Shown: positions 1 to 64,000 of the stretch, in pieces
Numbering within the stretch: the first letter of the stretch is position 1
How the letters are laid out: each line of letters begins with the position of its first letter
DNA from: Rhodosorus marinus CCMP1338
Taxonomy: Eukaryota; Plantae; Rhodophyta
Reading direction: 5' to 3'
Assembly (NCBI GenBank): GCA_029953675.1
Contig: JAMWBK010000008.1
Coordinates: 496,001-560,000 of the forward strand
Length of the DNA: 64,000 nt
Position numbers and translations under genes: made by a program
The notes under the pieces: model-generated
What the model saw: the letters and a program-made list of their open reading frames with translations, nothing else
What the model was told of the DNA's origin: nothing
Database searches by the model: none

Positions 1-35
1 ATGAGTGGTTTTGCCTTTTTGGGTGCTCGGTGAGT

Positions 36-209
36 ATGGAGGACGTTCGGACTGAAGCGGAGCGTCGTTGTAAGAAACGTGCGTGTGAAATACAGGCTTG
101 CCTCAAAAGGAATAAATACCAGCAGGACCAATGTAAACGGGAGCTGGACGATTACTTCTCCTGCGTGAAGAAGGCGGAAAAGCAGCTCTCGGAATCTTCG
201 TTGAAATAA
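36..209 (+). CDS. CMC4: Cx9C-motif mitochondrial protein (CMC4/MTCP1NB-like), 57 aa
   Basis: Manual translation MEDVRTEAERRCKKRACEIQACLKRNKYQQDQCKRELDDYFSCVKKAEKQLSESSLK* has the C-x4-ACxIQxCL-x2-NxY-x4-C pattern of Cmc4. It is below the length cut-off of the ORF track. Confidence 0.8.
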   Translation: MEDVRTEAERRCKKRACEIQACLKRNKYQQDQCKRELDDYFSCVKKAEKQLSESSLK

Positions 210-279
210 GTTTTGGACGCGGTGGCTCTCCTTCGCTTTGCTTTTTTGGTTTACGCATTGTTATGTACTTGAACAGCTG

Positions 280-930
280 TTAGAATTCAATATCAGAGTC
301 TTCTTCTCCTTCGCCGGCTTGATCGACCGCATTGGCCAACTCAGTGCCATCACCCTCCACGGTATCCTCTTTCGCAGGATTATCCCCTTCCTGGTCTCCC
401 ACTCGCTGCCTAACTAGTTCGAGTATTGAGCGCTGAGTTCTTCGCTCTAGCTTTTCTAGTTTGCTAGATAAGTCTCGTTTCAAATCCCAGTTTGGCTTCT
501 TCGGAGCAAGTTTGTTCTACATAAGAGTTCGTTCGTTGGAGTCGACAGATGGATATCATAGTATTAAAACACAAAGACATGGTTTTCAGAAGTTGCATTT
601 CGTCTGGAAAGTTTTGCGGCGCTATACGACTCACCAAATCCTTCGACGCGACCAGCAGTTTCTCATTACACTCCATGATGATCTTCTCCTGTGCAGATAA
701 CACCTCTTGCACAATTTCCTCGGGATCCTTTGGCTTTTCGTAAACTTACATTAAAACAAATAAGAGACGATCAAAGAAAAGTAAATTTAGCAACCAAAAG
801 AAAACACTTGATATATTAGCACCTCAGTCCATTGGGTTCTACACTCACGTTTCCTCAGGCCCTCGTCCCGCGGTAAATAAGTCCGAAATCTCAATCGCTT
901 CGGCGGACTAGACTCCATAGCAGTAGACAT
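280..930 (-). CDS. CWC18: Splicing factor Cwf18/CCDC12, multi-exon
   Basis: Exons encode LRFRTYLPRDEGLRK (~850-900) and LAPKKPNWDLKRDLSSKLEKLERRTQRSILELVRQR (~400-510). The start ATG is at 930 or 918. Confidence 0.85.
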
Positions 931-1127
931 TCCAGTTCAGCCAGAGGTAGGAAGATCCGTCTGCCTCGTCATTCCCCCCCATCCACTTCAAACCGTTTGC
1001 TACGAAGCACGAGAGCGTATGTCTCTTTTCCCGCTGGACATCTCCTCATTGTAAAAATCCGGAGAGGAAGCTCCATCGTTGTTACTTTTTGAGCTGGGGG
1101 GTTTGTCAAACTGCAGAGGCAGAACTG

Positions 1128-2537
1128 TCAGATGCAGTGTTGGGAGGAAAACGCTTCTGATACTTTCTCTGGAAGGTAATTTTCGACGAGAAAGTCGTCT
1201 CCGTATGCCTGGCATGGAAGATGTGGAAAGATTCGTTGAACTGTAGGATGCATTGTAGATATCGGGCTGCGTTTCTTTGGCTTTTAGAGGATCTTCCTTA
1301 CAGAAAGTGCCTCGAGCTCTAACTTCTGGGCCGATTCATGGAAGAAAGCGATCGCAGACTTGATTGCGTCTCTACCAGTCGTTACAAGTCTCTGATCCTG
1401 TTCGGGGGTTGTTTTGAGTTCAAAAAACTCGTCTGGTGGCGTTTCTGGTTAATGCATTCGTTTTCTTTGGTTCCATCCATACGCTGAAAAAGCTCTCCAG
1501 GCTCTTGACTAGCTGTTTCTCGCGCTCGGTGATGTGTAGCCAGAATTGACTGCCGAGATCTTGATGTTCTATGGGATTGACTCCGAGCCAGATTATCCTG
1601 CCGAGTTTCGGACATCTCTATCAGCAAAATAGTCACGATCGAAAACCGTTCTCCAGCCTGAACATACTGCGATCCAAGGAATGGCGGCATAAAACACCGT
1701 GCTATGTCGAGTCCATGCGGATCTCCATCCGTAAGGAGAAAGAAGGGAAGCCTGTGTCCTCTTCTCTCGGTCTCGTCCCTTATGAGTCTCAGGAGCTCCA
1801 ATGTGGAAACATTGGGATAGCCTTGCTTGGATGCAACAAAGGGAAACTGAGCAGACCGAAATCAATGAATCGACCAGACCTTCAGCAGCTAGTACCTTTG
1901 GCCGTGACAAGCACCGCTCCATGCTGCACGTCAAATCTTGATCTTGCTAACTTGACAAATATGGTTTCCTTCTCAACTATCTACTCGAGGTTCATGTTAT
2001 TCACACCAAGGTACTTAGCCGAAAGTAGACTAATCATCCGCACCCAGTCGAAAGCTTGGGACATTGCCGTACGAGAACATAGTTTGCGGCCAGCTGGAGC
2101 GCCCTGATCCTCAGCGGACGGGCCGGTATGAAGCACCCAAGCGAAGGAAATTTGAAAGCGTCTACAAAGTTTCCATTTTCGTCCGTCCAGGAAATGGCTC
2201 CTAGAACCCTGCCTCTGGAGCTTGCAACAATGTTCAGGTCGTTGCGCGCGAAGTTGAGCATTTTGGCGACCGTTTCAAGCGTTTGGTCGGATGCGCGCTG
2301 ACACTTGAACAACTTGACGTTCGTGTAGTATAAATCCCTCTTGGTAATCGTCTGGGACTGATCGACCAGCTCAAATACAGACGCAAGGACATGCAATAAG
2401 CGAGCAAGGGATAAAGACTTGTATCCATGAAAACCCTCCTCGATCGCGCCAAGGACAAGGTTTTCAATCGCCAACATCACTCCTTGACGCCGTTCCGCAA
2501 TATCTACAGACCGACTTGGAACCTTCAAAAATAACAT
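1128..2537 (-). CDS. SPO11: Spo11/Top6A family topoisomerase-like protein, multi-exon, meiotic Spo11-like
   Basis: Motifs TKRDLYY (catalytic Tyr), IVEKETIF, TAK|GYPNVST, TOPRIM LTDGDPHG, KLELEAL, and a last exon AYGDDFLVENYLPEKV...HCI* with the stop at 1128-1130. The 5' end is uncertain. Confidence 0.9.
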
Positions 2538-3125
2538 GACTGCTCCAGGAGTCTGTAGAATCTAGTCAAGGCCTGCAGATCCTGTGCTTGTCCCATAATC
2601 TATCTTGCTCACCAAAACTTAACCCTCGAACCAGAATCTCAATCGACGGCTTCCACAAGATGGCTCCTCGGTAAGCTCCGCGTCGTCCCCATATACTTAT
2701 GCGCCGCTTCTCAGAATCTCTAAGGTAACATTGGATAGCCATGAGACCCGTGCCCGGCCAAGGAGAAACTATGAAAATATTAACAGAAGCGCCTGAACAG
2801 CGGTCAACTCTGGTATCATGGGCCAAAGCACTCTTGGCCCATGAGATAAAAAAAGGAACATCAGCCTAATTTAGGAAACCGAGCTTTGGTTAGAATGAAG
2901 ATGCTGCTGAGGGGATTTTTAGGCAGTAGTCGTTTTTTTCACGCAGTCCTAAGGAATCTGCTCCAATAGCCAAAAGAGTGGAACAAGAAGAACATCTTCG
3001 GCTGCCACATCGTCGTGTTGATCAAACCTCGTAGTTAGTTGTAGTAGTTTGCAAATGCGGTTCGAAACACGAAATTTCGCTACCTTTTCAAAACGGGCGA
3101 GTTTAAATCAACGCAACTCCGTTCC

Positions 3126-5171
3126 TCAGCTCGTTGACTCCTCGATTCCCTCCTCGAGGGAGACGGCGTTCCCCTCACGGGTCATGTAACCTTTCATCTC
3201 CGCTGGATTTCCGTATACGAGTGCAAACGGCATCACGTCCTTCGTTACCACTGACCCGGCGCCGACAAAAGCATAGCTAATGGGCAAATCGCAAGATGAC
3301 ATAGTTTTAGGGCTAGGCACAGCTTGGAGCTGTCGAGAATAGCGCGAAAGTCATCTACGAACCTCCCAATCTCTACACCGCATACAATTGTCGAATTTGC
3401 GCCAATGGTAGCCCCTTCGTTAACGGCAGTATGCATGAACTCATCTCTTCGGATAACCTCGCTCCGCGGGTTCTTTACGTTCGTGAAGACAACACTCGGT
3501 CCAACGAATACGTTATCAGCCAGGGACACGCCGTCGTAAACCGAAACATTGTTCTGAACTTTGACATTCTTCCCAAGAACGGCTTTGCTAGCAATATACA
3601 CATTCTGACCTATATTACAGTTGTCACTGCAACCGAGAAGATCCCACAGACGTTCCTTAAGTACATATACCACTCAACGAGACCCAGCTATTCGGTCTCC
3701 ACTACCGTGAGAGACCGTGCAGGCTTGCTGGCGATGTTCGTCAGCAAGTCTGCACGCTGAGGAAGTGCTGGGGAAAGTATCCTACTACTAGACAAGCCTT
3801 ACCCAATAACTGCACCGGGCATCACATGCGAAAAATGCCATATCCTCGTGCCGTGACCTATGACAGCTCCTTCATCTATTACAGCTGTACTGTGGCTCTT
3901 ATATCCTGGGCTCGGTAAAGAAATGTCCGTTGTTTGAGACTTCCCAACCGCAGAGTCACCACTGTTTGACGGAGGCAATCCGGTTTCAAATGTTGCAAGC
4001 GATCCTCTGGCGTTCGAGGACTTGGCCGCGTCCAGTTGTTTCTGTGCTTTCTCCAAAACCCAGAGTACATCCAGCGCCTCGTCGGAATTGGTCAGTGGCT
4101 TTTCTCTATCTTTGCAGCGGTCCAGGAAGTGCCTGACCTCAACTGCTAGCGCCCTCTCTCCGTCCGCGGAGAGCGTCGGAGTAGAATAACCATGTTCCAA
4201 TTTGATCGCCACGGGACTGGGCTTGGGCTGCTCCGCAGTTGGCTGTGTTGCGGCGTATCTGAACACCTTGAGCTGTTCCTGCAACGGCTTTGCTGCATCA
4301 TAGACGATGAAACCTTCCGTTCCGATGATCACCATCTCTCGGTGCAAATAAGGGTGCAGCCAGCTGACGCTGATTGTTGCCGTGCGGTCACCTGGATGAC
4401 GAGGGAACCGGCGGTAAGCCTTTCAAGTCGACAGGAAACCGTGAGGCTTTGGGGAAGGAGAAAGCACACCTTCAAAGCCGAGATTGAGGGAGACAAAATC
4501 CTCTACGTTTCCCAGAAGAGCCTGTCCTGTACAGGTCACTTTTGTTGCCCTTCCACCGAAAATTCTTGAGGCTAATGAAATATCGTGAACTGCCAGGGAC
4601 CACAGAGCGTTCTCATCCGCTCTGACAGTGCCAAAGTTCAGTCTGTTTGACTTCAAGTGCTTCGGATCTCCGATTGCGTTTGAAGATAACAGATCCAGGA
4701 GCTTCTGCACTGCCAGATCATAGTTTAGGATGTGTCCAACCTGAAGTACAATCGAGCAGCGACGCAGTCTCGATCAGCGATGTGCAAAGTGACGATGCTC
4801 AGAACTATGTTACGTGTTACCATTAGAATGGACCCCTTCTTCCTCTCAAGATTCTGCAGCTCAAGCCCCTCATTCTCGCTTAAGCAAAGCGGCTTCTCGA
4901 CGAAGACGTCCTTTCCCAATTCGAGGGCTTCAGATGCTATCTTGAAGTGCGTTTTCGCTGGAGTCACGACTAACACTGTCTTCACTGAGTCGCTCTCCAA
5001 TGCCTTGCGGTAGTGGTTCACACAAGACAACCCTTTAGCGCTCCAATCGACCAGCCGCGAATCGTCTGAATCACAGACAATCAATTGATCGCCAAAGCCC
5101 AGGTCTACCAGCGTCCTCACATGGTTCTTCCCAAACCTGCCAGCGCCGATCACAAGAATATCGCCTTCCAT
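3126..5171 (-). CDS. Fusion of a Gfo/Idh/MocA oxidoreductase (WbpB/WlbA-like) and a hexapeptide-repeat N-acetyltransferase (WbpD/WlbB-like), 4 introns
   Basis: N-half: [60 protein letters not shown]-half: [32 protein letters not shown]...[13 protein letters not shown]...[42 protein letters not shown]...GNPA. The two domains are joined inside one exon (ORF 3799-4347). Confidence 0.88.
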
Positions 5172-6198
5172 GCTTGTCCTTCTCAAGACCTAGAAACTCT
5201 AGTCTCTTTGTTAGGAGCCAATCGTCCCGTGAACGGATCCAGCCCATTCCCAGTTTCCCACGTGCGATCTCTTATAGACTCAACATGGGACGCTGTCCCG
5301 AAAACTGTCCCAGTTTTGTCCCATTCTCGTCCCGTTCTCGTCCCATTTTCTGCTTGGTGCACCATAAGTTCTTTCGCGGACAGGGTCGTCACACTATGGT
5401 TGTGTCACGTTGGTCTGCTTTTTCGCTGACTACGACGGTACAGAAGTGGGCAAACCGTGAAGATCCACGAGAACACACTAACGACAATAGTATCAATCAC
5501 CATGGACTGTGCCAAGAAGAGTTGGTGAAGTGGTCAAAAAGGTTGTAAAGAGCTTTGCTTCGAGAGGAATATACTCGCAACCACTACACTGATGCGAGGC
5601 GCTGCAGCTCGGTCAATGCGGTAACTGAAGGGATTCCAGTGCGTTGCGGCGATGTTAGGCTCTGCGCTTCGCGATGATGCATTGCTCTACCGGTTTGGTA
5701 ACCACAAATCGCAATATCCATTTCACTCCGAACTGACGACGCCCTTTTAAGTCTCTCTCTGTTAAACAATCTCGCCACCCCCACTCATCATCGAGTGCTT
5801 TGGTTTAGTTGATAGTGTAGGTTCTAGTTGGCTTCGTGGGCTCTTTCCGTACAACCCGGGGCGTCTTGACAGCCTCCTCACGGAGCTGTCCTTGACCCTC
5901 TGGCGTTCCAACGCGGCTTTATTGTTGGACGCGCGGCATCAGCGTCTTGTTTCTCGCTTCTCAGGATAGTTCGGCTCTTAATAAACGGATGACGGATGAT
6001 GATGGTACATTAGATCTCCCAATGTTGGTAGAAGCAGATCCTCCCACAGAGAGTATCAGGGATCTTCTGAATCAGCGGATGATGATGACGATGATGATGA
6101 TGAAGATCGGAGGCAACGCTGCTTTATTGTTGGACGCACGTCATCAGCGTCTTGTTTCTCGCTGCTCAGGGTAGTTAGGCTCTGAATAAACGGATCAT

Positions 6199-7031
6199 CG
6201 GAATTTGTTGGGCAGCGGGGGTCTCAGTCAGGTACGTGACGCAGGCGAGTCTCCGAATTCGTGGGTTTGTCTCAGGGTTGAAGTGTCTGTGTATCACAGA
6301 GATAGCCTGTAGGATTTCTCCCTTCAGGGAGTCCGCAGAGCGGAGTAGATGTGGGTTTTGGGGCACATACGACAACTTCTCGGAGTACCGCTTGCTGATC
6401 AACCGCTGTCGGCGCGCTGCTCCACGTGCCGCACCACCCATGACGCCTACGGGTATCAACTGCTCCACCGCTGCCCGAGCTCCATACGCATGCGCGTCCA
6501 TCGCCACCACGAGTTAGTGACAACCGTCGCGCGACTGTTGCGAGAGTGGTGTTGCGAGGATGTCCTCGTCGAGCCCGGCCTCATGAAAGAGGAATGAGGA
6601 CCAGCCCCATCCAGCACCTGATACTCAGGCGACATACCCTAGGACGTACCGGACGCTCTTCTTCGATGCCGTGGTCACCAGTCCTTTCCGGACACACACC
6701 CTGCAAAGATCCGCCAATCGCACTGGCCATTCCGCCGACACTGCCGCTCAACGAAAAACCACAAAGATCCGCCAATCGCACTGGCCATTCCGCCGACACT
6801 GCCGCTCAACGGAAAACCAACAACTACCGCGCCGCCGTCACCGACCCGGAGGATTTCATCCCGATAGCCATGGAAACATATAGACGACTCGCCACTCACA
6901 CGATGACCGAACTTCGCAGCCTCACCAGGCACCTTGACTCCGACCGCAACGTCCTCAACAGAGCCCTCGCCTCGATTAACCGGACCCTGTGGAGGGGCAA
7001 TGCCTGGAGTGGCCTTAATAGCTTTAGGTAG
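6199..7031 (+). mobile_element. Family 2 RLE retroelement 3' fragment with an inverted 5' part
   Basis: + strand: IRQLLGVP...CSTCRTTHDAYGYQLLHRC...RHHEL, LFFDAVVTSP, FIPIAMETY, RTLWRGNA, ending at (TAGG)n. Bases 6199-6365 are the reverse complement of sequence like 7560-7716. Confidence 0.8.
6704..6819 (+). repeat. 58-bp tandem duplication inside family 2 RLE
   Basis: CAAAGATCCGCCAATCGCACTGGCCATTCCGCCGACACTGCCGCTCAACG... starts at 6704 and again at 6762. Confidence 0.9.
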
Positions 7032-7137
7032 GTAGGTGATGATCCGTAGGTAGGTAGTGTTACGAGGAGTCACCTGGCGGTGACGTCCCGTTCCCTATCG
7101 TAGGACACCCACCCGGGGTTGTTAGTTTCTCAATAAA

Positions 7138-7800
7138 GGGGGTGGGGTGTGTAGCATCCGCCACGGTTCTTTCTTGCCGTACACCTACCTCTCCGTCGTG
7201 CATAATCCCGGAATCGGGAGTCCTAGCAATTGTCGTATATTCAGGTGCAGGCCCTTACCACTCAATTTTAATGGCTTACAAATACCGAAGAAGTCTGGCC
7301 CGAGAAGCCGAATACATTTGGAGCGAATCATAGACTGTCTACAAACAGCCCCTACCGAAGACTTGGCAAGAAACAACCCTACATGGCAGCAGGTCGCCCT
7401 CCCCTGCAGGAGGGGAGGCCTTGGATTCTGCACTCGAAGACGTGTCAAACCCATTGCCTTCTACACGGCATAGATACACACCTTCCAGGAGAACCAAGGC
7501 TACTGGCCACACGTCAAAGCCTGCAAGAAAGAACCGTGGCGGATGCTGCACACCCCACCCCTAGAAGCCCACATCTACTCCGCTCTACGGACTCCCTGAA
7601 GGGGCAAATCTTACAGGGTAGCTCTGCGATACAGAGACACGTCAACCCTGAGACCAACCCACGGAGCTCGCCTGCGTCACGAACCTGACTGAGACCCCCT
7701 TTGTCCAACAAATTCCTAACCAGCCCTGGTGAAGCATGGTTCCATCCAAATTGTTTTCACCGGCTGGTCTCTCATTCCCTGGTCGACCCCGAGTACAGAG
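7138..7800. mobile_element. Family 2 post-RT fragments in mixed orientation
   Basis: + strand WQQVALPCRRGGLGF (thumb motif). - strand LHLNIRQLLGLPIP. Bases 7138-7178 are an inverted copy of 7522-7561. Confidence 0.7.
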
Positions 7801-7852
7801 CTCGAATCATCATCATTCATTTATTCAGAGGTAAGAGCGAGAGACAAGACCC

Positions 7853-10838
7853 TCATCGCTTGCGCAGGAGGTTTTCTTTTCTTTTGGATTTCCTGCTTAT
7901 GGAGGTGGCCGACCATCCTCAAGCCGCACTTGCTTGGAAGCTTTTGTTTGTTTTTCCTCGGCCAGTGCTCACGGTCTCCCAGGGGCACGATGCATGTCCA
8001 ATTAGACGCAAAGTTCAATCTTTTCTGGCGGGGGACTTTGCTTTCTTAGAATCTTTATACCTCGCTAGTGTCTCTTCTTCCTCTTCGTGCGGAACTTCAC
8101 CTTCTTCTCGTTCGCGTGGGCAGGTACGGGCAAAGGCAGCAGTGGCACAGGGGGATATTCGGCGTGGGGCGGCCATCCTCCAGCAAGGCGCTTCAGTCGA
8201 GCCGTATCGGACTGACCTGGCTGATCCAGTCGCCGCGTTGTTCCCTGCGCGCGACGTGAGTTGGAACTCTGAGTTCCAGCGTGTCTTAGATCCTTTTGTC
8301 GATTCCTCACGCGGTAGGGGTCGGTTGCTTGTTCGGCCGGATGAGGTTCTGGCTCTGCTTAGGCCCTCCCCGAAAGGTCGTGCACCTGGTCCCTCAGGAC
8401 TCCGGGTCGAACTTTTTCACTGGTTGGGTGAAGAAGGGCTGGACGTCCTTGCGCGGGTACTGGAGGGTCTTGTCAATGGGGACGGTTTTTGCGTAGAGGC
8501 CTGGGCACTATTGTCGCGCTCTCAGCTGGTCCTCTTGCCCAAGCCTGGACATTCAGACCAGACACCTTCCCTTCGGCCAATCGGGATGTGCGAAGCATTG
8601 CGAAAGCTGGCGAGCCGCTTTCTATCGCGTCAGCTCACTAGGGAGGCCAGGGTTTTTTTTGGGTTGACCCAGGTCGGTGTCGGCTATTCAGGTGGCTGTG
8701 AACTGGTGACGCGTATCCTGCAGCTGGACGGTCTCCGCGATGAGCCCTTGGGCACGCTTTCTCTGGATTTCGCCAAGCCGTTTACCAGTGTGTCTCGTGC
8801 ACACGCGCTTGAGGTAGTTCGTCAGCTTTTCCCCTCTGGCTTCCCGTTCTTACGCCGCGTATATGGTGAAGCGCCGAACGGGCCCCGATTTGTCACCTTG
8901 GGTGCCGAGAGCCACACTTTTGCGGCTCATACGGGTGTGCAGCAGGGCGATCCCTTAGGGCCGTTCCTGCACGCCTGTGGATTGCAACTGGTGCTGTTGC
9001 GGCTGAAACATCAGTTGATGATGATCAGTTCCCGCGGGTCCGTGCGGTCGTTTTCCATGACGTTGTGACGCTTCTTGGCACTCCCGACGACCGGCCTACG
9101 ATTTTCTCGGCGAGGTGGCTTCCTTGGTGGGGCTGCGTATCAACCACGCCAAGTGCGACTTCTGGGCGGGGTCTCACTCTCACTGCACCGCGGACGCGGT
9201 TCCATCCAGGTTCCGAGATATTTGGCGAGCTGAGGGCTTCCTTCTGTTCGGTGTCCTCGTAGGCACTCGATATTTGTTGAACGCAGCCTTTCCGCGCTCC
9301 TGAGTCATCATGATGAGCTCCTGACTGAGCTGTGCAGTCTCCCAGAAGGGTACCTCCAGACCGCTCTGCTCACCTTCCGGTTCAGCGCGTGCCAGAGGTT
9401 GACCTATTTTTTGCGGCAGCTACCCTCCGAGTGGGGGCTTGGCTGGCGCTCCGCGCAGACCGAGGAGCGAGGGACGTGCTAGGCACGCTGATGGATGCTG
9501 AGCTATCTGTTTTGGGGGATGCAGAAAAGGACGTCCTTCACCGGCAGATCGCGTTGCCCGTGCGGCTGGGCGGGCTGGCTGTGGGATCTTACGCGGCGAT
9601 CCAGCCGGCGGCTGTAGTGAGTTCGTGGGCCAATGCGCTTAATACATGGTCTACGGAGTGTGATCCGCATGTGAGTGGTTTGTTGAGTGGACTTCGGGTT
9701 GGGCGGCTGGACGGGACTCTCGCTCCACGGCTTGGGAGGGTTTTTGCGGAACTGGTGGCCGCTTTCAACAATGTACCGCCCTGCCGAGTGGTACCCAGGC
9801 TCGTTGCGATTCCTGGGCGGCAGTTCTTGACTCCCTCGGTGGCCAGCGTTCGGGAGTCTCTGCTACAGCACCGTGTGTTGGAAATGGTGTAGAAACTGCC
9901 GAGGATATTGACGCCGTGGCTGTGCCGTCGAGACCGCCAGAGGAGGGCGTTTCCCGGTCGGGTCCGGCCCCTTCGAGGACCGATGTAATCCAAAAAACCC
10001 TTTCGTGGGACATACACCGCGACTCGTATGCCACCCTTCTGAGTTGTCTCAGCTCCCTTTTCTTCGCGGTCATACCTGCGTATCCGCGGTTGGCGCTTAC
10101 CGATCTCGAACTTCGTGTAAGCTTACGACTTTACCTGGGCTTGCCGCAACCCCCTTGGCCTGTTGAGCGGGATTCTAGATGCGCATTGTGCGGGGCCAAT
10201 GTGCCGTGGGGTGATTACGGTGCGCATCTGTTGGCGTCTTGTGCGGAGGTTCAAGGGGCCCGGACCAGACGCCATACGCGGCTCAACCGCTTGTTGCTCC
10301 GCTACCTTCGTTCTCAATCACTCGGTACGGACCGAGAAGTGAAGTATGAGGTCGCTCTGGCGGTGGCATCGGAAATTGCTGATGAGAGTGACGCCCCAGC
10401 GGTACAGCGGGTGGCGGATCTCGTTGTGACTGACCTCAATGCGCGTCGCAGTGAGTACATTGACCTCTCCATGCCTTGCCCTCAGGCGACCAGGTACCTG
10501 CCTGCGTCGGCTCGGCGTCGAGGAGCTGCAGCTCGGTCCATGCGGCAAGTGAAAAAGTCGCAGTACGCGGCAGCGATGTCAAACCCTACCTTTCGCGATT
10601 CGGCGGTGACATACCGGTTCATCCCCCTCATTATTGAGTGCTTTGGCTTGATAGATAGTGTAGGTTCTCGCTGGCACCGAGCTCTGTTTCGCAACGACCC
10701 GGGGCGTTTAGATAGTCTGCTCACGGAGCTTTCTTTGACACTGTGGCGCTCCAATTCTGCTTTGTTTGTGGAAACGCGTCATCAGCGTCTTGTCTCTCGC
10801 TTCTCAGGGTAGTTAGCCTCTGATTAAACGGATCATCA
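7853..10838 (+). mobile_element. Near-complete family 1 CRE-like element (RT-CCHC-RLE), 5'-truncated and frameshifted
   Basis: RT motifs GRAPGPSG, LRPIGMCEALR, TQVGVGYSGGCE, LSLDF, GVQQGDPLGP, GLRINHAKC, LPVRLGGL. Then CALCGANVPWGDYGAHLLASC, RHTRL, VADLVV..EYIDLS..VKKSQY, FIPLIIECFG. The stop lies ~12 nt before the terminal signal and GGATCATC. Confidence 0.93.
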
Positions 10839-10873
10839 CGAACTGATGATGATGACGCGCGTCTACAAACAAA

Positions 10874-10933
10874 GCAGCATTTGACTGTCACAGGCAGCAT
10901 TTGACTGTCACAGGCAGCATTTGACTGTCACAG
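10874..10933. repeat. 3 x 20-bp tandem repeat inside a minus-strand family 1 fragment
   Basis: GCAGCATTTGACTGTCACAG occurs three times. Other copies of the element have a single related unit. Confidence 0.95.
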
Positions 10934-12440
10934 GGTCAAAGAAAGCTGCGTTAGCAGACTATCTAGACGCCCTAGGTGGTTGCGAAAGATACCTCGCAGC
11001 CAGCGGAGAAATTCTCCCCCTCACTATTGAATGTTTTGGCTTGATATATAGTGTAGGTTCTCGCTGGCTGCGAGGTATCTCAACGACCCAGGGCGTCTAG
11101 ATAGTCTGCTCACGGAGCTTTCTTTGACCCTGTGGCGTTCAAATGCTGCTTTGTTTGTAGACGCGCGTAATCATCATCATCATCATCAGCGCCTGTCTCT
11201 CGCTTCTAAGGGTAGTTAGCCTCTGAATAAACCTGATTGATCCTCGATGTGCATTGTGCGGGGCCAATATGCTTGGGGTGATTACGGTGCGCACTTGTTG
11301 GCGTCTTGTGCGGAGGTTCAAGGGGCCCGGATCAGACGCCTTACGCGGCTCAACCGAGGGCTTTTCCGCTACCTTCGTTCTCAATCGCTCGGTACGGACC
11401 GTGAAGTGGAGCATGAGGTCCCTCTGGCGGTGGCATCGGAAATTGCCGACGAGAGTGACGCCCTAGCGGTACAGCGGGTGGCGAATCTCGTTGTGTCCGA
11501 CCTAAACGCGCGTCGCAGTGAGTACATTGACCTCTCCAACCCTTGTCCTCAAGCGACCAGGTACCTGCCAGCATCCGCTCGGGGTCGAGGAATTGCAGTT
11601 CGGTCCATGCGGCAGGCATGTGAATGAATCGCACTACGCGGCAGCGATGTCAAACCCTACTTTTCGCGATTCAGCGATAACATACCTGTTTGTTCCCCTC
11701 ATTATTGAATGCCGCTTGATATATAGTAGGTTCTCGCTGGCTGCGATGTATCTTTCGCAACGACCCAGGGCGTATAGATAGTCTGCTCACGGAGCTTTGG
11801 GGGGAGTCTCAGCTCCCGTTTCTTCACGGTCATACCTGCGTATCCGCAGGCGCTTACCGATCTCGAACTTCGTGTAAGCTTACGACTTTACCTGGGCTTG
11901 CCGCAACCCCCTTGGCCTGTTGAGCGGGATTCTAGATGCGCATTGTGCGGGACCAATGTGCCGTGGGGTGATTATGGTGCGCATCTGTTGGCGTCTTGTG
12001 CGGAGGTTCAAGGGGCCCGGACCAGACGCCATACGCGGCTCAAGCGCTTGCTTTTCCGCTACCTTCGTTCTCAATCGCTCCGTACTGACCGAGAAGTGGA
12101 GTATGAGGTCGCTCTGGCGGTGGCATCGGAAATTGCCGATGAGAGTGACACTACAGCGTGTGGCGCTCCAATTCTGCTTTGTTTGTGGACGCGCGTCATC
12201 AGCGTCTTGTCTCTCGCTTCTCAGGGTAGTTAGCCTCTGAATAAACGGATCATCATCGAGCTTTCTTTGACCCTGTGGCGCTCAGATGCTGCTTTGTTAC
12301 TAGACGCGCATCAAGGGCGTCTTGTCTCTCGCTTCTCAGGGTAGTTAGCCTCTAAATAAACCTGATGAGTATACGACAATTGCCAGGACTCCCGATTCCG
12401 GGAGTACGGACGCCGGAGAGGTGTACTATGTCGGTACAAA

Positions 12441-12960
12441 CGATGATGATCCGTTTATTCAGAGGCTAACTACTCTGAGAAGCGAGAGAGTAGACGCTGA
12501 TGACGCGCGTCCACAAACAAAGCAGAATTGGATCGCCACAGGGTCAAAGAATGCTCCGTGAGCAGACTATCTAAACGCCCCGGGTCGTTGCGAAACAGAG
12601 CTCGCAGCCACCGAGAACCTACACTATCTATCAAGCCAAAGCACTCAATAATGAGAGGCACGAACCGGAATGTCACCGCTGAATCGCGAAAGGTAGGGTT
12701 TGACATCGCTGCCGCGTACTGCGAATCTTTTACTTGCCGCATGGACCGAGCTGCAGCTCCTCGACGCCGAGCCGACGCAGGCAGGTACCTGGTCGCCTGA
12801 GGACAAGGCATGGAGAGGTCAATGTACTCACTGCGACGCGCATTGAGGTCAGTCACAACGAGATCCGCCACCCGCTGTACCTCTGGGGCGTCACTCTCAT
12901 AAGCAATTTCCGATGCCACGGCCAGAGCGACCTCATACTCCACTTCTCGGTCCGTACCGA
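12441..12960 (-). mobile_element. Family 1 3' fragment (RLE plus tail)
   Basis: ORF 12470-12973 encodes the RLE domain. The tail appears as GATGATGATCCGTTTATTC at ~12442. Confidence 0.9.
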
Positions 12961-13180
12961 GATATTGGTACAAACCGCGTACAAAGATTCCACCATTCTC
13001 CGACTTCGACTGGGCTGGTGCAACGGCGACATAAAGAGATCTGCACTGAGCTGGCGCGCTGCCTCAACATCCTGCAGTTTAGGGATGTTCAGCAAGAACC
13101 TACAGATTACTTGACAAACTCGAATTTGAGACCGATCTGGTTGGTGTCGATCCACCCACGAACAGCGCAAACAAAGATTT
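12961..13180 (+). mobile_element. Fragment of a third RLE-type retroelement family
   Basis: Translation VQRRHKEICTELARCLNILQFRDVQQEPTDYLTNSNLRP shows the RH...EP...LRP(D) pattern of an RLE start and differs from families 1 and 2. Confidence 0.6.
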
Positions 13181-13289
13181 ATGATGATGATCGATGATGA
13201 TGATCAGTCTAGTTTTTTTTGCGATCGATGTGACGGTGGTGTCACCCCTACTGACGAGCACCGATAATACTTCTACGCTTCCCCGAACC

Positions 13290-13860
13290 ATGACCCTGCT
13301 AGCTGCCGAGATCTAGAACCTGCTCCGCACTGTCTCGGAGAACTTGCCCGCAGATTGCTCGCCTTCCCTAGCCCACGGCGCCACATGGGACGGACTCCTG
13401 AACCCGAGTCCTGTGCAACGCCCACTGCCGTCAACTGAGACCGCCGAAGACAACCCACCACGGCCTTTAACCCACGTGCATGCGCCTTCTCCAAAGCTCC
13501 GCATCAGACAGCGTACAGGGCGATAGTCGACAAGCCGATGGTCCCAGTCTACATGCGAGCTCTGCCTCGATCAGTAACCGGTGGCGCAAGCGGTCCCTGG
13601 CTTCGCGATATTCCAACAGTCCGCGCACTCTCCGTCACAAGGCATAAACTCATCGTGAAGATCCTTGGAATGCCGCGTTCATCAAGCGCAGCCCGCGCCC
13701 TGCCCCTCCTGCAGAACGACCCATGACATCTCCGGTTATCAACTCCTCCCTCGTTGCTCCCGCTCCCTACGACTGCGGGGGAGCGGTAGGAAGTGTGGAG
13801 GAGTCGATAACCGTAGTCGTCACGGATCCCCATCCATCGACACCACGAGCTAGTGCGGAC
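13290..13860 (+). mobile_element. Family 2-like fragments (pre-CCHC and CCHC), last part inverted
   Basis: GASGPWLRDIPT and CPSCRTTHDISGYQLLPRC on +. The - strand at 13790-13860 reads DDYGYRLLH. Confidence 0.7.
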
Positions 13861-14159
13861 CACCGTCTCTCGCTTCTTCACGGAGCTTTCTTTGACCCTG
13901 TGGCGCTCCAATTCTGCTTTGTTCGTGGACGCGCGTCATCAGCGTCTTGTCTCTCCCTTCTCAGGGTAGTTAGCCTCTGAATAAACGGATCTCAGGGTAG
14001 TTAGCCTCTGAATAAACGGGATGGCATGCTTTATACGCCACCCCACCAAGGAAGCCACCTCGCCAAGAAACTCGTAGGCCGGCACCAGATCGTCAGGGGT
14101 GCCAAGGAGCGTCACATCGTCATGGAAGGCGACTACACTACACGCGGCTACACTACACA

Positions 14160-15052
14160 AAAAAACTTTTCCTCGGACATACATCGCGACTCGTACGCCA
14201 CCCTTCTAGGTGGTTCAGCTTCCTCTCCGCCTTCGACTTTGGCTCGCCTTCGTGCTTTGGGGGGTAGCCTCAGCTCTCACTTCTTTACGGTCATTCCTGC
14301 CTACCCGCGGCTAGTGATAACAGACTTCGAGATGCGCACGAGCTTACGTTTGTACTTTGGCTTGCCCCAACCGCCATGGCCCGCGGCTGGGGCCTCGAGT
14401 TGTAACCTGTGCGGTAGCCACGTGCCGTGCGGTGAATTCGGTGGACACCAGGGGTTGGCGTCCTGTCCGCAGGTCCAGGGGGCCCGGACTCGTCGGCATA
14501 CGCGGCTCAACCGGTTGCTGTTTCGCTATCTTCGTTCCCAGATGCTGGGCACGGACCGGGAGGTGGAGTATGTGGTCCCTCTGCCCGTCGCCACGGCAAT
14601 TACTGATACGGCTGACTCACCAGGGGTGCAGCGGGTGGCGGATCTAGTGGTAACTGATCTCAGCGCCTGTCGGAGTGAGTACGTTGACCTTTCCATTCCT
14701 TGTCCTCAGGCGACCAGATACCTACCCGCATCTGCACGCTGCCGTGGCGCTGCGGCTCGGTCAATGCGGCAACTGAAGGAGTCCCATTACGCTGCAGCTA
14801 TGTTGGACTCTACGATCCGCGATTCGGCCTTGTCCTATCGGTTTGTTCCACTCATCATCGAGTGTTTTGGTTTAGTTGATTGTGTCGGCTCTCGCTGGCT
14901 TCGTGGGCTCTTTCGTCACAGCCCAAGTCGTCTTGATAGCCTCCTCACGGAGCTGTCCTTAACTTTATGGCGTTCCAACGTGGCTTTACTGTTCGACGCG
15001 CGTCATCAGCGTCTTGTTTCTCGCTTCTCAGGGTAGTTAGGCTCTGATAAAC
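14160..15052 (+). mobile_element. Family 1 subfamily b 3' half (CCHC-RLE), open frame
   Basis: ORF 14026-15036: CNLCGSHVPCGEFGGH..LASC, RHTRL, VADLVV, FVPLIIECFG, ...HQRLVSRFSG*. It is diverged from subfamily a at the DNA level. Confidence 0.88.
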
Positions 15053-16789
15053 TGATCAGACCCGTGCGAACTGATGTTTCAGCCGCAACAGCACCAGTTG
15101 CAATCCACAGGCGTGCAGAAACGTCCTTAAGGGATCGCCCTGCTGCACACCCGTACGTGCCGCAACGCTGCGGCTCTCGGCACCCAGGGTGACAATGCGA
15201 GGCACGTGTGGCGCTTGGCCATATACGCGATGTAAGAGTGTGTTGGAAATGGTGTAGAAACTGCCGAGGATATTGACGCCGTGGCTGTGCCGTCGAGACC
15301 GCCAGAGGAGGGCGTTTCCCGGTCGGGTCCGGCCCCTTCGAGGACCGATGTAATCCAAAAAACCCTTGCGTGGGACATACATCGGGACTCGTATTGGCAT
15401 ACGAGTCCCGATGTATGTGCCACCCTTCTGAGTTTACCTTCGTACTCGGCGTCGACTTTGGCTCGCCTGCGCGGTTTCGGGGGGAGTCTCAGCTCCTGTT
15501 TCTTCACGGTCATACCTGCGTATCCGCGGTTGGCGCTTACCGATCTCGAACTTCGTGTAAGCTTACGACTTTACCTGGGCTTGCCGCAACCCCCTTGGCC
15601 TGTTGAGCGGGATTCTAGATGCGCATTGTGCGGGGCCAATGTGCCGTGGGGTGATTATGGTGCGCATCTGCTGTTCAAGGGGCCCGGTCCAGACGCCATA
15701 CGCGGCTCAACCGCTTGCTGTTCCGCTACCTTCGTTCTCAATCGCTCGGTACGGACCGAGAAGTGAAGTATGAGGTCGCTCTGGCGGTGGCATCGGAAAT
15801 TGACGATGAGAGTGACGCCCCAGAGGTACAGCGGGTGCCGGATCTCGTTGTGACTGACCTCAATGCGCGTCGCAGTGAGTACATTGACCTCTCCATGCCT
15901 TGCCCTCAGGCGACCAGGTACCTGCCTGCGTCGGCTCGGCGTCGAGGAGCTGCCGCTCGGTCCATGCGGCAAGTGAAAGATTCGCAACGCAGTACGCGGC
16001 AGCGATGTCAAACTCTACCTTTCGCGATTCGGCGGTGACATGCTGGTTCATCCCCCTCATTTTGAGTGCTTTGACTTGATAGATAGTGTAGGTTCTCGCT
16101 GGCTGCGAGCTCTGTTTCGCAACGACCCAGAGCGTTTGGATAGTCTGCTCATGGAGCTTTCTTTGACCCTGTGGCGCTCCAATTCTGCTTTGTTTGTGGA
16201 CGCGCGTCATCAGCGTCTTGTCTCTCGCTTCTCAGGGTAGTTAGCCTCTGAATAAGCGGATCATCATGTAAGAGCTGGAAGCCGGCGCAGATGACGACCT
16301 CAAGGGCGTGTGCTCTCGACACACTCTTAAACGCGTCGGTGAAATCCACCGAAAACGTGTCCAAGGGCTCATCGCGGCGACCGTCCAACTGCAGGATGCA
16401 CGTCACCAGTGCACAGACCTGAATAGCCGACACCGACCCGGGTCAACCCAAAAAAAACCCTGGCCTCCCTAGTGAGCTGACGCGATAGAAAGCGGCTCGC
16501 CGGCTTCCGCAATGCTTCGCACATCCCGATTGGGCAAAAAACAGAGTATCGCGTGTATAGTCAGTCATAGTCAGTCACGCGCTGGAGGTGGTTCATCAGC
16601 TCTTTCCAGCCGGCTTCCGTTTCTTGCGCAACCGTCATACTTCTCTGGTGAGGGGGTCAATTCTACTCGCCTTCTCACCCTGGGGTTTACTGTGAAACTA
16701 ATAACCCCGGAATGGTGTGCTACGAAAGGGATAGGGGACTCACGATAAACGGATCATCGTTTGTTGTAATATGTGACGACTACCGGAGT

Positions 16790-17150
16790 AATCACCAACT
16801 ACCTAGTACTGAGAGCACTCTCTTGGCTATTGAGGGCAACCCAGGCATTGCCTCTCCACAGCGTGCGGTTCATAGCGGCAAGGGTTCTACTGAGGGCGCT
16901 GCGGTCGGAGTCAGGTGACTCGTGAGCCGCCACCAAGGTCTGTCATCCTACGAGTCGCGAGTTTTCCATAAATCTCGAGGGCTATCAGCATAAAATCCTC
17001 TGAGTCAGCACGGCGGCGCGATATTTGCTGACTTTCCCTTGAGCGGTAGTGTGGGCAGCGAGGCCAGTTCGTGTAGCTGTATGTCGCAGGAAGGCCGCCT
17101 GGAGGGGCTGGTGACTATGACATCGAAGAATAACGGTGTGTTCGCGGGTG
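16790..17150 (-). mobile_element. Family 2 RLE 3' fragment
   Basis: The reverse strand gives PLFFDVIVTSP, KYRAAV, EDFMLIALEIYG and NRTLWRGNAW, homologous to 6650-7020. Confidence 0.75.
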
Positions 17151-18924
17151 TTTCATCGCGTTTATTCAGAGGCTAACTACCCTGAGAAGCGAGAGACAAG
17201 ACGCTGATGACGCGCGTCTACTAACCAAGCAGCATTTGAGCGCCACAGGATGAAAGAAAGCTCCGTGAGCAGACTGTCTAGACGCCCTGGGTCGTTGCGC
17301 GGAGTCACTCTCGTCAGCAATTTCCGATGCCACAGCCAGAGGGACCTCATACTCCACTTCTCGGTCCGTACCGAGCGATTGAGGACGAAGGTAGCGGAAA
17401 AGCCATCGGTTGAGCCTTGTATGGCGTCTGATCCGGGCCCCTTGAACCTCCGCACAAGACGGCAACAAGTGCTTACCATAATCACCCCAAGGCATATTGG
17501 TCCCGCACAATGCGCATCGAGAATCCCGCTCAACAGGCAAAGGGGATTGCGGCAACCCCAGGTACAGTCGCAAGCTTACACGAAGTTCGAGATCGGTAAG
17601 CGCCAACAAACTCGACGCCAGGGTTCGGCAGTCCCTGCTGCAGCCCCGTGTGTAGCAAATGGTGTAGAAACTGCCGAGGATATTGACGCCATGGCTTTGC
17701 CGTCGAGACCGCCAGAGGAGAGCGTTTCCCGGTCGGGTCCGGCCCCTTCGAGGACCGATGTAATCCAAAAAAATCTTTCATCGGACATATATCCGGATTC
17801 GTATGCCACCCTTCTGAGTTTACCTTCCTGCTCGGCGTCGACTTTGGCTTGCCTGCGCGGTTTGGGGGGGGCGTCTCAGCTTCCGCTTCTTCACGGTCCT
17901 ACCGGCGTATCCGCGGTTGGCGCTTACCGATCTCGAACTTGATCATCCGTTTATTCAGAGGCTAACTACCCTGAGAAGCGAGAGACAAGACGCTGATGGC
18001 GTTCGTGCTCGGCGTCGACTTGGGCTCACCTGCGCGGTTTTGGGGGGGAGTCTCAGCTACCGCTTCTTCACGGTCATACCTGCGTATCCGCGGTTGGCGC
18101 TTACCGATCTCGAACTTGATGATGATGATCCGTTTATTCAGAGGCTAACTACCCTGAGAAGCGAGAGACAAGACGCTGATGACGCGCGTCCACAAACAAA
18201 GCAGAATTGGAGCGCCACAGGGTCAAAGAATGCTCCGTGAGCAGACTATCTAAACGCCCTGGGTCGTTGCGAAACAGAGCTCGCAGCCAGCGACAACCTA
18301 CACTATCTATCAAGCCAAAGCACTCAACATGAGGGGGACGAACCGGTATGTCACCGCCGAATCGCGAAAGGTAGGGTTTGACATCGCTGCCGCGTACTGC
18401 GAATCTTTCACTTGCCGCATGGACCGAGCTGCAGCTCCTCGACGCCGAGCCGACGCAGGCAGGTACCTGGTCGCCTGTGGACAAGGCATGGAGAGGTCAA
18501 TGTACTCACTGCGACGCGCATTGGGGGTCAGTCACAACGAGATCCGCTACCCGCTGTACCGCTGGGGCGTCATTCTCATCAGGAATTTCCGATGCCACCG
18601 CCAGAGCGACCTCATACTCCACTTCTCGGTCAGTACGGAGCGATTGAGAACGAAGGTAGCGGAAAAGCAAGCGGTTGAGCCGCGTATGGCGTCTGGTCCG
18701 GGCCCCTTGAACCTCCGCACAAGACACCAACAGATGCGCACCATAATCACCATTGGTTGATAGTGTAGGTTCTCGTTGGCTTCGTGAGCTCTTTCGTAAC
18801 TACCCAGGTCGTCTTGATAGCCTCCTCACGGAGCTGTTCTTGACCTTGTGGCGTTGCAACGCTGCTTTATTGTTGGACTCCCGTCATCAGCATCTTGTTT
18901 CTCGCTTCTCAGGGTAATCTAGAA

Positions 18925-19345
18925 AACCGCAGGGTTTTGGATTGTGATTGTGGTCTGGAGTTGGGTTTGGCGCATTTTTGGGTGCCTAAGTGTTCTTTCG
19001 TGGGAGGCGCTGCTTTGAGCGGTCTTTCCCCCGCTTGTTTCTCAGTCTGTGTAAAACGGTTGGTGGTTATTAGGGGGTTTTGACGTTCTCCGGGGGTTGC
19101 GGAGGTGTTTCTCTTTTTCTTCGGGTGGGTTCGAGTGCGTTTTTGGCGGGGATTTCCCTTGGACTCAGAAGGTGCCTGGTGGTTGTGCTCTTCTACGGCG
19201 TTCTTTCGCGGTCCCCCTCGTGATGGCGGCGTCGAGCACCCCACCGTTGTCGGTGGAACTCCGGCTTGGGCGATTTGGCACGCTCGCCGCGCTGCCAGGT
19301 TGCTCCAAGGCTACCGCAGAGGTCATAGTCATTCATATTGAGCGC
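18925..19345 (+). mobile_element. Putative 5' UTR and ORF start of a retroelement (copy 1)
   Basis: Near-identical to the reverse complement of ~24815-25222. An ATG opens MAASSTPPLSVELRLGRFGTL. Confidence 0.6.
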
Positions 19346-19474
19346 TGTTGATGATGATCCGTTTATTCAGAGGTAGTTATACCCTGAGAAGCAAGACGCT
19401 GACGACGCGCGTCCAAAAACAAAGCAGAATTGGAGCGCCACAGGGTCAAAGAAAGCTCCGTGAGCAGACTACCT

Positions 19475-21015
19475 GTTTCTTTTTCCTCGGCTAGTGCTCA
19501 CTGTCTCCCAGGGGCGCCATGCCTGTCCCATTAGACGTGAAGTCCAGTCTTTTCTCGCAGGGGACTTTGCTTTCCTGGAATCTTTGTACCTTGCTAGTGT
19601 GTCTACTTCCTCTTTGAAGTCGAACGACTTCGCCTCCTCTCGTTCTCATCGCCAGGCTAGGGCAAAGGCAGCAGTGGCACAGGGGGATATTCGGCGGGGG
19701 GCGGCCATTCTACAGCAACGCGTTTCAGTCGAGCGTTATCGAACTGACTTGGCTGACACAGTTGCCGCGTTGTTTCCTGCGCACGACGCGAATTGGAACC
19801 CTGCGTTCCAGCGTGTCTTAGATCCTTATGTCGCCTCCACGATTGACACGGGCAGGTTGCTTGGTTCGGCCTGAAGAGGTTTTGGCTCTTCTTGGGTCCG
19901 CCCCGAAGGGTCGTGCACCGGATCCCTCAGGTCTCCGGGTTGAGCTTTTGCACTGGTTGGGCGAGGAGGGCCTCGACGCCCTTGCGCGAGTGGTGGAGGG
20001 TCTTGTAAATGGGGACGATTTTTGCATCGATGCCTGGGCCCTACTGTCGCGGTCGCACCTGGTGCTACTCCGTAAGCTTGGGCATTCGCGCCAGACGCAA
20101 TCCCTACGCCCCATCGGGATGTGCGAGACCCTGCGCAAGTTAGCGAGCCGTTTTCTGTCTCGCACGCTCACTAATGAGGCACGGGGTTTTTTCGGCCTGA
20201 CCCAGGTGGGTGTGGGCTATTCGGGCGGCTGTGAGCTGGTGACTCGCATCATGCAGTCGGACAGCCTCGGGGAGGAGCCTTTCGGTACACTTTCGGTCGA
20301 TTTTGCGAACGCCTTTAACAGCGTGTCGCGTGTTCACGCGCTCGAGGTGGTTCGTCAGCTCTTCCCTTCCGGTTTCCGTTTCGTGCGCCGGGTCTACGGG
20401 GAGGGGCCAACTTGCCCTCGCCTTGTCACCTTGGGTGCAGACAGCCAGAGCTTTGTGTCACAGACGGGTGTTCAGCAGGGAGACCCCTTAGGGCCTCTTC
20501 TGCACGCACGTGGATTGCAGTTGGCGCTGTTGCGCGTGCAGCATCAGTCCCCGCGGGTCCGCGTCGTCGCCTTCCATGACGATGTGACCCTTCTCGGGAC
20601 TCCTGATGATTTGGTGCAGGCGTACTCCCATCTGGGCGAGGTGGCGTCCTTGATAGGCGTACGGATCGATCACGGCAAGTGTGACTTTTGGGGAGGCCCT
20701 CAGTGTGCTACGGCCCAGGTTCCCTCTCTCTGTTCCGGGACATTTGGCGTCCCGAGGGCCTCATTCTATTCGGTGTCCCTGTGGGCACTGCGAGTTTCGT
20801 GGAGCGCAACCTTCGAGCGCGGCTGGGCCGCCACGATGAGCTCTTGAATGAGCTGTGCCGCCTACCGGAGGGGTACCTCCAGATCGCTCTGCTCCTCTTC
20901 AGGTTCAGTGCGTGTCAACGCCTGAACTATTTTCTGCGGCAGCTCCCTTCGACGTAGGGGCCTTGGCTAGCCCTTCGCGCTGATCAGCGTGCGAGGGACG
21001 TTTTGAGCACACTGG
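19475..21015 (+). mobile_element. Family 1 subfamily b RT domain, frameshifted
   Basis: ORF 19828-20847: LRPIGMCETLR, VDFANAFNSVSR, GVQQGDPLGPLL, VAFHDDVTL, GVRIDHGKC. Confidence 0.9.
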
Positions 21016-21099
21016 TGATAGATAGTGTACGTTCTCGCTGGCTGCGAGCTCTGTTTCGCAACGACCCAGGGCGTTTAGATAGTCTGCTCACCGAGCGGA

Positions 21100-23684
21100 T
21101 TCGCATCCCGTAGACGCTTCCTCCGTGGTGAGGGAGCAGGATGTTTGAGTCTTTTAGGGAACATTGCGAGCATCCTGCTTTCTTTCCGAGCCCAGGTAGC
21201 TTTGAGGACTGGCGTTCTCGCCTTTTCTCTTGGTTCGAAGGTTTTGTTGGGCGTTTTCCTTCTGGGGATATCCCTCTTTGCCCTCGTTCGCCCCCAGCCT
21301 CTCTCCCTCGTCGTTTGCGCAGGAGGGTTTCTTTTCTTTTGGATTTCCTGCTTATGGATGTGGCCGACCATCCTCAAGCAGCACTTGCTTGGAAGCTTTT
21401 GTTTGTTTTTCCTCGGCTAGTGTTCACGGTCTCCCAGGGGCGCGATGCATGTCCAACTAGACGCAAAGTTCAGTCTTTTCTGGCGGGGGACTTTGCTTTC
21501 TTAGAATCTTTATACCTCGCTAGTGTCTCGTCTTCCTCTTCGTGCGGGACTTCACCTTCTTCTCGTTCCCGTAGGCAGGTATGGGCAAAGGCAGCAGTGG
21601 CACAGGGGGATATTCGGCGTGGGGCGGCCATCCTCCAGCAAGGCGCTTCAGTCGAGCCGTATCGGACTGACCTGGCTGATCCAGTCGCCGCGTTGTTCCC
21701 TGCGCGCGACGTGAGTTGGAACTCTGAGTTCCAGCGTGTCTTAGATCCTTTTGTCGATTTCTCACGCGGTAGGGTTCGGTTGCTTGTTCGGCCGGATGAG
21801 GTTCTGGCTCTGCTTAGGTGCCTCGAAAGGTCGTGCACCTGGTCCCCCCCCCGGACTCCGGGTCGAACTTTTTCACTGGTTGGGTGAAGAAGGGCTGGAC
21901 GCCCTTGCGCGGGTACTGGAGAGTCTTGTCAATGGGGACGATTTTTGGGCAGAGGCCTGGGCACTATTGTCGCGCTCCGAACTGGTCCTCTTGCTGGACA
22001 TTCAGGCCAGACACCTTCCCTTCGGCCAATCGGGATGTGCGAAGCATTGCGGAAGCTGGCGAGCCGCTTTCTATCGCGTCAGCTCACTAGGGAGGCCAGG
22101 GGTTTTTTTTGGGTTGACCCAGGTCGTGTCTCGAGCACACGCACTTGAGGTAGTTCGTCAGCTTTTCCCCTCTGGCTTTCCGTTCTTACGCCGCGTATAT
22201 GGTGAAGCGCCGAACGGGCCCCGATTTGTCACCTTGGGTGCCGAGAGCCACACCTTTGCGGCTCATACGGGTGTGCAGCAGGGCGATCCCTTTGGGCCGT
22301 TCCTGCACGCCTGTGGATTGCAACTGGTGCTGTTGCGGCTGAACTGAAACATCAGTTCCCGCGGGTCCGTGCGGTCGCCTTCCATGACGATGTGACGCTT
22401 CTTGGCACTCCCGACGATCTGGTGCCGGCCTACGATTTTCTCGGCGAGGTGGCTTGGTGGGGCTGCGTATCAACCACGCCAAGTGCGACTTCTGGGGGGG
22501 GTCTCACTGCACCGCGGACGCGGTTCCATCCAGGTTCCGAGATATTCGGCGAGCTGAGGGCTTCCTTCTGTTCGGTGTCCCCGTAGGCACTCCGATATTT
22601 GTTGAACGCAGCCTCTCCGCGCTCCTGAGTCATCATGATGAGCTCCTGACTGAGCTGTGCAGTCTCCCAGAAGGTACCTCCAGACCGCTCTGCTCATCTT
22701 CCGGTTCAGCGCGTGCCAGAGGCTTACCTATTTTTTGCGGCAGCTACCCTCCGAGTGGGGGTCTTGGCTGGAGCTCCGCGCAGACCGAGGAGCGAGGGAC
22801 GTGCTAGGCACGCTGATGGATGCTGAGCTATCTGTTTTGGGGGATGCAGAAAAGGACGTCCTTCACCGGCAGATCGCGTTGCCCGTGCGGCTGGGCGGGC
22901 TGGCTGTGGGATCTTACGCAGAAACTGCCGAGGATATTGACGCCGTGGCTTACCGATCTCGAACTTCGTGTAAGCTTACGACTTTACCTGGGCTTGTTGC
23001 AACCCCCTTGGCCTGTTGAGCGGGATTCTAGATGCGCATTGTGCGGGGCCAAGGTGCCGTGGGGTGATTATGGTGCGCATCTGTTGGCGTCTTGTGCGGA
23101 GGCTCAAGGGACCCGGACCAGACGCCATACGCGGCTCAACCGCTTGCTGTTCCGCTACCTTCGTTCTCAATCGCTCGGTACGGACCGAGAAATGGAGTAT
23201 GAGGTCGCTCTGGCGGTGGCATCGGAAATTACTGATGAGAATGACGCCCCAGCAGCGGGTGGCGGATCTCGTTGTGACTGACCTCAATGCGCGTCGCAGT
23301 GAGTACATTGACCTCTCCATGCCTTGTCCTCAGGCGACCAGGTACCTGCCTGTGTCGGCTCGGCGCGAGGAGCTGCAGCTCGGTCCATGCGGCAAGTGAA
23401 AAAGTCGCAGTACGCGGCAGCGATGCCAAACCCTACCTTTCGCGATTCGGCGGTGACATACCGGTTCATCCCCCTCATTATTGAGTGTTTGGCTTGATAG
23501 ATAGTGTAGGTTCTCGGTGGCTGCGAGCTCTGTTTCGCAACGACCCAGGGCGTTTAGATGGTCTGCTCACGGAGCTTTCTTTGACACTGTGGCGCTCCAA
23601 TTCTGCTTTGTTTGTGGACGCGCGTCATCAGCGTCTTGTCTCTCGCTTCTCAGGGTAGTTAGCCTCTGAATAAACGGATCATCA
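21100..23684 (+). mobile_element. Second near-complete family 1 element with internal deletions
   Basis: Highly similar to 7853-10838 and extends ~200 bp further 5' (MFESFREHCEHP...). Two deletions lie near 22920-22950. It ends in AATAAACGGATCATC at 23684. Confidence 0.92.
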
Positions 23685-23691
23685 ACCAAGA

Positions 23692-24351
23692 CTATATAAG
23701 ACCTAGCTTTGCTAGATCTTGAGACCTAGAATTAAGTAAAGACAAGTTGGTTAGAAGAGTTCTAACAGGTCCAGTCGACCCGAGCTCCTGGGACAGATTC
23801 CTCGGTATCTGGCCCTGTACCCCACTAGGCTCGAGGGCGAGCTGATCCACCTCCGAATCCCCGGCATCAAAATCCATGGCAGAAGGCTCAACCACAGGCA
23901 GAGGCTCTACGCCCGCAGAGAGACCCCCCACTGGGAACACCTCAGCAAAATCGGGATGGTTCTCCAAGAGCGAAGTTTCAGAGACAAAGAAATCATGGAC
24001 AGCGGAGTGGAGAAGGCCCCGAGTTGGAAGCCGGTCGAGAAGGTTCTTCTGAGCGCCTGAAAGGCGCTCAAAATGCGCCGAAATCGCCGATCGCAGAAGG
24101 TCCGCGGGGCGCGCCCCAAGGAGATCCGCAGGCGCAAGCGAGTCAGAGGAAAAACGGTCAAAATCAAGCACGAGGGACACGTGGGCGCGAGTCAGAATCT
24201 TATTCGCTAAAACCGGCCGCTGTGAGGGAGGCGTTTGCAACAGCGTAGAGAGGATTTGATAAGCGGTATCGGAGACCAGGAAGGTAGCGTGAGGGCCCGA
24301 AAAATCAACGGAGAGAAAATCGCGAGGGGACGTGCCCGGGCACGAGGCCAT
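23692..24351 (-). CDS. Orphan 219-aa ORF inside the array, possibly ORF1/gag-like protein of another element
   Basis: A stop-free 660-bp frame with protein-like composition. No recognisable domain. Confidence 0.4.
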   Translation of the reverse strand: MASCPGTSPRDFLSVDFSGPHATFLVSDTAYQILSTLLQTPPSQRPVLANKILTRAHVSLVLDFDRFSSDSLAPADLLGARPADLLRSAISAHFERLSGAQKNLLDRLPTRGLLHSAVHDFFVSETSLLENHPDFAEVFPVGGLSAGVEPLPVVEPSAMDFDAGDSEVDQLALEPSGVQGQIPRNLSQELGSTGPVRTLLTNLSLLNSRSQDLAKLGLI

Positions 24352-24475
24352 GGTGTCTCAAAAATCGCGAACAGGAATGCGGGCCCCGGAGCGCGAGGAG
24401 CGCTGGGGTCGCACATTGGTCATTAAGACCCAACTCAGAGGAGAGAGTGTGCGCTGAACAGAGTCAACAGCAGGC

Positions 24476-25225
24476 TCAGGCGGGAAAGCAAGTGCTTACC
24501 AGGGCCTCCACTCGGGCCTCAACAGCCCCACGCCGGAGGACTTGGGAATAGGAAGGATGCGCTGGGCGAGAAGGAGCAGCATGGGCACAGGGCCAGATAC
24601 CGAGGAATCTGCCCCCGCAGCTCGGGTCGACTGGACCGCTGGGGCAAGGACAGCTGTCCCCGCAGCGATCGTCAGGCACGGGTGGGACAGGGGCAGTTGG
24701 GACAGCCGCCGCCACCGCCGACGGCGAGCCCGGACCCGGGGCATTGGCAAAGGCGGCAAGGGAGGAAGTCAGCTCCGGGAGGGGGTTGGCCTCGGCAGCA
24801 ACAGCAACAGCGCGAGCAATATGAATGACTAGGGCCTCTGTGGTAGCCTTGGAGCAATCTGGCAGCTCGGCGAGCGTGCCAAATCGCCCAAGCCGGAGTT
24901 CCACCGACAACGGTGGGGTGCTCGACGCGGCCATCACGAGGGGGACCGCGAAAGAACGCCGTAGAAGGGCACAACCATCAGGCACCTTCTGAGTCCACGG
25001 GAAATCCCCGCCAAAAACGCACTTGAACCCACCCGAAGAAAAAGAGAAACACCTCCGCAACCCCCGGAGAACGTCAAAACCCCCTAACAACCACCAACCG
25101 TTTTACACAGACCGAGAAACAAGCGGGGGAAAGACCGCTCAAAGCAGCGCCTCCCACGAAAGAACACTTAGGCACCCAAAAATGCGCCAAACCCAACTCC
25201 AGACCACAATCACAATCCAAAACGT
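24476..25225 (-). mobile_element. Putative 5' UTR and Ala/Pro-rich ORF start of a retroelement (copy 2)
   Basis: Homologous to 18925-19345 and continues into an Ala/Pro-rich ORF (24476-25090). Confidence 0.6.
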
Positions 25226-25288
25226 TGTTCCCTCCGCCATCAGCGTCTTGTTTCTCACTTCTCCTGGTAGAGAGGCTCTGAATAAACA

Positions 25289-25387
25289 GATGAAACCCGC
25301 TATCTTCCGAACCAAACCCCAAGAAAGTCTGTTCTTGTATTCTAATGCCTTTTCTTCTCTACTTTTTCTACCCTTCCCAGTGAACTC
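25289..25387 (+). repeat. Unclassified repeat X, fragment 1
   Basis: GATGAAACCCGCTATCTT and CAAACCCCAAGAAAGTCTGTTCTTGTATTCT match the reverse complement of ~30520-30632. Confidence 0.75.
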
Positions 25388-25837
25388 TTAAGCCGTTCAG
25401 TTCACTAATATCCACTATATGCTCTGTGGGGAAGATCTGCTTCTAGATCTAGTAGATCGGCCGACCTACTGGACTAGATCATCTAGTGCGACCATCCATG
25501 GTGATTGATGATACTATAGTGATTGATTCCATGGGGATTGATACTATTGTTACTATTGTCGTGTTAGTGCGGTCTCGTGGATCTTCACAGTGTGTATCTA
25601 TCGGGTCAGATTCCCCGGAACAATCTATTTTCGGTTGTTTGACCTGATCTTGTTGTTGTTTCGTTTTGTGGGTCTTTAAGTAGGAAGCACAGCAAGTTGC
25701 GTTTTGAGGCTGTACCATCGGCGGATTGAGGTGGGGGAGGCGCTTTGAGGTGTAGGTTCTAGTTGTTGATTTGCTGCGGTTTAGCATTTCTCGAATGATT
25801 AATTCGTGTTTGTTGCTTAATAGCTATATTGAGAAAG

Positions 25838-26236
25838 ATGAAGGGATTGCTTGTAATGATTGTGGTGCTGGGACTGTTAGCTGGAGATGGAGTTGTGCAC
25901 GGTAGTGCGAACATTGGGGAGGAAAAGATGAATGCGCTCATTGGAAAGCATCCGGTTCTAGTATTTTCCAAGTCCTATTGCGGATTTTCTAAAATGGCGA
26001 AGCACTTGATAACAGGTCTCTACCCTCAGGCGAAGGTCGTTGAATTGGATCGAGAAGAGCATGGGACGGAGATGCAGAACGTGCTAAAGAGCAAGTACGA
26101 GCATTACACGGTTCCAGCAGTTTTTCTTGGGGATACTCTCGTCGGTGGTAACTCTGACGTTCAGAAGCTGAACGCGAACGGAGAGCTAGACCAAATGATC
26201 AATCGGGTAATTAGCGAATGGGAAGATGAGCTGTAG
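25838..26236 (+). CDS. Glutaredoxin with an N-terminal signal/anchor and a CGFS site, intronless
   Basis: Hydrophobic N-terminus LLVMIVVLGLLAG, then HPVLVFSKSYCGFS, TVPAVF and VGGNSD. Confidence 0.9.
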   Translation: MKGLLVMIVVLGLLAGDGVVHGSANIGEEKMNALIGKHPVLVFSKSYCGFSKMAKHLITGLYPQAKVVELDREEHGTEMQNVLKSKYEHYTVPAVFLGDTLVGGNSDVQKLNANGELDQMINRVISEWEDEL

Positions 26237-27391
26237 ATTCTCATGGTTGTGTCTCACGCCATGCAACTCCCCCATTTCAGTTTCGAAATGCAGATCGCTG
26301 AGGAGCACGGCCTTAGTTGAACAGAAGCCGATCCGCTTTTGTCCTGATGAACTATGTTGAGCTAGTATTGACCTCGCGTGTTGAGCAGTTGAATTTTGCT
26401 CTAACAATCAAGTGGGCATTCGGTAAAGGTTCAATCACAAGGCACAATACTGTGTTGGGCATGTTAGTGGGGTTTTTCATACATGCTCTGACCGTGTACA
26501 TGAAATGTTTGGCCTACGGGACATCCGTGCAGACCAATGCACACCGTGCGAGCCACTTGAAGGAGGATGTTGTAAGCGAGATAGGCCCGAAAACTGAGAA
26601 GGGCTCTCATGTTGTCCTCCCACCTGTATGGGGTGCGTGAATGGATATGCCAAAAATGGACACCGGATTATAAAAATACGCCCCTCAGAGTTTGCTTGCT
26701 CTGAGTAAACGATGTTGTTGTACCCACATAGGATCCAGCTATATTGGGAATGGTAGCTATCCTCGTTCAGTATCGTGCTGCAACGTCCAGCAGCCGTTTA
26801 GTTTGGTTCCTCTCAGGCTTGTGATCTGACTAAACGATGTTGTTGTTTTGGGCTGGATCACTTGAGAAAGTGTTCGGAATCAGCCCTCTGGTTGTGTTCT
26901 TCATTCTACTACCGTAGCTTTCGAAGAGCACGGTCTGAGGGCTGCATGCCCAGTCTCAACTACTGCAATTCTGCAGTTCGATCTAGCAACAGAAAGCAAA
27001 CTTTCACAGGATCTTGAGAGCCCAGGATAGGCGACAAAATCCTGTGCAGGAGACGGTTGATTCCGGTGTGGCTTTAAGTTCCGGCCCCTTTCGCTGCTGG
27101 ACAGCTTGCGAGCCGTGAGCCTAAAGTTTTCGAACATTTGTGGGCAATGTAGCTCACATAAACAAATCCCGTCAGTTGTCCAGCAGCGAAAGGGTTGAGA
27201 ACGAGCCACCATTCACGCATCAATCGTCTCCTGTACCGAACTGTTCAGCCGATCCTTCGAGCTCGAGGTGCAGAGATTGCCATGAAACGGCCTCTCGCGG
27301 TACACAGGTCTTTGGACTTTTGACTAGCGCGTCGAGGTTCTTGGAGGAGTGTTTCCCCGCTGTCTGCGTAGCTTTGCCGCAAAAGGGGGGC

Positions 27392-27600
27392 ATTACCTAC
27401 TTCCGAGTAAACTGGAAACTCCAGGTGGGCTGTCTAATATCCCAGGTGTTTACATGGGGAGAAATACTCCATCCCTCATGACCCCGGCTCAGGAGGCTAG
27501 CACATACCAAACCAGAGCGATAATAAAGCCTGATAACATCAGAAGCCTGATGTTATCAGGCTTCTTATCGGTGATGAGGTCTGGAGAATAGACCTACTGA
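27392..27600 (+). repeat. Unclassified repeat X, fragment 2
   Basis: GTAAACTGGAAAC...TCTAATATCCCAGGTG...GAAATACTCCATCCCTCAT...GAGGTCTGGAGAATAGAC is an inverted match to 30350-30510. Confidence 0.8.
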
Positions 27601-29500
27601 AGTCGTTTGCGCTGAAGATGATGCTGAAATGGACGTTGTAGCCGTGCCGTTGAGGCCGACAGAGGAGTCTGTTACCCGGTCGGGTCCGGCCCGTTCGAGG
27701 ACTGATGTAGTACAAAAAAAACCTGTCTTGGGACATACACTGGGACTCGTACGCCACCCTTCTGCGTTCGCCTTCCTCTCCGCCTTCGACATTGGCAAGC
27801 GTCCGTGGTTTGGGGGGGGAGTCTGAGCTCCCGCTTCTTTACGGTCATTCCTGCCTACCCGCGTTTGGTGATGACAGACTTCGAGCTGCGTACGAGCTTG
27901 CGCTTGTACCTAGGGTTGCCAGAAACCCCATGGCCTGCGGACAGGGATTCGAGATGTAATCTGCGAGGCGGCTCAGTGCCTTGCGGTGATTTTGGTGGGC
28001 TTGTTGGCATCTTTTCCGCAGGTGCAAGGGGCCCGGACTCGACGCCATACGCGGCTCAACCGCTTGCTGTTCCGGTATCTTCGTTCTCAGGTGCTGGGCA
28101 CCGGTGGAGTATAAGGTCCCCCTGCCGTTGGCAACGGCAATTACTGATGGGGCAGACGCCCCAGTGGTGCAACGGTTGGCGGACCTAGTGGTCACTGATC
28201 TGAGTGCTCGTCGGAGTGATACATCGACCTTTCTATCCCTTGTCCTCAGGCTACCAGATACCTGCCAGCCTCCGCTCGACGCCGAGGCGCTGCAGCTCGG
28301 TCAATGCGGCAACTGAAGGAATCCCAGTACGCTGCGGCAATGCTAGATGCTACTCTTCCCGATTCGGCGTTGTCCTATCGGTTTATTCCACTCATCGTCG
28401 AGTGCTTTGGTTTAGTTGATAGTGTAGGTTCTCGTTGGCTTCGTGAGCTCTTTCGAAACAACCCAGGTCGTCTTGATAGCCTCCTCACGGAGCTGTCCTT
28501 GACCTTTTGGCGTTCCGACGCTGCTTGATTGTCGGACACGCGCCATCTTCTTCTTCAAGTTTATTCAGAGGCTAACTACCCTGAGAAGCGAGAGATAAGA
28601 CGCTGATGACGCGCGTCTACAAACAAAGCAGCATTTGAGCGCCACAGGGTCAAAGAAAGCTCCGTGAGCAGACTATCTAGACGCCCTGAGTCGTTGCGAA
28701 AGATACCTCGCAGCCAGCGAGAACCTACACTATCTATCAAGCCAAAGCGTTCAATAATGAGGGGGACAAACCGGTATGTCACCGCCGAGTCTCGAAAAGT
28801 AGGGTTTGACATCGCTGCCGCGTACTGCGATTCTTTCACATGCCCCAGGGACCGAGCTGCAGCTCCTCGACGCCGAGCGGCCGCAGGCAGGTACCTGGTC
28901 GCCTGAGGACAAGGCATGGAGAGGTCAATGTACTCGCTGCGACGCGCAATTAGGCCAGACACAACGAGATCCGCCAACCGCTGTACCGCTGGGGCGTCAC
29001 TCTCGTCAGCAATTTCCGATGCCACCGCCAGAGGGACCTCATACTCCACTTCTCGGTCCGTACCGAGCGATTGAGAACGAAGGTAGCGGAAAAGCAACCG
29101 GTTGAGCCGCGTATGGCGTCTTGTCCGGGCCCCTTGAACCTTCGCACAAGACGCCAACAAGTGCGCACCATATTCACCCCAAGGCACAACGGTCCCGCAC
29201 AATGCACATCGAGAATCCCACCCAACAGGCGAAGGGGGTTGCGGCAACCCCAGGTACAGTCGCAAGCTTACACGAAGTTCGAGATTGGTAAGCGCCAACC
29301 GCGGATACGCAGGTATGACCGTGAAGAAGCGGGAGCTGAGACTCCCCCCCAAACCGCGCAGGCGAGCCAAAGTCGACGCCGAGCAGGAAGGTGAACTCAG
29401 AAGGGTGGCATACGAGTCCCCATGCATGTCCCTTTTTTACGCCATCAGCGTCTTGTTTCTTGCTACTCATGGTAGCTAGGCTCTTGACTAAACGGATCAT
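27600..29500. mobile_element. Array 2: family 1 3' halves, + copy (~27600-28545) facing a - copy (~28558-29420), plus a 3' end at 29440-29500
   Basis: ORF 28576-29427 on - is an open CCHC-RLE frame. The + copy has frameshifted CCHC-RLE. Confidence 0.9.
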
Positions 29501-29714
29501 CGGAAACAGTAAAAGAAGGCACCGGAGTATGAATAAACGTATGCTGACGACGGACGATGGAGTATGGAGAAATACAGCAGAGGTCAAGTATTTCTTACAT
29601 GGTCTCATCGCTTGGTGCGATCTAGATAAAGGAGAGTCCAGAGTGCGGGATAACGGACGTGAAGGCGATATGGTTGTTGGGACAGGGGAGTTCCTCGTAC
29701 CGCGGACCGCCGAC

Positions 29715-30330
29715 TGAAGAACTTCAAGCTACCCTCCGTGTTCAGAGGAGAGGAGGAGTCGTACCTGTCCTTTGGGCACTGGCAACTCCAGGTAGAGACC
29801 TTTCACGATTTGAAAGATCTCAGGGAGGTGATAGACAACCCCGGAGATGCCACGGACGCTGAGAGACGATACGTCTCAGCACTATTCTCGTGGGAGCTGG
29901 AAGGACCAGCATTGGATATAGCGCTATGCTCATCTAAGGAGGGAGCCCCACACGAGGTGTCGGCAGCGCTACGCCAACGATACGACCCGCCCAGTCCTGA
30001 GACGGCTGATAGATTTGGGCCCGGTTGTATAGACGGAAGCTTCACCCGTCCGAGTCACCACGAACCCTCTTCCATCAGTCTGCTAAGGCTGATGACGTTG
30101 AGCGCACCTCCTGGGAGGTAAATTTTATCAGCCAAGCACAGGGTGTCTCCTCCCCACCTGTGTCCAATTCCACCGTACCCAACTCGCTGGGGGGTCTTGG
30201 TGTTCGCGTCCCGGAATGTGACATCCGTGTCAATCGTTCGCTTGGGACCCTGAAACGCACCGTCCAAGGGCAGCCGCGATCAGTTGCACCCGAATCAAGA
30301 ATGAACTTCCAAGCAACCCTCGCAGTCGAA
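29715..30330. mobile_element. Ty1/copia LTR-retrotransposon relic: gag on +, protease region on -
   Basis: + strand FRGEEESYLSFGHWQLQVETF...LRQRYDPPS is copia gag-like. - strand WKFILDSGAT (~30270-30320), then VTFRDA..GYGGI...LADKIYLPGGALNVISLSRLMEEG. Confidence 0.75.
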
Positions 30331-30349
30331 GGGGTTTGAGGTGCTCCCC

Positions 30350-30634
30350 TCAGTGTCTATTTCTCCAGACCTCACCCGGCTTCCTATCGCCTCTGGGTTG
30401 GGTTGTGCCAGCCTTCTGTGCCTGGTTATGAGGGATGGAGTATTTCTTCCCATGGCAAGGCACCTGGGATATTAGACAACCCACGGGGTTTCCAGTTTAC
30501 TGGGTAGGTAACGGAACAGGGAAAAGAATAGAAGAACAGAGTTTCTTGGGTTTGAGTTTTACTAGGAATCAGCCTTCCCGATTTTGGAGGCTTGTACTGC
30601 AAAGGGATGGGTTAAGATAGCGGGTTTCATCCGT
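30350..30634 (-). repeat. Unclassified repeat X, longest copy
   Basis: Contains, close together, the segments found separately at 25289-25387 and 27392-27600. Confidence 0.75.
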
Positions 30635-32423
30635 ACGTCTGATTTGGACTACCTTTGCCAATAGAGTCAGTGGGTTTCATCCTCGCGATCTTTCTTGTCA
30701 TTGGAGAGCTTTTAGAGTGGTTTTACACAGTTCTAGGACAAACACCTTGCTTCAGAGGGCTTTATGAGAGATTAACATTGGACAGGAATAGATCGATTTG
30801 AGAGGTTTCGAGTTGAATTTCAATAGGAAGAGGGCGAAGAAAAACTACAAAGACGCACGTGAACACTAACGAGCTTTGCAATGAAGAACTTCAAATATAT
30901 TGAAACTCAGATCAGACGACAATCCGAAATGATTGGAATTCAATCAATTAAGCTGGTCTTTCCTTGAGTTTCAAGAGAAGCAAAAAAAACAGAAATTGAA
31001 TGACAAGTCGATCCACAAGCTTTAAGTGATCGGGAACTGTATGTGTATCAATTAGGAGCTGTTCTGCCAAATCTAAGCGAGTAGCTTTCACTGCTTGCAC
31101 TGATAAATTTGTTGTGCCCCAGCTCTGCTCTTCGTAGTTCGACATGTCTGATCTTCTTCCCCGCTCTCTTCCTTCCTCCCAAAACCCCCCAACATCACGA
31201 CCCAAAACAATGGCTATCCCCACACCACATGGCTTCGTCACCAAACTCCCCCCTTAAGAGAAAAACTTTTCTTTCATAAATCGATTATTATATTACATTT
31301 TTCTGTCAATAAAAACTGTCCCAAGATAATTTTTGAAATATATTGGATATTATTTTGGTAATTAATATACAAAAACAATAATGCATATATTTTAACCCCT
31401 TCGTAATGTTCTCAATTATCTGAAATAAATTTGGTATATGTTTCCATGTTTTTCATAAAATCTTGCTCCACACTGGCTTTTAGGAGCCAACCAAATTAAA
31501 AGAATGTAGAAGACTGTAAAAACTGACCGCCAAAGGACCCCTCTCTATCCTGCTGGAATCCATATAAACATTCGCATTCTGCCTTTTATTTGTTGTTTTC
31601 AAACAAGGAAATGAAAAACTGGGAGGAAAATCGGTCTTCATTGAACTTGTGCTGAGGTGGTTAGCTTTTTTATCAGTCGATAATGAATTTCATGAATATT
31701 TTGATGGGAGCAGGTACGTGGCTCCGATGGTCAAGAGCATCGAAAGGTCAAAGGCGTCAGGCAGCGTGCATGGGGAAGGATTCTTATTTAGCCTGTGGAA
31801 TCCAACCCCCCTTTCCGGTCTTCCTCTTCGCATCCACTCATATTCAAGCAGATTCTGTTAAATTTTAGACAAAACAAAGGGGGGTAGTTGAATTGGATTT
31901 TTATATTTCAAGTACTGTTTTCTGAGTCGGTTTAGATATTCTTGGATATGTTGATGCAATCGGAAGGGGTAGGAGGGGGGGGAGGGGCGGTATCGGCAAA
32001 GAGGTTTGTTGGAATGGATTTTTATGTTTTTGTCTGTGTGTAGCAGTATGTTTTGGTGTTTTCGTTCGGAAGTTGTCAATAGTATTTGTGTATCAGCTGT
32101 GTAGCAGCAGCCGTAGCAGCTGTTTCAGCTGTTGAGTTGAGGAGTAATTGCGAGAGTGTTAAAGGATGGGTGCACGGAAATTTTTGATGATCTGTACATG
32201 TGTCTCCCGGTTCCTGGGGTTGAAGGTTTGAGAGGTAGGATGTTGGTTTAGGGGTACGGGGGAGGAGGAAGAGGAGGAGGAGGAGGCTTTTGGCATTGAC
32301 GATATTACAATCTGGGGCTTGTGGAACGGATTTGGATTTAGGAAAATTGGGAGGGATTTGTTCGGTACGGGGTTGGTTCAGGTTCAGGGGTGAGGGAGTT
32401 TTCTGGGTATTGAGTTGATCGCG

Positions 32424-33345
32424 ATGGAGGGAGGAAGAGGAATAGGCTTGGTTGTGCTGTTGTTGGCTGGGTTGGTGGCTGGGGAGGTTACTTTTACATC
32501 GAGGTATCCTTACATAGGGGCAATGATTGGTGGCGAAGGGGAAGATGCCGAGGTGTTTTGCTCGGCGGCGCTGTTGGCTAAGGATACTGCAATTACTGCC
32601 GCGAGATGCATCAAAGGTCACAAGTATGAGAGGACCAGGGTAAAGGTTTGTTTTGGGATGCATGATCCAGCTAGAGAACCCTCAATTTGCTCCTATGTGC
32701 GGAGGGCTGTTGTTCATCCGGACTTTAGGTTGAACAGGCCCGAAAACGATGTCGCCGTTTTCTCACTGGAATCTGCCGTGGGTTGGAGAGACGTGGAAGG
32801 ATTTGGCTCCCGGTTGAGAGCCGTGAACATCTCTTTCAGCGAAGTAGGAGATGACTTGAGCCTTCAACATATTGGGTACCGCAGCAAGAGTGCTTACATC
32901 GTGGAATCAAGGCAAATGCTCTACACGTCCTCGTTCAAGCAACTGGCTCCCCAGTGCAACAAGTCGAGATTGTATCGCCCAGACTCTCCCGCTGAAAGCA
33001 AAACTGACGAATTTGCTTGCACGACGGAGCAGATGGAGGCAGAAGGCCGAACATCGCTCGCGGGCGTGAACAGGGGGGCTTTCTTGTTGCACACTGGGCC
33101 TTCGTACACGAAGGATTTCATCGTTGGGTTGTACAGTGCTAGTCACGACGGTAAGCTATTGACTGATAGTGTTTTGAGCAGGTTTAGAGACTCCGATTTC
33201 TCACCGCATATGAATTATGTCATTGTCCGCAGATTATCTTGACGGGTCCAAAGGCTTCTTCGTGCGTTTCTCCAACCATAAGCGATTCATACTGTTGGGG
33301 CTCGGTCAATTCCAACATCGGGTGCCGTTCGCGAAGCATTATTGA
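32424..33345 (+). CDS. Secreted trypsin-fold serine protease homolog, catalytically inactive, 1 intron (33151-33232)
   Basis: Signal peptide, FCSAALL, TAARC (for TAAHC), VVHPDF, NDVAVF, GVNRGAF (for GDSGGP). The spliced C-terminus is DYLDGSKGFFVRFSNHKRFILLG...KHY*. Confidence 0.8.
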
Positions 33346-35449
33346 TGCACAACAACGTCATTTTCCAACGGCGTTGTGGCTGAGCTAAGAACATCGCTTT
33401 TTGTTTTGGCCGGGGTTAATGACAACTATTTTGATCCAGACGTGTACGATCTGTTCACTACGGTCACAAAACAACTGGTGCAGCGAGAGCGATGCATGTG
33501 GTATGCTGTTTGTGTTCGACTGAGGCCCACCGAGAAGCTCTACTGCAAAGACTTTTCGATGATAGACGCCGCATTTTCTTTAATATCTTGACGCCCTCAG
33601 ATAATATGACCAACCGTTCAGCTCGTCAGTGTATATCTAAATCACAGAAATGGCCCAGAATGGATTGCCCCTAGCTGCACTTCAATTAGGTTGGTTCGTT
33701 CGTTCCTTCCCTTTTCGTTCCCTGATTTCATGACCAGGTCTAGCCCAGCTCCCTACGAGTATGCTGTAATTCATAGCAAGCTACCGTGCAAGCAAGACAC
33801 AAGCCCAGAGCGGAACCAGAGCATCCAATGTGGTCACTGAGGCTGGACAGGCCAGGAGCGATTCGCACCGAATAAACCCCCGTCCTCACTCATTACGCAA
33901 AGAGTGCTCAGAAAATCCAACATCAGCAAAAGGCTGTACTCGGGAGAAATTATCTACAAGACAAGAATCCTCCAATGCTCAGGATGCTGTATTCTTCTTA
34001 CGCGTTCTAGTCCTCTTCACCATGCCTTCTGTGTGCACCCTAACAGTCGAGAACAAGCGGTCCTGGAATCTAGCCTCATCCTTAGCCGACACAATACAGC
34101 TTATCTTCTTCTTTTTGCCGTCCGTTGCGCGAACCAGGCACCTTGGGTCCCTTTTCTTGCTCTCAGCTTTTGATTTCTACGAAGAAGAAGAGGTTCAGCA
34201 CCAGCTCTCTCGAATCACGCCACGAAAGGTGAGCATGTTATTGACTTACCGTGACACCCTTCTCCCACTTAATCGGCTTAACAGTCCGCTTTGCGCTCAC
34301 CCATACAGATCCTGACCCCTTCCTGCAAAAGATTCAAGCCCGTGAAAGGGTCAGCAGATGAATTATGCTCGGACGCACTGTACAGTTACAACGTCCACCG
34401 GCAGGAAGCACTCACCTTTGATCGTAAAGCTTGGAAAGCTCCGAGAAGAACGTCTCTTGATCCAAAACCCTCATCTTGAAGCTCAAGATGATACAGTCAA
34501 CGATGTTTATCCTCCAAGAAAAAATATCCTAAAAGTTACAATCAAAGCAACAAATCCCCACTGCCCAAATCTGCAAAAGCCCAAGGGCCCTACCTAAAAT
34601 GCTGCTCACCAAACCACGGCAGTTTCCATCACCATCAACGAAATAAGAACAATTCCAAGCGCATCGAGCCTCTACAGTCCTCTGAACAAGCCCTGAGAAG
34701 AAATCCCCAATCCCGATCCATTCACTGCCCTTCCCCCTATCCCCCCAGAATCACATCCAATTCCCCACCCGAGCAAACAAACCCAAACCAAACCGAAAAA
34801 CAAGAGAAAACGAACCAAGCACAATTGTTGATTAGTAACTTAAAACAAAGAAAGTTACTCCTACACCGACGGCGTTCCAGAAGAGGTATTTCTCCACCGT
34901 CAAGCTTTGACGGACTATGTGGGGAAAAATAGGCTCTAGTCGGTCAATCCGAAGATCAATATCGTAGAATTATGTCGTATATTGGATATGTATAGCGTAA
35001 ATTTCATGTGTACGTGTAGTCATGTTGACTGATGCATTGAGATGATTGATCTCGGGATTGTGTTGGGCGATTGGGTAGATGGGCTGGATCTGTGCGCGAT
35101 AGTTGTTGCAAGGGGATGAATTTCCTACGAGTTTGCAGTTCAATTTGGTTCTGTATTTGAAAGCGTCGGCACGCCCTAACCTACCCGCCCCAACTTGCAC
35201 CGTAGGCGAGGTGCATGCGGTGAGCTGAGCGGGTTGGATCGTGTTGCGGTGAATTTTTTATACAGTTCATGTCCGCACGGTCGGATCATTAGACCTGCAC
35301 TGCGATCTTGAGAAGAACCACAACATGGGCATCCGGCTCAAACGCGTATATCACCTGGCACTGCGCTAAATGCCGCAAGCTGGGAGGGGTTGATTCGAAA
35401 ACAAAACCAAGGTAACTCCGGAAGAGAGCTAGGACGACAACCAACAACT

Positions 35450-35830
35450 TCATTCAGAGCCTACCTACCCTGAGGAGCGGAAAGGGAGACGCTGACGACC
35501 CCCGTCCACCAACAAAGCAGCATTCGAATGCCAGAGAGTCAGAGACAGCTCCGTGAGGAGGCTGTCAAGACTGCGGGGGGGGGTATCGGGGCAGGACTGT
35601 CTAAAACACCGAAGCACTGGATGATCAGCGGTACGAACGTCGAGACAGCGCCGATTCCCGAAAGGCTGGATGAGTTATCGCCATAGCGTCCGGAGACTCC
35701 TTCAGTCCTGCATTGTACCAGTGGGGGCACCACGACGTTGTGCAGACGTGGGAAGGTGTCTCTCAGCCTGGCGACGAGGAATAGACGAGTCAAGATACTC
35801 ACACCTGCGAGCAGACAGCAGTGACTACCC
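35450..35830 (-). mobile_element. Solo diverged family 1 3' fragment
   Basis: FVPLIIQCFGVLDS and a degenerate end TCAGGGTAGGTAGGCTCTGAATGAAG on the - strand. Confidence 0.8.
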
Positions 35831-37448
35831 AATCCGCCACACGCGATGTAGAGAGCTGCGTGAATCAACTACGGCTTCTCAGCTCTCTTGGTCCTGTTGA
35901 GAAGGGTGCTAATACACGTGGTTTTAAACGGAGACAAACGCACGAAGTTCGCTATACCCGAATGGTTGTCGTTTGCTTGAGAATGACCATTTCAATCCGT
36001 ACTCTTGTTTTTGCCTGGGCAAGTTTCTGTCTGCAAACTAACGGTTTTTACATCACGAAGAAGCCAGTGAACAAAGTCTTTTTTGGCTAAAATCCTTTAT
36101 TTTAAACCCAAACAATGAAAACCCTCAATTAGAACTATAAATTTCCAAATTTTAGGTCAATTTTACAGCATTTTTTACGCAACCAATCCGCCACTTAGCG
36201 CTCGGTACCAACCCCCTTCAGAGACTAACCAATAAATTTCAAAGTTCCTTTTACACCTTCTTTCCCCGACACTACGGCTTCCCCCAAAACCAACCCCCCA
36301 AAAAAAAAAACAAAATCGCCGTTGCCCATCAATCAAACAACGAAATAAAAAAAATCAATAAATCAAATCCATCCATCCAATGATCATGTACCCCTGACCA
36401 GGTAAAAATGAGTTCCCCACGACGTAAAAACTGTACTTCACTAAAAAGTACGATTCGGCAACCCAATTGATATTTTAGACAATAGGCCGTTGTACGAAAA
36501 AAAAAAAAAGAGGAAAATATCCTCGATTGTTCGGGTCCAGAAGAATAATTTTTGCAAATTTCAATGTGGCGAAATCGATGGGGGTAAAAATAGGAGCCGG
36601 ATAGAAAATACAGGTATAGAGAGAGACATACATCGGACTAATGAAGAAAGGGAACGAAAAAGAGATATATCAAAGCCCGATAGAAAATACACACATAGAG
36701 AGAGACACACATCCGGACAAATGAAGAACGGCAAGGAAAAAGAGATATATATATAAAATCCTCAAAATGTCAAACGAAACGAAACCAAAACCGATTCCCA
36801 CGCCACTTCCGCGGCAAGTCTAAAATAGACGAAGATTTTTGGGGAGGGGGAATGGGGGTTTTGTGTTAGGGGGGGGGAAATGGAGAAGGTGAGGTAGCTG
36901 TATGATATATTTTAGTACTACCTCAATTAGTACAGTTTTGATTACAGGAGAAGTGGGGAGGGGAGATAGATGTATGACGTATATTTTGTATTGCTATGAT
37001 AAGTACAGATTTCATATTAAACGAAAAAGGAGTGAAGGAGGGGGGTAGATGTTTGGTATTTTTTTATTGCTAGGATTAGTACAATTTTGTTGCCTGAAGA
37101 ATTGGCTGGAGTGAAATGAGTTTGCCGTGGGAGGGGGGTGGGTTGGGGGAGGGTGGGAGAAAAGTGCGTTGAGGATGAAGCAGCTGATGGTTGGAAGGCT
37201 ACATCGAGGAGGAGGGGGCAGAGACGTACAAGCCGGGGATTTTGGAAGGTGAAGGAGGGGGAGTGGATGGGAGGGTTAGGAGCAATGTTGTTGTACATAG
37301 TCTAGCACTGTTAGTTGATATTGTCGAGATTAGGGCGGTGCAGTTGGACAGGATCTTGAGAGTGTTTTTTGTTTTTCGTGAGGGTTGTCTGTTTTGGAGT
37401 AGATATTTATCTGGGTTTGTTCTCTCCTCACATTGGGCGCGTGTAGAG

Positions 37449-38503
37449 ATGGATTACCAAGGAGGAGGGGAGTCGGATGATCGCGTGGCTGACTTTGTGA
37501 AGACGGCTACGGTGCGGTTGACAAAGCTCAAAAAGGTTGTATCTCCGTATTTCCCAATTATGGCTCGTTTCCTGCTGATTCTTACATTCCTTGAAGATGG
37601 AATTCGGGTTTTGTTCGAGTTCAGTGCGCAGGTAAGGTACCTCATCCACATAAGCGTTAAACGGGGTTTTTGTGATATTCTTATGTATTCAGTATGCTGA
37701 CATCTGTCTTATAATACGATGAAAAAGGTCTACTTCTTGAAAAGTCACTACGGATTGCCGAAATGGCTTGCTGGGTTTATTCTGATCGTCACTGTGTTAT
37801 TGTCGTTCGTTGGAGCGGGCCTGGTGATGACGAAAAAGTATGAGGTTTACGGCTCGTACGTCCTTCTCGGTTTTCTGCTGTACCAGCAGATAATGTACGG
37901 CCACATTAGCCCCGTGAATAGCGGCGGATTCGGTTTTCTTTTCCGAAACTTGAGTTTGGCTGGAGCATTCTTCCTTCTTATAGCTCTGAAGAGACTGCGG
38001 GAGGGTAAGCCCTCCGCTTACAGAAACAGTGTCTCCCTTTGTTGCGCTATGAGTACCGTTCTGAAGCCTTACGAGAGTGTTTTCGGGATTTTCTAGGTCG
38101 GTCAGCTCTTCCAGGATTGCCTGATCCAGGAAATCGAGCGACGCTTTTCACGTATTTCCAGCTGACCTCGCGAATTCTCATGGTTCTGTTAGCCGCAGAG
38201 TTCATTCCTGCATGGGGAGGTTTTTGGTTCGTTGTCACCATTCCTGTCATTCTGTGTGTGCTAGTCGGGTACAAAATGCCCCATACCGGGATTGTCCTCA
38301 TCTTCATCTACTTCCTTCATAACGTTCTCAACTCGGCATTCTGGAGCATTGGCGGTGGTTCGTCGGAGGACGAGTACAAGCGAGAGATTTTGAAGTATGA
38401 ATTTGTCCAGACGCTTTCGATCATGGGTGGTCTTATGCTGCTGGTAAGCTCTGGTCCTGGGATGCTGAGCGTTGACGAGAGGATAAGGCGCAAAAACTTT
38501 TAG
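37449..38503 (+). CDS. SURF4: SURF4/Erv29 ER cargo receptor, multi-exon
   Basis: FPIMARFLLILTFLEDGIR, FRNLSLAGAFFLL, KYEFVQTLSIMGGLMLLVSSGPGMLSVDE..RKNF. Confidence 0.92.
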
Positions 38504-39149
38504 GCAAACGATGCTCCACATCTTCGATTGTGCGGTTCGAGGTCGGGGAGTTTGGATCGCGTTAAGCCGCTACTTCACGGAGAATCTGAGGGATTGTTCT
38601 GTTGGCGCGTTCCCGGTAGTTATATCTCGTGCCTCGTTCTGGGGGTGATTCCTCTTCGTTAGCTCTCGAGAGGCGTCGTCCTTCAGCGATTAACTTTGAC
38701 AACCTTTTGGATGTGCCGCTGGTACAAAAGGCATACCGTCGACTAAATTGAAAAGCAAAGGCTACAGAGCGAAAACGAGGCCAGAGCCTCCGAATAGAAA
38801 GTGTCGCATTCCTAGAACTGTTTCTTACTTTGTTCTCTTCTGTTTGCATCCTTTTGTGCTGACTTTCCGGCTCAGTCTGCAAAGCAAAGTTAAACTTTAT
38901 TGACCACACCGCCCGTTCACGGAATATAGGCATGTGAGAAGGTCCGTTGAAACAAATCCCAGCCTGATGGCTGGACGAGCATTCACCTGTGCAGAAAACG
39001 GGAAATTACTCTCAGGTTGGAAGCGCAACTCTGTCCAGACTCGTCGAAAGTGCAATATTCACGATTGGCAGTGGCGAGTGAAGGAAGGAACCAACGACTG
39101 CTCTCTCTCCGCGGCTACTGGAACCTGTTTGGGAATTCCAATGAAGTTG

Positions 39150-39960
39150 GAGGGATGACGTTTCAGTAATTTCAAATATTGCAGCAGGCGTAGCTGCACT
39201 TGTTCTCTCCGTCCTAATCGCGTTCATTCTAGAGGACCATGGGCCGGCACGTGTATATTCGGTTGAGGAGCTTGCCAGGTAGGTCGCTCTCAACACCCGA
39301 AAAAGAAGCCAGGTTGTTTACCTTGACCTGACCGCTTCTATAACTCTGGATACGAAAACTAGGTACGATGGAGGCAACCTAAGAGGCAAGATCTATTTGG
39401 CCGTTCGTGGACGGATCTACGATGTTTCAAGCGGGAAGCAGTTCTATGGACATGGGATGACCTATGCCCATTTTGCGGGTACGGACGCCTCACGAGCTTT
39501 CATTGGAAACTTTGAGGAACCTCTTGACCGTGTTGACGATCTGTCAGAGGCAGATCTCGAGGGAATTACAGAGTGGATGAACCTCTATGACCACCACGAA
39601 CAGTATCGGTTGGGTATTCCCTCAGGCACGTTCTTCTCGCCAACGTCGACAAAGGCTCAATATTCCGATCGTTTTGCGACAATAAAAGGTATCGCGGATG
39701 GCTGCAAGACGGCCTTCATTGGGGGTTTTGGAACAGAATTGCAAAAGTTGAGTGCATCACCCGCGAGATCCACGGGGGGCAGCTATTTCAAAAATCGGTT
39801 AACAACCTTCAAGTGAGTCCAGCAACACCCCGTCAGAGAGAATCAAACGTGGTACCTTGCCACAATTTGCTGAGCTGTCTTCTTGAAGTAGAGACTGAAC
39901 GTGTCGGTGGAGAACGTTCGCGACACGGAATCTGTGTCATTCGGAAAGGTAGATGAGTAC
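39150..39960 (+). CDS. Cytochrome b5-like heme/steroid-binding protein (MAPR/neuferricin-like), multi-exon
   Basis: A TM segment, then VYSVEELAR|YDG..IYLAVRGRIYDVSSGKQFYG..YAHFAGTDASRAF. Both ends are approximate. Confidence 0.75.
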
Positions 39961-40885
39961 TCCTCCCCGAGCTTGTCGATGCGACGAGGGGAAATCGACT
40001 CCTGTCATTTTGTATCATTTCGTCTTGACGAAGGTAGGAAATAGATGATGATAGCCCATGGGTCAATACGGAAAAGCTGATCCTGGGCAGCTCTGGTTCC
40101 TTCTCATCATCATAGAAACTCGAGCAATCACGCAGTTCTCCATCCCTGTAAAGGACGGCTCCAGAGCCTACGCCTTCTACCGAGACGCCCTTGGGCTCCA
40201 ACCTCAGTAAGCACGAGCTCAGTCATAGCAAAACGCTCACTAACTTAGAGAAAGAATCTGCTTTCATCCTTGTCATTCAGGGATGACCAAACGCTCTGTG
40301 GACACGGATCACAAGTCTGCCTGGTTCTACGGAATATTCAAGACCATCTTGATGAATTCGTACCGTTCGTAGTCGTCACCATTCATGTTCTCGACATCTT
40401 TCGGGCCGCTAGGGCTCTCAGGGTGAGATCCTTATAGCTTTTGCAGCAAAACTTAGTAAGAATTCTTTCTACATTCCAGTCGACTCACCAAAAACAAAAA
40501 CACGATCCGGTTTTCTGAAACGGAGCTAGAAAAGACCGGAGAAGATCAAACTGTATGAAAACGGAGGAGACGTGTGGAGTATAGCTGTCTTTGATCCATT
40601 TGGTATCAAGGTTTGTCAGCACCTACAGCTTGGTTTGGCATGAGAGAGATGCCTGATCTAGGCCGGGAGGTCCCGATTCTTTTGCTCCTCCACGTCTTCA
40701 GGTTTTGCTTCTTAGCATGGCAGATGTTCGATTATCTGTTAACCAACTGGCGCGACAAAGGAAGAAGCTTAAGAAGTGAGACAAGAGGTCTCCTAGTTGG
40801 CGTGGTCAATGAACAAAAGTGAGAATCGGAATAACGTCGAGGGTTTTAATAGTAGATATCCGGACTATGGGTGATAGGGAAACTC

Positions 40886-43800
40886 TCAAGCGTTGGCCTC
40901 CGCCTCCAGCCTAAGCGCGACGCTCTCTGCAAGCCTTCTCCATAGGATGGAGACATGCTCCGGAACTGGACTATCTCGAACGGAACTTGATGAACTGCGG
41001 CGGGAGGAGGTAGATGCGCGTTCTGACTTGCCCAGGAATTCCATCGAGGCCCGGTCCTCGGAGAGTTGGAAGAGCCCCTTGGAGCTACCGTCCTTGACTG
41101 GAAAGGCCAGGAATGTAGGCATGTAGAGGTCCCCGTGCTGTTTTTCGCACCAACTTTTTAGGGCGATTAAATAGGATGACTGCGCATGATATAAACGGGT
41201 AAAGTGAAGCTCAGAACGGTGTCCTCTCGCGGCATTTGTGGATATGACTTGTCCGAGTGTTGCTGGGCTACTATACCTTCTTATGAGAGCGGAGGAGAGC
41301 TCTTTTTTGCTGGTTGATGTGAACGTCCAAATGGCTCGGGTCTAGTAGCAGATCGTTGCTTTCAGTAATAAGAGCCTGCTTCCCGACGTGCACGTAGGGT
41401 GCTAGAGGTAGGCGTGTAATCATATCTGGTGCAAGCTCCACCCGCCAGTGAGAGCGAACTCGATCGTCGTACATCTTTCGAAAGTACTTGTTGCCGACCT
41501 TTGGGGACCCGAACGTTGTTACTGACAGCCTCTTGCCGACTGGAGAACAGCAATAGAAAATATTTCAGCATTGATAAACTTGCCATCTTTTTGCTAGGAC
41601 GGGGTACAATCTTTTGTAGCACTAACCGTCGGGATCATCCAGAACCAAATCAAACGCGAAGAGCGTTGCCAGTGCTCCACCAAGGGAATGTCCAGTCACC
41701 AGGATTGGAAGAGACTTCGTGTCGCCGGAAGCCAACAACTTTGACTTCAGCTCTGATGAAATTCCCTTGTATGCCTTGGAGAAACCACTGTGTACCTGTC
41801 ATGCAGTAGAGGAAGTGATTCCTACAAGCCATTAGGTCAAAAGCTCTGTAGACCAAACTATCTTTGCAGCCCCTCATCATCACCTTGGCTCGTTTGCAAT
41901 TATGCGTAGTACTATCTTCGAGAACCTTGAACACATTTCCCACCATAGACCACGAGATCTTCGCACAGAACCAATACACACGAAGGGGCATCAACAGCTC
42001 ATCGTCAGTAGTGGGGGTGGTGGTTTTACAAGCGCTTCACCGATCGATTCAAAGGCCCCAAAAAGGGCAAAAACAAGCCTGAACTCAATCCACGAGAATA
42101 AGTTTTTAGCTTATCGATACCTTCACATCAAGCTTCACGTTCCTCAACGTCTTAGTTCCTCGAAACGCCACCACCAACCTCGTAGCAGTCTTCCCCACCA
42201 TGGCCTGAATGTCCCTCGAACCATCACAAACCAATCCCAGAATCTCACATTCCTAATGAGTGGTTTTTCATTAAAAACAGAGCAGTGTCAGCTAATTCCG
42301 GTAACAGAAAATATCATGTGGACAGCTGTCCAAAGCAGAATCGATTGGGTTATTTTAGGTACTCTTACGTTGAGGTCTACAGTGTTAATCTTTTCCGAAC
42401 CAGCGTAGTAAGCGAGCCAGGCAAAGTTGAAGGCTAGCACCTGAGGGGTATAAGCGAGTTGAAGATATCATAGGAGCTACTATAAGGCCATTCTTAGTTT
42501 TTGGTGTTTCTTTCCAGCGGCTTTTTTAAATTACCTGAGTATCCATGACGAAGCAGTTGAAGTCGTTTTCTTTATCGCCTGTGGTTTTGTAGGCTATGGG
42601 CTGTTCGTCGCGTGGGATAGCTCCATAGCCAGGTTTCGCTCTTGTGGGTACCGACGTTGTGCTTGGAAGCATTAGGTAGGCTGTTATTGTCATCCACGCG
42701 AGCAAGAATGTGTCTACCGTTGCAACTCTAAGCGGGTACCAGTATGCCAGATCGTCGTCATGTCCAGCGATCAATGAACTTCTATAGCCGCCTATGCATG
42801 GTGTTAAAAACATTCTCCTTAGGACGCACGTATCGTCAATTATAATGTTTCGAGTCGACTCACACACCAATGGGCTGGCAAAGCGCAACGAGAAGTCCGC
42901 TTGTGATCAGGAGAACGAAGAACCGGGTCGATATCCAGCGAAAGAGCGCAAACCCGACATGCCTGGTTCGGTACCTGTGCATTCAGAAAGAAGGCTTCTG
43001 TTTTGCATATGCTAGTCCACGGGAGTTCGGATCGAAACTGGTAGTTTGTAGCTTACTGGACGTAGCTCGTGTCGCGAAGCTTTGCTTCCGTTTTCAGCAT
43101 TGACATGGTCATGAGCACTAGGGTGGCCATTTCGATCGCAGCAGTGACTATGCCCACAACAAGAAACCTTGCGTGCGGCACGTTTACATAGATGCGCACG
43201 CAGAAGACAAGTGTCGTGAACGGCAGTAGCGCAATATTCACTTTGAAAACAGTCGCGCAGATTATTAGCCACGCGACGTAGACGGCGAGTGTCCCAAGCT
43301 TTGCCCGATAGAATTTCCATCGGTTGGGCTCCAACAGTCGGTATGAGTGCATCAAGGCCCACGGAAAAAAGAAAAGTGCAGTGTAGCAGGCAGCAACACG
43401 TATATTTTCAAGAATCACGGAGGCCGTGGAAAGGGCCTCAAAGCCTTCGTCGGTAACTGCGTTTGAAACGAGAATATTTGGTGCATGAGTACGGAATCCA
43501 CGAGCTCTGCCCCAGAATTCCCCCCGACATACAATCGACAACCAAGACAGCGAAAACGGGTTCGATCGGAATCAAGAAGAAGACTACCGCCACAAGGAAA
43601 ACAATTATCCAGCCCTGCTCCCTCAGGATTCTGCACTTCATCTTGAAAACGCTGTATATGAACACCGCCAAGGTCAAGATCTAGTAACGGAATAATCGTA
43701 TCAGTAAGATCTCCGTCCATACTGAATTTGTACGTTGCTTATGATGCTTACTGAGTACAGGAAATAGATTGACCCGACAGTTAGTGATGCGGTAGTCATC

Positions 43801-44900
43801 CAAGACGGATAGGAAACAAAAGTAACTGCATTCCAAGTTGATCCCCCTGGAAGAAGTCTTCAAAACGCTGTCTCTGATTAGTAAGAGAAGTTATTTGCCC
43901 ACCGTTGCGGATATTCAGTTGACTTGCTTACTCCTCATCAAACTCAAAATCTTCAGATTCGTAGCGAACACCCCATACAGTCAAGAGCAGCATGACCATT
44001 ATCATCGCAATGAATGCGGCGCAGAGCAAAACCACAAGAAAGCTCTTCGTCAAGAAATTGATAGTCCGCGAGGATATCACTTCACTCTTCGTATGGAACG
44101 GCTTCTTCATCAGGAACACGGATTCGCTCTGAATCAGTCCATCATCAACCTTCTCCAAGCCATACTGATCTTCGGAAGGATGCGGCGGGATTCTGCAATA
44201 TGAAAAGCTGGTTTAGACAAAGAAAAACTCCCAAAGTGTTTGCGCAATATATGGGAAAGCTGGTTTCCTACAGAACAGAACGAACATCACGTAGAGAAGA
44301 GTTGTCTTGACTGACGCTGGAAAAGCCTCGCGCTGAGAAGATAGATTCGGCATCCGAAAGCCGAGAACTTTGAGTATCCGAGTTGTGCGCAAAACCCTAC
44401 GTAGCGATATCCCATTCAGTATCACGAACCCGGCCCTGCACACGCAGCAGCTCCTTACCTCAGCGCTCTGGAATTTGTTTCCCCCGCAGGTGTCCGGCAT
44501 TCTGATTTTTAAATGTAAATGTACCCGTTTCAACTGCTTGGAATGAGAAATGACCTTCACGACACAATATGTACCCACTTCGTCTACCCTTCTCAATCTG
44601 GAACCGGTTGTCTCATCCCTGGCTCATCCGGATGCTTGCTAACACTTGTACTCTCTTATGCAGGAGTTTTCTGGCCTCTATCATAGTACTTGCTCTATGG
44701 TTACGCGATGTTACCCTTCGCGCATGCGAGCATATCCTCTTCTTGATGCACGGAGTTCCAACCTCTACAGTCTCTATAACCTCTTCCAACTTGCAACTGG
44801 GAATGCAATCACAGAACAAACCAGCACCCGGGGGGGTTAACGAGTACACGGTTCTCTCTTCTTTCCACAGTTTCTGGCTGTTCCGATCTGTTTTTGAATT
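40886..44900 (-). CDS. Multi-pass membrane protein with a C-terminal class-3 lipase domain, many exons
   Basis: Lipase exons LVVAFRGT (~42150), VHSGFSKAY and LVTGHSLGGALA (~41650-41790), TFGSPKVGN..DMITRLP..YVHVG (~41380-41520), SYLIALKSWC... to the stop at 40886. Hydrophobic exons lie at 42.4-44.6 kb. Linkage of the upstream exons and the start are inferred. Confidence 0.75.
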
Positions 44901-46439
44901 CTTCTGCGCATCTGAAGGGTCTGCCCAAGGAGTACCGCTGAGACTAGGAATGGTCAGCCCTTGATGGTCAGGCTACCCCCCTTGACTTCCCCAGTCTCCC
45001 CTTACAAAATTTTACATATTTTGAGGGGACGGAGTTGCAATAGCCTGATACCCTCTATTTATAAAGAAAACACTTGATAAGCAAGAGTGGGGGAAGGGGG
45101 TTGAACATTCGGAAAAGGATTTCTAATTTTCGAAACTTAAAATACCCAGCCAAAAATTATCTTTTTTAACTAAATATTTAAGTTTTTGTAAATATTTCAG
45201 CCTATCAGTCATTATCGGATCGTTCGCGACCCTTTAGCAAAACTTTGATTGATTATCTGGGACTTCTTTCAGAATAACGTTGCTAAAGGCCTGAACCGGG
45301 CTTCGTACGATTTTGTGTTAGAGAGTATTTCTAGACCTACTGTTGATTGAGGAATTCTGCATGATTTAAGCTCAACGAGGACGAGAGGCAGCACACCTAC
45401 ACCCCCACCCCCCCCCCCCTTCGCTCCTCGGGAGCCACTTCCCATGGCAAACGATGTTCTCTGGTGCTATGAGAGGATGAATAGGACCGGACTTAAATGC
45501 TGCGATAGATCGATAAGTTAAAAGAAGACAAATAGTTCAGATATCGTCGTTGGCACTGCAGAGGCTGCTTCTATCTCATGTCGCTTCCCAATCGTTAGAG
45601 CATACCGTAATTCGCACTTGGGGTCTTCTTCACTCTGCTATTCACCGTCATTATATATTTGCGTCAGATATCGTAAACGGTCTCGAACATGCCAATCAGG
45701 GCTTCGCCATGCACTTCAGTCGTTCCCAAGCCATGACCACCAGCTCTCGAAAAAAACCATCACGATTAACCAACATCCATATGGCGAAACGTGGTAAACA
45801 TCAATTTGTTCAATGACAAACTTACCGGGAAAAAAATGATAGAGCATGCATCCAAGTTCTTCAGTGTCCATGTCCTTGATGACCAAAACCGAAGAAAGAA
45901 TATCTCCACTCACCCTATAGGAAATTAATTAAATACATTTCCTGGAAGGCGTTGAAAAGTGACACTTCTCGTGGTATTTCGAAATTGACTGATAAACAAT
46001 CTGTGATGGTTCTTATTCGTCATCGAACTATGTATTGACTGATATGGTTTTTGAATTAAATTACGTTGGCCAAAAATTTAGCGCTGGGAATCGTAATATT
46101 TGGTTTTGCGGTCATGGGTTGGGGTTTCATTCCTCTAGTGCAGGACGGCAAGCAGGAAGGCTGTTGAGCTGAACGAGACTGGTCTAACTTTTTCATGATA
46201 TTTAGAAATGATCAATATAGGCCTGTTCCCTCTGGGTATCTTTTCTCCTAATGAACGTGCGCGCGTCAGTTTTCAGAAGGTTACAAGCGCGGTTCGGTTG
46301 GTAGATTGAGACGTGTTTCCACGATGTGCATAAGGTGAGAGGGATGAGAAGCTGAAATCTGATGCTTTTATACTTTTAAGAAGTCGAGGCGGGCCCTGTT
46401 CACATCCGCTAAGCCCGCGAGATCTCTTTTCTCCTCGTA

Positions 46440-49400
46440 GTGAAGAGGATGAAGCGGGCGCCAGGGCAGATAAGATAGTCGAGCTGTTTCTGTCAAAAGA
46501 AAACGATCAGAAAGCTCTTCGTAGCCAAATTTCGGGGACTTCCAAGGAAAAACATCTTTCTAGACTCATCGCCCGTGGCAGCTCGTACATGAGCGCAGTG
46601 CTAGCGCCTGGACTGGATATAGAAGACAGGGTTTCCGCAGTTCATGCAGGCATTCAGTTTCTGGAGCATGGGAGGCTTGGGTCAAGAGCAAGGGTCACCG
46701 GTATGTAGAGAGAAATGCATGAATCCGAGGTGCTTGGTACAACTGACCGGCTCGACTCGGGGTGATTTAAGCTTCTTCGAGGCAATGCAGTCAAAACAAT
46801 CGATCAGCGCTTTCCATCACGTTGAACGTCGAGGGCCAGCACTTCGCGAGCACTATGTCATCGCTTCTTGATGAAAGCTATCCTGTAAGTGTGACTCGTT
46901 CCCCGTTCAGAGTTGGCTTCACATAGGACTAACGATCTCCCGGATTTTTTTGTGACTGGAGGTGGAAGTGCTTACCGAAGTGGCGAATGTTTCGCGAAAG
47001 CTGAGAATCCTATCCCTGTTTGTGAGATCACTTCAAATTCTGACGAAAAGAAGGAAGCAGATCGTCCTCGACTCTGCCGACGAAGAGTTCAAGAGTGGAG
47101 ACGAGTTTGTAGAGAATCTGATTTACGGCATGGCCTCTGACGAAGGTTTGACAGCTCAGGAGAACGCATATTTTTTGATGCTTGGGCTCTCTGCAGGAGG
47201 TTTAAACAGTAGTTTATATTCTTTCTCCTCTTGTGCGCATGAAATCAGAGTCCTTCACCGAGGCTGACAACGGAATATTCATTGCAAACGCTGCCAAGGA
47301 GGCTGTATCCTCTCCAGAAGCGGTCGGGAAGATTGCGTCGAAACTTATCGAAATGCTCGGGCTTGTACGTCTAGAAACCATGCCCTCCTTTGTCTACCAG
47401 GTTCGCGAATCAATTGCCCTGTTTTAATGGCGAGAAAACCGCAGGCCTTCCTAACTTGAGCGCACGAACATCGTGCTGCAGGTGCTTTTGATGGTCTCCG
47501 CCAAGGCCAGCCAAAAGATCAAGCAGAATGTACTCGCTGAACTGGTGGCGCAGATAGCAGTACTGGAGAAAGCGGCGACTGCAACGGTTCATGACGTTGG
47601 CGAACTTGACTTTGACTCTGTTTCGCAGCGGGATGTAATCACATCACAGGCTTTGGACATTGGACAGCTGAGAGAGGTCTGTCGTGGAACAAACTGCTAC
47701 CAGTCCACCCATGTTCATAGCCAACAAAATTCTTTCTTGTCGACCCGCAGGCGCAGGGAGCACTTCTGTCTCACCTGGCGTATCTTGTCAGGCAAGACAA
47801 CTCTATTGGCGAAGAGTACATCAAGCTCGTCAGGCAGTCCTCAAGCCCACTTTCGAAAAGTGTTTTGACAACGTTTGGAACTGGGTTTGCTCTAATGCTG
47901 GCCACGATAAGCTCCTTGCGAGAAAAGGTATTTACTGACATGTGCAGCTTGATTCAGACCGACTGGAATCACATTCAAGCTCACCCGTTCCTACGATAGG
48001 TTTTCGAAGCCCTCTTGACGTGCATTGATCAATACGGAAAGCAGCTCTCGACCAGGAGTAGATCAAAATTTATCTCTGAATGGGAGGACCTGAAAACGAA
48101 TCCACTGGCGTCGCTAAGACAAGCTGGGGGTTTTGGAACGCACCCTAGAGGATGGGATGTCGTTGGGCTCCCAGTTATGAATATCTGCCTGAGGTTGCCA
48201 GGGAAGATAGGACAGCCAAGCGGTTCGTCTTTCGCTTTTGTAGCACACGAAGCAGAGAGCATTGCGCTTCTCATTCTACCGAAGCTCTACAAAGTCCATG
48301 CTTTCCTTCGCGAGGAAATGTTATCGGAAATTGTGTCTCGGATCACCTCCAAGTGAGTTGTCCGAACAAATTCAACAAACCTTCCAAGCTGGCCAGCCTG
48401 ACTCGTAGCGTTGCTATAGACAAGAGGAGCTACCTGTCATGATATTACATGCTCTGTGCAGGAGAAGTCTGTACGCCGTCCTGCCTCAGATCAATCAGTT
48501 GAAAAGGCTGCTCGAGTCTCTTCCGCAACTGAGCCCGCTGCAGGTGATAGGTCTCGTTGACGCTTTGGCTCCCGTCCTATCGGCGAGGCAGGATTTTAGA
48601 GATTCTGCCATTCTGGTTGCGCGGAAGGGCCTTGTTCTCAGGTAACATACTATCGATGGACAGCCCAAGACTTTCGAAGCCAACTAACTCCACACGGGTT
48701 TTTTATTTTAGGGAACCTACCCGGCGGGCAGCAGGCGCTGCAGCGATTGTGAGGATGGCCTCCTCTTGCGCGCTCGAAGAATTCGAAGTCGAGGAGCTCC
48801 TTCGCCTTGTCCACCGAGCTCTTGGACAACAAGCTGTCGTCCGGCTCACGTGCTACTATACGGTCGACCTCGTCAACGAACGGACTTTCCGATCTTATAT
48901 TATGCCCATTGTTGAAACGCACTTTAAAAGGTAGCCCGACGTTGGAGCGTTTCTCTTGGTTGTCCGTCGACCGCGGACAAGGCTGAAGTGACCTTTGCAA
49001 CGAACTATTGCTCATCTCCTTGTTTTTCAGATATGTTGACCCGATCGAACCACCGTACGTTCGCCTTTCGAAGTGTTTCAACGCAGAGACCGCAGAGTAC
49101 CTGGAGCCGTTGCCGCAGTTGATGTCTTGCTTTGCCCGGTCGGCGGGTGTCGAGCACCTGCGCATCGTTATTGACCAGGTAAGCAGAGTTCCGACCCAAG
49201 CTTGCTGGGGAGCAAAGCTCCCTGCGTCCCCCACTCATTCAAGAGTTGTTTTTGTATCAGATAACAACGGGAAATCTCATCAGGGAGTACGAACTGGATG
49301 CTGAGGACTTGGACTTGAACAGCCAAACTCCAGAGGCAGCATTTAACCGCGGCATGGTACGGTGTCTACTCGGCAGTGTTGAGAGCCTCATCGGTATCGT

Positions 49401-52011
49401 CCTTCCGGATATGATACGAGGCTCAGAGGTAAGTCTCACACAGAAATTCTGCGTGCTCTGGGCCCCACAATCCATCTTAGAATGGACATTGGGGGGGAAC
49501 AGGGATAAAACCAAACTTGACTGTGCTCCACGTCGCAGATGACGGCCGAGGTCTTGCAACTTCTAGCTGCTCACCGAAATTTGCGAACGCTGTGCCGAGG
49601 ATCTTCTATATCCACCAAACACGAGACGCCGCAACAAGGAAACGATGCCGAGGTAGCTACCATAACAAATCTGTTCTTGGATTCTTGACAGCGACTCAAG
49701 AGCCAACATCAACTTCTGCACCAACAGTTGGACAGGAACTCGACGAGAGATGCGAAGATCGCCAATCGAAAAAGGACTGAGACTAGGACAGAACCAACCA
49801 CGCTCGAACTTGCAGGTTGGACTGTTGATGGTCCATTCATTGCTTTGGAGGAGTGTATCGAGGCTCTCAAATGGCTTCAAGGTTGGTCGACAAGCCATAA
49901 CTGGAGAATGAGGGTGCCCGAGCTGAAAACCACACTGAACGTGAAAGCTTTTCTGACTGCAGGGCATCGAGAGAAGTCAATCCTTGAGAGCAGGCAGCAC
50001 TTAAGGGAGTTGCTCATGAGCAACTTGAGCAAGCACAAGTACTCCTTCAAGCTCAACTCTGAGTCAACCAAGCAGTCGGTAATGTGATCAGCGCTCCCTG
50101 ATGTTCATCACTACAGCTTGGGCTCCGACTTAGCAACCTTCTTTCCCATCGTTAGTTGACGTCACTCTTGGGCTGCTTTATCTCCGAGCTCTCCGCAGGA
50201 AGAAGGGAAACGGGAAGTTTCCAGCACTCTGGTGAACTCGGCGCTGTCGTGCAGATCATTGAATCCCTCGGGAAAGATCAGTTCGACGACGCCTGCATCG
50301 CATTTCGAAAGCTAGCTTGCGACGCTACTACCCGGGAGGAAGGTGGGAACTACTGAACCAGTCTGACTTTTAGTCCTCCAATCCATGCTGAAAATTCACT
50401 TTTTGCTCGATTTCCGTTCATTGATTGTCCAGATATCCCAACTGCGTTTTCAGGAAAGGACGCCCTCCACGTGATTCTCAAGGCTTGTGATGCTTTGATC
50501 CTGGACCTCGCTTGGAAGCACGTTGAAGAGCTTGTGACGAGTGGTATCTCGTTCATTCGATACGCGGAGCGATGTTCCTTGGGTGAGTTCCAACCTGTGT
50601 GTGATCTGTCAAAGCATTAAAGGCTTTCACAGGCTAACACAGACGACTCCCGGAGCCTGCCCGTAGGACTTGGGCTGCGTGAGGACCTCGGCAAGTGGGC
50701 AAGTCGGATTCTCAGGAACACTGACGTTGAGATGTCCCGAGAGCTTACGGGTCTGCTTGTGGTCGCCGCGGTGGAGGCTTGTCCGGCTAAGGGAGTTGAC
50801 ATTGCAGTGGAACTCCACAAATATTTCGGCGACATAGCTGACGAAAACGACATGGACTCGGGTAGCGACAAGTAACTTTCCGCTGACATTCGCAAAGCAA
50901 GCCGACAGATTCCAAGTGATACTCATCCGGTCACATTTCTCGTCCGTGAAAGATCGAAGGGTATATGGAAAGGCGGGATCGCGAGTTCCACGGCCTCTGT
51001 TGCCATGCGCTCAATCTACGAGGCTCTCGGTCAAACCTATGACGAGATCGAATGGGGCATTACTGCGCTCCAATCCAATCCCCATCGCAAGGTATGAACG
51101 TGATCCAGTCCCCAAGCAAAAAGAGCTCTAGGCGCTCCTGCTAACCCTTCATGCGAACGCTGACTATCCAAAGGCTGAGCTTGACGGTGCTGTCTGCTCC
51201 CGTGCTAACGAAGTCATCGATGTGCTGGGCCCAATGCTCAGATGTCGAGTCCGTCAGTGGTCTTGTGGGGAAGCGATCCTACGCAGTACCATGCGGCTGT
51301 ACCGTGTGCTGACGAGCTGGTGCAGAGCTGAGGTAACCTCTGCCGCGCAACTTGATCACGAGAAACGAACGCATTCAAACCTCACCCATTCGAAGACACC
51401 CGAAAATTGAACTTGAACTTTGCGTCCCTGCTGGATAGCTTTCTTCCGTCCTAACTGCCGCCGAGCAAGTCACAAAACTGGCAGAATCATCCTCCCTGCT
51501 GACCCCCAAAGTCTACAGCTTCCTGACATACCTCACAACCTTCCAGTGCTCCGGGAACGCGAAGAGCAGGACCCTCAGGGAATCCAAACTCGTCCCCAAT
51601 CTGATCTTCAACATCGAGCAATACGAACGCTCCTTAATTCGCCTCAATAAGAAATTCCAGGTAACCACGTGCACTCGCAAGCTCCTCCATTTGTCCGGTT
51701 TCAAAGAACGACCTCAAGATTTTTTCGACTTGATCAAAACTGAAACAGTTCTATTGTGTTCTCTGCTTCTTCCCGGCGCCGTTCGTTAAAACCGACACTT
51801 CACCCCAAAGCTGAACTGCTTAACTTCAATGCGTCGAAGCACGGCGAGAGACTTCAAAATCCTAGAAGAGTATTTAGTAGCCGACGGTCAGGCGCAGACT
51901 GACCGTCAGCTAGAAGTGATTCGGAGAATACACAGTGGCGATGACGACGAAGTAGTCATGTCGGAACCGGGAAACGGGAAACGGAAGCGTAAATATTTCC
52001 AAACTGTTTGA
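46440..52011 (+). CDS. FANCI: Fanconi anemia group I protein, multi-exon
   Basis: PSFVYQ, GWDVV, KVHAFLREEMLSEIVSRI, FRDSAILVARKG, ALGQQAVVRL, EPLPQLMSC, PNLIFNIEQYERSLIRLNKK, RSTARDFKI. The start is approximate. Confidence 0.88.
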
Positions 52012-52196
52012 AAACGGGGTGCTGTCGGTTCCCGGTGTGATGAATTGAGGTGGGAGAAGCGTTTGTCGGTGATGTGAAAAGTTTTGCGTTTGGGTTGAAC
52101 TGCGCGGAGAGATGTGTAGTTCGTGAATATTTTGAAGCGGGAGTGAGCTCTTTGGGAGGGCTTTGAGGAAGGGGGAGGGGGGTTGGGGATGAGAAG

Positions 52197-52812
52197 ATGG
52201 TAACTTTTCAGGGTCCAGTGGTGAGCTTGATTTCAAAGTAGGAAACGTGTTGTTGGATTTGGATCGGTTTGTATGAAGTTTAATTGGGTTTCTTGTTTTT
52301 GTTTTGGCTTTGTTCGAAGGTGGAGGTCCTTATCGCAAAACTGCATCGAGTGACATGTACTGAAGCGAATGTGAATTATGTGGGTTCGGTGACTGTGGAT
52401 GGAGAATGGCTTGATGCTAGCGGACTATTTGAGGGACAGAAGGTGGACATTGCAAACTTGAGAAACGGAGAACGTTTTTCGACGTATATTATCCGAGGAT
52501 TGGAAGGCTCTGGCATTCTCTGTACAAACGGCGCTGCAGCGCATCTAGTAATGCCTGGCGACAAGCTAATTATTATGGCGTATGGTAGGCTACAACACCA
52601 AGAAACTGGCCGAGTTTGGACCCCTTGCACTCACAATGAAAAAATTCTTGTCAACAGGATGGATGACTCGAGAAGAATACAAGGAGTTTGATCCAAAGGT
52701 GCTTGCATTCCACGACATTGCGGACTATCGAATTGTTAACGACGTCGTGGAGTTCAACTCAAAGCCGACGTACGATATTCTACGACGAGAAGTCCCGGAC
52801 GACTCCAAATGA
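52197..52812 (+). CDS. panD: Pyruvoyl-dependent L-aspartate 1-decarboxylase, 2 introns (52221-52319, 52585-52657)
   Basis: Spliced protein [35 protein letters not shown]...NGERFSTYII..GSGILCTNGAAAHLVMPGDKLIIMAY|GWMT. The Lys, His, Gly-Ser cleavage site, Arg and Tyr positions are conserved. Confidence 0.92.
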
Positions 52813-53789
52813 GCTGAGATAAAGTGTTCACCCAGGCATTCTTCACCCGATGAGAAGATCCGTACAGAGACTTCCGATGCTTGTCGTCTCCTAACTCAGC
52901 GTATCTCTCTCACTGCTTCTGTTCTTCCTGCCCGACGTGGATGAACGCCACATATTTTCGCTCCAAGTATTCTGTGTACCATAGGCGTCCATACAAGGCA
53001 ATGGACAGAATTATCAAGCGTCGAATGCGATTGATTAAAAACAGCGTATCTCAAGATAAGACCATCTATTCCGAAACCCCTTCCCAGAAATGCGAAACCG
53101 AAAACTCTGCAACGCCGGCGACGGCTACTGAGAAAAGCAGAAGTCCAAGCTACTCAAGCTTCAAACCTACTCAAGCATATCCTAGAAACACACAACATAC
53201 CAACCACAGCTGAAGCCCGCATGCCTAGATCCAAGGAGGCCATGAGGTGAGCTGACCGCGGATGGCAGTAACAAGAAACTCTCCTGGTCGGATAGGTTTG
53301 TACAGCATTGAATCCATTGCCAAAAGCTTGATTACAGTGCGAAACCAGATTCCACGGGCTTCTACAGTCCAAAGAAAGAACACTACACTGCGGCCTGATC
53401 AGAAAGACTCTTTCAGGCCTTGATTACATTTCCCGAATGAAACTTCATGAATCCAGCTCGGTGCCAGATTTTCAAAGCTCTGGATCCGTTGTACAAGACT
53501 GTCCTATACTGCGAGAGCAGATATCCGAAGGACGAAAAAAGGCAGCATGGAGCTGACAAAACCGGAAACCAGCTCCCATCAAATAGGCGAGGCTGTTACC
53601 GAACTACTCCACTATCACCCGCAGCTCGTGAAGAGCTTTGATGGGGCATGCAATGAAACGAAGATATCTACGAGACGGTGAAGCTGAAAGAACTGCTTCG
53701 ATGACAGAGTGATCTGGGTGTTCAGAGGGACAAGCACTGCAACCTGCTGTTAATTTTTGATCTGAACTGATACGAATACGTTTTGGACG

Positions 53790-54800
53790 ATGAAAGTTTG
53801 GATTCCGTTAGAATCGAATCCCGAGCTCATCACCAAATATGCTGGTGAGCTTGGCATGGGGCCTGGGTACGAGTTTCAGGAGATTCTGTCGTTAGAGTTG
53901 CTGGAGATGGTGCCTAGGCCGGTTTACGCGGTAGTCTTGTTGTTTCCTTTAACGGAAAAGATCGTCTCTGCTAGTGAAGAGCGTGAGAAGGAGAATTTGG
54001 ATCAGTCCGTATCTTCGTCAGCACCTGAGCAGCCGTTCTTCTGTCGTCAAACTATCAGTTCAGTACCCTGACAACTCTTCCCCAGCGAGCCCACTACGCA
54101 GAACTGACGCCTTACTGTGATGCTGGTCCACGTTGAATTAGGTAACGCATGTGGGACCATCGCTGTTCTTCACTCCGTAACAAACAACATGGACAAACTA
54201 TCGATACGACCTGACAGCTTCTTTAAGAAGTTCTTCGACGAAACGATCTCCATGAACCCATCAAAGAGGGCAGAGGCCCTTCAAAACAACGAAGAGCTGG
54301 AAGCTAGTCAAGAAAAGTTCTCCAAGGTAATACAAACGGTTGCTTTTCACACGACCTCAAAAAGTGCAACTGCTTATCAACCCATACCCTGAAACACTGA
54401 TAGGAAGGAGAAACCGCTGCACCAGACCGACATGATCCACTAGACACCCATTTCATAGCTTTCGTTGAAAGCTCTAACAAGCTCGTTGAACTTGATGGAA
54501 GAAAGGCTTCACCTATTGACCATGGCGATACGTCACCTGATTCATTGCTCGAGGTAGATTCCCAACAACAACCACGCGACGACACTGCTGCGTCAATCAT
54601 CTTCTGTGTAGACGTTGGATAAGGAAGATGTCCTGGTCACTGCTTGTGGAAAAGCTTAGAACAACACTGCCATGGAATCACTCATTCACTTCTTATCTGT
54701 GTTCCACATCCGCGAACAGGACGCTGCTAGAATCATCAAAGAAAAGTTTATGGCGATGGATCCATCAGAACTTCGGTTCACAATGATGGCATTGGTCTGA
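53790..54800 (+). CDS. Ubiquitin C-terminal hydrolase (UCH-L1/L3 family), multi-exon
   Basis: WIPLESNPE, VPRPVYAVVLLFP, QTI|GNACGTIAVLH, HFIAFV..LVELDGRK, FTMMALV*. Confidence 0.93.
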
Positions 54801-55478
54801 AGAAGCAAAACATCCCCTTCGAAGGCCCTGCAGTGGTCGCGATGAGTGACCCATGACTGTAAACGGAAAGTTTTCTTTTCTTCGCAAAAAGCAACATGCT
54901 GAATCTTGACGATGAGCATTCGATGGAGAGAGGGCCAGTGGACCAATCCAGCTACATGATGCCCGTCTCAAGTTCAAGCTGACATTGATGAAAGGTAGAG
55001 TGCGCGTCGCTGTCGAGACTGATCAGCAGAGGTTGTTTACAAAGTTTTATCCGGAAACTTGATTAGATTACAATGGATACGATGTGCACAATGGGTGACG
55101 CCTGTTCATCTTTAAGCCATGCAGAATTGCGTCTCTTGTTTTCAAAGCGAGACGACGCGGACTTGTGTCCAATTCCAACTTAAACAAAGCATCCAAACTC
55201 AGCCACAAAACGCTTCTGCGGAACGACGCAGTTTATCCTCGCATACCTCCGTAAGTTCTCTTTCTAGATCTGTAAGGCCAGGTAGATAAGAAGGGTCGCC
55301 CCATTTGCGCAAACGATACGAACAGTTGTTATGGAAAGCGTGCGAGAACAATGCACAAGAGCCAAGTAGCTCCTGGTTAGATGCAGGATAGTTTCATGTG
55401 CACAAGCTGCGACGCTATCGATAGTTCCGATCAGCCAAGTCGTCAGGGCAGCATCCCATAATAATATTAACGCAGATC

Positions 55479-57514
55479 TCACGACGGCATGAACTGAGGG
55501 TACTTGCTGACGAGTTGTTCGCAACAGCTATCAGCGGCTTGGCAGATCTTTTCGAATCTGACATCTCCTCTGTGCAAAGCCTACGATAAAACGGTTGCGC
55601 GGAGGGTGGGAGCGATAAGCTTATGCTCAACAGCTCAGGCAAATGAAACTTTGGTGCAGGTGTCTACCTCTTTCTCTCTGCCTTTGGAGAGCTCCAGCAG
55701 ACCTTCGACTTGGTTGATTTTACCCGCCAATCTCCGTTCACCTAAAGATAGGATACGATAGACATTCGTCTCTGAGAGGGGGTGGTCTCCCAATACTGGC
55801 TGAGAACTGCTTGGGAGGCATCGTACAGATCATATCAGCGACTGCAGCTTCAGCTGTTTGCGGCGAAATATTCAACAACTCTGCAAGACTTTGAAGCTTG
55901 ATGCTCGTGTACAGAACGGAAACGGCCAGCAGGTTGTGCTCTGTTGTCGCCAAATCCAGGACTTGCTGAGTTTCCTCTACCGAACAAGGAGCGAGAGGAA
56001 CAATAACGTTCAATGGTCAGTCTAAGCTTGAACATGCAAGTGGAGGAGAAGGTCTTGCTGTCCCTGGGACCACGCTTACCGGATTTGATGTCCAAAAGCT
56101 TTACCCGTTCAGACAAAACTTCAATGTGTTCCTTCTTCAACAGCTTCTGAGAATGAACCCTCTCCAAAACCTTGAAGAACTCCAGGCCGCGGCATCTCTC
56201 GTCTTGGTATAGTTTTGACAACATTTTGGAGCGCTGCTCTCCAGCTGGTGCTGAAAAATATGAACGACGATAGAGGTGGGGAAAGATGTGTCTGTTCAGT
56301 TCATCGTCCAGAGACCGACTTTGCAGAATACGTCCGAGCTTTCGCATTGCGAACTTACCAAGTATCGCACAGATCACAGCTCTTGCAAGCCATTGCAATG
56401 GATCCGCAGAATACAATTTCGTGGGGCCTTGCTAAAGGAGCAATCCAATGGATTGTGTGAGATTTCTGGCGACGAAGGTGGCGTACGTGAATAGAGTGTA
56501 GTAGGGTGTCGAAGACCATCCCGGGCTTACCACGTCGGTTGTGAGTGAATAAAACTGCTGTGCGGCGTTAGAAAACGCCTTCTTTGCTTCCTGAACTCTG
56601 GCTTGGCAGATGCGATAATCTCGATTGACCTCTACCTTGACATAGCTCTTTGCGCGCATTAAGAACTGCTCTGCTCCGTCGACATCGTCGCTATTGAGAT
56701 ATAGAAACGCGATTCTCAACAATCTGAGATAGTGAAGGGAAGAGAGGAACTTGAGGAGCTGAGAAACGAGTGGGACTTTCGATACATCTTCATGCGTTGA
56801 GGTACCGGTCGATGTCGTCTTCCGTAGGGTCGCCCCTGTTTCCAAGCTCGGGGCTGATTGTCGAGTAAAATGCAGCTGCCTGAGACCAGTTCTGACGTTC
56901 TTCATGAATAACTGCGAGCCTCTCGCGTATAGCGTTGGCCTGGCGAAGGCGATGAGGAGTGGGCTGTGAATCGCGTTTGGTTGGTGATAGCGCAGGGATA
57001 TTTTCAGCGTCCATTAACCTACCTGAACCTCAAAGTTGGCTCCACGCTGTTGAAGAATATTCAAGACTTCCTGACCTATGGTCAATTGGGTGTCCTTTTC
57101 CATCCACATAACCGCTGCAGCAATATCAAATTCATAGGCAGAACGGACTCAGGAGCAAATTCAGGCAGGGAGCGGACCAGACCATGCATAAAACAAACCT
57201 GTCTGCACAACGCTGACCAGTCTCTTCGCGACTACAGGTGGAACCATATTAACATCCGAGACGACTCTCCCCACCACTACCAGGAATCCCTCAAGGTCCC
57301 CTGATTGCGCACTCTACATAAGACAGAAAACAAATGTCATCAGAAGAGATTTCAATCAAGCAAAATCAACAGCCTCAAGCTACCTCCGCCATCCTCCAAA
57401 CAAACAAAAGGATCCCGTTAAGCCACTTCATACCTCTACAAGAGTACGCCTCAAGTTCTCCTCTCGAACCATTAAATCCGGTTCCTGGACCATCATCTCT
57501 ACCCTATGTTCCAT
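55479..57514 (-). CDS. CSN4: COP9 signalosome subunit 4, multi-exon
   Basis: IRERLAVIHEE, IAFLYLNSDD..AEQF, AGEQRSKMLSKLYQDER, PCI motif EHNLLAVSVLYTSI..LAELLNI..AEAAVADMI. The last exon ends VSKYPQFMPS*. Confidence 0.85.
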
Positions 57515-57999
57515 CCTTCCAGGAACCGGCAAAAACGGAACACTAACGGTCTTCTTCGTATCTCCCTTAAAATTCCGTCCCAAAAAAAATTCACAATATG
57601 CACGTCCACCTCATCCAATCCACCCGAGAACAGACCGGAAGGCAGCTTCCGAGTTATCTCCGATCAACTACCTCAACAGCAGCCCCGAAAACGTTGTAGC
57701 TGCCAGCCTCCTCCTTCCTATCTCTGCTCAATTATCTCAAATCACATACACTCAACCACGAGAACTGTATGTAAACTGGTCATGGATGTTGAGTTCCCTC
57801 GGCTTCTTCTCCTCCTCAACAGGTACTGGCCACCATCCCAATTCGATAATCCTCATTTTGTTCAGAGCCAAGCTACACTTAACACAAGCATGGAAGACGA
57901 CACTGATAACAGAACAGCCACAGGTAAAGTCATCGGCGCCTGATTCAGTGACATACCAAGCACGTTGCAAACCTTTGTTTTCCATCGCAACAGCTCATC

Positions 58000-58670
58000 G
58001 CGAACAGTCGGCAACTGGTAGGACCACACACCGATCCAGCAGCCGTCTGTGCGCTTTGTCCTTTCTGTCTCGCTACGCAGGATACAGGTGCAGTTGCTCC
58101 ACTCGTTGACCCCAGGGCTACGAGAGTGTGCGTGAATACAGCGCAACAAGAGCTCGTGAAAGACCCTAGAGCGGCTGTAGTTTGAGATTGGGGTTACGAG
58201 GACGTTGTAGATGAACCAAGACCAATAAATGAGGAACTGCCGCACTGAGCACCTGATATCCAGGAGGAGCACCCACGGACGCTGTTCTTCGAAGAGCCCG
58301 TTTCAGGCCCACTACCGCGGACACACTTCTAGTCGTATTGGTAAAGAAGCTAACAACGCCCAGCAACACGTAATCGGAACGCAGAGTGCGTCGTCGCCTC
58401 CAACAGAATGGACTCTCCTACTGCCGGGGTTGCGAGGACGTTGTACTGGAACCATAACAAATGAGGAGCTGCCTCACCGAGCACCTCATATTCAGGAGCA
58501 CCCACGCACACGCAGGACGTTCTTCGATGTGGTAATCAAGAGCCAGTTCCAGACCCACCACTTGGGACACACTTCCAGTCGCATTGGTAATGCAGGTGAC
58601 ACCGGCCCACAACGCCTAATCGCGAAACGCAGGGAACGTCATCGCCTCCAACTTAATTCGACTCTACTGC
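58000..58670 (+). mobile_element. Degenerate family 2-like RLE relic with a ~240-bp diverged direct duplication
   Basis: GGGGTT(A/G)CGAGGACGTTGTA...AATGAGGA...GCACCT...TTCTTCGA occurs at ~58190 and ~58425 and resembles 6545-6680. Confidence 0.65.
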
Positions 58671-59021
58671 TGATGTGCAGAATCGATCTTATCAAAAGAT
58701 ACCGTTGAAAAGGACACTTCCAGATCGGAATCTGTATATATCTCAATAGATCTGACACCCAGTATCAACCGATTGGAGTGGTTGGGGCCGGCGCTGAAGC
58801 TTTCAAGTTAAGGAAGCAACAAGTGAATGAGAAAAGAAGTTTCTGCTTGCCTCTTGAGTTTTCTGATCGTACTGGTTGGTTTGTTCCGCGTCGTGTCACT
58901 TCTACTAGGTAAGCACTCGTCGGGTTTGTATATGTTTCTAATGTGGCTATTTTGGTGCTCTTGTTTTTTCTGTGATGTTTTGGATAAAGGAGTGAGTTGA
59001 ATTGAGAGAAGATACTACGTG

Positions 59022-60114
59022 ATGGCGTTTGTAGCGGGAGTCGTCGGGTCTACCCGAAGTTCAGAGTCTGTGATATGTGCTGCAATGGACAGGAGGGCAT
59101 TCTTGGCTGCTGCTGGTGGAACGACGGCTTCAGTCCTTTTCCAGGTCTCAAATCCGAGTGGAAGTGTTTCCCATGCTGCAGACGCTGTAGAGTACACTCT
59201 ACCACCTCTGCCTTATCCATACGATGCTCTTGAACCTTACATCGACGCGGAAACGATGAAAATTCACCATGACAAGCACCACAAAGCCTACATGAACAAA
59301 CTCAACGGCATTGTTGATAAAGTGGATGCTATTAAAAGCCCGACAATAGAGAATCTGGAGACGGCTTTGAAAGGTATCGTGCAAGTCAAGCAAAAAGACA
59401 AGACTGAGCCCAAGCTTGATGTCTAAGTCCGCTCTTTCTCAACATCTTCCGAGCAACTACCAGATATAGGCAGCATCAAGGACGATTCTGTCAAGAAAAC
59501 CCTCAGGAACAATGGTGGCGGATGTAAGTTTTTTTTTGAAACTACCATTAGTTCTTTCATCACAGAAGCTTAACATAGCGATATCATGTCATCCTCAACC
59601 TTGCTTGTCGTTCAATGTACTCCGTGCGAGTCACATCAGATTACAATCACATCCTTTACTTCGAAGAAATGTCACAGAACGGCGCTCGAGAGCCTTCTGG
59701 AAAGCTTGCCGATGAGATAACGAAAGAGTTCGGCAGTTTCACGGAATTCAAGTCCAAGTTTACGAACGCCGCTGTTGGACAATTCGGGTCTGGGTACAGT
59801 GGTCTCCTTCTCCATCCTACCAAGCCTTCTAAGATGTCATCCCCGTCTCTCATGCTGAGCAACCTTCAATCTCTGCGTGCGTCCGCGTCGCTCTTGCAAG
59901 GTGGGCTTGGCTTTACCGTGATGGAAAAACTGGAAAACTTGCGGTCAGAGGTTATGCAAACCAGGATTCACCTCTCCTCGATGGTCACAAGCCGGTCTTA
60001 GGATGTGACGTATGGGAGCATGCTTATTACTTGAAGTACAATAATCGCCGCCCGGAGTACGTCGAGGCTTGGTGGAACGTAGTTAACTGGGACGTCGTTG
60101 CGGCTAGAGCTTAA
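59022..60114 (+). CDS. Mn-type superoxide dismutase with plastid transit peptide and Tat-like signal, multi-exon
   Basis: MAFVAGVVG...[18 protein letters not shown], then [64 protein letters not shown]. Confidence 0.92.
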
Positions 60115-60306
60115 GATTGTTCCAGAAGTCAGCGACGTACAAGTTAGAAAGCAAACTTCGTTTGAGGGTCGAATCGCATTGGCAATATGCCGCGAAGATC
60201 ACAATTAGTCGAGGAGGGTCAGCTCCTCATAGCATAAACGCATTGATTCATCCGTGCAGGTGGACGGAAGTAGCTTGTGGAGCGGAGCTGCGGGGTATGA
60301 AGCGTG

Positions 60307-61469
60307 CTATCTTAGCGTTACTCGGAGCGTCTGTTCGGCTGCTTTTCTGACACGTTCTTGCAAGACGTCGACTTCTGAATTGGTTAGGTTTCTGTCCATC
60401 GACCGATACGATACCCTATAGCAGTGAGATCTGAAAGACACGAGCGACTTCAGATTGATCTATCCACGGTATTCAGCAGGACACAGGGGTGGAGGGTCAC
60501 TGCGTACTTTCCAGTCCCAGGCTTTTCGAAATCGTCAATCAATTCGACACGCTCAACTAGGTTTCCTCCAACCGTCCGCACTAGTTCATAAAAGTCGTTC
60601 TCATGGAAGCCTTGAGGGAGCCAAAACGAAACATCCTTGTAGCAAACAGGATGCTTAGAATAGGGCTTGAATGCGGTGACTTTCCCCGGTTGGAACTGCT
60701 CTACAAACCGTCTGTCATCCGACCAGAATAGTCTAATATCCGGAATTTCGAACAGGACCATGGCAAGTCGTTCAAGACCGAGTCCATAGGCCCATCCGAT
60801 TTCCTCATCTTCGACACTCCCGGCTTGAAGCACACCATGTCTAAGGAGACCGCATCCAAGTAGCTCTAGCCATTCGCCGTTCCATTCTACTTCGAGCTCG
60901 AACGAAGGATCTGTGAACGGGAAGTACGCATCTATCCAGCGAGTTTTCGTGTCCGTTCCGAACAGATGAGAAACGAGGCCTTGCAGAGTCTCTTGAAGGT
61001 CCTGAACCATTGATTCACTACATACGTGCTTGAGGACTCTGACCCCATCCGTTTGGTGAAACACCGGGAAATGTGATCGATCTATGGCATCCCTTCTGAA
61101 GACGTCGCCAGTTATCACAAACTCTCTCTCTCCTTGCCGTAGTAGTTGAACGTCATGCGCAGTCATATGCGGACGGAGAACATGATTCCCATTCACGTAG
61201 TACGTATCTGATATCCTCCGAGATGGATGATCCGGCTCGACTAAGAGATCATCGAAACAGGCCTTCGTTGATGTAACGGAATCCAAATCGCTCCAGAACT
61301 TGAACCTTCTTCCGCGCAAGTTTCGATGGTAGTCCTCGATCAGCCTGCGGGTTGTGCACAGGGGATGCCCCGACCGCAGGTGCAGACCCGCAGATCGATG
61401 TTTCCAGATCTCCTCGGGAACATTTAGAGACCCTCTGGATGCAGCGCAAAGCCGTGCACTCCAACGCAT
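60307..61469 (-). CDS. FARS2: Monomeric organellar phenylalanyl-tRNA synthetase, 1 intron near 60440-60520
   Basis: HPSRRISDTYY, GDVFRRDAIDRSHFPVFHQ, YFPFTDPS, GLGLERLAM, DIRLFWS, and a C-terminal anticodon-binding domain ending SHCYRVSYRSMDRNLTNSEV...LRVTLR*. Confidence 0.95.
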
Positions 61470-64000
61470 CCGTAATGAACAACCACCAGTGGCTAAACAG
61501 AGCGAAACTCTGCCCCTGTCCAAACCTCCTCACTCCTGCCAATCCACCGTCAACCAAATCAAGATCCCTCCAAAACCCCTAAAAATCCCCTTTTCCTTCC
61601 ACGAAAACTGAAACTTCAGTCAATATAAAATTCTAACGAATAGAAGGGTGTTCTTTTGTCAAGTCAATCATAATCTTACACCAGAATCCAATCACTCTCT
61701 ACAGAAGAACATCAGAATCTGATAATTCCATATCTGGGACTGGATCTACATTTTCGTCATTCGTCAATATATACGACAAATGGTGCATATTTTTCTGAAT
61801 ATAGTTAATATTATGGCTATATGAATCTATATTTTCCAAAGTATGGATGGAAATGAACGGACTTTTTTCGAAATTTTTAGTAAGCCGGTTTAGTTTGGTG
61901 AGATCCTCGGGTGAGAGCAGCGTCCAACAGAGAATTTGGAAAGGTAGGTTTAACGTGCGGGGGTGGTGGACGGTAAGAGGGTGGTGGTGTGCACCGAAAG
62001 CGTGGCGTGACGATGCAACGCTGAGATTACGTATCCGCTAATGGACAGGTAGTCCAAGCAGATTTTTTTATGTTTTGAAGACGGCGGTCCGCCACCCTTG
62101 GAAGAACTTTTTTCTTCCCAATGCGCGTAGTGGATCCTGCTTTATAACTCGTTGATTGGCGCAGGCGAATTGTAACATTCAGCAATAGCAGAAGATGGAG
62201 GATTCCTCGAGAGGGTGTGAAACCTAACGACTTCCGTGAAAACTGAATTCAGAGCAAAGCTGTCGGTGAGCACTGAGGAGCGTTGGCCCACATGGAAACG
62301 TGAATAAATCATGTGTCGCAGCGCAGTCGGAGTTGAGCAGAACGTTCCAAGCCATGAGCATATATTAGATCGGCTCCGCTTGAGTTCCGACTTTTACTTA
62401 ATTGTTATCGCCATCGCGATCTGCTACCATCGTCCAGTTACGCTCTCCCGATTCCAAATTACGGGGGGGGTTCTTGGAAAGGAAACCCAGACAAAACCCA
62501 GTGTCCAACCGCCTTCTGCCGTGCATATACGTACTGCCACATAGACAAAACGAGATGGGGGGGGGGGAGTAGGGGACTCATTGGTGGCTTGCGCACACCC
62601 ATCCAAGGGGGTTAACTTTGCTGGCTCGTCTTTGGTGGAAGGTTGAACACACTGATGCGTCCTTAACCAACTAAAACACCCCACGGAAACAGAGCTTTGC
62701 TCGTTGAGTGACATGAAATTCGAGACAAGACGGATTGGACTCAACAGAAACCGAAACCTCCCTGAGAACATTCCAATTGCTAGAATGAGGAGCTGGAACT
62801 TGTCCGCAGATCAACGCTATGCTTGCATCAGAATGCGAATCGCGCTCTGACTGCTGGACACATCGATGAACGTCAAAAGACCAAAGCATGAAACAAGAAT
62901 ATTTTCAAGGCGTTATCCAGTTAGTTCGAAGACGACGAATGTATGTCTCAACGAACAGCCTCTGAAACATCCCAATTTGGGGGTTCTGAAACGTGCCAGC
63001 AGATCCTCCTCATCCTTCTCAACGCCGGCTCAGGTTTCGTCACGTTTTTATTCATATCGAATCCACAACTTATTATTTTTCTTAGGGACTAAAGAAGTTT
63101 AGATTCACATTTTGTCAGTCCCATGAAGCCTATTCACAAAAAGCGAACAACCCTTCAACCGCAATACACGTCACACACACAATAAACCAACGAAAAGCGA
63201 ACAGTACCGTCTCCAATTCATCACCAACGGAGCTGTGAGGAGAGGCGCGCCGTTGAGGCGCATTAAGGCTTTCTGAGTTTGTTTTTTTTGCCCAAGCGAA
63301 GCCGAGGTGTTTCAGGTGTAGGTATCCCGCCTATTGTAAGCCCGAAAATTTTGCCCCTCTAGCTTAAATGACCCTTCTACTCGATCAACCTTCAAACCGG
63401 TCACCATCACCGGCCACGTGCTCATCCAGGAGGTCAAAAGTTTCTTTTTCCAGTGTTTCGTAACGGCTGCTCCACGTCGCCAATAGATCTGCCCGACCGT
63501 GCTCACCGTGGGAATCAATAAACCATTTCAAAGCGAACCCACTTCTCAACTACTAACAGGCCACGACTGTTTTCGTTGCGTCCAAATAAAATTTATCCAA
63601 TTACAACATAGAAAGCTCTATGCTTCAAATTTTCTTCGTTATTTCACTATCTTCTGCCAAAGATCGCCCAAAGATGACGGTTCAGATTTACCTCATATCC
63701 AATATAGTTCGTCCCAATATGCTATAAGCATCAAAAACACACTTGGCAAGCCAATTAATGAGCTTTATCCACAATCTTCAAGGAAAATTGTCTTGGAGAA
63801 GGAAAAAATGTTAGGAACCGTAGTAGGGCCCCTAGGCCCCCTCGGCTTGAAGGTAAATCATGACCTCCGTCTGACTAAGTCGTCCACTAGAGATATAGAA
63901 AACCCCAATCTATTGAACAAATAGTTTTACTTTTTTTGAAAGAATTTAAACTTCGTCACTCTCCGATTTACGAATTTTGAGCCAAGGAAAAGCAAGGTCC

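Follow-up and report, generated by a model that had tools for sequence, protein, structure and literature searches.

Sugars of the 2,3-diacetamido class are, to our knowledge, known only from bacteria, where they occur in O-antigens and capsules, and from archaea, where they occur in N-glycans. Among the enzymes described for such routes, WbpB from Pseudomonas aeruginosa and WlbA from Bordetella, Chromobacterium and Thermus are UDP-GlcNAcA 3-dehydrogenases that recycle NAD+ via 2-oxoglutarate. The UDP-GlcNAc 3-dehydrogenases GnnA from Acidithiobacillus ferrooxidans, which feeds lipid A, and MMP0352, an archaeal stand-alone enzyme, are compact domains of about 300 aa. The UDP-GlcNAc3NA 3-N-acetyltransferases WlbB from Bordetella petrii (structure 3MQG) and WbpD from P. 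aeruginosa are stand-alone left-handed beta-helix proteins of about 190 aa that carry the signatures W-H-x-x-H and FTNVxNPR. In bacteria such as Parachlamydia and Estrella lausannensis, a dehydrogenase and an acetyltransferase are joined in a single polypeptide of 510-600 aa, which appears in the databases as 'Gfo/Idh/MocA family oxidoreductase' and, under the IMG label, as 'UDP-2-acetamido-3-amino-2,3-dideoxy-glucuronate N-acetyltransferase'. Our literature searches returned no biochemically characterised member of this fused family and no characterised WbpB-WbpD fusion.

This known bacterial family has a eukaryotic member in Rhodosorus marinus, a red alga, and that protein is described here. 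It has the domain order of the Parachlamydia and E. lausannensis proteins, 40-45% identity to them over 97-100% of its length and the same invariant residues, whereas its gene differs from the bacterial fused genes in being monocistronic and interrupted by four spliceosomal introns, and in standing without the DegT, 2-epimerase or 6-dehydrogenase genes that flank them. We contend that this is probably a nuclear gene that reached the R. marinus lineage by horizontal transfer from a bacterium, already fused, that was then domesticated, and that would serve two steps of a three-step route to a diacetamido sugar.

Gene structure, transcripts and genomic setting

The window analysed is a stretch of 64,000 nucleotides (64 kb) from the 2.1-Mb contig JAMWBK010000008.1 (assembly GCA_029953675.1). 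A gene model rebuilt from the sequence comprises five exons and four GT-AG introns on the minus strand (Table 1), with a spliced coding sequence of 1626 nt and a product of 541 aa that matches KAJ8902702.1, "hypothetical protein NDN08_006022 [Rhodosorus marinus]", at 100% identity over 100% of its length. An in-frame stop lies six codons 5' of the ATG. Three parts can be recognized in the protein: a Gfo/Idh/MocA dehydrogenase domain (Pfam GFO_IDH_MocA, aa 5-120, E=1.4e-21; GFO_IDH_MocA_C3, aa 128-236, E=7.7e-16), a disordered linker, and a left-handed beta-helix acetyltransferase (Hexapep, E=1.2e-24). The two acetyltransferase signatures that had been noticed in an earlier, sequence-only reading of this DNA were both recovered, WHFSH at aa 392-396 and FTNVKNPRS at aa 451-459. 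Given that no N-terminal extension precedes the Rossmann fold, the protein is probably cytosolic.

Table 1. Features of the fused gene, in positions of the 64-kb window
Feature	Position	Strand	Remarks
Whole coding span	3126..5171	-	ATG 5171-5169, TGA 3128-3126; GenBank NDN08_006022
5' UTR, at least this far	5172..5253	-	Aligned orthologous transcript; holds the in-frame stop
Exon 1, aa 1-117, Rossmann NAD-binding part	4821..5171	-	GAGRFG 5147-5130, VEKPL 4901-4887
Intron 1, 80 nt, GT..AG	4741..4820	-	Kept in sister-strain transcript L087, removed in P0125
Exon 2, aa 118-208	4470..4740	-	SNRLNFG and AVHD motifs (dehydrogenase substrate-binding domain)
Intron 2, 78 nt, GT..AG	4392..4469	-	Missing from L087
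Exon 3, aa 208-404	3803..4391	-	Dehydrogenase end, linker, beta-helix start including WHFSH 3840-3826
Disordered linker, aa 331-369	4023-3907	-	Inside exon 3
Intron 3, 176 nt, GT..AG	3627..3802	-	Missing from L087
Exon 4, aa 404-492, left-handed beta-helix core	3363..3626	-	FTNVKNPRS 3487-3461
Intron 4, 86 nt, GT..AG	3277..3362	-	Missing from L087; read through in isoform P0124
Exon 5, aa 492-541 and stop codon; acetyltransferase C-terminal end	3126..3276	-	
3' UTR, at least this far	2935..3125	-	Extent of aligned orthologous transcript

Transcripts of a sister strain of Rhodosorus in the MMETSP collection bear directly on this model. In one of them (L087, 85% nucleotide identity), introns 2, 3 and 4 have been spliced out at the junctions of the model, only intron 1 being retained; a 569-aa full-length translation belonging to that strain (P0125) runs colinear with the algal protein over all four junctions. 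A single mRNA spans both domains. The proposal of one spliced eukaryotic gene with four GT-AG introns, joining a dehydrogenase to an acetyltransferase, is thus borne out by the rebuilt model, the GenBank identity and these transcripts, and a pair of separate genes is not what is transcribed. Isoforms that retain an intron are frequent among the sister-strain transcripts.

With four introns, the fused gene comes near the mean for this genome, in which 8,392 genes hold 24,821 introns, about 3 each (PMC10250338), and its GC3 of 0.566 compares with 0.577 in a neighbouring gene. Its neighbours on the contig are eukaryotic and encode TP6A_N, cwf18, a URGCP GTPase and HAUS5. Long open reading frames upstream, at 7.7-22 kb, were rejected as genes, being repeat copies of which only one has a Pfam match, to a reverse transcriptase.

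Affinities of the two domains and the proposed pathway

The closest solved structure to the C-terminal domain (aa 374-532) is by far WlbB 3MQG, with 56.6% identity over 159 aa (E=7e-57, 196 bits), followed by 4MZU (137 bits) and 7S43 (132 bits). In the AlphaFold model, regular short strands occupy aa 372-500, with pLDDT values mostly of 95-98 and of about 70 over aa 451-470. Judged by sequence similarity, this domain is a putative 3-N-acetyltransferase of the WlbB/WbpD kind, as had been supposed, with the signatures of those enzymes, here making up the C-terminal half of the 541-aa product instead of a stand-alone enzyme.

The N-terminal domain had been assigned to the WbpB/WlbA type, and this label is wrong: neither sequence nor fold shows a specific affinity to it, given that no WlbA or WbpB structure occurs among the best 60 PDB sequence matches (to E=1.8e-4) or the best 50 Foldseek matches. 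What the algal domain has in common with WbpB and WlbA is the superfamily fold and the position in the pathway, and their 2-oxoglutarate-linked recycling of NAD+ cannot be assumed for it. Its best fold match is instead GnnA 7BVJ, likewise a compact domain of about 300 aa (Foldseek; target-normalised TM 0.90, rmsd 2.5 A), which is also among the three best sequence matches in solved structures (E=2.7e-13) at an identity of about 21%. The best curated family is NCBIfam NF040723, the archaeal UDP-GlcNAc 3-dehydrogenase (MMP0352), with E=1.7e-37 and a score of 129.6 bits where the cutoff is 450, which makes it the nearest curated family and places the algal domain, fused where MMP0352 stands alone, outside the equivalog; with the score so far below the cutoff, any substrate assignment is only putative. 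By these sequence and model comparisons, GnnA and MMP0352 appear to be the nearest relatives of the domain, and this affinity suggests that its first substrate may be UDP-GlcNAc, not a uronate.

Purifying selection acts on both catalytic domains. Measured against the sister strain, dN/dS is 0.23 in the N-terminal domain, 0.12 in the C-terminal domain and 0.83 in the linker. In an alignment of 43 homologues, the algal protein keeps every invariant residue of both domains, among them G9/G11/G14 (GxGxxG), E92-K93-P94 (EKP), H169-D170 (HD), W392/H393/H396 (WHxxH) and N453/N456/P457/R458 (NxxNPR).

In prokaryotes, the fused gene has a DegT aminotransferase gene as its immediate neighbour, with the same orientation, at 41 of 73 loci, and of the 42 loci whose flanks reach 4 kb or more in each direction, 34 contain DegT. 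In the nearest relatives, a group rich in Chlamydiae, the operon consists of a UDP-sugar 6-dehydrogenase, DegT, the fused gene and a UDP-GlcNAc 2-epimerase and thereby covers the Wbp route to UDP-ManNAc3NAcA in full, with its five enzymatic steps; the five activities have been described (PMC10622841), and operons of the chlamydial type encode them all. This agrees with the pathway to which the gene had been referred. Given that a 6-dehydrogenase or 2-epimerase is nearby in only about 30% of bacterial loci, the uronate nature of the sugar is only tentative, and the 6-dehydrogenase in the operon of the nearest relatives fits either order of steps. In the alga, tblastn with queries from the bacterial loci detected no DegT, SDR epimerase, UDP-sugar 6-dehydrogenase or 2-epimerase either within the 64-kb window or in the 7 kb that precede it, in line with the expectation that the middle enzyme, of DegT/WbpE type, is not encoded beside the fused gene. 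Operon linkage to DegT is not expected in a eukaryote; as no partner gene was seen in this region, the algal pathway may be incomplete.

In the route that we propose, the Gfo/Idh/MocA domain would oxidize UDP-GlcNAc or UDP-GlcNAcA at C-3 in an NAD+-dependent reaction, a separate PLP-dependent aminotransferase of the DegT type, presumed to be encoded outside the window, would convert the resulting 3-keto sugar to a 3-amino sugar, and the WlbB/WbpD-type domain would transfer an acetyl group from acetyl-CoA to the 3-amino nitrogen. Such a route would end in a UDP-2,3-diacetamido-2,3-dideoxy-hexose or -hexuronate destined for an algal glycan. We infer the substrates, the order of C-6 oxidation, the partner enzymes and the existence of such a sugar in the alga.

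It can also be speculated that the enzyme is functional and has been recruited to another job, acting on a different nucleotide sugar or, in the manner of GnnA, supplying only a 3-keto or 3-amino sugar, so that no 2,3-diacetamido sugar is made. An N-terminal domain closest to an enzyme that in bacteria feeds lipid A and not O-antigen, and lying under every curated family cutoff, would suit this alternative, as would a window devoid of partner genes. A review table for a polysaccharide of Rhodosorus sp. likewise includes only glucose, galactose, xylose and galacturonic acid, and no unusual amino sugar (PMC12073197). We nevertheless regard recruitment as unlikely, since the acetyltransferase is the more constrained half of the protein, retains all of the family-invariant residues and is 57% identical to WlbB, features not easily accounted for if the domain no longer acted on a 3-amino UDP-sugar.

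A decaying relic, transcribed and without function, is much less probable. Common intron retention in the sister strain and the lack of visible pathway partners in the window and the adjoining 7 kb are what such a relic might display, but no break interrupts the reading frame, both domains have dN/dS values clearly below 1 beside a drifting linker, every invariant catalytic or binding residue is kept, and the third of the eukaryotic sequences, about 52% identical, is full length as well.

The bacterial fused family and the origin of the algal gene

Among prokaryotic species-representative genomes, the fused architecture recurs at full length in no fewer than 598 matched stretches, from many bacterial phyla and one archaeon. 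Metagenomes yielded at least 591 further matches to fused homologues, bacterial and 39-43% identical, in a scan that is uninformative on eukaryotic distribution, as it missed even the known MMETSP transcripts. The best 120 protein matches listed are all full length (120/120) and, one fragment excepted, have 97-100% query coverage and 40-52% identity, with E-values from 1e-119 to 1e-160. Bacterial full-length fused homologues from many phyla are 37-45% identical to the algal protein, the best bacterial identity among the matches listed being about 45%, and the close homologues listed are all prokaryotic except for Rhodosorus and one MMETSP transcript. Since the two domains are already joined in bacteria, the alga would have taken the gene up whole, with no fusion event of its own, and the description of the gene as a eukaryotic fusion has to be given up.

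A separate transfer of two bacterial genes, WbpB and WbpD, followed by their fusion in the eukaryote is accordingly only a slight possibility. Eukaryotes often fuse genes that they have acquired by transfer, and the poorly conserved, near-neutral linker (dN/dS 0.83) could be taken as its trace; this reading is opposed, however, by the same domain order, linker and colinearity (97-100% coverage) in hundreds of prokaryotic genomes from many phyla, by an N-terminal domain that is not of the WbpB type and by phylogenies in which each domain alone yields the same eukaryotic clade. The reverse direction, in which the bacterial fused genes derive from a eukaryote, is implausible given their breadth and operon context.

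In neighbour-joining trees, the three eukaryotic sequences, the third being a full-length orthologue from another MMETSP marine eukaryote (51-54% identity, depending on the alignment), form one clade, with bootstrap values of 100 in the trees of the whole protein and of the N-terminal domain and 82 in that of the C-terminal domain. The separate domain trees agree on this clade, which points to a single acquisition. The named top matches among those listed are mostly Chlamydiae, and the closest group is rich in Chlamydiae and also holds sequences from Verrucomicrobia and Planctomycetota. Together with a metagenomic protein (P0102, bootstrap 77), the eukaryotic clade adjoins this Chlamydiae-containing group and does not fall within it, and its sister taxon differs between the trees of the two domains. 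A firm chlamydial origin was rejected on these grounds.

All the marks of a domesticated transfer were found, namely spliceosomal introns, eukaryotic flanks, host-like composition, expression and a phylogeny dominated by prokaryotes, and the bacterial origin by horizontal transfer that the sequence-only reading had put forward stands. Bacterial contamination or misassembly, to which the prokaryotic affiliation of nearly all close homologues listed might point, can practically be dismissed in view of four GT-AG introns that break the reading frame, a 2.1-Mb contig with eukaryotic genes on either side, spliced orthologous transcripts in an independently sequenced strain, a host-like GC3 and a best bacterial identity of only about 45%.

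Implications for algal glycans and for the fused family

A more far-reaching reading, which we consider doubtful, is that Rhodosorus and one other marine eukaryote of the MMETSP make a UDP-2,3-diacetamido-2,3-dideoxy-hexose or -hexuronate for a glycan that is secreted or displayed on the cell surface, with a gene that came, its two functions already joined, from a bacterium of the Chlamydiae-rich group that includes Verrucomicrobia and Planctomycetota. Literature searches for diacetamido sugars in red algae and for transfer of DegT into algae gave nothing relevant. The chlamydial footprint in Archaeplastida is debated, and if this reading is true, an item of glycan biosynthesis would be added to it. 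A complete pathway would mean that a red alga produces a diacetamido sugar, and this would widen the sugar repertoire of eukaryotes and offer a concrete target for glycan analysis in the Stylonematophyceae.

The gene also presents a case in which a whole bifunctional bacterial enzyme was acquired, now has introns at host density and has both of its halves under selection. The bacterial fused family to which it belongs is very large and common in Chlamydiae as well as in many soil and sediment phyla, and its first substrate would be either UDP-GlcNAc or UDP-GlcNAcA.

Gene structure, expression and selection

The fused gene is a real and well-supported feature, read as a single minus-strand gene from window 2500-5800. 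An in-frame stop lies six codons 5' of the ATG and the 541-aa product has three parts, with WHFSH at aa 392-396 and FTNVKNPRS at aa 451-459. The sequence-only reading had described one intron-bearing gene with two domains and these motifs, and every detail of that observation was borne out by the exons, the four GT-AG introns, the Pfam matches and the motifs. The AlphaFold model of the protein has a mean pLDDT of 87.5, and predicts a disordered linker (aa 336-367, pLDDT under 50). The identical protein is already in GenBank, only as a hypothetical protein (KAJ8902702.1, "hypothetical protein NDN08_006022", Rhodosorus marinus).

A transcript from another Rhodosorus strain (L087, MMETSP; 85% nucleotide identity) aligned to the window in four blocks, with introns 2, 3 and 4 spliced out at the predicted junctions and intron 1 kept; this retention (L087 1-802 against window 5253-4469) breaks the ORF into two parts. 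For the same strain there is also a 569-aa translation that stays colinear over all junctions, and in a further isoform translation (P0124) intron 4 is read through, truncating the acetyltransferase domain. Because the sister-strain transcript and translation span the junctions, both domains share one mRNA. In 'EIGSYAF' the Ser codon (AG/C) is split by the exon 4/5 junction; Arg takes its place ('EIGRYAF') in the sister strain and in the protein of a third eukaryotic sequence (P0003), and the position is variable across bacteria. Between the two Rhodosorus strains, Nei-Gojobori dN/dS was lowest in the acetyltransferase domain (0.12), reached 0.23 in the dehydrogenase domain and was almost neutral in the linker (0.83); selection maintains both enzyme domains.

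Coordinates of the fused gene, its protein parts, related operons and other features of the window
Feature	Position	Strand	Detail
Exons of fused gene	window 5171-4821, 4740-4470, 4391-3803, 3626-3363, 3276-3126	minus
Introns of fused gene (4)		minus	80, 78, 176, 86 nt; all GT..AG
Gfo/Idh/MocA NAD-binding and substrate-binding domain	aa 5-240		Pfam E=1.4e-21 and 7.7e-16
Ser/Pro-rich linker between domains			~40 residues
Linker segment used for dN/dS	window 4023-3907	minus	aa 331-369
Left-handed beta-helix with hexapeptide repeats	aa 370-532		Pfam Hexapep E=1.2e-24
Exon 4/5 junction	window 3363/3276	minus	aa 492
Compact four-gene operon	L086 5559-10756; L169 3599-8668; L168 3-4976		Parachlamydia and related metagenomic contigs
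Fused gene in Methanobacteriota MAG	L016 6001-7461
Single-exon TP6A_N ORF	window 2034-2537	minus	167 aa
Repeat nest	window 5717-25223		~20 kb; GC 0.55-0.59
Reverse transcriptase (RVT_1) ORF	window 19828-20847	plus	in repeat nest
Trypsin-like serine protease	window 32394-33239	plus
Cytochrome b5 domain	window 39283-39813	plus
Class II phenylalanyl-tRNA synthetase core and FDX-ACB domain	window 60453-61529	minus	organellar type

Identity of the two domains

The C domain is 56.6% identical to WlbB (3MQG) over 159 residues (E=7e-57); the dTDP-sugar N-acetyltransferases 4MZU and 7S43 follow at a clear distance. Assignment of the N domain to WbpB was not borne out: no WlbA/WbpB structure occurs in its best 60 sequence matches, nor is WlbA/WbpB found in the top 50 fold matches of the AlphaFold model. 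Its top fold match is GnnA from Acidithiobacillus ferrooxidans, a UDP-GlcNAc 3-dehydrogenase (7BVJ; TM 0.90 normalised to the target, rmsd 2.5 A), and among curated families it lies closest to NF040723, the archaeal UDP-GlcNAc 3-dehydrogenase (E=1.7e-37; 129.6 bits, far under the cutoff of 450). The archaeal MMP0352 has been employed as a UDP-GlcNAc dehydrogenase (bioRxiv 10.1101/2023.03.18.533286). The affinity with GnnA and NF040723, together with the absence of WlbA/WbpB matches, argues for a sugar 3-dehydrogenase of a separate subfamily that would take WbpB's place in the pathway and may act before or after C-6 oxidation.

Bacterial fusion and its transfer to the alga

The two-domain architecture is present in all 120 of the best database matches. 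Among the named ones Chlamydiae predominate (Parachlamydia, Estrella, Chlamydiales), alongside Verrucomicrobia. When prokaryotes were scanned at one genome per species, at least 598 stretches encoding relatives were found; the fused matches at all 80 loci kept from these are colinear and, with few exceptions, full length, and the loci span Acidobacteriota, Planctomycetota, Verrucomicrobiota, Nitrospirota, Desulfobacterota, Chloroflexota, Proteobacteria, Patescibacteria and others, including one Methanobacteriota MAG. Fused relatives were likewise abundant among the matches listed in a metagenome scan. Since bacteria already hold the fused gene and the N domain is not WbpB, the description as a "eukaryotic fusion of WbpB and WbpD" needs replacing.

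Of the prokaryotic loci, 73 carry a full-length fused ORF; in 41 of these a DegT/DnrJ/EryC1 aminotransferase is encoded on the same strand no more than 200 nt away. Where at least 4 kb was available on both sides (42 loci), DegT was found in 34, a UDP-GlcNAc 2-epimerase in 13 and a UDP-sugar 6-dehydrogenase in 12. Parachlamydia and two of the nearest neighbours of the algal protein have the order 6-dehydrogenase, DegT, fused gene, 2-epimerase, although in one of these operons the contig ends within the first gene, which has no Pfam assignment and is presumed to be the 6-dehydrogenase. Synthesis of UDP-ManNAc3NAcA takes five steps (PMC10622841), all of which such an operon, judged by its gene content, would cover. 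The archaeal MAG has DegT, 2-epimerase and 6-dehydrogenase at the same locus as its fused gene. In the well-studied pathway of Methanococcus the enzymes are separate.

P0003 and the two Rhodosorus sequences form one clade (bootstrap 100) in a neighbour-joining tree built on 515 columns from 185 full-length sequences, with 100 bootstraps. P0003 (MMETSP transcript, JGI sample 3300016877) is ~52% identical and monocistronic; its 3' trailer is 420 nt long. Sister to the eukaryotic clade is a metagenomic protein (P0102, bootstrap 77), whose contig has the order 6-dehydrogenase, fused gene, 2-epimerase, Wzm/Wzt transporter, and the next group out contains 114 sequences, including every named Chlamydiae sequence. 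Trees of the single domains recover the eukaryotic clade (bootstrap 100 and 82), with an unstable sister. Because each domain alone recovers it, the trees support a single acquisition by eukaryotes of an already fused gene, for which a chlamydial donor is possible.

The gene is carried by a 2.1-Mb contig (JAMWBK010000008.1, GCA_029953675.1) with eukaryotic annotated neighbours: a TP6A_N (Spo11-like) protein, cwf18, a URGCP-type GTPase and HAUS5. Four introns are normal for this alga, since its genome totals 24,821 introns in 8,392 genes (PMC10250338), and GC3 of the fused gene (0.566) matches that of a neighbouring gene (0.577). The TP6A_N ORF (N-terminal part of Spo11/topoisomerase VI subunit A) lies ~590 nt downstream on the same strand and is unusually short for a Spo11-like protein. 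Beginning ~550 nt upstream of the ATG is a nest of direct and inverted repeat copies of raised GC, with 13 families of direct repeats and inverted arms as long as 524 nt (95%), where only one of several long plus-strand ORFs has a Pfam match; GenBank annotates zero genes in the 10 kb upstream, and the nest is probably a cluster of retroelement remains. The tRNA synthetase, protease and cytochrome b5 coding fragments belong to ordinary eukaryotic genes with no relation to the fused gene.

Proposed pathway in the alga

Most likely, the algal protein would be a cytosolic bifunctional enzyme for the first and third of three successive reactions: 3-oxidation of UDP-GlcNAc or UDP-GlcNAcA, transamination by a transaminase from a separate gene, and 3-N-acetylation. 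Neither the window nor the 7 kb past its start contained a transaminase gene. A literature search found no paper tying diacetamido sugars to red algae, and the only sugars that a review table names for a Rhodosorus sp. polysaccharide are glucose, galactose, xylose and galacturonic acid (PMC12073197). Because the acetyltransferase half is strongly constrained, we infer that a 3-amino UDP-sugar is still made in the alga. The algal gene, acquired horizontally and domesticated, belongs to a bifunctional family that is very common in bacteria, and finding the aminotransferase and the sugar itself in the alga would raise its significance.

Follow-up and report, generated by a model that had tools for sequence, protein, structure and literature searches.

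A bacterial-type, intron-bearing gene for pyruvoyl-type aspartate 1-decarboxylase beside FANCI in a nuclear chromosome of the red alga Rhodosorus marinus

Within the 64,000-nt stretch of Rhodosorus marinus DNA analyzed here (hereafter, the window), a unicellular red alga, a three-exon gene at 52197-52812 on the forward strand encodes a 147-aa pyruvoyl-type aspartate 1-decarboxylase (PanD). Its neighbors are eukaryotic genes: FANCI, a UCH peptidase (C12), Spo11/Top6A, and an Fe/Mn-SOD. FANCI lies upstream in the same orientation, with its FANCI_S4 domain at 51132-51786 and its last open frame stopping at 52009-52011, and the UCH peptidase and a PCI-like protein are found downstream. The host is identified by an ORF of the window for an organellar PheRS, which shows 100% identity to NDN08_006034 from a 2.1-Mb contig of R. 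marinus; the genome of this alga is described in PMC10250338. Scans of the window with Rfam and for tRNAs gave no match. The features of the locus are as follows:

51132-52011, + strand: 3' exons of the upstream FANCI gene with the FANCI_S4 domain (Pfam PF14678 matches with 2.9e-15 and 1.5e-06)
52012-52196, + strand: FANCI-PanD spacer, 185 nt from the FANCI stop to the PanD ATG
52197-52220, + strand: PanD exon 1 (M1-V8), with the ATG at 52197; the N-terminus MVTFQGPV is also found in the transcript products P0001 and P0002
52221-52319, + strand: intron 1, phase 0, 99 nt (GTGAGC...polypyrimidine...GAAG); junction confirmed by P0002, with an intron of 94 nt at the same position in L001
52320-52584, + strand: PanD exon 2, from V9 to the first base of G97, encoding the beta chain, the cleavage site, and most of the alpha chain
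52383-52388, + strand: predicted self-cleavage and pyruvoyl-forming site, codons GGT TCG (G30-S31), aligning with E. coli G24-S25 and invariant in all alignments
52585-52657, + strand: intron 2, phase 1 inside Gly97, 73 nt (GTAGGC...AACAG); an intron of 124 nt has the same position and phase in L001
52658-52812, + strand: PanD exon 3, from the rest of G97 to K147, with the stop codon at 52810-52812
52717-52809, + strand: C-terminal extension beyond the PanD barrel, residues 117-147, with a K-P-T-Y-D-I-L motif

The spliced coding sequence comprises 444 nt, both introns are of the GT..AG type, and an in-frame stop is located 10 codons 5' of the ATG. For comparison, three MMETSP transcript products (P0001, P0002, and P0003), a genomic contig of a relative (L001), and a transcript contig of 995 nt with a poly(A) end (L002) were available. 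P0002, which has 147 aa and is 88% identical to the window PanD, has the same products at both splice junctions, the second reading MAYG up to the junction and MMTREEY after it, while P0001 represents the same gene in a relative's transcript with intron 2 retained. The order of FANCI and PanD is likewise the same in L001, and FANCI_S4 is found upstream of PanD in both L001 and L002, at spacer lengths of 119 and 289 nt, respectively. Transcripts of relatives show that PanD is expressed and spliced, and the gene model as a whole goes far beyond what chance would produce.

The affiliation of the product with the PanD family is supported by scores well above the respective cut-offs for both Pfam PF02261 (Asp_decarbox; 138.3 bits, cut-off 25, E = 1.3e-40) and the NCBIfam equivalog TIGR00223 (panD; 131.7 bits, cut-off 106), and the best match among solved structures is the PanD of Mycobacterium tuberculosis (2c45, 1.6e-26). 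In the alignment, K15, H17, Y28, R60, T63, Y64, and N78 correspond to K9, H11, Y22, R54, T57, Y58, and N72 of E. coli, so that the full catalytic and processing set is kept; all of these residues, together with G30-S31, are encoded by exon 2. The G30-S31 pair is invariant in 5 out of 5 members of the algal clade (see below) as well as in all aligned PanDs. Compared with bacterial PanDs, the N-terminus is about 6 to 8 residues longer, and a further 30 residues or so (117-147) are added at the C-terminal end; these evolve fast, are lacking in ordinary PanDs, and could modulate processing or assembly of the enzyme. The fold was examined on an AlphaFold2 model of the ortholog P0002, in which pLDDT exceeds 93 for residues 8-115 and drops to 35-47 in the C-terminal extension. 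A Foldseek search of this model against the PDB returned PanDs with a double-psi beta-barrel as all of the top 40 matches, with a target-normalized TM of 0.92 to the PanD precursor structures (1ppy, 1pqe, and 2c45) and an rmsd of 0.9 A to 1ppy_B. Taken together, this is a genuine PanD of the bacterial type, encoded in the nuclear chromosome of a eukaryote. The structural part of the preliminary description, which had noted a complete panD with the Gly-Ser site and catalytic residues, two clean introns, a short C-terminal extension, no targeting peptide, and a position 185 bp downstream of FANCI, therefore holds in full, down to the exact length of the spacer. The barrel is preceded by a mere 8 residues or so, too few for a targeting peptide, and this short N-terminus is confirmed by the relatives' transcripts.

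The GC3 of the gene (0.47) is in line with that of its neighbors (0.48-0.61), and a comparison within the clade indicates purifying selection, with pS of 0.72-0.86 (saturated) as opposed to a pN of 0.16-0.21 in the core. At the same time, the PanD family is overwhelmingly prokaryotic, and the protein database lacks an identical PanD but does contain a neighboring gene from the same contig; both observations might be taken to point to bacterial contamination, mis-assembly, or a decaying pseudogene. The probability of this we consider close to negligible in view of the two GT-AG introns with confirmed removal in relatives' transcripts, the eukaryotic genes on both sides within a 2.1-Mb contig, the host-like composition of the gene, the synteny and intron positions kept in an independent assembly, and an intact frame with all catalytic residues under strong purifying selection. 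The deposited R. marinus protein set seems to lack this PanD, and a pathway reconstruction based on that set would then show a gap where none exists. A different question is raised by the tight head-to-tail linkage to FANCI, which is conserved with a spacer of merely 119-289 nt in three lineages. Since a single transcript contig, L002, comprises the 3' end of FANCI together with the complete PanD ORF, which is in another frame, it is conceivable that both genes form one transcription unit with a bicistronic or read-through mRNA, which would explain the linkage. However, short-read assemblers often merge overlapping UTRs of adjacent genes, P0002 is reported as a complete stand-alone ORF, and operon-like expression in red algae is not required by these data, making a joint unit very improbable.

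As for the distribution of the gene, only P0001 to P0004 out of approximately 5.8 billion proteins searched join the window PanD in a clade of five sequences, and the score drops from 191 to 157 bits at the edge of this clade. All five share FANCI-PanD synteny or near-identity to Rhodosorus; as the databases searched carry few taxon labels, a restriction to red algae rests on this synteny and similarity. All matches outside the clade are prokaryotic or prokaryote-like with at most about 62% identity, the best one in an exhaustive search of representatives having 52% and the best GTDB genomes 45-59%. A metagenome scan with clade-specific patterns yielded no further member. In a neighbor-joining (NJ) distance tree (114 columns, 200 bootstraps), the algal clade was recovered in 197 of 200 bootstraps and placed among otherwise prokaryote-like PanDs. 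In the sequence comparisons, PanDs of Bacteroidota, Bacillota, and cyanobacterial type were the closest. Broad vertical inheritance in eukaryotes was rejected for the reasons given below against an endosymbiotic origin. Because all other matches are prokaryote-like, horizontal acquisition is the best reading of this pattern, and it is well supported, as had been proposed beforehand: among eukaryotes, the gene is patchily distributed and very rare, its relatives are otherwise prokaryotic, and it has introns, host neighbors, and host composition. The most likely course is that Rhodosorus and a few red algae related to it had a common ancestor that took up the gene from a bacterium. Judging from the common intron positions and synteny, the transfer is older than the split of three or more lineages and is not private to the R. 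marinus genome. In the literature, no relevant report was found on PanD in red algae or in any other eukaryote, and a rhodophyte pathway survey makes no mention of pantothenate or beta-alanine.

Among bacterial PanDs, the sister group of the algal clade in the NJ tree is a set of sequences that we refer to as the "extended" subfamily, comprising P0160, P0282, P0289, and cyanobacterial PanD-methyltransferase fusions. The latter were found in the marine cyanobacteria Symploca sp. SIO1A3 (NER48858.1, 674 aa) and Dapis sp. BLCC M229 (416 aa), in which PanD is fused to GSMT-like and SDMT/PEAMT-like N-methyltransferases. Common to the algal clade and this subfamily are C21 (in CTE), W38 (in DW[LIM]D), the motif P-x-[IV]-L-L-F, and an extended C-terminus that ends in P-x-[YF]-x-[LI]-L; in alignment A3, W38 and P133 do not vary, and C21 occurs in no fewer than 90% of the rows. 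Only 2 out of 57 parsed bacterial loci have the pair of C21 and W38, both belonging to the "extended" subfamily. The algal tail is weakly but detectably similar to the tails of this subfamily, with tail-profile scores that, in three of the four algal tails, were reached by none or only a few of 500 shuffles. The two groups were joined in 110 of 200 NJ bootstraps, and HMM scores of the algal proteins are approximately equal for "extended" and ordinary PanD profiles. Regarding genomic context, P0160 is located on contig L003 beside proB-proA and a sodium:solute symporter and not beside pan genes, as opposed to the ordinary PanD P0164, which lies in a panB-panC-panD-coaBC operon. Pfam searches with the neighbors of P0160 in L003 gave no taxonomic clue.

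This relationship bears on both the source and the role of the algal gene. As those members of the sister subfamily for which a name is available (Symploca sp. SIO and Dapis sp. BLCC M229) are cyanobacterial, and as saturated synonymous sites and common introns show the gene to be old within the algal clade, PanD could alternatively derive from the cyanobacterial ancestor of plastids by endosymbiotic gene transfer, followed by loss from nearly all Archaeplastida. This we hold to be improbable: it would require many independent losses, and protein and metagenome searches gave no match from another sequenced red alga, a glaucophyte, or the green lineage. Moreover, the immediate sisters are P0160 and P0282, from bacterial contigs without fusions (142 of 200 bootstraps), as against only 77 of 200 for the cyanobacterial fusions; identity to the cyanobacterial proteins is only 38-45%, and the algal protein has no plastid presequence. 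Concerning the role, the same enzyme might serve another purpose and provide beta-alanine less for pantothenate than for a compatible solute or other derivative, of which N-methylated beta-alanine and beta-alanine betaine are examples; in this case, the role would mirror that of the bacterial subfamily from which the gene was derived. The features held in common with the "extended" subfamily, the fusions to N-methyltransferases in marine cyanobacteria, the vicinity of proB-proA and a sodium:solute symporter in L003, and the marine habitat of R. marinus all speak for such a role. Yet no methyltransferase gene adjoins PanD in the window, where the UCH peptidase and the PCI-like protein follow instead, the link to the subfamily is only moderately supported, the product of the fusions is itself only predicted, and we found no data on beta-alanine betaine in Rhodosorus. 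A solute role is therefore rather unlikely. Quite unlikely, too, is a further-reaching version, according to which the algal PanD would be a domesticated member of a previously undescribed subfamily natively feeding beta-alanine N-methylation, the Symploca and Dapis fusions would act as single-polypeptide aspartate-to-beta-alanine-betaine synthases, and Rhodosorus and its relatives would make a beta-alanine-derived osmolyte instead of, or besides, coenzyme A. Independently of the alga, the fusions suggest that marine cyanobacteria may form beta-alanine betaine by a route that lends itself to testing.

Based on these results, we propose that the algal gene is a functional nuclear PanD of bacterial origin by horizontal transfer, the product of which would be self-processing and would probably synthesize beta-alanine in the cytosol, and we regard this as likely overall. 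After uptake, two spliceosomal introns would have been gained and the base composition of the host acquired, and the gene would have been inherited vertically beside FANCI ever since. Most likely, the proenzyme requires no helper protein and undergoes self-cleavage at the G30-S31 bond; S31 would thereby be converted into the pyruvoyl cofactor, and the mature enzyme would decarboxylate L-aspartate to beta-alanine. Self-processing, decarboxylase activity, location, and use of the product are inferred here. The preliminary description had assumed that the protein must mature without PanZ or with a substitute for it. This point does not arise: dependence on PanM/PanZ is a trait of Class I PanDs, a group restricted to Gammaproteobacteria, and approximately 77% of PanD-encoding genomes lack PanM and have self-cleaving enzymes (PMC4537548). 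The algal PanD, which is 38% identical to that of E. coli, does not group with the gammaproteobacterial Class I clade and falls outside Class I; therefore, a PanZ substitute need not be postulated. A cytosolic location is probable because no presequence is present. For L002, the in-frame stop upstream of the ATG implies that its PanD likewise lacks one. Red-algal transit peptides have an N-terminal Phe, which F4 of PanD resembles; a plastid transit peptide was nevertheless rejected, as only the few residues in front of the barrel would be available and F4 is not conserved in L001 and L002. The beta-alanine would most likely be used for pantothenate and coenzyme A, although the nearest bacterial subfamily sits in non-pantothenate contexts (methyltransferase fusions or a place next to proBA).

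PanD is treated as a prokaryotic enzyme. Because of this view, and because the enzyme is reported absent from plants, an intron-bearing, expressed, and selectively maintained PanD in red algae is unusual. If the predicted activity is real, beta-alanine can be made from aspartate in one step, as in bacteria, by a photosynthetic eukaryote, a route which land plants and yeast lack. The earlier statement that land plants use other routes to beta-alanine agrees with reviews, according to which plants have no PanD homolog (PMC6657504). Plants and yeast obtain beta-alanine from uracil, polyamine, or propionate catabolism, and insects and archaea by PLP-dependent aspartate or glutamate decarboxylases (PMC6657504, PMC7142369). 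In all of these routes, the product is the same as with PanD and feeds pantothenate and coenzyme A or derivatives, whereas the enzymes and their chemistry are unrelated.

Among characterized PanDs, the self-cleaving Class II enzymes of M. tuberculosis (2c45) and Corynebacterium glutamicum resemble the algal protein in family, Gly-Ser site, the K/H/Y/R/T/Y/N set, and the double-psi beta-barrel, and a PanM/PanZ partner is expected in neither. In contrast to them, the algal gene is nuclear, interrupted by two spliceosomal introns, and located outside any pan operon, and its product is longer by about 8 residues at the N-terminus and about 30 at the C-terminus; furthermore, most PanDs have V and L in place of C21 and W38. 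Class I PanDs of E. coli and Salmonella belong to the same family and share its chemistry, but require PanZ-acetyl-CoA for cleavage (PMC4537548), and the algal PanD groups elsewhere. Even the "extended" subfamily is only 38-46% identical to the algal clade, and the algal PanD differs from the cyanobacterial fusions in being a stand-alone protein without a methyltransferase domain. A eukaryote-adapted and presumably self-processing PanD could help to engineer beta-alanine or pantothenate production, and the algal gene adds a clean case to the metabolic gene transfers after ancient gene loss in red algae. In animals, examples of horizontally acquired pantothenate genes are panC in cyst nematodes and panBC in whiteflies. 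As with the algal PanD, bacterial vitamin B5 genes were domesticated in a eukaryotic nucleus with introns; however, these cases concern a different pathway step and different hosts and are tied to parasitism or symbiosis, whereas R. marinus is a free-living alga.

Three segments read from the window at 51500-53500 splice into an uninterrupted CDS of 444 nt, encoding 147 amino acids:

52197-52220, + strand: PanD exon 1, splicing into the open CDS
52320-52584, + strand: PanD exon 2, splicing into the open CDS
52658-52812, + strand: PanD exon 3, splicing into the open CDS
Intron 1: 99 nt, GTGAGC...polypyrimidine...AG, phase 0
Intron 2: 73 nt, GTAGGC...CAG, phase 1, within the Gly97 codon

All sequence tests agree that this protein is an aspartate 1-decarboxylase. 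It matches Pfam PF02261 (E = 1.3e-40) and scores 131.7 bits against the NCBIfam panD equivalog TIGR00223 (cut-off 106), and among solved structures it is closest to PanD precursors from M. tuberculosis (2c45, 1.6e-26) and E. coli. The E. coli cleavage site G24-S25 aligns with the algal G30-S31, and the algal residues K15, H17, Y28, R60, T63, Y64 and N78 correspond to E. coli K9, H11, Y22, R54, T57, Y58 and N72. The AlphaFold2 model of P0002, the product of a closely related MMETSP transcript, is confident over residues 8-115, without confident modelling of the C-terminal extension, and superimposes on PanD precursor structures with an rmsd of ~1 Å and a target-normalised TM of 0.92. Every testable defining feature of the PanD family is present in the algal protein.

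Among database proteins, the nearest come from MMETSP transcripts (three products) and from a 14-kb Logan contig (one gene call). P0002 (147 aa, 88% identical) confirms the start codon and both splice junctions through its first 12 residues and the stretch MAYG|MMTREEY, while P0001 represents the same gene with intron 2 kept in frame and is 93% identical with the insertion set aside. On a relative's genomic contig (L001), a full PanD gene of 150 aa could be built, with introns of 94 and 124 nt at identical positions and phases and with FANCI_S4 upstream. The third transcript product, P0003, is 62-64% identical. The PanD CDS in the window has a GC of 0.47 and a GC3 of 0.47, slightly under that of its neighbours (GC3 0.48-0.61); the GC3 of PanD in L001 (0.52) and in L002, the transcript contig carrying P0003 (0.66), are both unlike that of the window gene. 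Between the three lineages for which DNA is available, synonymous sites are saturated (pS 0.68-0.87), yet only 16-21% of non-synonymous sites differ in the catalytic core, the C-terminal tail being much freer (pN 0.43-0.52). PanD is a genuine, expressed and long-established gene on which selection acts. Contamination, mis-assembly and a pseudogene are ruled out by the relatives' spliced transcripts, by the introns and FANCI synteny in L001, and by the conservation of the core at saturated pS. Residue 18 of P0002 is Gly, where the K-L-H-R motif otherwise has an Arg that hardly varies (E. coli R12); this may be a polymorphism between strains, or an error of sequencing or assembly.

Upstream of PanD, ORF pieces at 51132-51786 contain the FANCI solenoid-4 domain, and the final FANCI reading frame has its stop at 52009-52011, exactly 185 nt ahead of the PanD ATG. 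The preliminary description, a three-exon PanD with its cleavage and catalytic residues at this distance from FANCI, is therefore borne out in all details. The head-to-tail order is kept in three lineages, with spacers of 119-289 nt (52012-52196 in the window; 9176-9294 in L001; L002). In L002, the 3' end of FANCI, the 289-nt spacer and the whole PanD ORF lie on one assembled transcript contig (1-995), which could reflect read-through or UTR overlap, or possibly co-transcription of both genes.

The other genes of the window are ordinary eukaryotic host genes:

1382-2537, - strand: Spo11/Top6A
25829-26236, + strand: glutaredoxin
32415-33242, + strand: trypsin-like serine protease
53766-54636, + strand: ubiquitin C-terminal hydrolase (UCH, peptidase C12)
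59019-59426, + strand: Fe/Mn superoxide dismutase (Fe/Mn-SOD)
60450-61523, - strand: organellar phenylalanyl-tRNA synthetase (PheRS), single-exon ORF

The PheRS ORF is 100% identical to R. marinus NDN08_006034 (2.12-Mb contig), followed by other red algae at 55%. Since an identical PanD protein is absent from the same collection of 5.8 billion proteins, the annotation deposited for GCA_029953675.1 probably lacks PanD. At 3245-5186 (- strand), ORF pieces encode a GFO/IDH/MocA oxidoreductase N-domain and, after it, bacterial hexapeptide-repeat transferase repeats; bacterial enzymes that modify nucleotide sugars typically have this architecture, so the window may contain a second gene derived from bacteria. 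The region from ~6500 to 30000 is G+C-rich (0.55-0.59 compared to ~0.48 elsewhere) and full of broken retroelement copies on both strands, including a reverse-transcriptase domain (19828-20847) and a repeated ORF family (9916-10812, 12470-12973(-), 14026-15036, 17166-17768(-) and 28576-29427(-)). R. marinus CCMP1338 belongs to the Stylonematophyceae, a class of red algae, and is marine and unicellular; its 31-Mb nuclear genome, with 8,392 genes and 24,821 introns, was published with a study of its minicircular mitogenome (PMC10250338).

Word-indexed, single-sequence searches of ~5.8 billion proteins (repeated with a clade profile, 8,000 candidates being scored), an exhaustive HMMER run with P0002 as query against 1.84 billion cluster representatives, and clade-specific peptide patterns run against JGI metagenome contigs revealed no clade members beyond the five. 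Scores drop from 191 bits for the weakest clade member to 157 bits, below which all hits are prokaryote-type PanDs with at most ~62% identity across the core. A GTDB scan with one genome per species gave identities of 45-59%, the best mostly from Bacteroidales, Campylobacterales and Bacillota, as well as one cyanobacterium. In a neighbour-joining tree of 296 PanD domains (114 columns, Kimura distances), the five algal PanDs form one clade in 197/200 bootstraps. Their sister is a group of eight bacterial sequences (P0160, P0282, P0289, P0277, P0280, P0287, P0298 and P0301; 110/200), with P0160 and P0282 as immediate sisters in 142/200. This 'extended' subfamily, whose named members come from the marine filamentous cyanobacteria Symploca sp. 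SIO and Dapis sp. BLCC M229, shares with the algal proteins several features not seen in ordinary PanDs: Cys21 (CTE), Trp38 (DW[LIM]D), the motif P-x-[IV]-L-L-F and a C-terminal extension of ~30 residues ending in P-x-[YF]-x-[LI]-L. The C21+W38 pair occurs in 2 of 57 parsed bacterial PanD loci, both from subfamily members, and with a profile of bacterial tails only, 3 of the 4 algal tails are outscored by none, or by just a few, of 500 shuffles. A link of the algal PanD to this subfamily is likely, and is put no higher since the algal proteins score about as well against an HMM of ordinary PanDs as against that of the subfamily, and the tree is distance-based. In P0287 (247 aa, Logan contig), an 'extended' PanD is apparently joined to a Phd/YefM antitoxin-like C-terminal domain, which may be a merged gene call.

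Red algae are well known to have acquired single metabolic genes from bacteria. We consider it quite probable that the algal gene is a horizontally acquired, functional and self-processing PanD, its activity and self-processing being predicted. The proposal of horizontal acquisition in the preliminary description is supported by the phylogeny and taxon distribution: the searches returned no broader eukaryotic members, and all proteins past the drop in score are prokaryote-type. The gene may instead be of endosymbiotic origin followed by massive loss, but this would need many losses and does not fit the closer tree position of the non-cyanobacterial sisters.

By default, beta-alanine from an acquired PanD would serve pantothenate and CoA synthesis. 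Plants reportedly have no PanD and obtain beta-alanine from polyamines, propionate or uracil (PMC6657504), and an ancient loss of ~1/4 of their genes is described for red algae (PMC6811547). If the gene came from the 'extended' subfamily, an osmolyte-related role is conceivable by analogy. While the ordinary bacterial PanD P0164 lies within a panB-panC-panD-coaBC operon, neither P0160 nor the cyanobacterial members are found in such a setting. P0160, the closest bacterial relative without a fusion, is located on a gene-dense bacterial contig (L003 4028-6810, DRR337555). It immediately precedes proB and proA there, with a sodium:solute symporter nearby instead of pantothenate genes, a setting suggestive of osmoadaptation for the subfamily. 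In the cyanobacterial members, PanD is fused to one or two SAM-dependent N-methyltransferase domains:

P0277, Symploca sp. SIO1A3 (NER48858.1): PanD fusion, 674 aa
L012 (contig of Dapis sp. BLCC M229) 5989-7239, + strand: PanD fusion, 416 aa

A GSMT-like domain, resembling glycine-sarcosine N-methyltransferase (5gwx, 1e-6), precedes an SDMT/PEAMT-like domain resembling sarcosine-dimethylglycine or phosphoethanolamine N-methyltransferases (2o57, 2.9e-15). Their union with PanD in a single polypeptide predicts a route from aspartate via beta-alanine to N-methylated beta-alanine, possibly beta-alanine betaine. No description of such a fusion was found in the searchable literature, and as a clue to how beta-alanine betaine might be made it is speculative. 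Within the window, PanD has no methyltransferase linked to it, and pantothenate and CoA remain the default destination in the alga.

The PanD proenzyme is cleaved between Gly and Ser via an N-to-O acyl shift, the new N-terminal Ser of the alpha chain becoming the pyruvoyl cofactor, to which aspartate binds as a Schiff base. The processing residues (T63, N78, Y28, H17) and catalytic residues (K15, R60, Y64) are all kept in the algal protein, which would cleave at G30-S31 unaided, with no PanZ helper. Class I enzymes, which depend on PanZ (PanM), are confined to Gammaproteobacteria, while in ~77% of the genomes that encode PanD there is no PanM, and the Class II enzymes of these genomes cleave themselves in vivo (PMC4537548). 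Since the algal PanD is only 38% identical to that of E. coli and sits elsewhere in the tree, unaided maturation would be the default expectation and not a puzzle, and the earlier concern that PanZ or a substitute is required becomes moot. Just ~8 residues, not conserved among relatives, precede the first barrel strand, so the enzyme is most likely cytosolic. This agrees with the targeting peptide having been described as absent, as does an in-frame stop upstream of the PanD ATG in L002, which leaves no presequence hidden in an upstream exon.

PanD chemistry and bacterial gene transfer into red algae are both known already, and the algal PanD adds another instance, a tidy and somewhat unexpected metabolic acquisition; no description of PanD in red algae or any other alga was found in the searchable literature. 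Compared to known systems, the protein falls outside the E. coli-type Class I and, judged by its sequence, would behave like Class II enzymes. It differs from described PanDs in its nuclear eukaryotic encoding with two introns, its C21/W38 signatures, its C-terminal extension and its conserved linkage to FANCI.
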